From assembly GCA_044892505.1 (NCBI GenBank), contig CM097883.1:17918001-17982000 (forward strand): a stretch of 64,000 nucleotides of DNA, given 5' to 3'. This document shows positions 1 to 64,000 of the stretch, one piece after another. The position numbers were made by a program, and so were the translations under genes. The DNA is from Schmidtea nova (Eukaryota). The stretch's first letter is position 1, and the number at the start of each line of letters is the position of its first letter. The notes beneath the pieces are model-generated. The model worked only from the letters and a program-made list of their open reading frames with translations. It did not search any database and had not been told where the DNA came from.

Positions 1-343
1 GAGGTCAAAGGTTTGTAATAATAATTTCTTTTATTTTAATTTCCATAAAAGTACCAAAGAAATTTTGTAATAATGCGATAAAGTTTGTAACCACGTTGTA
101 TTTTATTTGCTTAACTCGTTCTAGCAGACAATAGCTAGAATGACTGCGATGCAAACCAATATACAGAACCATGTGACCTGTTTTGAGGGAATTACGTCTT
201 TGACTGGTTTATGAATAATGTTGAGGATACCTAAATAACAAATCTATGGATAAATAAATAAAATTACCTGAGGGAAAATCATCATGACGAAGGAGACGAT
301 TAATGGGAACTTGGAAAAGAAAACAGAAATAAAAAGAAATGAG

Positions 344-942
344 TGTTGGGCCAGGCAAATCACATTGAAAACTAAAACAATAAAAATAAAACAAAAACAA
401 AATAAGAATAAATGTTACCATCAGTTAACAGAATGCGATCGGAACGCAGTGAAGCCTGAAACAAATGATAATAACAAGTAGTGATGAATAATAAAACATA
501 CCAATTAAAAAATCACTTGAGCGAAACGAGACCACTGAGTGCAGCTAATCCGGCGGAGGCATCACCTGAAAATGGTACGAATATGAAATAAATGAATAAT
601 ATAAAATCAGGTGAATAAATAACAATGAAATAAAATCAGCACATAACCGCACAATGAAATTCAGTTAAAAAATAAAACAAACTATTATGAGGGCGGTGAA
701 AGCGTTCTGATTGGCCGGCTCAACCTGAGAACTACAATATAAGCAGTAGTCAAACTCAGTAGAGGAATGTAATTTTTACCCGAGACAAGTATCACTGTGA
801 GATTTGTACCTTGTAAATTGGAATCTAGTGGAAATAAAAAGTATGTTAGTTATGTGTTTTTACTTCATTATTGTCTAAACCCTCATTTGTTTGGATGTAA
901 TAAATGGAATAAGGTAACGTCCCGACGGTCTCCGGACCCAAC
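344..942 (+). mobile_element. LTR-like unit of a TGTTGGGCC-terminal family
   Basis: Starts TGTTGGGCC and ends GGACCCAAC. Has an internal ATTGG (CCAAT) box near 710, a TATA-like AATATAAG near 740 and AATAAA near 900. The same terminus occurs at 36387 (-) and 58970 (+). No TSD found. Confidence 0.4.
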
Positions 943-1775
943 GGGCAAAAATTGGCCTCTCGACGCAACACCTTCTGGGTGATGGTCGATGCGGCGTAGG
1001 AGCGCTAACTATTCGGGAGTGGGGTTGTACATAGAGTCATCCAGAGGATCATTATTGACATAAATAAAAACAATAGCAAGTTCTCAAATCGAATACCTGT
1101 AATCCACACAAAGATTCATAGTGGTGGGTTGTTGATCGTCAATATGACCTTGACGTTTCTATGGCTCTCATCAACAACTCAACACATAAAACATTTAAAC
1201 TACCATCTTGTTACCCGTCACCATGTAACGTTGGTACTGTAACAAGTGGGTGGGTATTCGCAATCAGTGAGCGTCGTCAATACGAAACTATGATTGACCG
1301 AATATCTCCTGGGTCCAAGGGCTACCGATAGAAGGTTTCCTGCCCATTTTGTCCCTTCTTCGACCATTTATCTATAAGCTTTCAATAAAAATTTTCATCG
1401 GAAATTCAACATAAACACTCTACATAACTATAAATCCATTATTGCACCCAAATAAATTATTCCGAGCATCAAAAACACTAATATAACCCTATATTTTACC
1501 AATATTGCATTTTATGATAATTAATACATAAAATATTATATTTTTATAGAAAAATTTTAATCTGCATTTGAAATTTAAGAAAAATTTTAATTATTACCGT
1601 AATTTTATCGAGTTTAGAAATAATAAAAATAAAATTTCTGTTTGTTTAAAATTGCTAATTTAATCAAAAGGACAAATTTACTCAATTTAAAAATTATATT
1701 AATTTTAAATGTAATTTTCTGAATTTTTCACTAAATTGATTAATTAACGATTTCTATAGTTCAGATCAACAAGAA

Positions 1776-2049
1776 ATGGGTCTCTCCAGAAACTACGAAG
1801 CCAGAGGAAAATTCTCCCACCCCAAATGGGTCAAAAAATCTAGAATTCTAGCTCCTACGAAGCAAAATTGCCCGCTCTACCGACCAAGTAAAATTTTGAT
1901 TATTTCAGAATTATAATTTATTTTGAACAATTTTAGAAAATTTCTTGAAGAGAATATGTTGGAACTGGCCCTTCAAGCACTGTAAACCGGAAAAATCCTT
2001 GCCGGAGACTCTTATCCCTCAAACTGAATTTTTATCAATAAATTTTTAG
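1776..2049 (+). CDS. Possible two-exon orphan ORF (74 aa; intron 1888-1936)
   Basis: Removing a 49-nt GT..TTTTAG intron gives an open frame MGLSRNYEARGK...ICWNWPFKHC...SINF*. It is a GC-richer island in very AT-rich DNA. No homology recognised. Confidence 0.3.
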
Positions 2050-2499
2050 ATCATTTTTTTTTTGTCTTTACCCTTTTTCGTTTGAGTTTTTATTATTTTT
2101 ATGAAATTTTTGTAAATGGGAAAATTAAAATAAACTGTAATGTAAATGGCCTATTTGATTGTACTGAGTTTGGCTGGGTATATTTGATTTTATATGGTAT
2201 GGTTGAATGATAGATATAAGTGAATGAAATTTTTGTATGGTTTGCTTGTGTGTATATAACTATTGAATGCTAATAAATGATACTGTGTATGTGTGTATAT
2301 TGTATTTTAAATATATGTTGCTTGTGTATTAGTATGGGAAATGTTATTGAATGAAATGGATGTAATTTTTTGCAAATAGGGATGCGTTATGATTTTTGAG
2401 ATATCGTGGGGGTATTTATAATATACTATATATAAATTATATAAAATATTTTTAAAATTAAAATAATAATGATAATTTTTATATTAAAATAATAATAAT

Positions 2500-2870
2500 A
2501 ATTTTTATAATACTTTTTATAAATTTTAGATTTATAATTTTATGAAAGTAATATAATAATAAAATTTCTAATTTTTATAATATACATTTAATAATTTTTT
2601 TTTGATACTTTTTATAACTTTTAAATTTATAATTTTATGAAAGTAATATAATAATAAAATTTCTAATTTTTATAATATACATTTAATAATTTTTTTTTAT
2701 ACTTTTTATAACTTTTAAATTTATAATTTTATGAAAGTAATATAATAATAAAATTTCTAATTTTTATAATATAAATTTTTATAATACTTTTTATAAATTT
2801 TAAATTTATAATTTTATGAAAATAATATAATAATAAAATTTCTAGTTTTTATAATATACATTTTTATATT
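2500..2870. repeat. AT-rich tandem repeat, about 4 copies of an 85-95 bp unit
   Basis: TATGAAA(G/A)TAATATAATAATAAAATTTCTA recurs at 2541, 2636, 2730 and 2815. Confidence 0.85.
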
Positions 2871-5543
2871 CGAATTTTTATATTTTAAGTATATATATAT
2901 ATAGTAAAAAATTTTTCCTATAAAATTTTGAAATTTTGGATTTTTTAAAACTGATAAAATTTTCAATATAATAATAATATTTTCGATTTAAAATTTTTAT
3001 GGGTTTCAATATAAGTTTTGATTAATAAATTCTTAGGAATTTTATAAAATAACAAAATCTTTTATATCATAACAATATTCGGAGAATTTTTATTTTACAA
3101 TTTTTCATTATAAAAAAATTTTTTCAATATAATAAAAAGTAAATTTTTATTTTGATCGAAACGAAATCCACATAATAATAAATTTTTCATCCATAAATTT
3201 CGAAATCTAAATAAGCATTTAATCTAAAAAGTTTTTATATGCTAAATAAAAATAAAAATAAAATAAGTTATAAATTTTTCAACGAATCTTTTTCAACATC
3301 GAATAAAGTTAATTTCGGTTTCATTATTATTCCATCGGATTTGAGCATTAATTCGAACGATTTACTTTTTAATATCGGTTTTTAATATTCTGGATCTTGG
3401 ATGAGGAAAAATTTATGGTGAAGGTGAAGGCGAAGGACGAGTAAAATGTTTTTGCATAAACTATTTTTCATAATGGAAAAGACATTGTTGGAGAGATTCG
3501 TCTTTACGTTTTCATGTGGTATTAATTTTTAGATGATAAATATGTCGGAAATTATAAATTCAAATAAACTACATTTATTATAAATTAAATATCATTAATA
3601 TAACACCTTGCCTCAGGCCAAGCCACTGTTCCCCAGTTGGGATGAAGTGATCATGGATGGTTAGGCTATTCACCTGGACTCGGAAATATGGACTGATCGA
3701 TTTACGTATCGAACCAGCGATCCGCTCAGGCTACTTCCACCCGATCGGCACAAGGCCAGACACAGGCTTCAGGGGGTAAGGAAATAAAAAAAAAATTTTA
3801 TTTATTTATCTTTTTATAATATATATTATTGTGATTTTAAACGGTAATTTGTGACAATAAAAGAAAATAAATAATAGTAATAAAAAATAATAATATTCAT
3901 AAAATAATATGACAATAATGACAATAACCTAATACACAATTATCCAAATAAAATATTACTGGGTACGGGGTAATCGAAAAGGCATGACGTTCGATGACCC
4001 CGCACCGAACAAGAAAATGATACTTACTAATAGATTCTTCCGGGAAAATACGAAATTAAAAAATTCTGCTAATAATAATTCTTTTCAAATTTTCAAAAAT
4101 TTCTTCAAAAATTCTTAACAGCAAAAATTTTTCACAAATTCTGAATAGATTCCATTTTGATGGCGGTATATATACCGTCGATTTTCGTCACCTTCACCAG
4201 TGTAATAAAACAAATTATTCTAGAATTTTCCTTTTAATTTTTCTAATTTAATTCTAATGATTTTCCGAAAATTAAATTCATATTTTTGTGTAATAATTTT
4301 TTACAAAACACAAATAATTTATTTTAATTCCAAATTTTTGTTTTTGAATCGAAATTTGTTTGATTTGATTTAATTTACGATATTTCGATTAATATTAGTT
4401 CTTTTTATTGTTAATGTGAAATATTTTGATAAAATCACAATTTTCGGCTAAAATTTTGTTAATTTTTTCTGCATGAAGGTTTTATAACACAATTTCGTTT
4501 TTTATGGGTATTTTCAATGGGTTTTCCGCCTATTCTAACTTTTAAACGTTCTTCTTTTGATGGCATTTGATTTTTCTCGAGGTTTCAATGTAAGGGCTTT
4601 CAGACTCACAGCTAGCGCGTTCTCTACTGGTTGATGTGTTGTGAGTCCACTTCACCTTTTGTTGTTTTTCACTTAATTGCTTGGATTTTTAATGGATTTT
4701 GGGTTAAAACTGAATCTTGCGCGCTCTCTACCTATGGGGTTATCGTTTTATTAAAACAGTTTGTGGTTTTTGCCCAACAATAGTTTCTAGAGGAAAAATA
4801 GAATTCGATGAGATGTTTACAGGTATAAAATCTAATGCAAGCACCTAATATCCGTTAACACTGAGAATACATGAGCAACATGATTTTCCAATATCCCTCG
4901 AGATTTCGAGAATGGATGTGAAGTGCGTGGATGAAATGGCACGATGATAGAGTTGTTTGAGATGCTGTATGATGGAAGAATACACAGAATAACATTCGCC
5001 GACGGAAATAAGTGAGTATATGAGATTGAGCGACTGTTTGAATGATTGAGATTTTGCGGATGATGATGACGTGATTACCGATTTAATAAAGAGATCCAGG
5101 AGTTTGATAACCAATCAAATTTTTCAACATAGTAGAATCAGACTAAAATATAATAACCAATACATAACAAATCACTTTGGATCGCGACTGACGTTCAATG
5201 ATTGTTAGACCACGTAACTATAAACTCACGGTTCAATGAAAATGCAGCACCAGACGATGAATGAATAAAATTGTGATGCTGATATGAATGACAGCCTGAC
5301 AGTGTGAAATGAACGAGATTGCTTGGTTATGTTGAGGTTCCAAGAATTTCAACTTGATGTTTCTTATGTAAATAAAAAACAAGACTGGTTCTTTGAAATT
5401 TTATATAAATTACAACAATTACAAATTTGATAAAAATAACAATTACCTCAAAGCTAATAATTTTTATTTATTTCGTATATATGTGTATGTGTATGTAAGT
5501 GCTTGCAGTTTCCTGAACACGGATGTACAAGATTTGTATGCTA

Positions 5544-6842
5544 CGTGGTGCGTTCAATAAGTACCCGACCTGACGAAGAAAACGAATTCCAAAATGGGCC
5601 ATTTTTATAACACAACAAGCTTAACGTATGTAGGCATCATTTTTCAACATAATGTCCATTTCGCTCCACACACTTCCGCCAACGAATAATCAACTCAGAA
5701 AACGCATTTTTGAAGAAATCTCGGGGACATGCATTGAAGAAATCCTCCACGGCAACCTTCAAATCGTCTTTGGATCCAAACTGGGTGCCTCTCAAATGCT
5801 TCTTTAGGTGTCTATAGAGGTAAAAATCGCTTGGTGCCAAATCTGGGCTGTACGACGGATGATCCACAAGCACTAGTCCAGCACCTTCAATTGTGGCCCG
5901 AGAAACGCCCGCTGTGTGCACTGGCGCATTGTCGTGGAGAAACCATAGTGGCGTATTCTTCTGCTTCCGTCTATTCTTTCTGGCGGTTGCCACGAGTTGG
6001 CTGTAATAGGCAGCGTTGATGGTGATGCCTTTATCCACGAAATCAATGAGAATAACACTTTTATGATCCCAAAAAATGAAAAGCATCATCGCTCGCCCAT
6101 GACTTGTCCCCGTTCGCATCTTCAAATATGGCTTCTCTCCAGGCAGTTTCCACTCTGCTGACTCACGCTTTGTTTCCGGCAAATACATACTGAGTGGGGT
6201 TTCATCCTCCGTTATTAAATTTGCCAGGAAAGTCTCACCATGCTGGTCCCACAGGTTCAAGTTGTTTTGACTGCACTCCAAGCGGTTTCGCATCATTTCA
6301 CCAGTCAAGAAGCGGGGTACGAGTCTGGAGCACAGTTTTCTGATACCCATGTATTTCAATTTGGCGTGGGCTGTACCAACACTGATGTTGAGCTTCGTTG
6401 ACAGCATTTTCATGGTGATTCGACGCTCTTCTTGGACAATCTTCTCCAATTTTTCATCAACTGTGTCAAAAATTTCTTGTGGCCGACCTGATTTTTCTTC
6501 ATCAAAAACGGAGGTGCGACTACCTTTAAACTCTCTGACCCAATATTTAACAGTTGTCGGAGATGAGGAGTCATGTAGGTAAGTTGACTGCAAAAGATCG
6601 TAGATTTCACTGCACGTCTTCTTCTGCAGCACAAAGAACTTGATAACGCTGCGATACTCAACGTCTGAAATCATTACACCGACGAAAATTCAAAATGTCA
6701 CAATAAAAATTTTAATGCGTTTGATAAAATAAAACAATAACTGAAATCAAAACCTATATTTATTTATTTATTTACACAAAAAAATTAAAAAATGTCATTA
6801 CATTTTTTTACCTTTGGTCGGGTACTTATTGAACGCACCACG
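5544..6842 (-). mobile_element. Full-length mariner DNA transposon (1299 bp)
   Basis: Perfect 27-bp TIRs CGTGGTGCGTTCAATAAGTACCCGACC (5544-5570 and 6816-6842), flanked by TA on both sides. Encodes an intact transposase. Confidence 0.96.
5637..6674 (-). CDS. Mariner transposase, intact 345 aa, DD34D
   Basis: N-terminal HTH region, LVPRFL (WVPHEL-equivalent), DETPL, HDNAPVH and YSPDLAPSD. There are 34 residues between the second and third catalytic D. Confidence 0.96.
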   Translation of the reverse strand: MISDVEYRSVIKFFVLQKKTCSEIYDLLQSTYLHDSSSPTTVKYWVREFKGSRTSVFDEEKSGRPQEIFDTVDEKLEKIVQEERRITMKMLSTKLNISVGTAHAKLKYMGIRKLCSRLVPRFLTGEMMRNRLECSQNNLNLWDQHGETFLANLITEDETPLSMYLPETKRESAEWKLPGEKPYLKMRTGTSHGRAMMLFIFWDHKSVILIDFVDKGITINAAYYSQLVATARKNRRKQKNTPLWFLHDNAPVHTAGVSRATIEGAGLVLVDHPSYSPDLAPSDFYLYRHLKKHLRGTQFGSKDDLKVAVEDFFNACPRDFFKNAFSELIIRWRKCVERNGHYVEK

Positions 6843-7789
6843 TATATTTTAATTTACAAATCGTTTACCAAATTTGTAATTCTTCTTAACTGTGTAAGAT
6901 TTTATTGGTGGTTTGACTGAAAAATTACTCTGATTATATAGTATATTTTTGTTGACACTCTATTTCAAGTGTTAACACACTTTGTTTTTGCATATTTATT
7001 TTTTAATTGCACAAAATGTGCTTTATTTATTTTGGAGCACTTAGTGCCTTTCTTCTTTGGCACTAAGTGCCTTTTATTTGCTAAAATATATCGAGCCTCT
7101 TTTTTATTGCTCGTTTAAATAAAAAGTTTTTTATAATTATAATAATTTTTTTCNNNNNNNNNNNNNNNNNNNNNNNNNNNNNNNNNNNNNNNNNNNNNNN
7201 NNNNNNNNNNNNNNNNNNNNNNNNNNNNNNNNNNNNNNNNNNNNNNNNNNNNNNNNNNNNNNNNNNNNNNNNNNNNNNNNNNNNNNNNNNNNNNNNNNNN
7301 NNNNNNNNNNNNNNNNNNNNNNNNNNNNNNNNNNNNNNNNNNNNNNNNNNNNNNNNNNNNNNNNNNNNNNNNNNNNNNNNNNNNNNNNNNNNNAATTATC
7401 ATGCGGTGCCCATCTACAAAAATTTTATAATCAATAGAATTGTACTACTAATTTATTATTACATCCATCATGCCACATTTAATAAATATAGAAAACCAGA
7501 ATAAATTCATAATAATAAATAATATGTAGCACAAATTACATCCAACACTAGCTATTTATATTTATGAAAGACAGTGGGTCGACAAAATCAGAACAGTTAG
7601 GGAATCATCAGTATCATTTACACACTGACATAAATATAAAAACTACATAGCGCCATTAATGTATCCAATGAAATAGTATATCACTAAAGAAAAATCAATA
7701 ATTAATAAATCGAAGTATGAATCAAATCTTTTTGTAGAAAATAATCAATAAAAATTTTGTGTACAAATTTCTACGTATTGTTTTTGAGT

Positions 7790-8300
7790 TCAACTTTCAA
7801 TTCCTAATTCTCTTTTTTCATAATGCAGAACATAATCGGATATCGACATATTACTTTTACAATCCATAATCATGTGCAAAGCCTGATAGCCGGGATCATC
7901 TTTATATGTAGAATCAGAAGTTCTTTCCGACTTGAGTTCAGTTGCATCTCGCAGATTAGTAATGGGTTTTATTTCCGTCGTGAATTCAGAATTAGATTTT
8001 GGGGTTTTAACTTTCGTCGATATGTGATGTAATTGAGTGTTTGGAACATCTTTCACAAATACCCATTTGACTAAAAATTTCCCTCTCCAGTTATCCTGGC
8101 CCAAGCCCCAGTCACAACGCTTTCATCTACAATTGATGTCATCTCTGCTATTCCACAGAACTGACCGGATCCACTTACAGAGAGAAACAAAAGAACATGA
8201 CCTCCTTTTTTTTCTGAGCATTAAAAAATTCCTTCGAGGCAACTAATAAATTTTCTTTTCAGAATATTTTTTTTCGATTTCCCAATCATAGGAATATTGG
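7790..8300 (-). pseudogene. YTHDF-like YTH (m6A reader) domain, intronless, two frameshifts
   Basis: GHVLLFLSVSGSGQFCGIAEMTS...GAW, then a frameshift near 8100, then QDNWRGKFLVKWVFVKDVPN...KPITNLRD...HYEKR, which matches the YTHDF C-terminal YTH consensus. A second shift lies at an A8 run near 8205-8213. Confidence 0.8.
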
Positions 8301-8870
8301 TTGGAAATCAATGAGCAGTGCTTCTTATTTGTACAAGAAATTCACTGCTCTTCTATTTTTTGTCTATTTAAAGAATATTTATTTTAATAATAAAATTTTT
8401 TTTTATAATTAATTAGCCCCTAGAGGGTTTAATTAATTAAAATATATATGTATGGGGGTTTGGGTATTCCTTTATGATGATGATAGAGAATTTGTCGAAA
8501 TATATAAAATGTATTTTTCCTGGACCAAATAGTTGCCATATATATACATACACACATACACACACATATATATATCCTTATATACATCTATCAGATTAAA
8601 CATATCAATATAGAAAATTAATAAAATCAATCATGTCTATAATATAGACAAATAGATATAGGCTAAACATACACATAGATACATCATCTAACAAGATCTC
8701 TCCCGATGAAAAGATGGAATTCAGATAACAATCTATTGTATCGTTTGACAATCCTACTGTGTGACAAATCCATTCAGCCTTGTGATTCAGACAATCATCT
8801 ATTTTATCTTTTGACAATCCTATTGTGTGACAAATTTTTATCCTTATTCAATCTATTTTCTCTTTATAAT

Positions 8871-8935
8871 TATGATTATTATTTGATTATTATTTGATTA
8901 TTATTTGATTATTATTTGATTATGATTATTATTTG
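8871..8935. repeat. 11-bp microsatellite (ATTTGATTATT)n
   Basis: About 5 tandem copies directly abutting a palindrome. Confidence 0.85.
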
Positions 8936-8995
8936 AGTTAGATGAAGACTATAGCATATAGACTCTATATGCTATAGTCTTCATCTAACTTAAAT
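8931..8995. repeat. Near-perfect palindrome (27-bp perfect arms, 1-nt centre)
   Basis: 8936-8962 AGTTAGATGAAGACTATAGCATATAGA is the exact reverse complement of 8964-8990. Pairing extends to 8931/8995 with one G-T. Confidence 0.95.
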
Positions 8996-9132
8996 GTTTC
9001 TACTATTTTCCCTGTCTCTAACAGTTGCTATGAATGATCTAAAGGAATGCTTGATGAGTATGGATGTGGAAACCGAAAGGGAATGATGGCGCCCAAGATG
9101 ATCTTAAATAACACCATCTATTTGTTTTCAGC

Positions 9133-9750
9133 ATGTCTTCCAGGCGGTTAAACAAGACGAGACCGAGGAATAGATTAATAACACGACGAGGGCCAGAGCG
9201 AGGGTTCCGAGATATCCCAGGTGTTTCCGAGGAAGTACGGGCTGAGATTTTCAGACACGCCCGCCATTGGAAAAGTGAGTTTAAATGAACCGCTCCGTTC
9301 GAGATGATGGACTGCTCAATGATTAATATTAGATGGGAAGGAGACGCCCAATGGCCAGATATCGTAGGCGGCCGTAGAACTCACCAGACCAAGGGGTTTA
9401 TCAAATTCTTGAGCGAGGAGGGATTTCCTAGATGGATCCTCATACTGAAACCACTCGATATTCGAGAATTAAGGCGTCTCGGATACATTCTCCTCGATAC
9501 GTCCCGGAACATTCGGACCGGAGAACGGATGGGCTTTACGAATTTGCCCTGCGAGTTTTTGGATGACTGACAAACAAGGTCGAAGTGGGCTCGACAGATA
9601 CAGTGGAACGACGTATTTATTTACAAAGAAGCCTTATGTTGGAAACCAAACCTGGTATTTTACCTCAAAAATGGAGCCTTGCGAGATGACAGTGACTTCC
9701 TCCAAGATTGGATCATGGAACCGTTGGTAACCAAGCTCAAATCCTCATGA
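9133..9750 (+). pseudogene. ORF-A family copy 1 (unknown protein, two in-frame TGA)
   Basis: Single frame from ATG 9133, directly after a TTTTCAG acceptor, to TGA 9750, with stops at 9286 and 9568. Aligns by eye with 60370-60789 and 35466-35888. Confidence 0.55.
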
Positions 9751-10019
9751 TACGGATGACACGACAGTGTAGTCATAGTTATTGTGTAATAAGTTAAAAA
9801 TAAATGATTAAAAATAAATGTCTTAATTCCCGTGAGTTTGTATGTTTGCATGTCGAATGTCTGTCGAATAGTAATGATGAGGGTAGCAGCTGAATGTGAA
9901 TGTTGAATGGCTACTGCGACATGAGACAGCCAGCGTAGATTGCATATGAAAAGGGGAGTGACTGTGTAGAACTGAATCTCGAAACAAAATAATGTTTTAT
10001 CTAAAAACGTAATTGTAGA

Positions 10020-10313
10020 ATGAATATCCTTGAGAACGACATCGCTACAGACAAGAGGAGTCAATTAGTTCGTCGAGTAAAATTGCTTGAGCGGCAAGGA
10101 TCCGAATTGGAAGAGATAAAACGAACGTGGTTTCACCTAAGTGCTGTGAAAGAAATATTAAAAACGAAGGACCGCACGCAGCGCGCATTGGACGCACAGT
10201 CAGTGGAATTGGCAGCCACTAGGGTTGAATTGAACAGATGTTTGAGAGCAGTCACGATGGAATTCGTATCTACGCACTTGAAAAACCAAATACGAGCGAG
10301 TACGTTCGACTGA
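10020..10313 (+). CDS. ORF-B family copy 1, 97-aa coiled-coil-like protein
   Basis: Open ORF homologous to 63075-63314 (WF...VELxAT..+L.+CL..VT..F..T.LK..IR..T). The stop overlaps the next ATG (TGATG). Confidence 0.55.
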   Translation: MNILENDIATDKRSQLVRRVKLLERQGSELEEIKRTWFHLSAVKEILKTKDRTQRALDAQSVELAATRVELNRCLRAVTMEFVSTHLKNQIRASTFD

Positions 10314-11377
10314 TGGATACCACCTAGGAACGCAAGCGCTGAGACTCAGACCAAGAGTATAATTTCGACGACACCCGACATGATGGACAAAGGGCCGAAT
10401 CTGAAAGAACCAAGCAACCCTGTAACAAAAACTAAGAAGCGTAACCGTTTAGAGCCAAGATAAGGCGCGAAAGAAGAGCTTTTGCTGAGAGAGTGGGTAT
10501 TGAAGTGGATTTTCTCAGCGGGTTGTCAGAAAGTCAGCTAATGAAGGTGATAAATCCTAGTGTGTTATTAGGCTAAATAAACTATTATAAAAAGTTTTGA
10601 CTTATTCTTCTTGTATGATGAGAAATGAATGATAAAATGAATGCATGAATAAAGAATGATATCATATAAGGAAATGAAATAATACATTTGACCGGGAACC
10701 GAAATGAAAATTAATATAAACCCTAGACGAAATGAAATATAGTAAATGAATATAATTGGGACCATAACAAATTCACACAGGTCTTCTATCGGCAGTTGTG
10801 AACCCGTAGATGAAACAATGGAATAGTAACCGTCAAGATTGCTCACCTGCCTTGTGTGTCTACAACGATGGGTGCAGTACCAAAATGACGAGCAATTAGG
10901 GCGAGTCATGGGCATCAGCGTGGAGAATCCTTTTATGTTGACGGAATTGCCCTAATATCAACATCAAATAGAATCCCAGTTTAAACACCATACCAACAAA
11001 CCAGCATGAGAAATGAGAACGAAGAATCAGACAAGAAAACAAAAACAAAGGTCAGCATTAATAAATTAGTACAAAAGGAAAAGGATATTAAAAATCGGAA
11101 AAAACAGAAACAACAACAATGTACTTATCTCGACAGCTTGTCAGAGATAACGAAAACGAAAAGAAAACATGCCGGAGCGGCAAAAACGAAAAACAGAGAA
11201 CATTTTAACAGCTGTCAGAGATAACTCTGTTGCAAAAGAAAGTCGGGGAATAATGTGGAGGAAAAATGAAAAATGATAGATAAACTTAAGTGCCACAAAG
11301 TGACGAGGTATAAAAGTAGGAAGCACAGCAGAAGCGAAAAGAACATTTTAGAGACAGAATATTTGCGGGGGAATACT

Positions 11378-11821
11378 TGTGACAGAAGTCTGGAGAAAAC
11401 AGAAGATAATATGACGATATTTATTTGGAGAAGTTGAAGAAATTTGAAGCAGAAAAACCTAGAGAGAAATTTAAAGAAGAGTTGAAAGGAGAATCCAATA
11501 AGAGAATTCAGAAATAATGGGATAAGCAGCAGGAGTTTATTCAGTTAATAATCGAGTAAGTTCGGCGCGTAAATTCAAGTCAAACCCAGAAAGCAGCCAG
11601 CTAAATTACCAATCGTTATACTCCTCAGTGGTGAGTGATTATTCGAATCAAGATTATACGCGAGTGCTTCACCATAGTGTTGTAATAAGCACTGTATAAT
11701 CAGCTGTTTAGACTGTTGTCACTTCAGTGTAAATTGAAAATATTTGTGATATTCAATAAAGTTTCCAGTGTTAATTATTATTTGTGGGTCAATTAAAAAG
11801 CCCCCTTGGAGTCAAAGGACA
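11378..11821 (+). mobile_element. Probable 3' LTR (TG...CA) preceded by a purine tract
   Basis: GGGGGAATA lies just before TGTGAC. There is an AATAAA near 11755 and the unit ends GGACA. No partner LTR is visible. Confidence 0.4.
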
Positions 11822-13018
11822 AGTTTGTTAAACTTAAATATCACCAATGACCCAATAACTCAAATATAACGTATTCATTGATAGCTTTCGTTCTATTCCC
11901 TGTGGCGTTGTTGTTGCCAGTGTTTTAGTACTTTCTTCTTCAAATGACTGGAAACTGCTATAAATCGTCGATAATTTGCTTGTATCCATTATCTGAAGAA
12001 AATTCTCGAAATGTGAACCTGAAATCTTTTTTAATTGAAACTTTTCTACTTTTTTGTGAAATATTAAACGTTTTCGCAATGATTTACAAAAGAATTTCAC
12101 TCTCATTTGATTTGAAACAATAAATTATTAGAGTAGAAGCAAACCAAAACGACAAGTTTGTTATAAACAAGACATTAGCAAATTCTTATCGAACATCGAA
12201 TTCATAGAAAAGATGTAAACTAAATTTCAAAATTCGAATGTCTCATACGTTTCTATGTTTGTCACTAGCCACTCGATTGAGTATGTCAGTTAAATCAAAG
12301 TCAAATATTGAAAATTTAAAGATGATGACATGTCACCACCATTACTGAAGATGTATAGAATTTGAGGAGCAATAAAAAGCGTCACTTTATACAAAACCAT
12401 AAGCACATCATTAATAATCAACGAAATTATCGAAGCATTGAATAGAAAGTGTTAAGATCGTTATGAACGATGTTTAAATAAATTGGGGATATCTCAACCT
12501 TAACACAGGTCTGACTCCGAATAAAAGATAAAAGATAAATATGAATATAAATAAAACAAATAAGGAAGTGTTTGTTTATAAGTATATTTTCTACAAATGT
12601 ATATGTATATATTTTAACAGACCTTACAATAAATGGTATTAAATACTGTTAAAAGATAAAAGAGACCGGTGGTGCTATAAGCTCACACCACATTAACTTA
12701 TACAGAAGGGTAAGTAAGCTTTTTAATTTGGCGCGACCCTGATAAGCAAAACTAGTCAAACTGCTGGCTTACGATTGATTTTACTTACAATGGATTTAAA
12801 ACTTAATTAAACCCTACCGATTCACTACACTGGTGAAATCGTGTCTTAAAGGCTTTGAAAGCAAAAAAATCAGAACAATAAAATTTCTCTCAAATATTTC
12901 GTTTTCTTTTCTAAACTTCAACAATAAATGAAGTTAGATTTAACACAACTATTCTCTCGTTATTTCAAATTAATTCTAACTTTAACTCTGTTTTCTTTTC
13001 TTCAATTTAATACCAATC

Positions 13019-13021
<3 letters not shown>

Positions 13022-13104
<83 letters not shown>
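13022..13104. repeat. (AT)n microsatellite
   Basis: Pure AT dinucleotide run. Similar runs lie at about 30423-30492, 37865-37917 and 58296-58352. Confidence 0.95.
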
Positions 13105-13107
<3 letters not shown>

Positions 13108-13782
13108 ATAGAGAGAGAGATTCGGATTGTTTATTCTAAGGCTCCAATTTCTTCGTCTGACTAGTCTTGCCTGACCTTATTTATACTATCTGTTTTCATT
13201 GCTAATTTCAATTTAGTATTTTTTAATTGCTATATTAATCATTATCATTATATACTTTTATTTTTGGTATAATTAAAATACTATTAATATTATATTTTTA
13301 TTTTTGGTAATTTAAATATTTTATTTCTATTTTTAGTATTTCTAACATTCTATTTATAATATTATTCTCCTATTTTAAAATTTTGATTTAGCTAACATAA
13401 TTATGACATAATGTCCATCCCTATCAAAAGTGTTATATAAAACTGAGAACACCAGAAAAACGAATAAATCATAAAATTCATCTAGATTACAATCCAATCT
13501 GAGGAAATTAGAAAATTCATTTGTCCTTTCGGATAGAATGGGAAAATTCTTAATTCGGTTTTTGGATTTTCAGGATTTAAAACTTTTTGAGAAACTTCTG
13601 ACACAATTTTAATTTTGTTTAATAGCATTAAATTGTTAACAATTAAAACATTACAGGTTTATTCATGAATATATATATATATGTTATTCATGATTATATA
13701 TATTCTATTCAATATTATATATATATAGTATTCATTAATATTTATACTTGAATTTATTTACCACATATAATAAAACCACACA

Positions 13783-14661
13783 ATGGAAAACGACGACAAC
13801 GAGACCAGGAGACGCAAACCGCGAACGACAATCACTGTAAAAAATCTCGAAACAATTTATGCGGCGATGCGTAATGATGGCGATTCATTTGTAAAAATTG
13901 CCAGAAATCTAAATCTATCTACCATAACTGTTCAGAAACGATTTGTGGAGATTGATAGATGTAAGTTTAAAAACATTAATTTATCGACTTTGGTCAAGAA
14001 GAAGGGCAGAGCCGTTGTAAACGATGGCAACATATTATTGCAGTTGCAGAGAATTATCCAAGACGACCCACTTTTAACGCAAAGAGAAATGGGGAAAAAA
14101 TTGGAAGCAAATAATATTCTGACATGACAACCAACGATCTCGCGGAAATTGAAAGATGTAGAGATAACAAGGAAAAGGGTAAAGAGAGGATACGAAAAAG
14201 TGACGGATTTGTGAATAATTATTGAACGAAAGGCCTTTTCGATAAAATTTATATTAAAATATAAATTAATAGACGGAGCTTATAATGCGTGTAGTTTTCA
14301 AGATTTCATGAATGAGGCAGTGGAAGTAGGTATTGATTTTAGAAATCGAATTGTCTTGATGGACAATGTAAGATTTCACAAAACTGCTTTGATGAGAGAG
14401 TTTTTTAACTTAAAAAACATTGCTTTTGATTTTATTCCCCCATATTCCTTTGCATTAAATCCAATTGAAGAATGCTTCAGTGTTTTCAAGGCAAGATATT
14501 TCAATAAAAGACCGCTACCACAGAATAATTGGAATATTAAACAGTTGGTTGCGGAAGGTTTTGGTGAAATGAATGAAGATATTGGTCTTGATATGAATGC
14601 ATTCTACGTACATATGAGGGAGTTCATGGAGTTGGCCTACACGGTTGCCTTTTTTGAATAA
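13783..14661 (+). pseudogene. IS630/Tc1-type DD34E transposase relic
   Basis: HTH-like N-terminus, LTQREM...PTISRKLK...ITRKRVK, then LMDNVRFHK...FIPPYSFALNPIEECFS with D-34-E spacing. Has internal stops and apparently lacks the first catalytic D region. TIRs not identified. Confidence 0.8.
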
Positions 14662-16278
14662 AATTTTGGAGTGTTAAAACTTTTAAAAAATGTGGCATCG
14701 GTATATTCCAAGTTTTAAATGTTTATTCGTGTTTCTTATTGGTTTCTTATGCATATTTTTTAATTTTTTAATAGATGGATTAGACTATGTATTTTTAGTA
14801 TATATATATATATTTATGAATAAACCTGTAAAATATAATTTTATAATCGATTTTTTAATAACTTATTTAATTTGTGGTATACATTACGTATTTCCGCGAC
14901 TTTATTATTTAACTTATTTAAACAACAGAACTATAAAAATTAACAACTACAAGAGTTGATTACAACTCCTCCGACATTATTACCGGGTTTTACAGTTCTT
15001 TGACTATATCACAATAGCTTCACTTTTCATTTCATGTTTAATGGCATAAATATCACGCAAATTATTACTTTTATTATTTACTACTTTTGTCTCTAACTCG
15101 GTTAATTTTCTTATAAATAAATGAAATTGTTGTTTGGTTAATTATTATGATGCTGTGTTCCGAATCTACTCGGACTTCATCTGTTTATTTTCGATTGATT
15201 TAGCACTCCTCAAGGTTGAGCTACTCATAAAGTCACTCGGGACTATCTAATCGTTATCAAATTCGGATGTCTGTTTTCCAGTTCTTTTATTATGAGGATG
15301 GTCACCTTGTCAATTCTCATGTATCGACTCCAGCGATTTACTATCACTCGATTTTCTAACGATATATAACAATAAGGTCAGCATTGAATCACGATCCTAC
15401 AACTCGTTCGTTCATCTTACCAAAGTTCGAGTACGATGTATTTATTTGAGAAAACATGATTTTTACGATTTCAAAATGTGTTAAAAAATTGATAATTAGA
15501 ATGATGGAAATTTGGATGATGTAGAAGAAGCCTGGGTGAACAGCGCTTAAGGCAATTAACATGAACAAATCAATTATGAGGGAAGATGAAAAAACCCAAG
15601 CGGTAAATGGGGCTATAACCAAAATTGTTGATTAATTAATCAAGAGGCCCCAGATGGTGATACGAATTCAAATATAATAATATAAAATCAATAAGGTGTC
15701 CCCAGAAATAAATATTAAGAAAAAAATTGATTACCTAATGGAAAACCGAGAAAACCCGGCGAAAGAAAAGCCGAAATCTATGGGGAACCCGAGCTGAATG
15801 AAAAAATAATTCAATCAAATTATTCAAGAACATATGATGAAGGAGCAACCTAAATTTTGATAAATTAATTTGTTTCAGGGAATCCAGCAAACCACAATGG
15901 ATGATTGAGAGGTTGGCCGATAATTGAAATTAAGGGATAAGTATAAAACAAGTGTTGAACGAGCAACTTAGCAATTTGGTTGAAGATAATTTATTTGAGT
16001 TATTCAAAAGGTTAACTACATGTTTCCACTCAAAACCAATTATCGCGTACAAAAAATGGGGATCTCCGTTGCAAGACCTACCCATATTGCTAAAAAGTGT
16101 TATCAACATTGTAATTGTGTAGTAAAACTAAAAAAAAGTTATTATGTTGGGTGACTTATATTGAGTTTAAAAAAGTAGCACGACGAGTCAGAAATTGATA
16201 CCGACTTAATAATAACCCCAACAGTATTTTTAACTGATTCCTTTACAATATCTCCTATAGTCATTTCATCTACCAAAC

Positions 16279-17136
16279 GTACAGAAGTGGACATTGGTCG
16301 TTGCGCTGCTTTATAAAACGAAAAGTTGAAAAGATTTGTTACATCTCTAGATGCTACCTTGAATACAAATGAGAAATATTAACTGATAGCAAACTAAATT
16401 CTGTAAATCAGTGCTTCTCAAACTTCTTAATGTGGCGGTTCGGCTGAACTTTTTACATGGCGCTAGGGACGGGTGCACCATTTTCTCTGTACTGATGTGG
16501 TGGTCGAACGAGCGCCGAAGGTGCTAGTGTGTAGCAAGCCTTTTTGGACAAGTGGGATGAGTCCAGGTTGTCAACAATTTGTGGTGTATTGGGCATAAGA
16601 TTTGTCTCATTTTTTGCTATTTGTACTAGCACAATTTTCGAAAAAGCCGAAGCCCTTAATTGTTTTTTGTTCATTTACGATCGTCTTCAAGTCGCAGTAA
16701 AATGTTTTAATGATAACAGTAATAATCGTCTTGATTTCACCTATTTTAAAATAGATATTGTTACAATAAATATATTTTTTCTTTTCTTGGTGCCTTTTGC
16801 GGACCAGCAGCTGATGGTCCAGGACCGACACCGGTCAGCGGACCGCAACTCCGAGAAGCGCTAGAGTAAATGATTACAATTGTCAACCGTGAGAATATAA
16901 CACTATAATTCCTATAATTATGAAAATTCCCTTAGGAATATGAAACCAAGCCACCAAAATGTTAAAGAACATGGAAGACGATATTCAATTGAAATGAAAT
17001 ACTTTCAGCATTGAAAAATAGAAAATTAGCAAAATATTTTTCTATGATAAAATGTCAAACGATGTCAAATGTTAAGATCAGAGATGCCGGTGATATTGCC
17101 ATAAATGCTGACTCCAAATGAAGCTGTAAATGTTGA
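16279..17136 (+). repeat. About 860-bp dispersed repeat, copy 1
   Basis: Near-identical to 23902-24762. Contains TTTTACA|TGGCGCTAGGGACGGG (LTR-end/PBS-like) at 16451-16473. Confidence 0.9.
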
Positions 17137-18642
17137 GAAAATATGTACCTTTAAACGGACAAAATTCAGTAAGAGAATTCTGAGATCAAATTGCTTGTCA
17201 AAAAGAGTAACAAAATACCATAACAAAATGCAGTGACAATATACTGTAACAAGATTTTGTAACAAAATAAATAGAACGTTATAACTAAAATTACAGAAAG
17301 TAAATTCTTGCGACTATAAATTGAGAAATAAATAAAAAAATCGACATGTTTACCATTTATCCACTGTTTCGATCGTAATAATATGAGTAGGTGGCAAATA
17401 AAAAGTTCAAGACGAATATAATAATTTTAAACCAAAAAGGAGCTCTCGGACAATGCAATGGCAAAATTACGAACTAATTAATTAAATAAAATTTTGTTGA
17501 CGACCTAAATCATTTCTGTTGAAAAACAAAATCGCTGAGTTTGACAGGCAAAACAGCTGAAATTAATGGTAGTTAACTTAAACATAATCATTGAGAGTTT
17601 GGAAATCGCCAATTTGATTTTCGAAAATAAGGGATGATTAATCACTTCTATCAAGTATAAAAAGGAAAGTCGATTTAATAAAATTAACCAAATTTATCAA
17701 CGAAAAATAATGAATTTAGTGTTGCAGAAAATTAATTTGATAGTATATACAGTTAATAAACTTGATCATTGTATAAATATTTGTGAATAATGATATTATA
17801 TTGAAGTTTTGTCAAATTTTTGAGAATTTTCATTTTTTTGTGGAAATAAACTTTTATTTGTTTTTCAAATAATTGCACAAAATCAGATTCAAAATTAAAT
17901 CGGGCTAAAATTATTTATAAATTAAATATTTTTACAAAGGTAGATGCCCCATTTAAGGTCCTCCTTACAAAAATTGCTAAGAATCACAGGTTTATCTGGA
18001 GAAAGAGTTGATTTTTTAAAAGATAAGCAAAGTACGACACTCAGCGACGCATTTGACCTCTAGATCCTTTCGAAAAAGAATGGATCACTAAGATTAAGTG
18101 GTGGCTACCTCAGAATTTATAATCAAGTAGTTACTGTATGAACATTGGCAATAATATCAAAAGACCAAAAATGTTATTTCTCTACGTTAACCATTAAATA
18201 AATAGAGGATATGTGACAAATTTATTTATTTCTGTCAATTATCAAATAAATTAAAAAAGTAAATTATTTAATATAAAGATATATTTGATAATATAAATTA
18301 AACTAAATGCATGATTTATAGTTTATTTTCTCATCATTTTCACAAGACTATAGATCAATAAATTCAAATTATTTACAAATTCATTAAAAATGAAAATAAT
18401 AAATCAATAAAAGATTTAATAGTAAATTATAAATTAAATAGCAAAATTATAATAAAAAAATTAGTACAAAAATAAAATTACCAAAAAATCTATTACAAAA
18501 AATCGTCACTAAATATATTATAAGAATTTCAATAATAAATTTCCATAATTTATTTTTTTCGCATTGTCGTGTGAATTTTTAAAACGAAAGCCAATTTTAA
18601 AAATTTGTTTAAATTTAAAAAAACGTTTTTATTAAACTCACG

Positions 18643-20748
18643 ATGGATCAAGAGTGGCCAGATCTAACATTAGCGAATCAAGCTAAAGTGACGAAAAAAA
18701 ATTCGAAACTAACTGTCGAAAAGAAAATCAAAATCTTAAATGGGAATAATGACAAGAAAACAGAAACTAATTCCGAAAAGTCCCAATGCAAACCCGTAAA
18801 CCTGAGAACTGCTATCCGAGAGTTCAACGAGAACTTCGCCTATCAATACGATTTTGATTTGAGCCGGGAAAATAGACTTAAAGCTCACTGTTCCGTGTCG
18901 AAAGAATGCGCCAGTACAGGAGAATCAGTTGAAGAATCCTTCAAAAGTATGATGTTCTTGGAAAGTATCATTTACGTTCGAATGAATTTGCTATACTTCT
19001 ATTTCCACGAAGCGAATTTACGAAAAGATTCCTTTATGATAAAAAATATGGACAGCAACGGCTGGATTCCATTGAACGTTGTGATGGATTTCCCTCGGAT
19101 GAAGAGAACTAAGCCGACGTTGACAGACATATTCGATATCTGCCAAAAGCTAGTATTACCCCCATTTACCATTCAGTATGGCTCCGTTGAAAATTCCTAT
19201 TTGGAAATCAATGAAACGAACACCATGATCAGAAGAAATGACATGGAAGACTTCGAAACAACATTTCGAGGCTTTGAAATAGCAAAAGCAATCGATTTGA
19301 AAATGAGACTGGACCTGCCATTCCCGAATTACACATTCTCTTATTTCGAGACGGAATTGGAACCTTTGATAGGGAAATATATACCGGACGCTATTCCTCA
19401 AATAAAGGTCGAAGGAAATGATGACAATCTAACATTCGAATTTGGAGCGAACGAAGAAACTGCGACTCAATCGAAGAAGATTTACCGAAAGAGACGTGTA
19501 ACAATGGAATCGCAAAGCGACCTAGACGAAAGCAATGTATATCTAATAACATTGAACGGCAAAACAGCAGAATGGCACGAAATCAGTGACAACGACTCCT
19601 TCATTGAACAAACCTATCCGGATTCAGAACAGAGGAATGCACTGAGACAAAATTTACAAGAAACATTCAACACCAGAAGCCGATATCAATCTTTTTCCAG
19701 CTGTTCAACATATGACAGCAACGACGAATCCGACTCATACTTGCCGGACTCACAGCTCACCATCGAGGAAAAGATGTCTTTGATCAATATGAACAACAAT
19801 CCTTCGGTGCTCATTCACAAAATGAAACCTTTATCTCAAGAAAACCTAGACTACGACTTTCTGAATGAAGGCTCCGTTAGTTCCTACCAAAACCCGATTG
19901 ATTTGTTCAACTCGAACTTTATGAGCATTCCGGACAATAAAACAGACGAATTAGATAAATTATTGGAGAACATTATCTTTGAATACAAAAAAAGCTATGT
20001 GCCCCAAGACCTGCCAAAGATCATAAGGAAGCCGAAAATTCGACCAAGTGTTACGAAAACAAGAAATCATTTGAACTTTTACGACTCTGAAAACGATGAC
20101 ATTCGATCAGTTGATGATCCGATGATGGGATATTATTTGAATAAAAACAGAAGGAAGCGAAACTCATCATCCAGTAGTTACAGTCAATACCCTGACTCTG
20201 GCAAATTGTTATCCAAGGGATTGGAAATTCCACATCAAAACCATCCCGGAGAGAAGCTTCTGTCTGACGAGTTTAAGCTGAACCTTTACCTTGAATTCCG
20301 AGAAGCAGCTTTGAAAGATAGAAAATTGACCGGATGTGGTCGATCAGCGGATATGAATGCTCTTTTTAGATTCTGGTCGTTTTTCTTGAGGGAAAACAGT
20401 CAGAAAAAAATGTATAAAGAATTCCAGGAATTGGCTTGGGAAGACGCTGAACACGGATATCGCTATGGGGTCGAATGTGTTTTTCGCATGTTTAGCTATA
20501 AACTTGAGAACAAAGATAGATTTAATTTGGAAGAATATAAAGACTTCCAAAACAACGTGTTGAGAGATTTAAAAATGAACAGTTTGTATGGTTTGGAAAA
20601 ATTCTGGGCGTTGAGACAATATGGTAATCTGACCCTTGAAGCCTTGCCAGAAATCGAGGAGAAACTCAATGAGTATAAAACCAAAGAAGATTTTCGAAAG
20701 AATTTCATTCCTCCGCAGGGATTTTACGGCTATAAACTTCTATTTTAA
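18643..20748 (+). CDS. LARP1: La-related protein 1 (La motif plus DM15 domain), intronless, 701 aa
   Basis: La motif YFYFHEANLRKDSFMIKNMDSNGWIPLNVVMDFPRMK. DM15 repeats MNALFRFWSFFLRE...MYKEFQELAWEDAEHGYRYGVECVFRMFSY...LYGLEKFWA. Confidence 0.93.
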   Translation: MDQEWPDLTLANQAKVTKKNSKLTVEKKIKILNGNNDKKTETNSEKSQCKPVNLRTAIREFNENFAYQYDFDLSRENRLKAHCSVSKECASTGESVEESFKSMMFLESIIYVRMNLLYFYFHEANLRKDSFMIKNMDSNGWIPLNVVMDFPRMKRTKPTLTDIFDICQKLVLPPFTIQYGSVENSYLEINETNTMIRRNDMEDFETTFRGFEIAKAIDLKMRLDLPFPNYTFSYFETELEPLIGKYIPDAIPQIKVEGNDDNLTFEFGANEETATQSKKIYRKRRVTMESQSDLDESNVYLITLNGKTAEWHEISDNDSFIEQTYPDSEQRNALRQNLQETFNTRSRYQSFSSCSTYDSNDESDSYLPDSQLTIEEKMSLINMNNNPSVLIHKMKPLSQENLDYDFLNEGSVSSYQNPIDLFNSNFMSIPDNKTDELDKLLENIIFEYKKSYVPQDLPKIIRKPKIRPSVTKTRNHLNFYDSENDDIRSVDDPMMGYYLNKNRRKRNSSSSSYSQYPDSGKLLSKGLEIPHQNHPGEKLLSDEFKLNLYLEFREAALKDRKLTGCGRSADMNALFRFWSFFLRENSQKKMYKEFQELAWEDAEHGYRYGVECVFRMFSYKLENKDRFNLEEYKDFQNNVLRDLKMNSLYGLEKFWALRQYGNLTLEALPEIEEKLNEYKTKEDFRKNFIPPQGFYGYKLLF

Positions 20749-23700
20749 TCTGTTGTATAATAACAATATTATTATCTAGTTGTTGTTTTTGGATAAACTT
20801 GCTTGATAAAGCGCGTTATCGCTGTGAGATATCGCAATGTTTGTGCAATTTATGATTATTCGGCTTGGATAACATCTTTGCACGTGCTGTTTATTAGCGC
20901 ATATCAAAACAAAATATTGTTATTTGTCTATGCTAAATCCATTGTGGAAATCTGACATCACAAAAACCGTCTTTTTTTTTAAACTTTTTTTAAAAAATCA
21001 ATCTGTATGATAAAAAAATAAATGTAACAATTAATTTACATCCGAATTTGGTTCATGCTTTTTCGTATTATGCATTTATTTATTTATTTTCTTAGCTTAT
21101 CAATTTTTGACAAACAATGTAAAGAAGACCAAGATTCATTTTATGTTAACTTTTGTTTTTTACATAACAACTGTCAAAACAAGTACATATTTATTAATAA
21201 GTAATTTCCCTTACAGATCAAACAAAATTTTTTAAACAAGTACACAGCATTAAGGCACAGCCGTTATCGAGTGTGTATTTTTTGATAAAGGCTGTGTCGG
21301 AATATTGTTTACTTCTTTAAAAAAAATTTTGATCGAATTTTCGGCTTCCTTATGGTCTTTGGCAGTTGTTGGGGCACATGGATTTTTTGTAATTACTGAT
21401 ATTAATAAAATAAGATAAAAGGTGAGACAAAAAATTAATTAAGAAAGTAAATATTTGAAGATAAATGTTACAAAAACTACAGATGCAAAGGAATTGTTTT
21501 TATGGAAGCCTTATAAACACATAAATGCCTTAAAAATTGTTTATTTCCAAAAGCTGTATGTTCGGAATATATTTCGTTCGAGAATGAGAAATCGTTATAG
21601 TTCCATGATGCCATTGCAAGTCTTTTAGGAGTATATGGAATAATACAAGAGTTGAATTCTATTTATAACAGCAACAGAATCAATGCTCGAAGTTGTATCC
21701 AAAGACACGAGTATCCACAAAGAAGCGAAAGAATTCTCAAAAAAGCCAATCGCGCACACAGACGTGACTGACCTATCTAAAAAACAAATGCACACACACA
21801 CTTTGATAGATAGCAAGCCATCTATCTGAGCTAAGATACTTTTAGCCAAATCACAGTAATTTTAATTACTCTGTTTTTTCATATGTAGAGATATTCTGAT
21901 TGCTGTATCATACTTTGGTCTGATGTCAGCTTTCATCTGTAATCCGAATGTGTACGATCTCGAGATAAAATAATTTATAGCCCGAGGTTCTTTGAATATT
22001 CAATTTTCGGTAAATGCAAAAACCGTTTAAACGCGCAATTTATTATGTACATTTCTACTTTTTCCGACATTTTCTTAAAATCGAGTAATAAGACAGGTAT
22101 AAGTCAGCACGATCAACACCTCGAGAAGGAATACAACCTGTGATTAGGTGTTCTCAGGATATTAAGTGATACTCACAGCTGTGTGGCCATAGCGATTGTA
22201 TTCGTTCTGGAGCAAACGGAAAATATTATTTTATAGGTTCGAGCCAGCTAAATGCCATCATATTACAGATTGCATAAATGCAATGCCTACAGGTTAACTG
22301 TTAATATTATTAATCGGTAAAATGACAAATAATTTATCTTTTAAAAAGCAATGCAAATCAAGTGCCTTTTTATTGAAAAGCCAAACATATAACGATAAAT
22401 CTTCAAAGCATAATTTTGTAATCAAGTCAACCAAACAATAATTGACTTTGAATATCCTACAATATTGTCAAATTGGTAACTTAAATTTCTTTGTCTGAAG
22501 CTCTTTCAACACATAATGGACAAATCGCCGAGCATAACATTATCTGCTATATCCCTTGGTAAGGATTTCGTTCATGGACGTATCAATGAAATATTTAATT
22601 TAACAGCCCCCTTGGGGACCGTAGGTTAAATTAAAGAGGGCGTTGGATGCCGGTCAATTAAATGACTAACTCAGGTGTTCGGGGCAACAAACCTATTATT
22701 TACACGTTTTTTGGACTTTTATTTTTTCGATCGTTAACGCTTCTGTTCTGATTGGTTCAAAATAAATTCATAAGAAAAATGAAGAGCAAAACAAAAGTTT
22801 ATGATAAAGCCAATCATTTTTTCAGCCAGTTTAATTTTATCGAAGTTAAAAATCACTCTAATACTTTAATAAATAAATATGATTCAAGTTATTGTTTTTT
22901 TATTTGTGACTGAATCAAGTAGTGCACAATTGTGAAAATTTTTTAGAATCAAGGGGCAGTGGCTCCAAAATGTTTGGGAATTGATAAGTTAGGCCAATAT
23001 AATCTTCCTCAAAATATATGTTTGTAAAAGGAGAAATTATTAAATATTTAATGCTACAGGTGATGCACCAGCAATGATAATTATAGAGAAATATTTATGA
23101 TTTTAAAGAATGAATTGTGTGGCCCACAGTTAATAATCGTCTCCATCATCAACAAGATAGAGACAAATCCGCTGAGTGTAAAAATGATGAAGAATTTCAT
23201 AAACTACTCTTACATACTGAAGTCAAATAGTTTTCAATATTAATTGATATCTCAAACATTTTCCCTTGGAAAAGGAACACTTTCAGTCAAATATACTTTT
23301 ATTCGTAATGATATAGAAGAACGGAATTACACAAAAGTTAATTTGACCGATCTCGTTTTGAAATTTATTGATTAAAACTGAAGATTTCAGATAGCGGACA
23401 CAAGTTCCATCACTAATAAATCAATAACCAGATCCTTCGTATCGATCCTATATTTACTTGTCAAGATGTCAAAAGAACTGAACTAAATCGATGTCATGTG
23501 CTAAATAATTTGAAGGAGCTTAATAATGATGGCTGTTTTGTGGACTTATTGATGGACCAAATGAAGGAATGATTTGATATCATTTTGACAAAAATAATTT
23601 TAGAATTTATTTTGAATCCTTTTTCCACCATGGAAGGTTATCCATTGACTACTGAAGAATTGAAGGAAATTTAAAACTATTTTGTGAGATCTGTAAACAT

Positions 23701-23901
23701 GTACTTATTGTATTTTCAACATTTATTTAGTAGGATGTGGTACCAGCGTTGTTTCCCGTGTTTCCAAAAAGTAATGAAACGGACTTGATATTGAAAATCA
23801 AGAGATTACACTGTAGGTAACCGAAACACGAATCCCATATCAACAATTTTCTGTTTCTATCAGCAACCATCATTAACAAAAATAATATTTACAATAACTG
23901 A

Positions 23902-24762
23902 GTACAGAAGTGGACATTGGTCGTTGCGCTGCTTTATACAGCGAAAAGTGGGAAAAGTTTTGTTACATCTCTAGATGCTACCTTGAATACAAATGAGAAA
24001 TATTAACTGATAGCAAACTAAATTCAGTAAATCAGTGCTTCTCAAACTTCTTAATGTGGCGGTTCGGCTGAAAGTTTTATATGGCGCTAGGGACGGGTGC
24101 TCCATTTTCTCTGTACTGATGTGGTGGTCGAACGAGCGCCGAAGGTGCTAGTGTGTAGCAAGCATTTTAGGACAAGTGGGATGAGTCCAGGTTGCCAACA
24201 ATTTGTGGTGTATTGGGCATAAGATTTGTCTCATTTTTTGCTATTTGTACTAGCACATTTTTCGAAAAAGCCGAAGCCCTTAATTGTTTTTTGTTCATTT
24301 ACGATCGTCTTCAAGTCGAAGTAAAATGTTTTAATGATGACAGTAATAATCGTTTTGATTTCACCTATTTTAAAATAGATATTGTTACAATAAATATATA
24401 TTTTTTCTTTTCTTGGTGCCTTTTGCGGACCAGCAGCTGATGGTCCAGGACCGACACCGGTCAGCGGACCGCAACTCCGAGAAGCGCTAGAGTAAATGAT
24501 TACAATTGTCAACCGTGAGAATATAACACTATAATTCCTATAATTATGAAAATTCCCTTAGGAATATGAAACCAAGCCACCGAAATGTTAAAGAACATGG
24601 AAGACGATATTCAATTGAGATGAAATACTTTCAGCATTGAAAAATAGAAAATTAGCAAAATATATTTCTATGATAAAATGTCAAACGATGTCAAACGTTA
24701 AGACCAGAGAGGCCGGTGATATTGCCATAAATGCTGACTCCAGATGAAGCTGTAAATGTTGA
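23902..24762 (+). repeat. About 860-bp dispersed repeat, copy 2
   Basis: Near-identical to 16279-17136. Confidence 0.9.
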
Positions 24763-27700
24763 CGAAGTATGCAGACACAAGTAGACGATATTTAATGAAA
24801 TCGGTTGGCAGTGCTCTTACAATCAAAGCCAATTACATTTTTAATATTTTTATTAAAGTGATGAATTTACAAAACGTATTTAGTGTAAATAACTTACGAA
24901 AGATACAAATAAAACGACCAGATTCACTGGATTCCTGCCGACCAGCTTTCAAGACATTTAAGAACAGCGTTTTACACTGTATTGAGAGAACGGCCAGAAA
25001 GTATTAAAAATTGGGGCGATTCGAGCCAGACGAAAGTGGTCTACTACTTTGTTTGCTATTGAATTTAAAACTTATTCTTTTGATTAGGACTGGACAGAAT
25101 ATATCTGTTTACACCTTGAATTACTGAAAACTAAAACAATACTCGGATAATGCCGATCCTTTCCAACTCTCGCCCGATTCCTTTAAACAAACAAATGATA
25201 CTTCTTCTATTTGCTTCCTTGATAATCTTTCTTTATAACATCTGTTTCTAACATTTTCTCTGCTAACGTTTCTCTTTCTTTCTCTCCTGCTTCTTTTTCT
25301 GATAAACGCTCAACTATTTTAAGCAGTTTTTTTCTCCAAGGCCTCTTAAATTAATTTTATCGTTTTCAACTTTGCGAGTCTAATATCTTCTGTATCCTTT
25401 CTATTTTTTGCTCTGATTTAAATATATCAATTGAGGGGGTTACAAACTATTTAATTTCTAGGAAAATTACTAAAAATAACAAAATCTATTTATAGCAATT
25501 TTTCATTATTTTCATTAGTATATTAGTTATTCTCTATTTTCTTTATTCTAGCTTTAATTTATTTTCATCCTTCAGGTTAAGAGCCTGGCCCTAACACAAC
25601 AACCATAAAACAACCAAAGATTTAAGTTAAATTAGTATATAAACCTTAAAAATTTCAATGTGGGTAACATTCTTAAAATTTCTCCTAAAACGTAAAAATC
25701 TGGCATTTGTATTAAGTATTTTAGAATTTATTAATTCTATTTTGATCTTGCATACTTTCGATTACTACAACATCTTACACTCAGTTGCGACTAAGCAGGA
25801 AATTGATAACCAACAACATATGACACAAGTTATTGTCCCATCAACAAATGATTGACGTGAAGGTAACAGGACTCATGTAGAACACAAATGTCAATGCTCT
25901 CATAAATCAAAACAAATGGCGGATTCGAAATGATATCCAGGAAACTTTTAATTCATAAAGTTTCAGTGATTAAATGAACTGTTAAAATCATAAAAAAAGA
26001 AACTTCTAAGTGAAAAGAACTTGCCAATTCAAAACTGCAAGGGTGAAATGTCACATACTGAGGGAAATACTACCCGTATTCTCTCTTCGAGTTTCAGAGA
26101 ATTTTCAATTATATTAATATTTTGAATTTAAAGTTCGTGCCTTCTTAAAATTTTGGAATTTTTAGATTAATTGATGTGGTTATTTACAATTCCCAATTTT
26201 TTAAGCCTTATTTTATACTTGTCCAATTGGTTCATGGCATGGGCGAAATGCCACATACTTTTGAGAAAACTGACCGTCTTCTCTGTACTAAAGTTTCACG
26301 GAATTGTTAATTGAATATAATGGGTTTTATCTTTCAATCATAATGTTGTGTACACATGAATATATTTGTAAAAAATTTAAATTTTAAACAATTCTTTTTA
26401 TTGTTTAAAATATTTTTAAAAAAATATATTTTAAAATTTAAAAATTATTGTCAATTTTTTGTATTAATCAATTTATTTTTTATTAGATATTGTAATGTTG
26501 AATTGAAAGCACCTTAATATAAGAATGGTGTTCTCTAAATATGCTGTGTAGAATATAATAGGCGTTTTTTGTTTATAATAATAGTAATATAAGCAAAATT
26601 ATCAAAATAATAATTGCTTTTTTACAGTCATCTCATTTTCCCGCCGCTTTAGGTAAAAAGGAGTAACCTATAGTATATTGGTACCTTTATATTTTTGATA
26701 CTATTATTTTTTTAATTAGTGTATCTAATTTGCTATAATATATCGCATCGCTTTTTATATAAGAAGCTTCATCAACTGATTGGTTATGTTGGAGAGAGGA
26801 AAAAGTAAGATTTTCAAAATATGTAAATTGTTGTTGCTGGTGTTCAGGTTCGAAATATGGCTGAAATGTAGGTTGTTGAAGAAGAAGAACTCATATCAGT
26901 AACGATATATCTCTCTGAATTGTAACCCAAATTCGTTTGAAAGATTCTGAGAATATGGGTTGAGTTTTAATTTTTAATTTTTATACTTTTTATAGCGTTG
27001 ACAAAATTAAGGTTGCAGCTAATTTACATGTCGATCTTTNNNNNNNNNNNNNNNNNNNNNNNNNNNNNNNNNNNNNNNNNNNNNNNNNNNNNNNNNNNNN
27101 NNNNNNNNNNNNNNNNNNNNNNNNNNNNNNNNNNNNNNNNNNNNNNNNNNNNNNNNNNNNNNNNNNNNNNNNNNNNNNNNNNNNNNNNNNNNNNNNNGCC
27201 AATTAGATACTTAAAGTGCCATATAAACAAAATTAACGATGCCTTGCGTCTAAAATATTGAAATGCACCTGCTAGTGATTTTAAAAATAAAAAGTAATTT
27301 TTTAATTAGCTGTTAGAAGGCTTTAATTAATTAACAGAGTTTTTTTGAATATCTGATGTTGACAGGGAGTCTGTCAAATTATAAATGGCGTTTTTCATAA
27401 TTAAATAGTTGCAATGTTGCAATTTGGATTAAATTTTACATTCGGCTAAAAACAAAATCGCCTCCTAATGGAATTACAAGATTTATTCTAATGACAAGAT
27501 ACACGGATATCCATGACCGTTTTGTACCACAATGTTCCGGTAGAATTATGCCAAGGCCAGTATACTTTCAAAATACATTTTGTATTTTAGTTATATTTTA
27601 TTAATAAAAACCGAATTCTCAATTTTTATTTTGAACATAGGTAGTGTATCGAATTTTTATTACTACCTTTTTCTTTTAAATCTGTCTAGTGTAATTATTT

Positions 27701-29347
27701 TGGCATTAATTTGGTAGGTATTCGTCATACGCCAAGATATGTTTGTATATTATATGTATGAGGGTTTATCCGTAAATAACAACAAAAATCTAATTATAAA
27801 TATAAAATAAACACTCAGATATTAAATCAATCAAAATAAATTGTCATATTGTCAAAATATTGCCAATGTGAATTGATTGTCCAGAATTATCATCAATTCA
27901 TTGTTTGGTCTCGATTGCTGTCCACATGTACATTTATTCTATATTTTCTTCTTCCTATTCTGTCGTCATCATTAATTTCAAATTAGTTGGCTATTCTTCC
28001 TACATGTAATATTATGATTATATTCTCATCGCAAATGGTAATGTATTACCCACTTATTGGGATTTCCTATAAACCTATGATCTTTTAGTTGACTGCCAGA
28101 ACAAAAAATTAATTCCGCGCAAAAATATTTCAGACACTCCAAACAGGATATTAGCTTCACAAGCAAACACAATCCAAAAACTTCAACAATAAACACAACA
28201 AACATCGATCCATCCTCGAGCATTGTAAGTTTGTTGCTGACAAAGATAAAAGATTTAAAAATTTAGCCGATAATCAGTTATCTATCACGAGGGGACTAAT
28301 AACATCATTTTACAGAGAAATTATTAAAAATCAATCAAAATGCCAGGAAATTTCCGAAATCAAATGATTAATCTACCAATCTAATTAATTATACCATCAA
28401 TAAAAAAGACTTTTATTAAAGCTATAACCACTAAACTGGTTATCCGAGTAAATTCGGGGTGATAAAATCTCCAAATATTGTACTGATTTAAGCCGAGTAG
28501 TATTTAATATTTATACATTTCATTGTAACTTAGATATAATTCAGGATGATAAATTTCATGTTTAAAAGATATGTTTTGTCATTTTATATAATAACTTTAA
28601 AAAGTATCTAATAGTGTTGGCAAAATTAAGGTTGCAGCTAATTTACATGTCGATCTTTTATTATTATTAATANNNNNNNNNNNNNNNNNNNNNNNNNNNN
28701 NNNNNNNNNNNNNNNNNNNNNNNNNNNNNNNNNNNNNNNNNNNNNNNNNNNNNNNNNNNNNNNNNNNNNNNNNNNNNNNNNNNNNNNNNNNNNNNNNNNN
28801 NNNNNNNNNNNNNNNNNNNNNNNNNNNNNNNNNNGTGTAAATATAATAAAAATATGAAATTTTTATTAATAAGTTAAACAGTTAAAGATAATTGAGCATT
28901 TTTCATTAATTGTTAACAAAATGAAAAACATGTTAAAATTGCCAGTGAAAGTGTTATGAAAATTCAGAATTTACTTTAAGGTAACATTGGTAAAGTTGCC
29001 GATTTATTGAATGATGATTTATAAATTTAATTCAAAGTATAAAATGCATCGATAAAATTGTCAAGAAAATAGATGAAAAAGTTTGTTTAGAAATCATTTT
29101 ATCTTGTAATTTGTTCAGATATTTTTGGATAAACTGAAATAAGAATAATTCATGAATCCGAAAATCGTTTCACAATTATATTTGGAAATTTTTTCTATAA
29201 TCATAGCGACTTATCAAATTTTTCAATGTTAATTATTATCAAAATATAATAAAAATAAAATAGTAAAGTGAATCTGAATTAATTGCTAGTTGGTCATTTA
29301 TTGTTATTTATATATTTCATCATGTACAGTTAAGTAAATAAATGTAA

Positions 29348-29894
29348 TGTAGTGCCTCTGCTTTATGTGTATTTATATTATATTATATATACTAAATTAA
29401 AATATACATATTTATAATAACTGTATATAAAATATTATAACAAAATTAATTCATTTGTTTTAATATCCAGTTTTTTGAATTAAAAAGAAATGCAGTACGC
29501 AGTGCAAGTCAATGTGGTATTCATTAAAATTTTGTCGATGTTCATGTTTATTTTATCATTCACAATAATTGGTGTCAGAAATGGAGTTACCTGCATCGTT
29601 AGTTGATGCTCTTAGGTTTCTTTCAGTCCTCATACACTCCGCGTACTTCGGCGAGGGCTATTGTAGTGCCTCTGTTTTATGCGTATTTATATTATATTAT
29701 GTATACTAAATTAAAATATACATATTTATAATAAACTGCATATAAAATATTATAATAAAATTAATTCAGTTGTTTTATTAATATAATCAGTTGCTTTACT
29801 TTTGAATTAAAAAGAAATGCAGCACGCAGTACAAGTCAATGTGATATTCAATAAAAATTTTTCGAAATTCGTGTTTATTTTATCAGTCACGATA
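29348..29894 (+). mobile_element. TRIM-like miniature LTR element
   Basis: Direct repeats at 29348-29567 and 29662-29894 both start TGTAGTGCCTCTG. The 94-bp interior starts with a PBS-like TGGTGTCAGAA (29570) and ends with purine-rich GGCGAGGG. No TSD. Confidence 0.6.
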
Positions 29895-29979
29895 TTGTTT
29901 GATAGTTACATCATTTATAATTTCAATCGACTATAAGGAAATAAATTACGAATCATATTCGCTCGAATTTTATTAATTA

Positions 29980-30418
29980 CTAGCTTACCCATCGTACGTT
30001 GTTGCCATCTCAGAAGAAATTAAATTAAAAGAAACTCGTTATGATAACATTCAATTTACATTGTGTAATTATTATTGAAACATATTGAAAACATTTCAAA
30101 GTACCGTTTTAATTCTATTTATTTATTTGAATGCTTGTGGATACACGATATTTTTTGTTTTTCCGTCTGGTGCGTACACGAATAAATCAGAAGATTTTCC
30201 GACGCATTAGATGACCACATACAGTTGTCCATGTGAGAAGCAAGGATTCTCCAAATATAGTTCACACACTTGCAGTGATTGTGCATGTGCTTGTCGCAGC
30301 GAAAACTGTGGGTGGCTGGTCCAATATTTTAAAAAATGTTTTGCCAGAAACCTTTACATGAGTGTACTTAAGAACTTCTTAAAGTTTCAGGGCGTTCGGA
30401 CAGACAGACATTCATTTG

Positions 30419-30492
<74 letters not shown>
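29980..30492 (-). mobile_element. Possible non-autonomous Helitron-like element
   Basis: The minus strand ends GGGTAAGCTAG|T. The other end has GACAGACAGAC followed by (TA)n, an arrangement common in non-autonomous Helitrons. The 3' hairpin and 5' TC are not clear. Confidence 0.35.
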
Positions 30493-30495
<3 letters not shown>

Positions 30496-30754
30496 TTTAA
30501 AACCATTGTTTGTTTTTTAGTCATGTTGCAACTGTACTTAATTACACAAAATGTGAAGAATATATTTAAATTTGAATAAGAATATATTTAAATTTGAAAA
30601 AGGAAAAATTGGACTTCATCATCACAACGATGGTTTCATTTTCAGATAATTCAATTGTCAATATTTCTTTATTATCCTGATTATTTTTCATTTTATAATA
30701 TATTTCTATTTTTTCCATTGTAATCTCGAATACCTTTTTTAGCGCTATAAGTGC

Positions 30755-31097
30755 CTATCTAACAGTTTCGTCAGTGGGAAATTCAGCAAAATGATGCAAC
30801 AGTGTCCTACCATTATGATTTCTCGCATTAATATCTGATTTATAATTACCTTTCAATGCTCGAATGAAGTTAGTTTCACAACCTAGCTCAGATATTACAG
30901 AAATAATTTGAAATACTTCTAAGTCAATTACCGGATTTAAGGTTCTCTCGGCTCCACAATAAAAAAATGCTATTTCATCTTTACTTTCAAAAAATAACTT
31001 TTTATGAATAAAAACTTTGACTGCAGAGTAAGTAGTCGTTTCATTCTCTAAGTCTACATATATGCAGACAAACATCAAGAATAATGCTGATGTGTTC
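30755..31097 (-). pseudogene. Ankyrin-repeat pseudogene headed by a spliced-leader sequence
   Basis: KSDINARNHNGRTLLHHFA is an ankyrin repeat. The frame stops at 30755 and is out of phase with the leader ATG. Confidence 0.65.
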
Positions 31098-31139
31098 CAT
31101 AAAAGATTATTTAAAATTTTAAATAGACCGTCTAACGGC
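31098..31139 (-). ncRNA. 42-nt planarian spliced-leader variant (leader exon only, no donor)
   Basis: GCCGTTAGACGGTCTATTTAAAATTTTAAATAATCTTTTATG has the same length as SL-1 and matches the recalled SL-1 at 32/42 positions. The first 15 nt are identical, it ends in ATG, and it is followed by GA, not GT. Confidence 0.75.
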
Positions 31140-32909
31140 TCACAATCGAGACAGTAAAAATCTCGTCATCTTTGGTTTTTCCGAAAGTGTACATCACAAT
31201 CACAATCCCATCAAGTTTTCTTTTATTAATAATGTTTATTTTCTTTTCTTTTCTTTTAATTCTAATTTTATGCCTTATTCATTTATTCGTTATAAGACCG
31301 GTGCGAACAGTGGTAATTGGTGCCAAATTGAAAGATGAAAACGAAAAAATAATTTTAAATAAATTATGGATTCCTTGGAGGAGCTAGAGCGAAAATACGA
31401 ATTAATAAATTAAATGATCTCACACGTTCACTAAAACCAAACTCCATTGAATTATATTAATAAATTTTATTTCTGGCAATAGTTATTATATCAAATATTT
31501 TTTTATACAGATGTAGCGAATATTATGCCTTCATATGCAATGCAAAAGGTTCCATTCAAAATTTCTTTAAACAATAACACAAAATTTCGGCACAGCCTTT
31601 ATCAAGTGTGTATTTCAATCGTTATATTAACTTAATTCTAAATACTAACCTTAATAATTTATTTTATATTTTATAATGATTTTAATGGATGAAAGTAAAT
31701 TTATTTTAATTTTCTTTTTAAGCATGATTTTTTTGTGCGAATTGAATGTTGATGGACGGTTTTTATTCTTTGATGTAAAAAGTCTCGGAAGCTAATCTTT
31801 GCAATGAATTTTTGAATCCATCTTGTAAAAAAATCGAATTAATACTGGGAGAAGAATATCGAGTACATATTTTTCAGGGGAAAATAGAAATATTGGACGA
31901 TTGTTTAAAACTATGGAAAGAATTGGAAAGATTTACCTCATGGAAAGTTGCAGAATAAATCATGCAGAAAAGATAAAGAGCATCACAGAAGTACAAATCA
32001 ACAATGTAGAACACGAAGGAATAAAAACTTTACCCGATGGAAAAAGAAGATGAAGAATTAATGTCAATTTCAGGAGAAATGATAAAAGAAAATAAATATA
32101 TTATTTGAAAGAACATGAGTTTAGAAGAAATAAGAAGGAAATTATTATTTATTAATGCTGAATATGGTACATTTGAAGACCATCTGATGATTCCATTATT
32201 TGTAGCAATTATAAATTATGCGGGAAAAATTATTAAAAATAGCTTTATTACACCAAGAGTAAAAGTTTACACTATACTACCTTCAGCCTCATCTCGAAAT
32301 CAGTCTGCTTAATATACAGATATACGAGACTGGCATTGGAAAAATTACTTGTTGGGCATGATCTGCTTCTAGAATGGAAATATCTTCTGTGGGACACGAG
32401 ATTTGACAATATCCAGTCATCGAACCAATGAAAACTACAATATGTAATGATTGATAAAAATTTAAGACATTGGTGAAAGAGATATGCAGAGAAAAAATCC
32501 TAACAGGCATTCACTTAATTTTCTAAGATGCAAAAAATTAATCAGGTGAACAATCCAGTCGAAAACAGGTGGAAAGAAGAAGACAATATCAAAAAAGTAT
32601 TCTTTAGAAGAATAGAGAATTGAAAAGGCAAACCAAAGAAACAATGTCTATGTATACTTATGAAACAACAATGACAGTGATCAATGACGTTACAAATAAC
32701 GTTACAACGGAGATATTTCTATATGTATCTGAAGAAAATATCACAATAACTGTTCAAAATGAGGAGTGTGGAATTGAAAGTAGAACCTGAACCAATAACG
32801 AAAAATAAAACAAATCGTAAACGCAAAACGACAGCCAGCACCGATTTATCAGAATTGTTGTGAAAAGATGCAATAACTGATTAAAATATGAAAAATAAAT
32901 TAAAACAAT

Positions 32910-33704
32910 TGTTAGGGTCAGGCCCTTGGCCTTAAAAGAATAAAAAGATTTAAAAATTAAAAAAGTTTTAAAAATAGTAATATTAAATTACCTAAAGTAA
33001 AATAAATAAATAATTAAAAGTAAAAGAATAAATAATTACTATAAATACAGAATTAAAGAAAACAATTACTAAAAATAGAATTGAGCTATTTTTGGTAATT
33101 ATTAATAAAGTAATGGTTAAAAATAGTAATTTTTAATTACTAAATAGAGTAGTTAATTTTATTAGAGTATATAAACCCAAGTAAAACAAAGAATGAGTAC
33201 GATTTTTTGACAATAAATTATTGGACGAGATTTTAACGAGCACAAAGGACGACAATTTAACGATCAAAAGGGACGATTATTTGACGATACAATAAGAGGA
33301 CGGAATTTTGAGACGAGAAATAGAAGATCAAGACAAATATTTGAGGACGGAAAATAGACAATCAGATTTAATAACAAATACTAGACGAGGAAATTATTTG
33401 ACCAGTTAGACGGAGTATTGATAAAATATATTTTGGAGAGAAACAAGAATCGTTCTAGTTGAAGGAGTTCTATATAAAGAAGATAATTCATTGGCTTTGT
33501 GCAATAACGATTATTCGATAATCGTCTGTTTAAGTGTAAATTTATTTGTGATAAAGAAAGTAAAGGGATTTATAAAAGCGACGGTTAATTACTTCTACAG
33601 TATTAACCGTTTTCTCGATAAATAAATAAATAATAGTATTAATTTTAATAAGTAGAGGGAAACAAGTACCGTTTCACCACTACTCAGGTAGCCCCAAAAT
33701 CACA
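32910..33704 (+). mobile_element. LTR-like unit (TGTTAGGG family) after degenerate RT-like sequence
   Basis: Starts TGTTAGGGTCAGG, and a related terminus is on the minus strand near 25590. Contains repeated GACGA motifs. The upstream 32115-32312 ORF has TFEDHL, which is weakly RT-like. Confidence 0.3.
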
Positions 33705-34533
33705 TTCTTGCTTGCCCTCTTTCTTTATTTGCAATAGTTGTATTACTCAGGTGCCAACTATTTCTTGCAGGCTGGTAAAAAACAACAGGGATCAGTGAAT
33801 CCATTCCTTTGCATTTTATCTTTCGTATATTGTAAACACAACAACAGATTTTGTAAATTGTATTATCTAATTAAACATTAGAAAAGTAATTGCCTTGTGT
33901 TCATTTATTTATAAGAACTAGTAACCGACTAAATATAAACTATAATATTTACATATTATTATTTATAAAAACAGTTTTACTTATAATTGGAGACAGATGT
34001 GTTAAGATGATCAATTCCCCACTTTTGATCTTAACACAATTATGGAAAATATTTGAAAATAAGATTAATTTTCCAATGAGAAAATTCTAGTTTCTTCAAC
34101 TAACTAAAATAAATTTTAGCAAAATTATTAGTTAGTCGAAGACAGCAACGAACGAAACTAGATTGAGATACTGAAATTTATTGTCAATCTGATTTTACTT
34201 ATTCGGTTATTATCCTTTGAATTAAATACCCTGCATGTAATCTTGGATAAAAAGTTATAAAGAAAATTTGTTATTTTTTAACAAAGCTTTAATTTGTTGT
34301 TTCTTATTATTTAAAGGACACGAAGAGTCAGAATCAATTTAAATCCAACCGAAAGTCTAACAATCTAACAGTTAACTTGGAATTTATTTATTTTAAAAAT
34401 AAAATTTAGGAATTATGTATTAAATTATTATGATAAATAACGCAAAAGATTTTTATTATTATTAATACATTAAGAAAATGCATGAAAATTTTGAAAAAGT
34501 TATGTAATTAAATAATGTTTTTGATATATAATA

Positions 34534-34710
34534 TGTAGTGCCTCTGATTTGGATTGCAATTTTAATGTTGTTTACATAATTAAAATTAAAAGAAAAGCAG
34601 ATTTTCAAAATGCAACAGAATGAAGGAGAATTTGTATTTGAATAAATATATATTTTACCTAATTATTGTAGTTTTTTCCATATCGCTACAATTGGTGTCA
34701 GAAGTGGGAT
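34534..34710 (+). mobile_element. Short LTR plus tRNA-Leu primer-binding site (Ty3/gypsy-type 5' end)
   Basis: TGTAGTGCCTCTG...CTACA (34534-34690), then TGGTGTCAGAAGTGGGAT (34693-34710), which is complementary to the 3' end of tRNA-Leu(CAA). Confidence 0.65.
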
Positions 34711-35465
34711 ATTTCTTAGCAACATTTAGTATAAAATTTTATTAATATTTAAAATTTTTAATAAAAATATTAATTGAACGTAAATTTAAATATCATAACA
34801 TGATGTTATATTAGTACCTCGGAATGAGGATATTAAATTTTCAATGTTGCTGATAAACATGTCATTGTTTTTATAGAATAATTTTTAATATTGAAACACG
34901 TGGATAGTTTTCTTTTAATAGCCGATTTTAATTTACTAAACACTATTGGATATAAAAAAAGGATTTACGATTGTTAGAAGATGGACGAAAAATAAAAATT
35001 CAAACATTATACAATAGGAAGCAATAAATTCAGAATAAATATTAACATACATTAATTATTCGAGAGCAACACTTTGATTTATTGGACAATAATATTCATT
35101 GTGTGATCAATTCATTGACATTGACAATTTATTCTTGTGTTACCATTTTAATAGTTTGGTGACTTATCTTTTGAGTTATTTCATGTAATGACAATTTATT
35201 TTATTTTTATGTGAGAATAGTTTGTTTTTTTGTGTGATTCTAATTATTTTGTGATTTAAATAATATTATGTAATCTTGACGATCATCTTTGTAATTATTA
35301 TGTGATTTTGATTATTTTATATAATTAATTTTTGCATTTTTATGTTTAACGATATAAACATGACAATGATTTAATTGATGGAAAAGCGCAAAGTTAACCC
35401 GGTCAGGATCCCCATACAAATATATGTGTATATTTACTTTATAAATCAAATAAAGCTTGGTGGAT

Positions 35466-35888
35466 CTACAAGCCCTTGAGGATGGGCTTTTCCCGTAATC
35501 CCGTGATCGAGAACTGTCTCATCTGTCGCTCCTTAGATATCCGGAGAGGTCGACTAGTGTCATCCTGATTTGCTATAATTCTGACTGTTGGATGTATCCC
35601 AAGTAAATTACACGTGACGGCCTCTGCTGCTTGTCTTTTAATATTGGCCAGCCGCTGCCTCCCCCCCCGGTATAGAACTTCGTCATGGGGATTCCTACAT
35701 ATCGAGAAGGGACATACCAATCAGAATTCGTGACGCCACTTGCGTATTTGCATATCCAGAGTGCGCAGAAGTGAAGCCGGTAGATCTTTGAGCGTCCTCA
35801 TTTGCTTCCGTTGTTGCATATTGTACTTCTATTTAGCCACAATCTGCCTAGTGTATTCATAGTCTCTGGTTTCTTGTGAGCTTTCCAT
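35466..35888 (-). pseudogene. ORF-A family copy 2 (stops and frameshifts)
   Basis: MESSQETRD...RTLKDLPASLLRTLDMQIRKWRHEF...RGG/SGWPI...QRPSRVIYLGYIQQSEL.../TSRPLR...LREKPILKGL* aligns with 60370-60789. Confidence 0.7.
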
Positions 35889-35949
35889 TCAAGATAATCG
35901 TAGAAACTCTGCTTGGGTATCGTTAGTGAATAAATTGGTTAAATTGTCT

Positions 35950-36387
35950 AACTCACTATAGAATCAAATTCAAAATTCTGATTGAAATGATTTTGAGGTC
36001 AGTATTTATACTGATCGAGTTGGTTCACTTGACCAATCAGGATGGCAAAAAAGTGAGTTTGAATTTTACTTTATTTATTTAAATATTTTGAACGACAGAT
36101 CGCAATATCCTGCTTTCTGGATCAAAGTTTCACTTAATGAAACAATAAATTTTACTTTTATTTTGAATTTTTTTCGTTAATTTCATTTTTTTATTTAGAT
36201 TTTTCTATTCTGTAAGGCCTCCTGATGCTTCAGTTATTACTTCGTAATTGATAATTTATTTTCTTTCTATTTGTATTTATTTTTAGCTTTTTGTTAGATC
36301 TCTATGGGTTAATTTTATTAATGTTTCATTTTTTGGTTTATTCATTATATTATTTACATCTTTTTAGGTGACTTGGTGGGCCCAACA
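35950..36387 (-). promoter_or_regulatory. TGTTGGGCC-type LTR-like promoter upstream of ORF-A copy 2
   Basis: Minus strand: TGTTGGGCCC start (36387), CCAAT box (36033-36037), TATAAATA (36003-36010), then the ATG about 115 nt downstream. Confidence 0.45.
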
Positions 36388-37214
36388 AAATGCATTTATT
36401 TATATTCATGGATACATCGATTAAATGATAAATATGTTCGAACGGTCGTCTTCTGGTGATTATTGAATTCATATTCTCTATTATGCTTCGAATTAGTTTA
36501 AGGTGAGCAAACATGAAATTCTTCATTTACTTTAATGTTAACCAATTTTTAAGTAAAACAATTATTTTTAATTCTTCCTATTTCTGTGGTGTTTTTTAAT
36601 TTGTAGCAACGTTATTTGGTAATAATTTTATTTTGTTTGTTAAATAATATTTAAAAATGACTCTAGTAGTAGTAATACGAATACCTAGCTATTTTCGTAA
36701 GTTTGGTCAATTTTCTTAAAATCTAAACAATTCGACTAGCCGATTTTTGTCGACACTATTATAAATTCTAATATATGGATAAACAAATTAATTAATCTTA
36801 CTTTGAGTTCATTTAAATATTTTAAATAAAAAAATATTTTAATTTGTCACACGCACTTGATTGCATGTCATCATTGCGTATGTGTGCGTGCATCAAACTA
36901 TGTACACATTTCCCTGCTTATAATAGGCATAAATTGGAAATGGAGAATCAAGATCAATAATTAGTTATTGGTAAGTTAAAGTGTTTCTGATCGAATCAAT
37001 TAGACATACAAAAATTAATCTGGCAGAATTAAAAAATAATTAATCATAAGACATCGTTATTGATAAGTACGAATAAATTGATTTTTATCGGTAATCAGGA
37101 TACTATAACTATCTCCTAAGACACAAGTAAGATTCCCTAACACAAGTAACAACACAAGTAACGATTCCCTAAAAATATACTATATCTGAGGGTAATCTCT
37201 ATTTGTCAGCTATT

Positions 37215-37254
37215 GAATTTTTGTTTTCTCAATCACGATGATTAATGACGTAAA
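37215..37254 (+). promoter_or_regulatory. About 40-bp element shared with 54437-54475
   Basis: GAATTTTTGTTTTCTCAATCACGATGATTAATGACGTAAA versus GAATTTTGTTTTTCAAATCGCGATGATTAATGACGTAAA. Confidence 0.45.
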
Positions 37255-37862
37255 CAATTAATAATTAATTAATATTTTTGAATTTATAACACTTCATGAT
37301 CTCACATAAATTTAAAATTATTTATTTTTTCAGTTGCCATGTGATATGGTCTTTCGTCTTAAAAATATGGATTTTTGCAATTTTAATTATACTAACTATC
37401 ATGTTAACCAATGAGATTGCATGTTCTATATTTCTTCAGTCGAACTATTACCTTTTTATAAAAAGTGTCACGCGAAACAGCAATTTTCTCCCAAACAATT
37501 TACAAATGTTTTCCTGCCGTTCAGTGTATCGATAGCATAATTTTGAAGGAATATTTTTACTTACTGGGATTCATGAGATTTCCAATGTACAATAATTTTA
37601 TGGATTACTGGTTCAATTGATACACGGCTCTGTTGCCTTTTTGTCCATACATCGACACGTATCATATCATGGACTTTCGTAAGGTTATCTTTAAAATTTA
37701 ATTGTGTTATTAACCAAGGGTATTTATAATTCATTGATAATTCACGAGCGATATGGATATTCTTGTTATAGTTTAATTTTACTGGGGGTTCAAAATAGTT
37801 CAGCAGATTATTTATTTCTATCTCTTCTGTTATGTCGCAATGATAGATCATGGGTACATGTT

Positions 37863-37922
<60 letters not shown>

Positions 37923-38099
37923 TTTTTCTAATAATGGGACTTTCTTAATTACATATAATGAAAACGTTCGTATTGCTTATGTACACAAAACATTGATAAT
38001 CTTTACTGTGGTAACCAGCAACGTTTTACTCAAGTAATTTAAGTGAGTGAGGTTTTTTGTAAATTTTTGTTTAATTAGTTTTTCTTTTTCACCGCAATT

Positions 38100-38400
38100 T
38101 TGGGTTTGACCTCAAGGGATACCGTTCTTCCAGCGGAATTTTCTTACATCGATTCACATGAATGGCAATCGTTTCAGCATTTTATTATTTCGTGGACGAC
38201 AGAACAATTATTCAGAACAATTATTAAACTCGACAGAATAATTATTCACATCGTTTGCATCTTCAGAAATTATGGAATCCGAGCTGTAATAAATTTTCAA
38301 ATCTCCATCAAGTTAGTGAATAATTTTTTCGTTTATTTCCAACATCCTTTTATTGGTCGTGGATTATTTTACACGTTTGGAGAGTTCATCAATGGTAAGC
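38100..38400 (-). pseudogene. Helitron PIF1-type helicase remnant
   Basis: Minus-strand frame LEINEKIIH*LDGDLKIYYSSDSIISEDANDVNNYSVEFNN resembles the conserved Helitron helicase segment (…KxYYSxDSI…NYPVEFLN). Confidence 0.65.
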
Positions 38401-41400
38401 GAATTTACAGATCGTACACTTTAATCTTAATACGGTGTAACCCAAAAATAAAAACAGCATATGTATTTATGTATTTAGGTATTTAATCTACTTACTATAG
38501 TAAGTAGACTGTCTAATGTGGTCAGCGTTACAGACACATANNNNNNNNNNNNNNNNNNNNNNNNNNNNNNNNNNNNNNNNNNNNNNNNNNNNNNNNNNNN
38601 NNNNNNNNNNNNNNNNNNNNNNNNNNNNNNNNNNNNNNNNNNNNNNNNNNNNNNNNNNNNNNNNNNNNNNNTCATCCTAATTTTTTATTAACAAGATAAA
38701 AATAAAAAATCTAAACATGTACTTTATTTTACTATCAATTAATTAATGCGATGGACATTGTTTTTTATAATATTCATGAAATGATTTTTCGAATTTATCA
38801 ACATCTCAAATTTTAATGCTTCAATATCAACGTTCACAGTTACAATAATGCCCACGCCAATCATCAATATCTACGAATTCTCGATAACAAAGACGCGAAT
38901 ACCTTGACTACTTCAAAGGTCAAATAAGAAGCTAAAACCTTCATGGAATCCCTAACGGGGCAATTTGGTGTCTGATTCTATTCAGCACATTTGGTCGCTG
39001 ACAAAGAGAATCACGACACTAAAATAACCTTAAGAATTTGCTTTAATTAATCGATAAAAATACGTGTACAAAAGTTGTATATAAACAGCCACTTTTGTCA
39101 TTATTTCAGTCTCATTTTATGTATTTTTAAAATTCATTCAATTTTTTCAGACCTAGAACTTGGAATAAATATCGAATAATTCGATAAGAACCAATTTCAA
39201 TAATTCAGTCAAAATCTCTGGTCACGCCAGGAGCTCCTTACAAATTTCTAACAGAGCAACTTCATAGAAAACCATATTGAGAAAAATAACTGAATCTAAA
39301 AATAGATGTAGGATAATATAAATCAATACACTATCATAGAAAATTTATCCCTATAGTAAAATTCACCCAATAAACGACGAAAATTATTTTGAAAATAAAT
39401 ATTAGATAATTAACATGAAAATAAGTGATGAAATTACATAATGTCGTCAAGGATATATTACTATGACCCAGGAAATCGGCGACAGGTTCAAAAGAGGAGA
39501 CATATTTTTCAATATTTTTTTAGATTTTCTTTCTTTTTATTAATAAACCAAATAAATCCCATTGATGAAATAAAATTATTAAATGTATTTTTTTCTCTAA
39601 ATTTTAATGAAATAAGTTAAATTTTGTCTACAAGAAGCAACAATTTAAACAGTAAGAAATTCAATATCAAGATCATTTAACAAAACGTTTACCCTTCGCT
39701 TTAACTCAGCACTAATTAATAAAAATCCCCCAACCTTTTGGACTAAAAAATAATCCGAAAGATTAGGTGATTAAACCGAAATGGAGGTTTCTCTAAAGTT
39801 CAAAGTCGACTAGCCGTTATTAAAAGCGTAACGATAAAATGAGCTGAGATATGATGTGGCTAGAAAGCTTCCGAATATAATCCAGTCTAAGGTAAAAACA
39901 GAACTCGAAAAACTTGAATATAAAACGCTAAAAAACAAAATTAGAATTTCGACAACTACTCTAATAATGTTAGTCCCTTGATTTAAGGACAATCTTAGGG
40001 TCAATGTCATTTTGAGGACAATTTAAGGTTACCCAAAGTCATTTTTATATAAGGGTCAAATTAGTGATTTTCACGGTCAAATGGTGTTTAAAAGCAGTGT
40101 TAAAAACTAAAATATCTTTAAGATCAACATATGGCCAGTTTGCACCATCATTTTGAATGGCGCAATTTTATTTCTTAAAAATTTTATTATTATAATAATT
40201 AAAATACTTTCTATTTCTATTTCAATTAGCATTTAGTTTCTAAATTGAGATATTTAATTTATTTAATTAGGAGAGCGTCAGATCATATCCCTATTGTGTT
40301 ATGGTGCTGTCAATTCCCTTCAATAATATGTACACCTAATTCTGTTTTTACACGATAGATACGTTCCTAAAAAATTCGTTTAAAAAAAGATATTTGCTGA
40401 ATGGAAAAATAGTATTGAAAAAATATTGAAAAAATATTGAAAATTGTGTTTAAACAAAGCAATTCGTGTAAGAGAAAAAAAATTCTTTTTAATTCGTGTA
40501 AAAACAGAATTAGATGTATTCAGTTTTTCTAACGATGCTTAAGGGTTGTATGAACATTTTTTATTGTCACAGGTGTATTATCTCACAAAGGTCTGTATGA
40601 ATCTTGATGAGAAATTTTCTCTGATAATAATTTGAAATTTTGTCAGTTGACCGTTCATTATCGTTATTAACTGTACTTTTAAATTATATTTCTATTGCGT
40701 GATACCCTTATTTTTGAAATAATTTAGAATTTTTTGGCAATTCGTCTAAATAATGTCGAGTTAATATTACGCAATTTTTTTAACTATACCAAAACGAGAT
40801 TCAGTTATAATCTCGTTTTTGCTCTATTATCACCTTAACTGCAATAAATGAATATTATATTCTCATTATTGAAACAATGATCTTATATTATATTACTAAA
40901 TAGTACATATTTAATAAAATAGCACTGTTTCGGACTCGATACGACTCTTCGAATTGAGCCCAAACCAAATAAGGAACTCAAGAAGCTGAGTAGCCACTGA
41001 AGATCAATTTAAGCGTAGGGAGGAGATGATAATATAAATCACAAATAACAAAATGAAATTACCAATTTACTTTCTGACTGATCCCAATTACGATTCTCGA
41101 TACAAAATCCTTCTTAAGTACAATACTAGTTCAATTGGCTAATAATACAACACACTTATTGCAGAAAACTACTTTAAAAACGTTACTTTACTAAATTTCA
41201 AACGGACTTGTATAATATTCTGAGTGAAATAACCGACCAACCCACTCAAAATACGACATTAAATTATTTTAATGGACCAATACCCGCAAACTTCAGTTTT
41301 TCTATTGAGTTTTATTTTATTTTTTAAACTCATCGATTTTAATTTATTATTTGCTTTACTTATCAATTATTATAAATTGATTCTTTTCTCTGTATGCCGA

Positions 41401-43852
41401 TGGTCTCATATCTTTTTAAATTGTTTTATTTATTACTTTAACAGACTTTAGATTGTTTAAATTTCTTTCGCTTCTTCCTAATTCTTCTATATTTTTTTCA
41501 AGATTGATTGTTGTCTTAGCCCAACACATTCAAAACTCAATACTTGGTTGTGTATCAGTGAAGAAACCATGACTTCAATCACCTCGAAATATTGCTGTAA
41601 ATAGAGTTTAACTCGCATTTGAAAACCCTTCTAGAATAATTGTCTTGGTTTTTCCAGCTTTATGACTGAGTAGTGTAAATAGCCAGACACTTCTCAACAT
41701 ATTCTTTAGTTTCCGGAGGAATTGTAACACTAGATTTAGCAATAAAACTGCTGATTTCCCGACTGTGATCATTATTAATATTGAAATCATTAAAATTGAC
41801 AAAATTCTCCATAAAGGCAGACAATTCGTTGTCTATTAAAAAGGTTTTCCATAAATTATGAGTCATTATCAATTTTTAAAAAAAATTATTATATATGGAA
41901 AGTAACCATCTAATCTCTCAGACTTTGGACGGTTACTTTACTGTCCACTATAAATATTATATATGAGTCATTCCATGAAATCCGGTCTACCCTGTGAGCT
42001 TTAAATAAACTTGGGAAAAGGGGATGGGTGAGAGAATTTTTGTCTAGACACACCATGGTGTGTCTAATTATAATGCCATGGTATTTATTACAAATAATTT
42101 CAAATTTTTTTAATTTTACACAACTCTAATTTTGCCATTTTACAAATTTAAACAAAAAAACTAACTAAATTTAAATTTTAATCAAAATCACAAAAACTTA
42201 CAATACACAAAATTAATCAACTCTCAGTTCAGCTTTATTATAAATTTTCAGAGTCTAGTACAGAATACTTGATCAATTCATCAATATTTTTACGTGTTTC
42301 AATGCGATAAATTAAAATTCACTGATTTGGAGTTCTTTAAATGTCTAGGAAAATTTTCATTAAAATTATTTCCATAATAATTTCAATATATTCATGATTC
42401 TGAGCCTTAACAGTAACAATTTTTCGGACTGATGATTGTAATTAAATAAATCGAGTCTGGATTTAAAGTTGCTAATTACCATATATAAAATATTGAATTT
42501 AGAGACTTCAGACATTTTCCCATCTATAAACATAATTTGATTAGGTTTTAAGCTATTTGAAAGACTGGAGTTTGACAATCAATAGAAATTAGAGTTTGCC
42601 ACTATAGGTCAATAATTTGAATGAGTTCCGGTATTATGGAAGTAATGCCAAATTGATATAAAATAATTGGACTTATTGAGAATAGAACTGACTGTCGTGA
42701 TCTGAAGACATACAAATAGTCGAATAACCACGTCTGACGGATCAGTAGCATTTGAGTAATTCATATTCTGAAACTGCTTCAGTCGATTCACACCTTCATT
42801 TTTTATGTTTATATTATGTTGGTAACATTGTATGATCTATTTCTATGGTAACAATATAACTATTGTTTAATCAGTAGTCACCCGTCATACAGAAACGTTG
42901 GTAATGTAGTTATTGGGCGAAATACTCGCAAAAGTGAGCACTGTTAGCAGAATTATAATTGATCGAGTAATTCTTATGGGTTCAAGAGCTATCAATAGAA
43001 GATGTGCTCGATTTGATATTAGGTCTTGGATATTTTTGAGCATTTTGTCGAGTTTCGATAAACCCACATTGATCGACCCGTGGCTTTCATCGATCGTTAA
43101 TAAAACGGCACCGATATCCACAACTCCTTTCAGGCTGCTTCCAAACACTTCAAACAAATCCAGGATCTCCATATGTGCCAGAGATCGGTCTTGATGCAAA
43201 AAGAGGACAAGTTCCAATCCGGTTTTAAATATCTTTGAGTCTTGAATTCTTAATTGTCAGGAATGGAATCGTAATTAAAAGAGCGATAAAAGAAGAAGAT
43301 ATTGTCATTTACCCGGCTTTTTTGCGGTCTTTTCCACGTTGCTTTGATCGAAAATCATCTGTTGTAGAAATTCGACACAGTTACTCTTCGCAAAAATCCA
43401 AATTTCGCAATTTTCAGTATGAGAAGCTAAGAAATTCTTTCCTATAACGCTTGAATTTTTCCAACGTTTTTTTTCGAATCTTCTTATAATCGTAAGCGAT
43501 AACATTTTTTATTAACATTTTAAAGATTTCAATCGAGGTGTAAATTTAATATCTTAAAAGATTATTATGTACTCTATTTGTCAATTCAATTTCTAAAATT
43601 AAAATTTCAAAAATAATGTTGAATACAGATCGCTTCCTACGCGATCCTACTTAGAATATTTCACTCAACTGTAATCTCAGTGCCACTAGGATGAACAGTA
43701 AGACTATTATTTACCAAGTGCTTTTATTGATTTTTTGGTACATAATTTTATTTTCAATATTGCTAATTTTCTCAAATTCTCGACAACGACTTCCCAACTG
43801 AAAATTTCGAGTTGTTATGAATTGGAATATGTTTTATGATTGTAATATATCC

Positions 43853-44863
43853 AGTCTCCAGTGAAGTAGTTATTTACATATTGCAGTTTATAATGAACGT
43901 CTGCAGCGCAAATATGAACAGCAATGGGAACAAAGGTCACCGACATCTTCAACATGCTGCATGCGCATATGTACACACGCACGCACTCATACACTGAATA
44001 TGACTACTCACACCAGACTCACAACAGTGAGTCATGTTAATGAAGGATTGTCATTTTCTTAGAATATGGCTACTCGGAGAGCTTACATTCCTTCAGAAAG
44101 GCATTATTTAAGGATGTTACTTTCGTGGAAAAAGTCAGAGTGAAACTGCTGCATTGACTGGCCATCACAAAGGAACTATTAACTACTTCCTGAGGAAGCA
44201 CCGCCAGGAGCAGAAACATGTCAACAGGTAACGTTCAGGACGCCCTAAACTTCTGAGCTGAAACAGCTTGTGGTGGCTCATCGTCGGTTCCCCCTGTCCA
44301 AGTTAGAGTCCACATTTAACACTCGTGGAACTGGCCCTCTAGTGAAGTGCAGCAATCACATGACGTCAGTGAAACACCGTGCCATTCTAGAAAATGAGCT
44401 TGTTCCCTTTCTTCCAGAAATTGAGGGGCTCATTTTCCAACAGGATAATGCACCAATCCAAACTTCACATTATGAAGGAATTCTTTCTGCAGCACAGCAT
44501 CAACGTTTTGGATTGAGTTCTACAAAGCCCTGATCTGAATCCTAATGAGTTTCTGTAGGATGTCCTTGGTAGACGAGTTCACAAAAAGATTTCCATTGCC
44601 CGTAACGCCTCCGAACTGGAAACGTATCTACATGAAGAATGGTCACACATTTCCCCTGATTTCCTGGCAAAAGTGGTCGACACAATGCCTAAACGAGTGC
44701 GACTTGTTATCCAGATGAAAGGTAATATAACGAAGTACTAACTCTCTCAGCACTACAGACATTCAGTATTCGTGTGTGTTTGTGGCATTTGTTGCCATTA
44801 CTGTTCATTATAAAATACAATATGTAAATAACTGCCAGACTGGAGACTTTTGGTAGGCCGGGG
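43853..44863 (+). mobile_element. Internally deleted Tc1-like element
   Basis: Imperfect inverted repeats at 43853-43898 and 44803-44848, with the right end ...GGCCGGGG|TA. Transposase remnants lie at 44066-44741, including LIFQQDNAPI, SPDLNPNE and MPKRVRLVIQMKGNITKY*. Confidence 0.8.
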
Positions 44864-47800
44864 TATGTGAATTAGTCTTGTTCATGTTTCTGATTTATGT
44901 TTTATTGAAATTTTTAGTTGAATAAAATACAGTGTGGTTTTTACGAGTTAGCTTTTTAGGTTTCAACGAGTTCATGTCTTTCACCTGATGAATCTTCGCG
45001 TCAGATTAAACATATTAGGCGGTTCTACTCTGACTCCTCGTACCCCTTATATTTAAATAAAATCACTAACACCTAACAGAACAATTCATTGATGGATCAA
45101 AAAAAAATTATAAGTTGTCATTAATTTGCACATTTCTTTCGGACAATTCTAATGTAAAGGCAGATAGCTCAAAGAGTAATCACCTTTTTGGAGCGTTAAT
45201 TTTGAAAATAATTATTTCTTCTTTAAACTTTGTCTCTTTCAATTTCAGTATTCAAGTTATGATCTAATTCAAGTAATTGATCAAGTAATTCATATTATGA
45301 TTTTTGTTTTTTTTGTGATTTTGTAATTTAAATAATGTAATTTGTATATTCTGAGCTTAATCTATTTTCATATTATTTCTTTAATGATACATCATGACCG
45401 AAATTTTGATGATACAACGAATGAAATATTCTGTTTTTTTGAATGATAGCGAATGATANNNNNNNNNNNNNNNNNNNNNNNNNNNNNNNNNNNNNNNNNN
45501 NNNNNNNNNNNNNNNNNNNNNNNNNNNNNNNNNNNNNNNNNNNNNNNNNNNNNNNNNNNNNNNNNNNNNNNNNNNNNNNNNNNNNNNNNNNNNNNNNNNN
45601 NNNNNNNNNNNNTAATAAAAATACACACCTTGGGTGCTCTATAAAATTTGTTTAGCCTCTTGGGTGCAATATATAAAAATTATATATTTTTTATATTATA
45701 TAATTAATAATTAATAATTAATAATGTAATATTTAATTTCTTCGAGGGGTTTAATTCAAGACTAAATTTTTAAATATTTTTCCTAAATCACAATTATTAA
45801 ATCAAATAAATACATATGAACATAATACAATAATCTGTAATATATAATATTTCTTTTGGGAGGAGTTATCCTTTTAATGACTAAAATTTAAAAAATATTT
45901 TCCAAAAATCCTTCTTTTCATCAAATAAATATAAAAAACATGAAAATAAAATAAATGTAAAATCAACTGATATCCCATAAATAGTAACAACAGATGATCA
46001 ATAAAATTCTTGAAGTTAAATTAATTGTCACAAATTAGAATTGTCATCGATGCAAAGGCTATATTTATTGCTTCTAAAATTGCATGCAGTTTTTTATTGT
46101 GATGATGTTTATTCTTATTTTGTTAATTTTTATTAAAGTAGCCACATTTTGGTTTACTTCTAACAATTCGCATGAGTCGTCATAATTAGCTTCCAAACCT
46201 TTTGTAAATGGCTTTTTAATTAATATGTAATCGGTGGTTAGAACTATTTTACCACCTGTTTCGGAGTTTTCAACTATTAGTTCCACCGAGGGGTGAGAGT
46301 CCCATATTTCACTATATGACATCTGGTCACTTTATAATGTTTAATTAAAACTGGCTTATATTATTACTAAAGATTAAATATGATGATAAACACTTGAACC
46401 TATCAAAACTACTTATCTTAATAAGTAACTAATCCTTGTATTTTTCAAAGTATTACTGACGTACGGTGCTATTTATGTATCGAATATTTTAAGTTCAAAA
46501 TAATTTATTATGCTGACAAAAATTGGGGAACTTGCTGTATACTTTAAACAAGAAAATTTCAAATTGGGGAAGAACTGGAAACGAAATGTGATTATACGTA
46601 TATAATTGAAGTCGAAAGGAAAAAGAATATGAAATCATTAGAATTATTTGTAAGGAAAAACGAGGATATTGAGAACTTTGTGTATTCTAAGGAGCAATCA
46701 ATATTATAAAAGGAAATGTAATAATATGAAAGAAAAAGTCAAACAAATCTACTTGGAAAGTTACAAAGGAAGACAAAAGAACGAGAACTGCAAATGAAAT
46801 CGCTTGGTCAGCATTGAAATGCCGAATAAAAATTTTAACTACTCTGACAATAGGAAGAACTAAATATTGGTGGATTTTTGGACAGTTCTTACATGGAATT
46901 TCTATGGTAACGAATTTGCTAAGTAGTCATTAGATAGAATTCTCTCGCCTCCTCCACCGTTCATGTGTCAGTTTTATCTCCTTTTCCTACCCTTTTACAG
47001 ACAACCCCACCAATCGCTAGAGTGCGCGCCTATGCGATGATTAATTCGAGGCAACACGCATGCATTTTCCAATAAAAATTATGTAACTACTTTTTGTAAA
47101 AATTTTTTAAGATTATTGACGAGACATTCTCAGACAATTAAATCATCGAATCAGGTTATTTTTACTTGCTGCCTGTGTGTATGTTTACGTCGTATACTGA
47201 TTAAATTACTTATTTAAAACAAAGGTAATTTTTATTTTATTTTACTTCATTTTTTATTTTAAAATCAATTATGATATTTTCGTATGTAAATATATACCAT
47301 AATTGTTTTCTTTTATTCAACCGATATGATGGGTTTTAGTTTTGCTACGATAAACTTAGCAATGGGTATTTAATTTACTAATTATAAATTAATCCTATTT
47401 AATTTTATGTGGATGCTTGCAACTTCATGATTCCATTTAAAATTGATTTAATATTTCTTCGAAATATCATATATTACTTTGTTTTACTTGTATCATCGTA
47501 TCATAGCGGATTTTAAATAAAATTATTGTGGTGCTTGTGTATTTTCGACGCATTTAAAGAAATCAGAAATTTAAATTCTGTCAACCCTGCCATGTTAAAT
47601 ACTGAAAGTTATTTTTCTGAAGGAATTACAATAAAAATTTATTGAAAAGAAAATATCTACTAAAATTATATAAGTAAAAATATTTGTGTATTAAAGGAAT
47701 AAATAAATGTCCTAAAATACAAATAGAAAGGTGTGGATGGCAGTCTTATATTTAATGAATATCTTCAATATATTGTTGTTTACATAAAAAATGGTAACAA

Positions 47801-48980
47801 TAAAACTATTATTTATTCAGTAGTTACTCGTCATAAGCAACATTTGTAATGTAACTATTGGGCAAAATACTCGTAAAAAGTGAACACTGTTACCGGTACT
47901 ATAAACGATCGAGTAACTCTGTGGGTTCAAGAAATATCAAAAGAAGATATGTGCTTGTTTCGATTTTCGGTCCCTTTTTTTAAAATAATGCTTTAACATT
48001 CTGTTCTTTAACATTCGTTTTACCCAAGACACTAACCCAAATTGGAATGAAATTGTTTTATAGAACAAATAATAAATGCACTAATGATCAAATAATTATT
48101 TATAGTGCTATTACTATCTTTTTATCAATCCTTTGTACTAATTTTGTAGATTTTATTGATTTAGTAGATTTTACTACTGTAAACTAAACTCTTTAAATTA
48201 CTTTTTAACTCAGAAATAAAGACAGGATGGAGCATAAATTCATCAATAACAATTCTAGTTTAGAATTTTAAGCTTTCATTCAAGTGGTTTACAAGGTTTA
48301 CCTTAATTTTATCTTGGTGGGAAAGAAGTGAATTTTGTAAATATTATTCAAGAGTTTATTTTGATACTAATCGCGACATACGATAATTTTCAGTAATATA
48401 TAGTGGCCTATTTTAACGGCTTCATTTTTATTATAGAAGCCGCGCGCTTGGGTTAACAGCGAGTTTATTATCAAACATTGTTATTGATTTCTTTATGCTT
48501 TAGGTTTTTAGATTACATGAACTCAATATTGGAATTTATTGTGATTAGTGTATTCAATTTAATTCAGATTCTCTTACTGAGATATTATTTGAAATGAGTG
48601 TTAGTATTGATTTTTTTGCCCATAGTTAACTAATCTTATGACTGACCGGTGCAGAATATAACAGAAGAGAAAAACAATCAAACTGACATTGTATGATCAT
48701 AATGTCGTTTCTCAAAAAAATTTTTAAGAGGGGATGCGCCTCTGAATTATAACTGTTGAGAGACGTTGTTTTATTTTACTATTGTTAAAATTTTCGGAAA
48801 GATTACTGAATTCTTCGCGAAAATTTCTCCATATTTTCAAGAGTGTTAGAATTAATGAAAATGGAATCTCTATTTTTACCATTTTCACAGCATTTAATTA
48901 AATTGATGCAGTAAAACAAAATCTTCTAGAATACTTTTTTAAAATTTAGAAAATATTTTATTTTTGTAAAAATAATTGAT

Positions 48981-49660
48981 TTTTACGTAAAATTTTATTA
49001 TTGATTTTTTAATAAATTTTATTTTAATTTTTTTATTTATATACTTTAATTATAATTTAATTTTACGTCTTCCATATTTATACTATAAAAATTAAGACAA
49101 TTAACTATAGAATTCTTTAAATTTTTCTATTCTATTTTTTTGATAATTTGCTATGATTATGTTTTTTCGTGTTTACTTCTTGTTCTTGTTCAATTAAAAT
49201 TTTACTTGTGTTTCTAATTACTTTTGGTTATTTGGTGTTTGCTCAGATATTTGATAATACGTCTTATGCGGCCTAGGTATGATATGTTATCACTCGCTGT
49301 CAAATCAATTAAATTCAGTTTTTTACGTAAAATTTTATTATTTATTTTTAAATAAATTTTATTTTAATTTTTTTATTTATATACTTTAATTATAATTTAA
49401 TTTTACGTCTTCCATATTTATACTTTAAAAATTAAGACAATTAACTATAGAATTCTTTAAATTTTTCTATTCTATTTTTTTGATAATTTGCTATGATTAT
49501 GTTTTTTCGTGTTTACTTCTTGTTCTTGTTCAATTAAAATTTTACTTGTGTTTCTAATTACTTTTGGTTATTTGGTGTTTGCTCAGATATTTGATAATAC
49601 GTCTTATGCGGCCTAGGTATGATATGTTATCACTCGCTGTCAAATCAATTGAATTCAGTT
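48981..49660. repeat. Near-identical tandem duplication, 2 x 340 bp
   Basis: TTTTACGTAAAATTTTATTATT starts at both 48981 and 49321, and the units match to their ends. Confidence 0.9.
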
Positions 49661-50192
49661 TTTGCCTAACAATATCAATGACGAAATGGTGAAAAATGAG
49701 AAAAGTTTTTATTACTAGTCTTCACACTCATGAATGAAAGAATATAGCAACATTGCTCTACGATTTATTTCACCTAAAATGACAGCACGTGTTCAACCCA
49801 TGGATTTGGGAATTATAAGATCATTTGAATAAACAACTGAAAAAAATGTTAATACGTTACTTTAGATAATACGTTAATAAATACGTTACTTAGAAGATCC
49901 CGATTCAAATTCTTGTTTTATTACTTTAAATAGGTATTTCGATACTGAATATTCAACAGTATCTTTTATACGTTCAAACTAGAAATTATATAATTTGTAC
50001 ACACACGCTGTGGTAAATTTTAATTTGCTATTGGTTGGACATCACGCTGCTGACCTTGTAAAAATACTAACGCAATTTTTAAGAATTGATTATATTAAAG
50101 GAAAATTAACTCTTAGTAAATTATTTTTTTAGAATTAATATATACAGTTGATTTGACTTGTCTATGGAAGGACAGAGCAAAAGGAATACAGA

Positions 50193-50883
50193 ATGGATAA
50201 GGGAACCTCACAGTGTATATATGAGCAAAATGATTTCTGGGTGTCAGTTGGACATTTTACTGAAGGAAAATTATCGTCTTCTGAGTTACAAACACCCGAA
50301 GATGACGGAGCATGCACACGCAGCAAGGTTACAAGGAGTGATATATCTCCCGATGTGTCTGAGAGCGTGTTGCCCGTTATGCGAATTGTTGAAGAGAATA
50401 CTGGAGTACTTAGACAATCTGATATTTGTTCGACACTCGAGCGAAATAATACAGCAGAACGACATGATAATTCTAGCAGTGGTGATAACGAAGCTAACAG
50501 ATTACATGTTAATGAACAGTCGATGCAAGAAGATCTAACTCGTTCAGTTTTGCTTGTACTAGAAGAAAGTTTATTGAGTTGGAAACTCGAATACGCGAGC
50601 TGGCTCAAGATATACAATTCTCGCGATATCTGGTCGGCTAGGAAGAGGAAGGCGCAGATGGATTCAAACATTTGCAATGCTATTGGGAGGTAGTGAATTT
50701 TTAAATTAATTTTGTATAATCAATTTGAATTTTCACTTTAGATACACAACAATATGTCGGTATAGGCCTTTTGGGCGAAAACAGGCATACCCTACGTACG
50801 CAGAATCACTGGCCCTGAACGACGAGGTGCCATGGAATACGCAACCAAGTCCGAAACCAGAGACCCCGACGGAATCAGATTAA
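50193..50883 (+). CDS. Orphan two-exon ORF, 212 aa (intron 50690-50741)
   Basis: Splicing GTAGTG...CACTTTAG (52 nt) removes the TAG and keeps the frame open for 47 more codons (…NAIGRYTTICRYRPFGRKQAY…ESD*). Contains a basic RKRK motif. Confidence 0.5.
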
Positions 50884-51120
50884 GTATAGAAAAAATGTTC
50901 CGATAAAATGAATTTAATAGAAGTTATTAAATTTATTAGATGAGCATGGAATTTAGTCGTCTATATCATAATTAGAAATTGTTTTCGTAAGCAGACATTA
51001 AAGATGAAAAATCGAGTTAGAAGAGAATTCAAAACTTATGATTGCACGAAAAAGTATTTTTAATACACAAGATAATTTGGAGACAGTCAATGAAGTAACA
51101 TGTGATGTTTTTCTGATAAT

Positions 51121-51970
51121 CAGAGCCGGATGGTACTATTTTGGCGCCTGGAGCAAACTTCTTGAAAAGGCGCCTATATTGTTAAAGTCAAATTTTAAAT
51201 AAAAACATACACTTTCTAATGAACTATTTATATATTTTTAGATTATTGTACAGTACAAAAAATAAATGATTTAATTAATTAATGGTACCCTGCGGACTTT
51301 AATTTCTGCAAAATCTTTTATTAAGACATCATAATCCAAAGACTCTGCGATGGCGCTTTCAATGGACATCAAAGACAAACCTACTAACCTTTCTTGTCCC
51401 ATTGATGATCTTAAATAATTTTTAATTATTTTCAATTTAGAGAAACTACGTTCGCCAGAAGCAACCGATACAGGTAAAGTTAGCAAGATCCTTAAAGAAA
51501 CGCATAAATTCGGAAATATAGTAGTCATATTATTCTTGGCTAAATAATTAAGTATTTCTATTGGGTCAGATCAGATTAAGAACAAAATGAAAATATTATT
51601 TGGTTTTTCCAATATTTTTGTAAAGCAACGCTTACTATGAATAAATTCGAAATTTCTGTTAAAAAGTCTAAATTTGATTTTTCGCCAATAAAGAGACAGT
51701 TTCAAAGCAATGTGAAAAATTTGAATTTTGTTCAATAAAAATTTAACATTATTGTAATAATATATATATATATAGAGGAAAAGCGCTCAAAAATGCAAAT
51801 TTATCAAAATATAGATTATTATGTAGAAATACGTGTTATAATAACAGTCAGTATGATAGTTTTGTTGAGAATAATTATTCTTCAATTTGATCGAAAAGGC
51901 GCCTTTTTTTCAGTGTGATTCTGGCGCCTGGTGCGGTCGCTCCCTCGCTCCACCCATAGATCCGGCCCTG
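51121..51970 (-). mobile_element. Non-autonomous hAT element (850 bp) with 8-bp TSD
   Basis: TIRs CAG(A/G)GCCGGAT, with a perfect TSD CTGATAAT at 51113-51120 and 51971-51978. Retains only the hAT dimerisation domain (51271-51528, PVSVASGERSFSKLKIIKNYLRSSMGQERL). Confidence 0.92.
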
Positions 51971-52308
51971 CTGATAATTCAAGGTGTTATTCTTTTTTTC
52001 AACTAGTGTCATATCAAGCACTGTTGAACAACCGATGATGATATTTAATAAATTATGTCCTTATAATTTGTGTAGTCATCTGTGATAATCAATTAAGATT
52101 TATATTTTCTAAAAATCGTTATTTTGTTGGTCAAAGAAGGTGCGCTTTGAGTAAGATAATTAATTATAATTTTATACTTCACCAGCAACCCAAAACTATC
52201 ATGAGTAGCTGCAGTGTTCCGCAAGTAAACAAATATATAGTCAAGATAAATTGACACTCGCTAGGAGGATGAAATTGACGAAATTTGATAATTATCATCC
52301 AGAGTAAC

Positions 52309-52720
52309 CAGTGGCGTATGGTGACACGAGTGGTAGCATAGGTGACACCCGGCAGATATTATTGATGTCACCCCCCGAAACGTTTAAATCAAAATTATGA
52401 AAAAGAAAAAAATCAGGTAAGCGTGAAGTATGATTTTAATACAACAATTTTAAAAAAAATTTGAAAAATTATAAGTCATTGATCATCAAATAACAAAACT
52501 ATCAATCAAATATCATAAAAACATAATGAAGAAACTTGCAAAAAGTTTTAATTTAAAAATATTTCAAGTATTATAATCTCGTTTCTAGCTTTGATAGCTG
52601 CAAACTCGGAAATAACATCTTCAAAATTAATACTTTGTTTTGTCTCATGTTCGATCGTTAACATTGCAAGATTTTTTTGCCTCGAGTTACTCTGAGTAAG
52701 AGGCAGATGCTGTATAGTTT
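52309..52720 (-). mobile_element. hAT 3'-end relic
   Basis: CAGTGGCGTA terminus at 52309. The minus-strand frame NLAMLTIEHE...INFEDVISEFAAIKAR is an hAT C-terminus. Confidence 0.55.
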
Positions 52721-54504
52721 ACAAAACTTCACAATATTAGGTCAAAAATTAAAATCAGCCCTCATTTTAACAGCTGCGACAACTTGCCTGTTATACACAG
52801 AGAAAATCAGCACGGCTTTTATCAACTTTTCTTCTGGAGAGTAGATAAGACGAATTATTATAGAATTTTAATGCAGCTTAGTATAAGCTATAATTTATCT
52901 CACATTCATTGGTGGTAAATTAAAATGAGGATTCACAAAACGAATTTAAGAAAGGGAAAACTCCAGAGTCATCGAGCAAATCTCCAATTTGAACGATATC
53001 AACCTTTCAGCTGCTAAATGCAAAACACCCCAGAGCCGAAGTCGATGAGAGTGACCGAGGAATTCTGGATGAATTTTGGAAACATGATAATTTTGTGTGG
53101 TGCAAGAAAATATATTACTGGACGAATGATAATACTATCAGACTGTTAGTTCAACATACGGGAGGTAAAAATTACTGTTCAATCAGAGTTGAAAAAGTGG
53201 AGGTACCCGAACAAAATAAAACGGACGAGCAATCAATAGTTGTATATCTAATGTGAATACGACTCATCATTATACCGTACCATGTGATAAATGTTTATTA
53301 AATTGTTGTTCTCTCTAGTGTTTTTTATTACTTAGCTTTGTGTAATTGGTTTCAATAAAAATATCATAGTGACCTAATTACTACCGTTTTAAAGAGTGGA
53401 CTCAAAAGTCTACTCAAAACTTTGATGACAGACTGGCCAACTTTTGAAGATTTGTAATTTTGTGCTTAAAAATATATTGTAGTATGGGTTTGTTTTTACC
53501 CTAAATTTAAATATAACTTGCATGCTGAATGTCGTGATTGACATCTGTAATTCAACCTAATGGCAGAAGACTGCGAATTTCTATTAATCTTTTAACAAAC
53601 ATTAATTAAATTGGGTTACAGCGTCAATGACGACTATTTTGTCTGTATATTTACAATGATTACAATGTAAGAGTTTGTTAGTTCACTATTCTCATCGAGC
53701 TAGTTATAATTCCAATTTATTGTGAACTAATAATACCCAGGTACTTTTCACTCAATTTAAGGGATGTATAGACGCTATCTTTTGGAACGCGATCACTTTT
53801 CCAGTGTCTTTAAAACACATACATTTAATTATGACTTATAAGGCCTGGCGATATTAAACAAATAAAATGAATCTTACCTTATTATTATCTTGAATTAAAA
53901 TAATAATAAAAATTAATATTTTAATAATTAACAATAATAACAATAAAATATTGCGATACGTTTAAAATACAGACAAAAAGAAAAGAACATCTTATTGATT
54001 TCTGTGCCAAAAATCAGTTCATTAACACTATTTTAAGCAATATATTATTAAGTTTATTAAAATTTGGATAAAAATAATATTTCACTTCCAAACTAATAAG
54101 ACCCAATAATATTGAAACTTTATTTACAATGCAAATCCAACAAAATTCAAATCCGATAAATTCAAAATCTTTGACAACAGATATTTTAAAGTTAAGAAAG
54201 TCTTGATGCTGTAATTTTTTTTGCTAGAATCCAGTTAATAGTTTAAGCCCTGGTCTTATTAAAGTGCCTCGTTTATTGAAACTAATAAATTAAATTCTTC
54301 ATAGAAGAAAAACAAATCTGTATAAAATAAACCTTTTCTGTATCCATAAGATTTGTATCAACCAATGAAGTTTAATGCACATTTTATCTAGTTTCTGTAA
54401 CCATATGAACTAAATTATATATGCTTGTCAAAAAATGAATTTTGTTTTTCAAATCGCGATGATTAATGACGTAAATTTGTTTCAATTAATTAATTTGAAT
54501 TGTT

Positions 54505-54733
54505 CGTCTGTGTGCGCAGTAGTTTAATTTTGGAAGAGAGAATGTTCGTCTGTGTGCGCCTCACGGTTTTTTTTGTTTATCGCGTATGTGTGCATTCGAG
54601 GTGGTCTGTGTGCGCTTCGTCAGTGAGTGAATTTTTCTCGCGTCCGTGTGTGTCTTTCTGTTTGTAACTGATCGCGTCCGTGTGTGGGTTTCTTATATTC
54701 GCGGTTGGTATTTTACTCAGCGTCTGTGTGCGC
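54505..54733 (+). promoter_or_regulatory. Array of 7 CGTCTGTGTGCGC-like motifs (putative promoter)
   Basis: Copies start at 54505, 54547, 54583, 54603, 54641, 54675 and 54721. TATAAA follows near 54764. Confidence 0.5.
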
Positions 54734-54849
54734 ATTGGTCATTTTTTTTAATTTTGGTGCGGTATAAATTGATATTGTTGAAAATTGATTTCTGAGGTTT
54801 TTTTCTAGATTGGAGTTGTTTAAATATTCCAATAATTGAAAGTTGGGAT

Positions 54850-55047
54850 TTGTTAAAAAAGGTGTTAATGGAACGAATTTTTGGAAGCTTCGATTTAGAA
54901 TTTATGGATCAAATTATGTCAATGGATAGGCCGACAAGAAAGGCTAAAGATGATCATTCAATACAGAATAATAATGATAATAACGCTACGCATATGCAAG
55001 GAAGTTCAGAGAATCATTACAATTATTTCAATTATTTGGCACATTGA
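54850..55047 (+). CDS. Short ORF running into an inverted-repeat arm
   Basis: Open frame (first ATG 54868) that reads NDNNATHMQGSSENHYNYFN through the left arm and stops 4 codons later. Confidence 0.3.
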   Translation: MLKKVLMERIFGSFDLEFMDQIMSMDRPTRKAKDDHSIQNNNDNNATHMQGSSENHYNYFNYLAH

Positions 55048-55361
55048 AGTTAGTCAAATCTAATCCATACCATTTGAAATGTTCTAGATCCGGAAATTGT
55101 TGGCTAGAATGATGCAAAGCACGCAATTTAGAAATCATTTTAGTAGAATCCAAGGCAGCATTGACAGCCACCTGCTTGGGAGTAACTAACAAGGCTTTAG
55201 CGAATCCATCTGGCCTGTAATCTGCATTCATGTTCATTGGCATATTGAAATTAGCATAATTAGCATCAATATTCATCGACATAACATCCCTATTGCTGTC
55301 ATTGAAATAATTGTAATGATTCTCTGAACTTCCTTGCATATGCGTAGCGTTATTATCATTA
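54972..55361. repeat. Perfect 61-bp inverted repeat with 268-bp spacer
   Basis: 54972-55032 is the exact reverse complement of 55301-55361. Confidence 0.95.
55028..55339 (-). CDS. ORF/exon spanning the right arm and spacer (103 aa, unknown)
   Basis: Open across the whole spacer. The frame stays open upstream of the ATG to about 55400. Confidence 0.35.
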   Translation of the reverse strand: MQGSSENHYNYFNDSNRDVMSMNIDANYANFNMPMNMNADYRPDGFAKALLVTPKQVAVNAALDSTKMISKLRALHHSSQQFPDLEHFKWYGLDLTNFNVPNN

Positions 55362-55409
55362 ACTTCGTATTGAAATTTTCCTTTTGTTAAAATCCGTTTG
55401 ATAGTTTAA

Positions 55410-56396
55410 TCACTTACTGGTGGACCCAGGCCAGGTGCTTTTGATTTTCTGAATCCTTATATAGCGTTCAGTGTCAGCTGTCATCTCTGGAATGTCACCT
55501 TTCAGTGGCAATGAACCGTTTCCTTCCGATTTTATGAAATCTTTCAAGGCCGCAACGAGAATCCAGAAAGATTTTGACTCACGGTTGATGTCAATACGAC
55601 GAGGATCTTCTAAAAGTGCCCTGGCGTTGATTAGAATCTCAGAAAGAAAAATAGTCGTTGGAATTGACTTCATAGCTTCTCCGAAACTCTCTAAGTATAG
55701 TGACAAAGGTAAGTCCTCTTTTGAGGCGCATAATTTTAGATAATCCTCGCGTCTTTTATTGATCATTTTCCTCAGATATGGTCTGTCTTTATACGAATTT
55801 GGCCATTTTTCGAAATGAGATTGAAATGAAGTAATATATTTCATTAAATTGTCTTTTCGATTTCCGAGCATAGATTTTCTACTATTAATTTTATTAGTAT
55901 CATTGGCTTCACATCTATCTTCTATATCATCAAGAATAAGTTTGGGGTTGGACAAAATGCTCTTTCGAAAATTATAACAAGGTTTACAAATTGGAGAATT
56001 TTGAAGCTTTTCTGTAAAAGGTGTTCGACCAACATTCAATTTGCGCCAATAATCACAGTCAGATTTGGGTGAATTAAATTGTAGCTTTTCTTCAATTACT
56101 GAAGCTCGCACATTATTAGAAATGATTGAATCTTCCATATACAACACATTATTTAAATCATCAACAAAAGAGCCCCCGACCCAACCGACCACACTCGAAT
56201 CAGCTGCAGCATCACACCCCCTTGCTTTAGGAAATTCCAAACCAGCACTAGGACCTTCCTCATAACAAGCAAATTTATCTAGGCTCTCTTTAAAGGGAAC
56301 TCTTAAGCTACTGGGAAATTCAGCATTTTCCCATAAACTATAATTTGAACCGCTATCAGAATATAGTTCGTGATCAGATTCCATTTCACCATTCAT
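55410..56396 (-). CDS. Chimeric ORF (328 aa) containing an NAE1/APPBP1-like segment
   Basis: Residues from about 183 to 318 resemble NAE1 (SFWILVAALKDFIKSEGNGSLPLKGDIPEMTADTERYIRIQ versus the FWIL.RALKEFV..EG.G.LP.RG.IPDM.AD consensus). The N-terminal part of about 180 aa is unrecognised. An AG lies directly before the ATG. Confidence 0.75.
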   Translation of the reverse strand: MNGEMESDHELYSDSGSNYSLWENAEFPSSLRVPFKESLDKFACYEEGPSAGLEFPKARGCDAAADSSVVGWVGGSFVDDLNNVLYMEDSIISNNVRASVIEEKLQFNSPKSDCDYWRKLNVGRTPFTEKLQNSPICKPCYNFRKSILSNPKLILDDIEDRCEANDTNKINSRKSMLGNRKDNLMKYITSFQSHFEKWPNSYKDRPYLRKMINKRREDYLKLCASKEDLPLSLYLESFGEAMKSIPTTIFLSEILINARALLEDPRRIDINRESKSFWILVAALKDFIKSEGNGSLPLKGDIPEMTADTERYIRIQKIKSTWPGSTSK

Positions 56397-56989
56397 CTTT
56401 AGATATAATGAACGTTCATATTAAATTTTCCACAAGTCTTAGTAGCGAAAGCAGTTTTTCAAATTTCCAATTTAATTTCAAAAATCACAAATCAAAACTG
56501 ATAAAATATCAAAAACTCCGCCCAAAAATCCACATCACAAAGACTTTATTTTTAAATTTCAAAACAGAAATATGCACAAAATAGCATAATTAAACAAAAA
56601 CAACAAAGTCCTTTTTTAAATCCTTTACATTAAAAATCCCACCAGATAAAATAATCAAAATAGCCCAGATAAACAAACTCAAAATAAGTCTCAAAAATTT
56701 TTTTAAATAATCGAATCCCAAATCTGAATTATTTTACTACAAGCGAAATTGAACAGCCTCGCGTCTGTGAGCGCACACCAACCAAGACTACACAAAATGT
56801 CACTACATCACCACCGCGCACACAGACGCGACGAAATGCATCCTGATAAAGAGCTGTACTGGAAATGTGATCACTGTTGGTATCTTTATGGGAGTTTTCT
56901 AACATTATTCTAACATTATTATTATGAATCCAATAGCCACGGAAACAATAAATTTAAATATTTCAACAATTCTTACACGCATTTAGCAC

Positions 56990-57030
56990 CATATAAGATT
57001 TATATAGATTTCGATAAGACCGTCTAACGG
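56990..57030 (-). ncRNA. Planarian SL-1 spliced-leader sequence (SL RNA gene/pseudogene or retro-inserted leader)
   Basis: CCGTTAGACGGTCTTATCGAAATCTATATAAATCTTATATG equals nt 2-42 of the S. mediterranea SL-1 leader as recalled. It is followed by GT, but I see no clear Sm site or stem-loops. Confidence 0.82.
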
Positions 57031-58294
57031 ATTTCAGACTCGCCCCACAATCTATCACAGCAATCAAGCCCCACCTTTAACTATTTAATTTTTAATTTAA
57101 TTAATTTTTAAATATTTTATTAAGCGGGCGCGACCAACTTACATTTTTAAAATGTCTCGCTTTTCGATTATTGAAAATAAAACTAAACTTAACTTCTTCG
57201 GACAAAAATTACAGATGTAAATATAGGTTAAACGATCAGATTTTTTAAAAATTTTAGTTTATTTTGTTTAAATCAATTTCCTTTTCTGGTCCTCTCTAAA
57301 TGATAGTTATTTTATAACTTGTTACATTTACTTTTAAAACCGCAAATTATCTCAATTTTTAGAAAAATTGATAATCAAACAATATTGGAAGAGAAAATGA
57401 TGAAACGGTTCGACAGAATTGGGTTAAAAAATATAATAAACCTTCGCCAACTAGACTAAAAATCTACAGATAACGTGATAAATTTGAAACACTGGGCCTA
57501 TCAATAATGCACCGAAGTGTGGACGATTAGTTAATGTTAACAATAATGAAAAAGAGTTGGTTGATTATTTATCCAAAGTCCGCAAAAATTTAAAAAATAA
57601 TTTCAATCGAGTGTTTGACTGTGTTTTATCAGATTGACGCCAAATACAAACAATAAGTGCACTAAACACGGAAATATCAGAAATATATAATGTTTAATAA
57701 AAAGACGCAAAACCTGAAATGCACAGCAAGAAAAATTAAATTTGATAAAATTTGCATAAAAACCATCAATTGGAACCATAACCAGATAAATAACAAAAAT
57801 CCATCTTGGTTGTCTAGATGGTAAAATTAATTAAATAAAAATAAAGATAATCAAGAAAGCAAAAAAATAAAACCGATAATCATTATCTGAAAAAGAAAAG
57901 AAAACAATTGGTTAGAAAGATCAAATTGAAATGGGCAGATCGACAATGATTGGTCGAAAATTAACCGCCAAGAGTATAAATAACAGTGCAAGACACAGTG
58001 AGAGGTCAATTTTTTCATTTTACTTAACCGAAATTTATTATAATCATCTTTTGAGCCGAATTTTGATGAAATAGGGTAGTCAAAGAAAGTTTAAGCAGCA
58101 AAGTCAAAAAAGCAAATACAAGTGGGCGCAAAAGTAAAATAAAAAAAGACATAGTTGCGCTGAAAGAGGAAACATGACGCTCAGGTGTTGGTATTAGATA
58201 CACTTCTAATATCAGAAGGATTCTGACAGGCTGCAGACCCGAAAGGACCTTAATTTATATTCTTTGTAAAATAAATAAATAAATGTTCTATGAC

Positions 58295-58376
<82 letters not shown>

Positions 58377-60369
58377 ATGCTTTCTTTATATATTCCTACA
58401 AAGTTTAATTATTACAAACATTATTATAAAACTACTGAAAATAGTTTGTTTAAATATTCGTAAAGTGATTTTCAAATTTAGAAATGACAGGCATTTATTT
58501 CATTTTCAGCAAAACGAATGACAATGCTTTATTGCAGATATCCAAGTTTAGCAAAATCTATCAACGTTTACGTGATACTGTGAAATTTAAGTCCAATTTC
58601 ATTTACTGTTAGAACATACAATTTTACAAATATTGAAGAAAATCCAGAAGCATGCCGAAGGATTGCTTTAAAAGAACATATATCAAGTTTTGAACAATTT
58701 GCCCAGATGATCTTTAACGCTTTGCTCCTAGCAAGTTTACAGTTTTAAAACCTAATCATTGTACATTTTGTCTCAAGACTATCACTCAATCTATTTGAAA
58801 CGCTAAGTCTATCTCAGAATTCAGGAGAAGGAAAATACTAAGAAAGAAGTGACAAGTCAATTGGAAAGAATTTCGTATTAGAGTGAACAGAATCTTTTTA
58901 AGATCGAAATAATTTCATCAAATAAACTTTGCGGAGAACAGCTTAACACTTAATTTATTATTATATTAATGTTGGGCCAGCCGAATACCTAAAAAATACG
59001 AAAAATAGGGGTATTACTTGTAAATTTTATATTATTTTTTTTGTATTTCTTGTTCTAGATCTCCCGGTTTGGCTATTTTCAAAAAATTCGGACTATTTTA
59101 TTCCCATGGGTAATTTGTTATTTTCCTAATCTATTTGCTTATAGCTTTCTTTAGGTTTTTATGTTCAATTGGATTATTTTACAATTATTTTGTTTTAATT
59201 ATAAGTACTTATTACCAAATAATTAACTGAAAAACTGGATCACCAAGCGAGAAAAATCAGAATATGAAATAAAATCAGTTAAAGTTAATTAGAAATAATG
59301 AGACTGACTTTGAAGGGCGGCCTGATACCGACCCGAAAGTCATAAAATCAGCATTACATTTTGAGACTTAGAACGATTAAACTGATTCTAATTTTTCACG
59401 ATTTAAGAAACACTTTTTGACAAATTCTCTATGGAAATTCAGAGTAATTTTTATTTTGTTTGAATTATTATGATGAGGTTATAATGCTCCATGGTTTCGT
59501 TTTGAATATGTATTTTATAAACCTATTATTTTCTGATTTATTCGATGATCATATTTCCATAAACATATAGATAAAGCTTCCTCAGTAGCTCACGCTGTGA
59601 GGGCGCAAGCCGTCTACGTGGGACTTTTTAGCTCCACGGGATGGTGAGTGGGTTAATTTTTTTAGAAAACTATTTGAATCGGTTTAGGGGTTGCACATAT
59701 GAGGTCGTAAGCACAGTTTTCATTGCAATCTTAAGTGATTTGAATTTGAGTAAATGTTACGAGGGTAGCTTTTGAACAAGCCTCAGGTGTACACATATTT
59801 TATTGCACCGACGATTTTTGCAGTATCACAAAGGAGATAGTAAACACAAATTTAAACATACGTTTCGTGTAAGGGTCAAATTGAGGAAACGGTCTCGAGC
59901 AAGTTTCAGGGGTCCATATAATTTAATCGCAAGTTGAGCAAGATGCCTGATGATTTTTAGCAGTGTTGTATAGGAGGGATTCTCAAAAATGTTTTACAAA
60001 TGTTTTACAAACGAGATTCGGGGAGTTTAAAGCGAGCAGAGACTATTGGTCGGAGAATTTTTATCTATGATTAAATACCCCTTCGGGAAGTCCCTACACA
60101 TCGTTAGAAACGATTTTGGTTGAGTTGATAAATGCGCAGCGTAGTGGGAGGAATTTTAAGCAGTCATGAAGGGTAATAGAAGTGAGTAGTGAATTATACA
60201 GACAAATTGCATAGAAATTTAAGGAGGACATAATTTTTTTGATACATGTTACAGGGTCATACGAAAGGAGGACTATGCAGTTCTGGGAAATTTTCAGACC
60301 AATGAGAAGCGGAAAGTTTAACATAATTTTTTTTCTTTTCTTTAAGCAGATGGAATTCGAAAAAAAACA

Positions 60370-60789
60370 ATGCAGCGACGGGCACCTAGTCAGGCCGATG
60401 TCTCGCCAAGTCAGCCTACTAGAAGTCTGAAAAACCTACCAGCTCCGATTTTGAGAACCTTGAATGCACAGATGTACAAGTGGCGTCAGGCGTTCAGAAA
60501 AAGATACCCATCCTTCATCTGGGAAACCAGGGGTGGCCCCGGTTGGCCGATTTCGACAGACCGACATTACTCCTCCACGTTTGGAAGATTCCTAATTCTG
60601 GTCAAAGAACACAAGCAGCGGCCGCAGATAGTAATTTACTGGGGGCATATCCCTCAAAGCGAACTCGCCGAATTGAGGTTGAATCTACTCACGTCCCCGC
60701 GTCCACTCAGAAAAGCTCAAGAAGAAAGATTGCAGACATTCTCCGAACTGCGCCTGAAACCCATCAATGACGGCCTCCACATCGCGTAA
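60370..60789 (+). CDS. ORF-A family copy 3, intact 139 aa
   Basis: Uninterrupted ORF after a pyrimidine-rich TAAGCAG acceptor (60349), with AATAAA downstream. Homologous to the copies at 9133 and 35466. Confidence 0.65.
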   Translation: MQRRAPSQADVSPSQPTRSLKNLPAPILRTLNAQMYKWRQAFRKRYPSFIWETRGGPGWPISTDRHYSSTFGRFLILVKEHKQRPQIVIYWGHIPQSELAELRLNLLTSPRPLRKAQEERLQTFSELRLKPINDGLHIA

Positions 60790-61334
60790 ATATTTGCCAG
60801 GTACAAGATCCCAGTGTTTGATCGTATAATGTATAAGTTTAAAAATAAATGTGTTCTCCTTTCGTTTGAATTTCATTTTGGAATAAAAAATGTCGCTAGA
60901 TATAGACGTAGAGATGTTGGTTTGATACTAAATTATAATCCATTATTATTTAGAGATTAAATGTAAAAATGTCCAATTCCTAATTCGTTTATAGAATGCG
61001 TAATGAATTGTTAATTTTTTATCATTATCATTTTTATTATTGTTGTTATCTTTATTGTTGTTATTATCATTATTATGGTTACCGTTGTGATCATGGTGTG
61101 TGTCATGTTGGACACCGGAAACCCCCCCCCCCAATTATTAGTGTGATTATAATTATTTTAACAGTTGGCCATATTTATTTTAATTGTAAATTTGAATTTG
61201 GCTTGCTATAGCAAATTGATATAGTAAGCCGAATTACAAATATAGAATATCGGTTATTTTTAATATCGGCTTAGAAATATTACCAATTAAAGCTTTTCAA
61301 TTACAGTTCATTCAATTATACTCGTTCAATACTA

Positions 61335-62610
61335 CGTGGTGCGCCCAATAAGTCGTGAGACTAAAATAGAAAGACTTAAGATATCAACACAAAACTTTGT
61401 ATTTAGAACAAGCATGGTAAATAGGCATCATTTCTCAAAATAATTTCCTTCTGCACTTACACAATTTTCCCAGCGAATAACGAGGTTTTCGAAGGCGGTT
61501 TTGAAGAATTCTGGAGGCTTTTCTCCCAGAAAACACTCCACGGCTGCTCTCAAATCATGTTTGTTGGCAAGCGCCTGGCCTCGCAGATGCTTTTTAAGAT
61601 GGTTAAATAGGAAAAAATCGGAGGGAGCCAAATCGGGGCTGTATAGTGGATGGGGAAGCAAATTGAGCCTGCAACGCTCAATTTTGGCCATGGAAACGCC
61701 GCTGGTGTGGATGGGAGCATTATCGTGTAAAAAATAGAGATCACACACTCTGCTCTTGCGTCGTGCCTTCCTTGCTTACTGCACGATGTTGGAGTAGTAA
61801 GAACTATTGATCTTCATGCTGGATTCAGCAAAGTCAGTCGGAATAATGCCATTGGCGTCCCAAAACACCGTTAGCATGAGAGCCTTTCGGTGGCAAGTTG
61901 AGGACCGCATTTTCAGTGAGCTGCTTTCTCCTGGCAGTTTCCATTCTTGAGACTCTCTTTTAGATTCGGGGACATAAAGGGACAACGGTGTCTCGTCCAC
62001 AGTGATGATATTATCAATGAAACGGTCTCCAACATTGGTCCTGATCTGCAGATTCTCCAAGCAGCATTCCAAGCGTCGTTGTCGCATTTCCAACGTTAAG
62101 AAGCGTGGCACAAAACGGGAACATAGTTTTCGAAAACCACTTTCAGTGAGGAGAGTATGCACAGTGCCTTTGCTCACATTTAGACGGGTTGTGAGCTCTC
62201 TCGTTCTTTTTCTCTCGTTTTGCACGCTTTTGCGTTATTTTTTCATCAATTTCTGAGGGTCTTCCAGATCTTTCTTCGTCCACCACGGACGTTCTACCAC
62301 TCTGAAAGTAATTGAACCAACGATAAATTGTTGCTGTGGATGGGCACTCTTGTTGGTAAACAACTTTCAGTTCAGAAAGAACCTCTTCTCTATTTTTTCC
62401 TTTCAGAAAGAGAAAGCGAATAACGCTACGGTATTGAATAGTTTCCAGAGGCATTTTTCGAATGTTCGCAAAAATATACGTAAACAATAATGGATTATTA
62501 AAACAATACATTTTCTTTACCTATATATGTTGAAGTTTAAATATGTCTGTATCAATTTTTTTACTATTATTATTTCTATATTAGTCTCACGATTTATTGG
62601 GCGCACCACG
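61335..62610 (-). mobile_element. Full-length decayed mariner (1276 bp)
   Basis: 30-bp TIRs CGTGGTGCGCCCAATAA(G/A)TCGTGAGACTAA with one mismatch, and TA on both sides. Confidence 0.94.
61428..62454 (-). pseudogene. Mariner transposase pseudogene (one frameshift, one premature stop)
   Basis: MPLETIQYRSV..., then a frameshift near 62230, FVPRFL, DETPL, TAA at 61776, HDNAPIH and YSPDLAPSD. Confidence 0.92.
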
Positions 62611-62612
62611 TA

Positions 62613-62700
62613 GCTTGCTCTATTAAAGCTTTTCCAATTATAGCTTGCTCAATTACAGCTTGTTCAATTATAACTTATTCAATTATAGCTTGTTCAATTC
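62613..62700. repeat. About 15-bp minisatellite (CAATTATAGCTTGTT-like), split by the mariner
   Basis: The same degenerate unit occurs at about 61290-61332 on the other side of the element. Confidence 0.75.
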
Positions 62701-62758
62701 TTAATCCCCTATAACTTACGTGAGTAGACTTATTGAAATTTTTGATCTCAATAAAAAT

Positions 62759-62993
62759 TGTTATTATTTATATTTGTTGTTAACTGTTGAAATTGTTATT
62801 TCGTATTCACATCCACAAGCACTTGCATAACAAGCACCCAGAGTGTCTACACACTGTTCTTGTAAGACTCTCTCGGGCTCTACAAATCTATCTACAATAG
62901 AAATTCCTCACACAACTCACACACATTCTCAACATAAATACTAATAAAAAACCATTTTAACACATAATAACAAAGTGGTATCAGAAGTGGGAT
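62759..62993 (+). mobile_element. LTR (about 214 bp) plus tRNA-Leu-type PBS
   Basis: TGTTATTAT...ATAATAACA (62759-62972), then TGGTATCAGAAGTGGGAT (62976-62993). Confidence 0.65.
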
Positions 62994-63074
62994 TTGAATA
63001 AAGACACCGAGCCCCGCGCCGAACGTTAAAAAGCGTTAAGAATCAGAGCCAGCCTAGAAATAGAAATCCAACAA

Positions 63075-63314
63075 ATGAAGACACGAATGACCCGAATAGA
63101 AGCGCAAATTCAATATCTAAGGCAGAGCTGGTTCGCACCTGCACGTATGAAGGATCAAATAGCTCGCACCGAACGCTCCTAACGAGTGGCGGAGGAAATC
63201 AAAGTCGAGTTGGAAGCGACTAAAATTGATTTACGGAAATGCCTCCATTACGTGACAAAATCTTTCATAGAAACCGAACTGAAGTCGCACATCAGGCCCA
63301 TCACGTATCAATAG
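63075..63314 (+). pseudogene. ORF-B family copy 2 (one in-frame TAA)
   Basis: MKTRMTRIEAQIQYLRQSWF...*RVAEEIKVELEATKIDLRKCLHYVTKSFIETELKSHIRPITYQ* aligns with 10020-10313. Confidence 0.6.
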
Positions 63315-64000
63315 TGATTTCGTACCGGTATCCAGTGATACCGGGCGATTTTTTAATACCGTAATACCGGTTTTGAGGTGATGTTAAATGCTGGTATTAC
63401 GGTATTAGAAAAGTTTGAATTTTATAATCGATAAAGATAGTGAAACATTTTACTTTTTACTGCTATTTCGATAATATAATAGGATAATTTTATGTTGACT
63501 TGCAGTTGTAATGAAAAAAATATAGCTTATGTACCTCTACTGATCAAAACCTATTGTAACCCTTAATAACGGGCTTGTGGAAAAATGAACTCGCTGAGTG
63601 ATGAGCTAACTAAAATTTTGGGATGCCGCTGGACTGGGTAACTCATTTCCCTTGCGCAGAGGCCTTTCAACTCCAAGTGCTCCGACCCATCCCATGTGCA
63701 ATCATTCAAAAAATCGATTAAATTTTTGATAAAAACTCTCCACCTCATAAATGAAATACTAAAAAGGTATAACCGCCGAGGCTCCACGACGTCGACTTGG
63801 CTCCCTCGCCGCGTTAGCAGTCGAGGAAGCATATCTATAATTTTATCAATGAATACATAATGAAAAGAATAGGTATACGCGTAACATATATTGAAAATTA
63901 AATCGTTCAAAATGAATATTAATACATTACCAATAATGAAATCATGGAAACAATAGGATAATACATAATAAAATAAATGTTTACTTTGTCCTCCGAGTGT

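Follow-up and report, generated by a model that had tools for sequence, protein, structure and literature searches.

On the minus strand of the window (the whole 64,000-nt stretch of Schmidtea nova DNA analysed here), a 42-nt sequence resembling a spliced leader (SL) lies at 31139..31098. It is preceded by a conserved head (31309..31140), which we refer to as class B, and is followed by an intron-free, ankyrin-like mRNA body, or cargo, that extends from 31097 to 30614 and whose 3′ end is undefined. Four public DNA-like sequencing runs of the same organism yielded contigs that cover 30504-31597 without differences, which rules out an assembly artefact.

An SL1-like leader without a splice donor

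Read from 31139 to 31098, the leader consists of a G and a 41-mer (CCGTTAGACGGTCT followed by ATTTAAAATTTTAAATAATCTTTTATG) that ends in ATG, 42 nt in total. As a reference we used the common leader of this genome, SL1, a copy of which lies in the same window at 57030..56990. The two sequences are identical over the first 14 nt (15 if the preceding G is counted), agree at 31 of 41 positions when compared without gaps, and share 10 of the last 11 nt, the ATG included. All 10 mismatches are confined to positions 15-37. These counts bear out the initial annotation, which described a leader that keeps the length of SL1, its first 15 nt and its 3′ end, with the differences gathered in the middle. 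The GA that it reported after the leader, in place of a donor, is likewise confirmed: bases 31097-31096 are GA, the sequence continues with GAACACATCAGC..., and the GT donor is absent.

A chance resemblance to SL1 is excluded. The 14-mer, with up to two mismatches allowed, is expected 0.09 times per window and was observed twice, and only 0.4% of the AT-rich 27-mers of the window agree equally well with SL1 positions 15-41 in the fixed register.

The junction and the intron-free body

The junction between leader and body (31096..31098, minus strand, ...ATG|GA) is of the trans-splice type, without a GT donor, and a paralogue of the body, L004, has its acceptor at the same point. Where the locus reads ...TTTTATG|GAACACATC, L004 reads ...AATAATATTTAG|GAACACATT, with an AG acceptor (...TTTAG|GAACAC). 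From this acceptor the L004 frame is open (EHIGIILDVGLH...), in phase with the ATG of the leader. The leader thus ends exactly where a related gene has its AG acceptor, in agreement with the post-splicing junction that had been proposed. The annotation had also pointed to a parent gene with an acceptor at this position; the acceptor is there, but the gene that carries it is a paralogue, 80-84% identical to the locus, and not the exact parent. A closer parent gene was not found, and a protein search of the genome matched the L004 paralogue only.

The body is colinear with the exons of L004/L005 (C2:138.08 Mb), L007 (C2:283.80 Mb), L008 and L006, at 71-88% identity in a search of the genome. At 30997..30998 (CATAAAAAG|TTATTTT, minus strand, as are the other two sites) L004/L005 have an 87-nt gt...ag intron that the locus lacks. 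At 30811..30815 (AGAAATCAT..GGTAGGACA) the missing sequence is a 111-nt intron of L007 (gtattt...ctacag), where L008 has an 836-nt gap, and at 30745..30746 (CTTATA|GCGCTAAAAAAG) it is a further L007 intron (GTAAGC...TTTTTAG). The breaks in L008 match the L007 introns in place, and the gaps are longer. Since three canonical GT-AG introns of the paralogues are missing at the locus, the body is a processed copy; the missing introns, together with the L004 acceptor lying exactly at the leader/body junction, support its origin as a copy of a trans-spliced mRNA. No poly(A) tail was found after the last recognisable exon (~30614), beyond which the sequence enters an (AT)n repeat (30504-30420). No target-site duplication was seen at the locus, and neither a primer-binding site nor a shared 3′ module was found downstream of the body.

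Coding state of the body

The ankyrin coding sequence of the initial annotation corresponds to a residual 107-aa open reading frame (ORF; 30755..31078, minus strand). Against Pfam this ORF gave a sub-threshold match to Ank_4 (E = 0.004; 17.9 bits, under the cut-off of 22.7). The spliced exons of L007 (GKTPLHYCAEFSTEDAARILIGTY..DIRDYNGKLPIDW), judged by eye and not by Pfam score, have what we take to be the usual ankyrin-repeat pattern. The label "ankyrin" for the body is reasonable but weakly supported. A protein word search with the 107-aa ORF returned no homologue.

Two deletions relative to the paralogues disrupt the reading frame. The alignment with L004 and the three-frame translation place a 2-nt deletion at 31054..31055 (minus strand), which shifts the frame opened by the leader ATG. 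The alignment with L007 and the translations place a 7-nt deletion at 30762..30763 (minus strand), and the second frameshift that it causes gives rise to the stop at 30755-30757. As each of the two deletions shifts the frame, the copy at the locus is, judged from its sequence, a pseudogene.

The terminal ATG of the leader opens a frame in two different cargoes, MEHISIILD... at the locus and MKKKIKENF... in an ORF that we read as FKBP-like at L035 (C1:11.735 Mb), a member of the young family described below. The start codon of both mRNAs seems to have been supplied by the leader.

A conserved head upstream of the leader and a sister copy

The class B head (31140..31309, minus strand) starts with TGTTCGC at 31309 and runs from TGTTCGCACC to ...CTCGATTGTGAG. 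BLAST aligns it to 12 other loci (L074-L084 and L010) with 68-81% identity and E values of 1e-7 to 1e-20, and it is 73% identical to the class B consensus. Class B loci have the head, then a leader-like stretch, then sequence that differs between loci. A sister copy on another contig, L003/L078 (C1:584.96 Mb), has the head, the leader changes and the ankyrin body in common with the locus, at 71-74% identity. The homology between the two begins at the TG of the head, which indicates that the whole unit of head, leader and cargo was copied together. As the ~170 nt of the head (31309..31140) recur in the sister copy and at the 12 loci, the inserted DNA begins upstream of the leader. This divides the earlier proposal that a full-length trans-spliced mRNA was reverse transcribed and integrated: the mRNA origin stands, on the intron loss and the acceptor junction, but the insert does not begin at the cap.

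The class B head probably represents the 5′ (U3-like) portion of an old long terminal repeat (LTR). The TG start at 31309 is the only LTR feature at the locus; a CA end, a primer site, a polypurine tract and a partner LTR were looked for in the window and not found. The element at the locus is probably truncated, as the unique stretch 30504-31543 is bounded by high-copy repeats and by the (AT)n tract.

The segments 31544-31867 and 29600-29680 are the high-copy repeats that bound the locus; their summed contig depth in the public runs is in the hundreds of thousands to millions, compared with ~10-35 in the unique stretch. At 30120-30217 of the window, 96 nt are replaced by an 18-nt stretch in the contigs of three runs; the cause is either a structural variant among the samples or a further copy of the 30005-30247 repeat.

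A young family with perfect leaders

The first 14 nt of the leader occur 1,423 times in the 1.25-Gb assembly, and there are 493 perfect matches genome-wide to the 32-mer that spans the remainder of SL1. At all 30 of the 14-mer sites sampled, diverse non-GT sequence follows the leader and a conserved 115-nt head (beginning TGGTCGCGCCCGC), here called class A, precedes it. Insertions of a leader without GT, a genome-wide count of which the initial annotation had suggested, are therefore abundant. SL1 followed by GT is found at only 39 sites, in multi-copy families conserved for hundreds of bases.

The class A head starts with TG; (ATT)n precedes it in about 22 of 54 loci, and a polypurine run (AAAGGGGGAGAA) stands directly before it in 7 loci. 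In the pair L036/L035, whose members lie 4,340 bp apart, the LTR starts with TGGTCGCG and ends with TTTTCCA. The 5′ copy reads ...TTTTCCA and then TGGTAGCAGAGC; the 3′ copy is preceded by AAAGGGG...GAA, ends ...TTTTCCA and is followed by (ATT)n, which flanks the element on both sides. We take TGGTAGCAGAGC to be complementary to the 3′ end of initiator tRNA-Met, and hence to be a primer-binding site. L069 provides a second example of the primer site. The TG..CA ends, the polypurine tract, the primer site and the flanking (ATT)n show that the class A head plus leader is the start of a true LTR, with the anatomy taken from 3-kb loci. Pairs of sites on the same strand, 4-6 kb apart, are numerous in the site lists. 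A non-LTR element targeting (TAA)n, a Penelope-like element and a hammerhead unit had been considered for the head, and were dropped on seeing the polypurine tract, the primer site and the TG..CA ends.

Among the class A cargoes sampled is an F-box/LRR protein, confirmed by Pfam. Others we take, from their unscored opening residues, to be an FKBP-like ORF, a CHMP-like start and a WD40-like start. Behind the same class A head a second leader type (...TTATCAATTACTCTTTTAATTTATG) is also found, which implies that a cargo can bring the 3′ part of its leader along. In L035 and L022 the internal region codes for a coiled-coil protein with no Pfam match and contains no reverse transcriptase, on which grounds the class A elements seen look non-autonomous.

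Several of the leader-bearing loci have arrangements of their own. At L021-L023 (C1:3,138,900-3,149,977) three head-plus-leader units stand in tandem with a period of exactly 5,532 bp and 99.9% identity. (ATT)n flanks the first of them, and the polypurine run precedes each of the other two; their cargo is the F-box/LRR protein mRNA, and the leader is cut after position 24. At L061 (C1:562.95 Mb) one (TAA)n tract holds two class A heads in head-to-head orientation, ~60 nt apart, which suggests repeated insertion into a single microsatellite. L046 (C1:48.32 Mb) and L048 (C1:74.65 Mb) carry a second, truncated leader-like stretch (...AATTAG|TGACTTATTGAAATCTATAC...) within the cargo, ~130 nt past the leader, and these nested leaders may reflect repeated rounds of capture or of trans-splicing. 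In class A loci such as L018, L024 and L036, degenerate G/T-rich repeats (TGGATTTTG or GGAATTGGATTTG) lie between successive pieces of host mRNA in the LTRs.

The window also contains a class A unit. On the minus strand, 56990-57136 comprises a class A head (T at 57136, then GGTCGCGCCCGC) and the perfect SL1 at 57030..56990, followed by GTGCTAAATGCG...; this sequence recurs in L056, L063 and L069, and in L069 it ends ~790 nt further on at TGGTAGCAGAGC. The SL1 in this unit is followed by GT, and its reading as an SL RNA gene was rejected in favour of an LTR of the young family, the L069 relative ending at the primer site. The commonest family with leader plus GT was also considered as an SL RNA. 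Its fold is unconvincing. It is conserved over more than 400 nt and a related family ends in a primer-binding site (L069), so these sequences are LTRs and not SL RNA genes. True SL RNA genes of this genome were not found, and Rfam searches at the gathering threshold (window) and at E values up to 1 (six loci) gave no match to an SL RNA, hammerhead or snRNA.

Class A and class B are laid out alike, with a TG start, an AT-rich middle and the leader at the end. When a class A profile was run against the class B heads with nhmmer, two members gave E values of ~1e-3, with high compositional bias, and the locus copy gave a non-significant E value of 6. We infer that the two heads belong to the same type of LTR.

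Distinct leader variant or decayed SL1

The initial annotation took the pattern of differences from SL1 as a sign of a distinct SL variant. The genome searches speak against this. With up to three mismatches allowed, the 41-mer occurs once in the genome, at the locus itself, and a degenerate 31-mer representing the inferred ancestor occurs in the 1.25 Gb only at the locus and in L078; neither copy has a donor or an SL-RNA body behind it. In 10 other class B loci the consensus leader is SL1-like. Identity of the locus leader to SL1 or to the class B consensus is 71-76%, and that of the neighbouring head is 73%, which amounts to ~25% divergence in both. The leader of the sister copy has four changes in its first 14 nt, which argues that these positions are under no constraint, and the argument from the clustering of mismatches is post hoc, since the locus would not have been noticed had its first 14 nt not been intact.

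The changes that the two sister copies have in common are another matter. Derived changes common to both were counted at 6 of 34 well-supported leader sites versus 7 of 118 head sites (Fisher p = 0.07; Poisson p = 0.017), and in their common ancestor leader positions 15-37 already carried 6-7 changes, against only ~6% change in the head. This excess weakly keeps the idea of a variant alive, at low odds, and we regard it as unlikely that the leader is a real, now extinct SL variant.

Alternative explanations

If a full-length trans-spliced mRNA had simply been retrocopied in the LINE manner, the 42-mer would be the 5′ end of the insert and a distinct, functional SL variant. The acceptor junction and the intron loss agree with such an event, and the variant it calls for draws on the sparing of the first 14 nt by the mismatches (P = 0.0075 under random placement), on the 6-7 leader changes common to the sister copies, which exceed what the head predicts, and on the second leader type behind one and the same head in the young family. 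However, a conserved head stands directly 5′ of the leader in the locus, in the sister and in 12 other loci, and the search for a poly(A) tail was negative. No further copy of the variant turned up in the 1.25 Gb, degenerate forms included, and what follows it is neither a donor nor an SL-RNA body; the four changes near the start of the sister leader and the post hoc nature of the clustering argument weaken it further. We consider a retrocopy of this kind quite unlikely.

It has also to be asked whether only the first 14 nt are leader, the next 27 nt being the retained 3′ end of the outron or intron of an ankyrin gene, left by partial processing or by DNA recombination, in which case the junction would not be trans-spliced. 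Positions 15-41 do align, with gaps, to the 29 nt before the L004 acceptor, with a score of 11 that was reached by 1 of 37 AT-rich acceptor-like controls. Yet the ungapped, fixed-register agreement of these positions with SL1 is itself uncommon (0.4% of AT-rich 27-mers), the leader as a whole has exactly the length of SL1, and 10 of the last 11 nt, with the ATG, are those of SL1. Moreover, the acceptor AG is absent in both copies, which read TG|GAACAC at the locus and TC|GAACAC in L078, and a retained outron is on balance very improbable. A living ankyrin gene with an SL-like first exon, or a living variant SL RNA gene, would fit the presence of the 107-aa ORF and the intact first 15 nt of the leader. 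It is hardly conceivable in view of the two frameshifts that break the frame from the leader ATG, the absence of a GT donor, an Sm-type body and an Rfam match, and the lack of a protein homologue in the word search; the public runs that bear the locus, moreover, are four DNA-like contig sets from one study, none of them recorded as RNA.

A model for the origin of the locus

In our view the locus is probably a decayed solo fragment of an old LTR, composed of the head (31309..31140), the leader (31139..31098) and the intron-free 5′ part of a trans-spliced ankyrin-like mRNA (31097 to ~30614), the host mRNA having been placed there by a leader-paired strand transfer. The analysis shows that the body is processed, that the junction lies at an acceptor, that the head is conserved, that a sister copy exists and that the young family has LTR features; the strand transfer, or template switch, we infer from the anatomy alone.

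According to this model, the leader at the locus would have been either built into the element or acquired by it. The ankyrin-like mRNA would by then have lost all its introns and received the leader at its usual acceptor, taking its start codon from the leader ATG. A cDNA that reached the 5′ end of such an mRNA in a retroelement particle would terminate in the complement of the leader. With the element's own leader lying just behind the LTR head, this cDNA could pair there in the manner of strong-stop DNA and be extended into the head, and the host mRNA would thereby be set directly behind head and leader. The composite would then have been copied at least twice (the locus and C1:584.96 Mb) and have undergone ~25% decay and the two frameshifts. 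The premise is that the RNA of the element begins or repeats at the leader, such that the end of the host cDNA would equal the end of the element's strong-stop DNA.

A jump at the leader would account for the fixed position of the cargo, the acceptor junctions, the use of the leader ATG and the stacked host fragments. Several points count against the LTR-fragment reading: none of a CA end, a primer site, a polypurine tract, a target-site duplication and a partner LTR was found for the locus copy, the profile link between the class A and class B heads is weak and for this copy not significant, and simple decay of SL1 does not predict the excess of leader changes in the ancestor of the two copies. 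A more far-reaching proposal is that the locus and its sister are survivors of an ancient, genome-wide, leader-guided capture in which the host leader served as the element leader (R-like), and that they may also preserve an extinct leader type from the captured ankyrin mRNA. We put this forward tentatively, as a possible but doubtful extension.

Relation to known systems and significance

NeSL-1, SLACS, CRE and CZAR are non-LTR retrotransposons that insert at a fixed site in SL RNA genes and carry their own reverse transcriptase. As in these elements, retroelement sequence adjoins spliced-leader sequence at the locus. An insertion of the NeSL/SLACS/CRE type was rejected, as the break lies at the 3′ end of the leader, host mRNA lies downstream, and there is neither a reverse-transcriptase ORF nor an SL RNA body. 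Transduction by retroviruses and LTR retrotransposons, and chimeric retrocopies made by template switching (e.g., U6-L1), join a host mRNA to a retroelement, and the chimera is then copied as a unit. The locus likewise has host mRNA joined to retroelement sequence and copied as a unit, presumably also through template switching. Unlike those chimeras, it has the join at a fixed point, the leader, and not at random microhomology, and in the young family the cargo is in the LTR and not between LTRs.

In dinoflagellates, SL-tagged retrogenes and processed pseudogenes with relict DinoSL sequences are well known (PMC5585692, PMC6050394; Slamovits and Keeling 2008, as cited in PMC12582326). The planarian loci resemble them in having a DNA-encoded leader directly before intron-free gene sequence, which marks a reverse-transcribed mature trans-spliced mRNA, and in the nested truncated relict leaders, seen here in L046 and L048. 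They differ in that a conserved retroelement head precedes the leader, leaving it inside the insert and not at its 5′ end, in that the unit of the young family lies wholly inside an LTR, and in that the host is an animal, a flatworm. In the genomes of parasitic flatworms, 597 discarded leader-bearing loci have been tied to LTR and LINE elements (PMC12582326). There, too, partial SL sequences lie in mobile elements, and they were read as integrated transcripts of SL-bearing retroelements. In contrast to those trans-spliced retrotransposon transcripts, a host gene follows the leader here (ankyrin-like at the locus, F-box/LRR and others elsewhere), and the position of the leader within the LTR is constant. 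The ta-TRIM solo LTRs of Echinococcus give rise to LTR-initiated transcripts spliced to a former trans-splice acceptor (PMC4558846). Both cases join a flatworm LTR to a host exon exactly at a trans-splice acceptor. The ta-TRIM fusion, however, takes place at the RNA level and at one genomic site, whereas that at the locus is fixed in DNA, intron-free and dispersed. Our literature search, which was not exhaustive, returned no description of host-mRNA cargo behind the leader in a planarian LTR.

The locus is by itself ordinary, an old, dead member of a kind of leader-tagged retrocopy. Such retrocopies are direct proof that mature mRNA is reverse transcribed in cells feeding the next generation, which in a fission-capable animal are the stem cells. 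The process that sets head, leader and cargo together has probably been long-running, since an old layer of class B copies, diverged from one another by ~25-30%, exists beside a young layer with hundreds of perfect leaders. The contribution of the locus is to show that the junction of the cargo is a real trans-splice acceptor, with a start codon that appears to come from the leader. If the strand transfer is true, the leader common to host mRNAs and the retroelement would be a built-in route for the duplication of gene fragments, and would also be a ready marker with which capture events could be dated and counted. If leader-guided capture is true, trans-splicing would be a systematic route by which the 5′ parts of host genes are copied and shuffled in planarians.

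What the first reader, a model, noticed from the sequence alone, without database searches (positions are those of the whole stretch)
60350..60789. ORF-A: an unrecognised protein family present three times in 64 kb
Copy 3 (intact): RSLKNLPAPILRTLNAQMYKWRQAF…RGGPGWPI…QRPQIVIYWGHIPQSEL…TSPRPLR…LRLKPINDGL. Copy 2 (35466-35888): RTLKDLPASLLRTLDMQIRKWRHEF…GWPI…QRPSRVIYLGYIQQSEL…TSRPLR…LREKPILKGL. Copy 1 (9133-9750) is more distant: HWKSEF…QWP…ELRRLGYILLDTSRNIR. Conserved residues across otherwise diverged copies suggest long-term selection. Copies 1 and 3 have a splice acceptor just before the start and AATAAA after the stop, like spliced accessory genes of retroelements. I recognise no known domain, so this is the best candidate here for an undescribed mobile-element-borne system.
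Basis: partly seen in the sequence, partly recalled or inferred. Interest (0 to 1): 0.8.

Follow-up and report, generated by a model that had tools for sequence, protein, structure and literature searches.

The report
Orphan two-ORF repeat unit, mostly decayed
ORF-A is a real small basic protein-coding sequence with no detectable relatives anywhere, paired with a coiled-coil ORF-B, but all three loci in this window are partly decayed and carry no mobile-element hallmark, so it looks like relics of an unclassified repeat or orphan gene family, not a working system.

Summary
The intact 139-aa ORF exists at 60370-60789 (+). Copy 2 (35466-35819) is real but lies on the minus strand and is a pseudogene. 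Its pieces match ORF-A at 47-56% identity (z 7.6-14), with synonymous sites saturated (pS 0.78) and pN 0.33, which indicates past purifying selection. Copy 1 (9133-9570) has one in-frame stop, and its similarity to ORF-A is not significant alone.

A second ORF, ORF-B, lies downstream of both copy 1 and copy 3 (E 2e-11). It is predicted as a single long helix (pLDDT 95). So the repeated unit is ORF-A followed by ORF-B.

No locus keeps both ORFs intact, and a broken mariner sits between them at copy 3.

- **Relatives:** none in Pfam, PDB, 1.84 billion representative proteins, or viral, prokaryotic and metagenome contigs. A control shows the source clade is poorly represented, so this absence is weak for close relatives.
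- **Mobile-element hallmarks:** no LTRs, TIRs, reverse transcriptase or transposase belong to the unit.
- **Signals:** AATAAA is common here (3.4/kb). Only copy 3 has a strong acceptor.

Most likely these are decaying relics of an unclassified, non-enzymatic repeat unit. A host orphan-gene cluster is the main rival. Interest is modest.

The parts
60370..60789 (+). ORF-A, copy 3. The only intact copy: 139 aa, pI 11.1, no Cys, GC 0.52, GC3 0.56.
60323..60349 (+). Polypyrimidine tract ending in AG, 20 nt upstream of the ORF-A start. It resembles a splice acceptor (cis or trans); use is not shown.
   Evidence: strict pattern occurs 0.5 per kb
60844..60849 (+). AATAAA, 55 nt after the ORF-A stop. 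Weak evidence, because the hexamer occurs 3.4 times per kb.
35466..35819 (-). ORF-A, copy 2. A pseudogene with at least two frame changes, two premature stops and one internal deletion of roughly 17 codons relative to copy 3. No ORF-B was detected beside it.
9133..9570 (+). Probable ORF-A, copy 1. Read in a single frame with one in-frame stop. Homology is weak by sequence and supported by its position upstream of ORF-B.
10020..10313 (+). ORF-B, copy 1. Intact, 97 aa, predicted as one continuous helix (residues 3-96, pLDDT 95), so coiled-coil-like.
63075..63314 (+). ORF-B, copy 3. One in-frame stop. It matches ORF-B copy 1 at 31% identity over 74 aa (49% over the last 35).
61284..62701 (-). Mariner-type element lying between ORF-A and ORF-B of copy 3. 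It is not part of the unit. Its 41-nt TIRs are at 61332-61372 and 62573-62613. Its transposase is split into three ORFs (at least two disruptions).

Best explanation
ORF-A (a small, very basic protein) and ORF-B (a long-helix, coiled-coil-type protein) form a two-ORF unit, on one strand and in one order. The unit has been copied at least two or three times, and its copies diverged for a long time while still under protein-level selection.

The loci in this window are now relics. None keeps both ORFs intact, one lacks ORF-B, and one has a mariner lodged between the two ORFs.

I read them as decaying copies of an unclassified interspersed repeat, probably an old or non-autonomous mobile element. 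In that reading its two products are structural rather than enzymatic. ORF-A would be a basic, nucleic-acid-binding protein and ORF-B an oligomerising coiled coil, and any copying enzymes would have been supplied from elsewhere.

Shown here: the ORFs, their synteny, the selection signature, the decay, and the lack of relatives. Inferred: mobility, nucleic-acid binding, oligomerisation and transcription or splicing.
For: - Frame-specific protein similarity between copies 3 and 2, while their DNA is near random: nt identity 57%, pS 0.78, pN 0.33.
- ORF-B is shared downstream of copies 1 and 3 at E 2e-11.
- Each locus has decayed in a different way.
- A mariner is nested between the ORFs at copy 3.
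- Composition resembles the mariners in the window (GC 0.45-0.52, GC3 0.5-0.6) more than host exons (GC 0.37-0.39).
- The copies lie in both orientations within AT-rich, non-coding surroundings.
- The two mariner lineages in the window are about as diverged from each other (54% aa) as ORF-A copies 2 and 3 (52%), so old diverged repeat lineages are normal in this genome.
- ORF-A has pI 11.1. ORF-B is one helix at pLDDT 95.
Against: - No terminal repeats, target-site duplications, poly(A) tails or enzymatic ORFs delimit the unit, so its ends are undefined.
- No two copies are similar at the DNA level, and no young copies are seen.
- Three diverged copies within 64 kb also fit a local cluster of host paralogues.
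- The third copy's homology to ORF-A is only probable.
- The structure model of ORF-A is unreliable (pLDDT 43.7), so the proposed nucleic-acid-binding role rests on composition alone.
Confidence: 0.45

Rival explanations
1. A taxonomically restricted host gene family (an ORF-A/ORF-B gene pair) expanded by old local duplication and inversion. It evolves by birth and death. ORF-A of copy 3 and ORF-B of copy 1 would be the surviving functional genes, possibly expressed from trans-spliced or operon-like transcripts.
For: - Three strongly diverged paralogues lie within 64 kb, about 25 kb apart.
- There is a signature of past purifying selection.
- An acceptor-like tract lies directly before the start codons of copies 3 and 1.
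- There are no mobile-element hallmarks.
- Host exons lie nearby: YTH, LARP1 and TCP-1.
Against: - No locus keeps both ORFs intact.
- An intact 139-codon ORF-A is compatible with neutral decay at the rate seen in its own ORF-B (about 1 break per 80 codons gives P about 0.18; my arithmetic).
- GC content is higher than in the host exons of the window.
- No other sequence is shared between the three loci, so no trace of a larger segmental duplication remains.
Confidence: 0.3
2. Endogenised fragments of an unknown virus. Two small adjacent genes would have been captured in the genome and then duplicated.
For: - Two short adjacent ORFs with no cellular homologue.
- Composition unlike the host.
- A coiled-coil protein next to a basic protein is a common pairing in virus structural modules (my own knowledge, not tested).
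Against: - No hit to any protein in 1.84 billion representatives, which include metagenome and virome predictions.
- No hit in IMG/VR contigs with either ORF.
- No other virus-like gene in the window.
- Three copies that diverged under selection inside one genome are hard to get from a single integration.
Confidence: 0.1
3. ORF-A is the last coding exon of a larger spliced host gene, and ORF-B is an exon of the same or a neighbouring gene. The apparent 'family' would then be exon-level paralogy.
For: An acceptor-like tract lies just upstream, and the reading frame stays open for a few codons upstream of the ATG.
Against: - The stop codon falls at nearly the same alignment position in copies 2 and 3, and an ATG sits at the aligned start in all three.
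- No further shared coding pieces lie within several kb of any copy.
- I built no joined exon model, because no tool predicts an intron here.
Confidence: 0.1
4. Chance ORFs with no biological meaning.
For: Copy 1's similarity to ORF-A is at chance level by itself.
Against: - Copy 2 against copy 3 gives z up to 14, with 0 of 2000 shuffles reaching the observed score.
- ORF-B matches at E 2e-11.
- The similarity is frame-specific.
- The ORFs coincide with GC islands.
Confidence: 0.03

Closest known systems
Non-enzymatic ORF1/Gag-type proteins of retroelements (for example the LINE ORF1p design of coiled coil plus basic RNA-binding part). Comparison from my own knowledge.
   Same: A coiled-coil oligomeriser combined with a small basic protein. 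Multicopy, decaying copies. Composition like other repeats in this genome.
   Different: - Here the two functions sit in two separate ORFs, with the basic one first.
- No RRM, zinc-knuckle or other known domain is present.
- No reverse-transcriptase ORF follows, and there is no poly(A) tail or LTR.
- No sequence similarity to any such protein.
Taxonomically restricted (orphan) gene families, common in fast-evolving invertebrate genomes such as flatworms (for example PMC5495077 on hidden orthologues).
   Same: No detectable homologue outside the source. Short proteins. Local paralogues with pseudogenes.
   Different: GC-richer than the neighbouring host exons, no locus is fully intact, and one is interrupted by a transposon. 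Expression is unknown.
Mariner/Tc1 elements of the same window (5637-6674, 13783-14661, 61284-62701)
   Same: Similar GC content and a similar degree of divergence between copies. One lies inside the copy 3 unit.
   Different: ORF-A and ORF-B lie outside the mariner TIRs and share no similarity with the transposases.

Membership tests
LTR retroelement / retrovirus-like element with a spliced accessory gene | Long terminal direct repeats flanking the unit | tested here: not met
   No direct repeats of LTR type around copy 1 or copy 3. The copy 3 unit may run past the end of the window.
LTR retroelement / retrovirus-like element with a spliced accessory gene | gag/pol (protease, RT, RNase H, integrase) coding sequence in the same element | tested here: not met
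   No such ORF or Pfam hit near any copy. Shared coding between the loci is limited to ORF-A and ORF-B.
LTR retroelement / retrovirus-like element with a spliced accessory gene | A splice acceptor in front of the accessory ORF that is actually used | not testable with these tools
   An acceptor-like tract is present at copy 3, a weaker one at copy 1 and none at copy 2. No transcript data are available.
DNA transposon (Tc1/mariner or other TIR element) | Terminal inverted repeats enclosing the ORFs, plus a transposase | tested here: not met
   The only TIR pair (61332-61372 and 62573-62613) encloses the mariner transposase, not ORF-A or ORF-B.
Non-LTR retrotransposon (LINE) ORF1/ORF2 | ORF2 with endonuclease and RT downstream, and a 3' poly(A) or simple-repeat tail | tested here: not met
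   No RT-like ORF downstream of ORF-B at copy 1. The A-rich stretch at 11000-11500 has no domain hit and no counterpart at copy 3.
Processed retrocopy of a host mRNA | Poly(A) tail and target-site duplication at the copy's ends, plus a parent gene | tested here: not met
   No poly(A) tract after any copy. No parent gene was found.
GIY-YIG nuclease domain (a lead from memory, prompted by the hairpin-then-helix pattern) | Match to the family profile, including its conserved Tyr/Gly, Arg and Glu positions | tested here: not met
   No Pfam hit at E<=10 for ORF-A or any piece. No PDB hit by profile. The model is too poor for fold comparison.
F-box (a lead from memory, prompted by the L-x-x-L-P ... 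K-W-R pattern near the N-terminus) | Match to the F-box profile over about 45 residues | tested here: not met
   No Pfam hit at E<=10.
Endogenous viral element | Detectable homology to a protein of an exogenous virus | tested here: not met
   Searches gave no hit.

The most novel reading that the evidence does not exclude
ORF-A plus ORF-B are the protein module of a class of mobile or virus-derived element that has not been described. It would be built only of a basic protein and a coiled-coil protein and propagated by borrowed enzymes, with intact, expressed members elsewhere in the source genome.
Probability: 0.12. Interest if true: 0.6.

Novelty: new member of a known kind. Interest (0 to 1): 0.3.

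Why it matters
If the unit is just an unclassified old repeat or an orphan gene cluster, it matters mainly for annotation. It should be masked or labelled, and ORF-A should not be called a functional gene on intactness alone.

It would become interesting only under two conditions. A genome-wide census would have to show many copies with defined ends, or transcript and peptide data would have to show that a lineage-specific basic protein and its coiled-coil partner are expressed together. That would give a concrete handle on how repeat-rich invertebrate genomes generate new protein families.

Tried and rejected
**Searches that found nothing**
- Pfam on ORF-A, ORF-B and every piece.
- PDB by sequence and by profile.
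- Word-index protein search with ORF-A and with ORF-B.
- Full HMMER profile search of 1.84 billion representatives.
- Locus scans of viral, prokaryotic-genome and metagenome contigs with ORF-A, and of viral and metagenome contigs with ORF-B.
- Exact-protein look-ups for ORF-A, the LARP1 ORF and the intact mariner.
- Rfam and tRNA scans, run to help place the window.

**Structure**
- The AlphaFold model of ORF-A was poor (pLDDT 43.7), and its fold search gave only noise (best E 2.8).

**Control**
- The window's LARP1 ORF has a strong Pfam hit but found no close relative by word search. The source clade is therefore thinly represented, and 'no relatives' says little about sister species.

**Ideas rejected**
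- GIY-YIG and F-box resemblances recalled from memory: no profile support.
- A link between ORF-A and the adjacent mariners: they are independent insertions at different relative positions.
- A large segmental duplication with a period of about 25 kb: nothing else is shared between the loci.

**Not done**
Substitution counts were taken piece by piece and only the counts were summed.
- N runs were left as they are.
- No contig that I would take for human was met.

Full report
**What is there**

The window is AT-rich eukaryotic DNA (about 0.30 GC). It has five N runs, which I left untouched. The ORF is a sharp GC island (0.51) in 0.28-0.35 flanks, and the two other claimed copies are GC islands as well.

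**Copy 2**

tblastn with ORF-A finds one other place in the window, 35463-35798 on the minus strand, in two reading frames (E about 1e-6).
- Read as it stands, copy 2 is a pseudogene. It has at least two frame changes, two premature stops and an internal deletion of roughly 17 codons.
- Its three pieces, compared separately with ORF-A, score z = 13.6, 14.0 and 7.6 against 2000 shuffles, and none of the shuffles reached the observed score.
- Only the ORF-A frame of the copy 3 region finds copy 2. The overlapping frames and the opposite strand do not.
- At the DNA level the two copies are barely alignable.
- Over 101 aligned codons, counted piece by piece, amino-acid identity is 52% and nucleotide identity 57%. 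The proportion of synonymous differences is 0.78 (saturated) and of non-synonymous differences 0.33.

So most of the divergence happened while both lineages were constrained as proteins. dS is saturated, so no reliable ratio can be given.

**Copy 1**

The similarity to ORF-A is not significant by itself:
- BLASTP reports nothing at E<=100.
- Smith-Waterman z is 1.5-1.9.
- A profile built from copies 3 and 2 alone ranks copy 1's main piece third among 1970 unrelated pieces, at E = 2.

What rescues it is position (next section). In the three-way alignment, 86 columns have a residue from all three loci. Of these, 15 are identical and 34 are of the same class.

**A second shared ORF**

A six-frame comparison of the three neighbourhoods shows that the ORF at 10020-10313, about 450 bp downstream of copy 1, is related to 63075-63314, downstream of copy 3. 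Identity is 31% over 74 residues and 49% over the last 35, with E 2e-11. I call it ORF-B.
- It is intact at copy 1 and has one in-frame stop at copy 3.
- It is predicted with high confidence as one continuous helix (residues 3-96, pLDDT 95.2), so it is a coiled-coil-type protein.
- Given 14 candidate pieces in the kilobase upstream of ORF-B at copy 1, the chance that one of them ranks in the top three for the ORF-A profile is about 0.02.

The repeated unit is therefore ORF-A followed by ORF-B on the same strand. Copy 2 has no detectable ORF-B.

At copy 3 the two ORFs are separated by a mariner-type element (61284-62701). It has 41-nt inverted repeats and a transposase broken into three ORFs. 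I compared the stretches on either side of it separately and did not close them up.

**State of the loci**

No locus keeps both ORFs intact.
- Copy 3 has ORF-A intact, ORF-B stopped and a transposon inside.
- Copy 1 has ORF-A stopped and ORF-B intact.
- Copy 2 has ORF-A badly broken and no ORF-B.

At the break density of its own ORF-B (one per 80 codons), an unbroken 139-codon ORF-A has a probability of about 0.18. Its intactness is therefore no evidence of present function (my arithmetic).

**Signals**

AATAAA occurs 3.4 times per kb on this strand. One within 60 nt of a stop is expected 18% of the time, and within 250 nt 57%. A strict polypyrimidine-AG pattern occurs 0.5 times per kb and is present 20 nt before the copy 3 start. 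It is absent before copy 1, copy 2 and either ORF-B. Copy 1 has a weaker TTTTCAG one base before its ATG. This is suggestive of splicing, cis or spliced-leader, but not more. Spliced-leader trans-splicing is known in flatworms (for example PMC8629364, PMC12582326). I could not verify that the window comes from a flatworm.

**What it is not**
- No LTR-like or inverted terminal repeats flank the units.
- No poly(A) tails follow them.
- No RT, integrase or transposase ORF belongs to them.
- Nothing but ORF-A and ORF-B is shared between the loci.

**Relatives**
- Pfam gives nothing for any piece at E<=10.
- PDB gives nothing by sequence or profile.
- The word-index searches give nothing for ORF-A or ORF-B.
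- A profile search of 1.84 billion representative proteins gives no hit at E<=0.001.
- Scans of viral, prokaryotic and metagenome contigs give nothing.

There is an important caveat. The window's own LARP1 gene (LARP1_HEAT 6e-46) found no close relative by word search. None of the window's proteins is on record by exact match. The source species and its near relatives are therefore missing from these collections. The absence shows that the family is not widespread. It does not show that it is unknown to those who annotated this genome or its repeats.

**Properties**

ORF-A is 16.3 kDa, pI 11.1, without cysteine, and has an Arg/Ser/Pro-rich N-terminus. The AlphaFold model is unreliable (pLDDT 43.7). 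It hints at a helix, a hairpin and two helices, and the fold search returned only noise. Resemblances to GIY-YIG and F-box motifs that I recalled from memory got no support from any profile.

**Interpretation**

Composition (GC 0.45-0.52, GC3 0.5-0.6) is like the mariners in the window and above the host exons (0.37-0.39). The two mariner lineages here differ from each other about as much (54% aa) as ORF-A copies 2 and 3. Together with the mosaic decay and the nested transposon, this makes relics of an old, unclassified interspersed repeat with two non-enzymatic proteins the best reading (0.45).

A birth-and-death cluster of a host orphan gene pair is a serious rival (0.30). Three diverged copies within 64 kb and the lack of any mobile-element hallmark fit it well. 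An endogenised unknown virus (0.10) and exon-level paralogy of a larger gene (0.10) remain possible. Chance is excluded for copies 2 and 3 and for ORF-B.

No link to a virus was found. Still, in case the unit is treated as virus-like, I record a possible slip. Several scripts printed stop-to-stop piece coordinates as sequence identifiers. I also passed piece bounds from the ORF listing to tools as references. Those bounds show where frames end in the broken copies. The consensus line that HMMER printed was not used.

Noticed in passing
window 16145-17313 and 23795-24832: Two direct copies of a repeat of about 1.1 kb at roughly 90% identity. They flank the single-exon LARP1 gene (18643-20748) about 7.6 kb apart. 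This could be a pair of LTR-like repeats or a local duplication around a host gene.
   Followed up: no
window 18643-20748 (+): An uninterrupted 701-aa LARP1 ORF with a La domain and the LARP1 HEAT/DM15 region. Word search finds no close relative in the protein collection.
   Followed up: partly
window 5637-6674 (-): An apparently intact 345-aa mariner transposase ORF. It is 54% identical to the broken mariner at 61284-62701.
   Followed up: partly
window 13783-14661 (+): A Tc1-like element fragment: an HTH ORF followed by a DDE_3 ORF.
   Followed up: no
window 7790-8220 (-), 55028-55339 (-), 30755-31078 (-): Host-like exons: a YTH domain, a TCP-1/cpn60 chaperonin segment and a weak ankyrin hit. 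Copy 1 lies about 1 kb from the YTH exon on the opposite strand. Whether it sits in an intron of that gene could not be settled.
   Followed up: partly
window 49089-49386 and 49429-49721: A tandem duplication with a period of about 340 bp at 97-100% identity.
   Followed up: no
window 43821-43994 and 44710-44871: Inverted, protein-level similar segments at the two ends of a 950-bp GC island (43851-44800). This may be a small degraded element with inverted ends.
   Followed up: no
window 8931-8995: A near-perfect 32-nt palindrome (97% complementary) just upstream of copy 1, preceded by an 11-nt AT-rich tandem array.
   Followed up: no
window 13022-13110, 30411-30518, 37857-37919, 58270-58393: Long (TA)n microsatellites recur across the window.
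   Followed up: no
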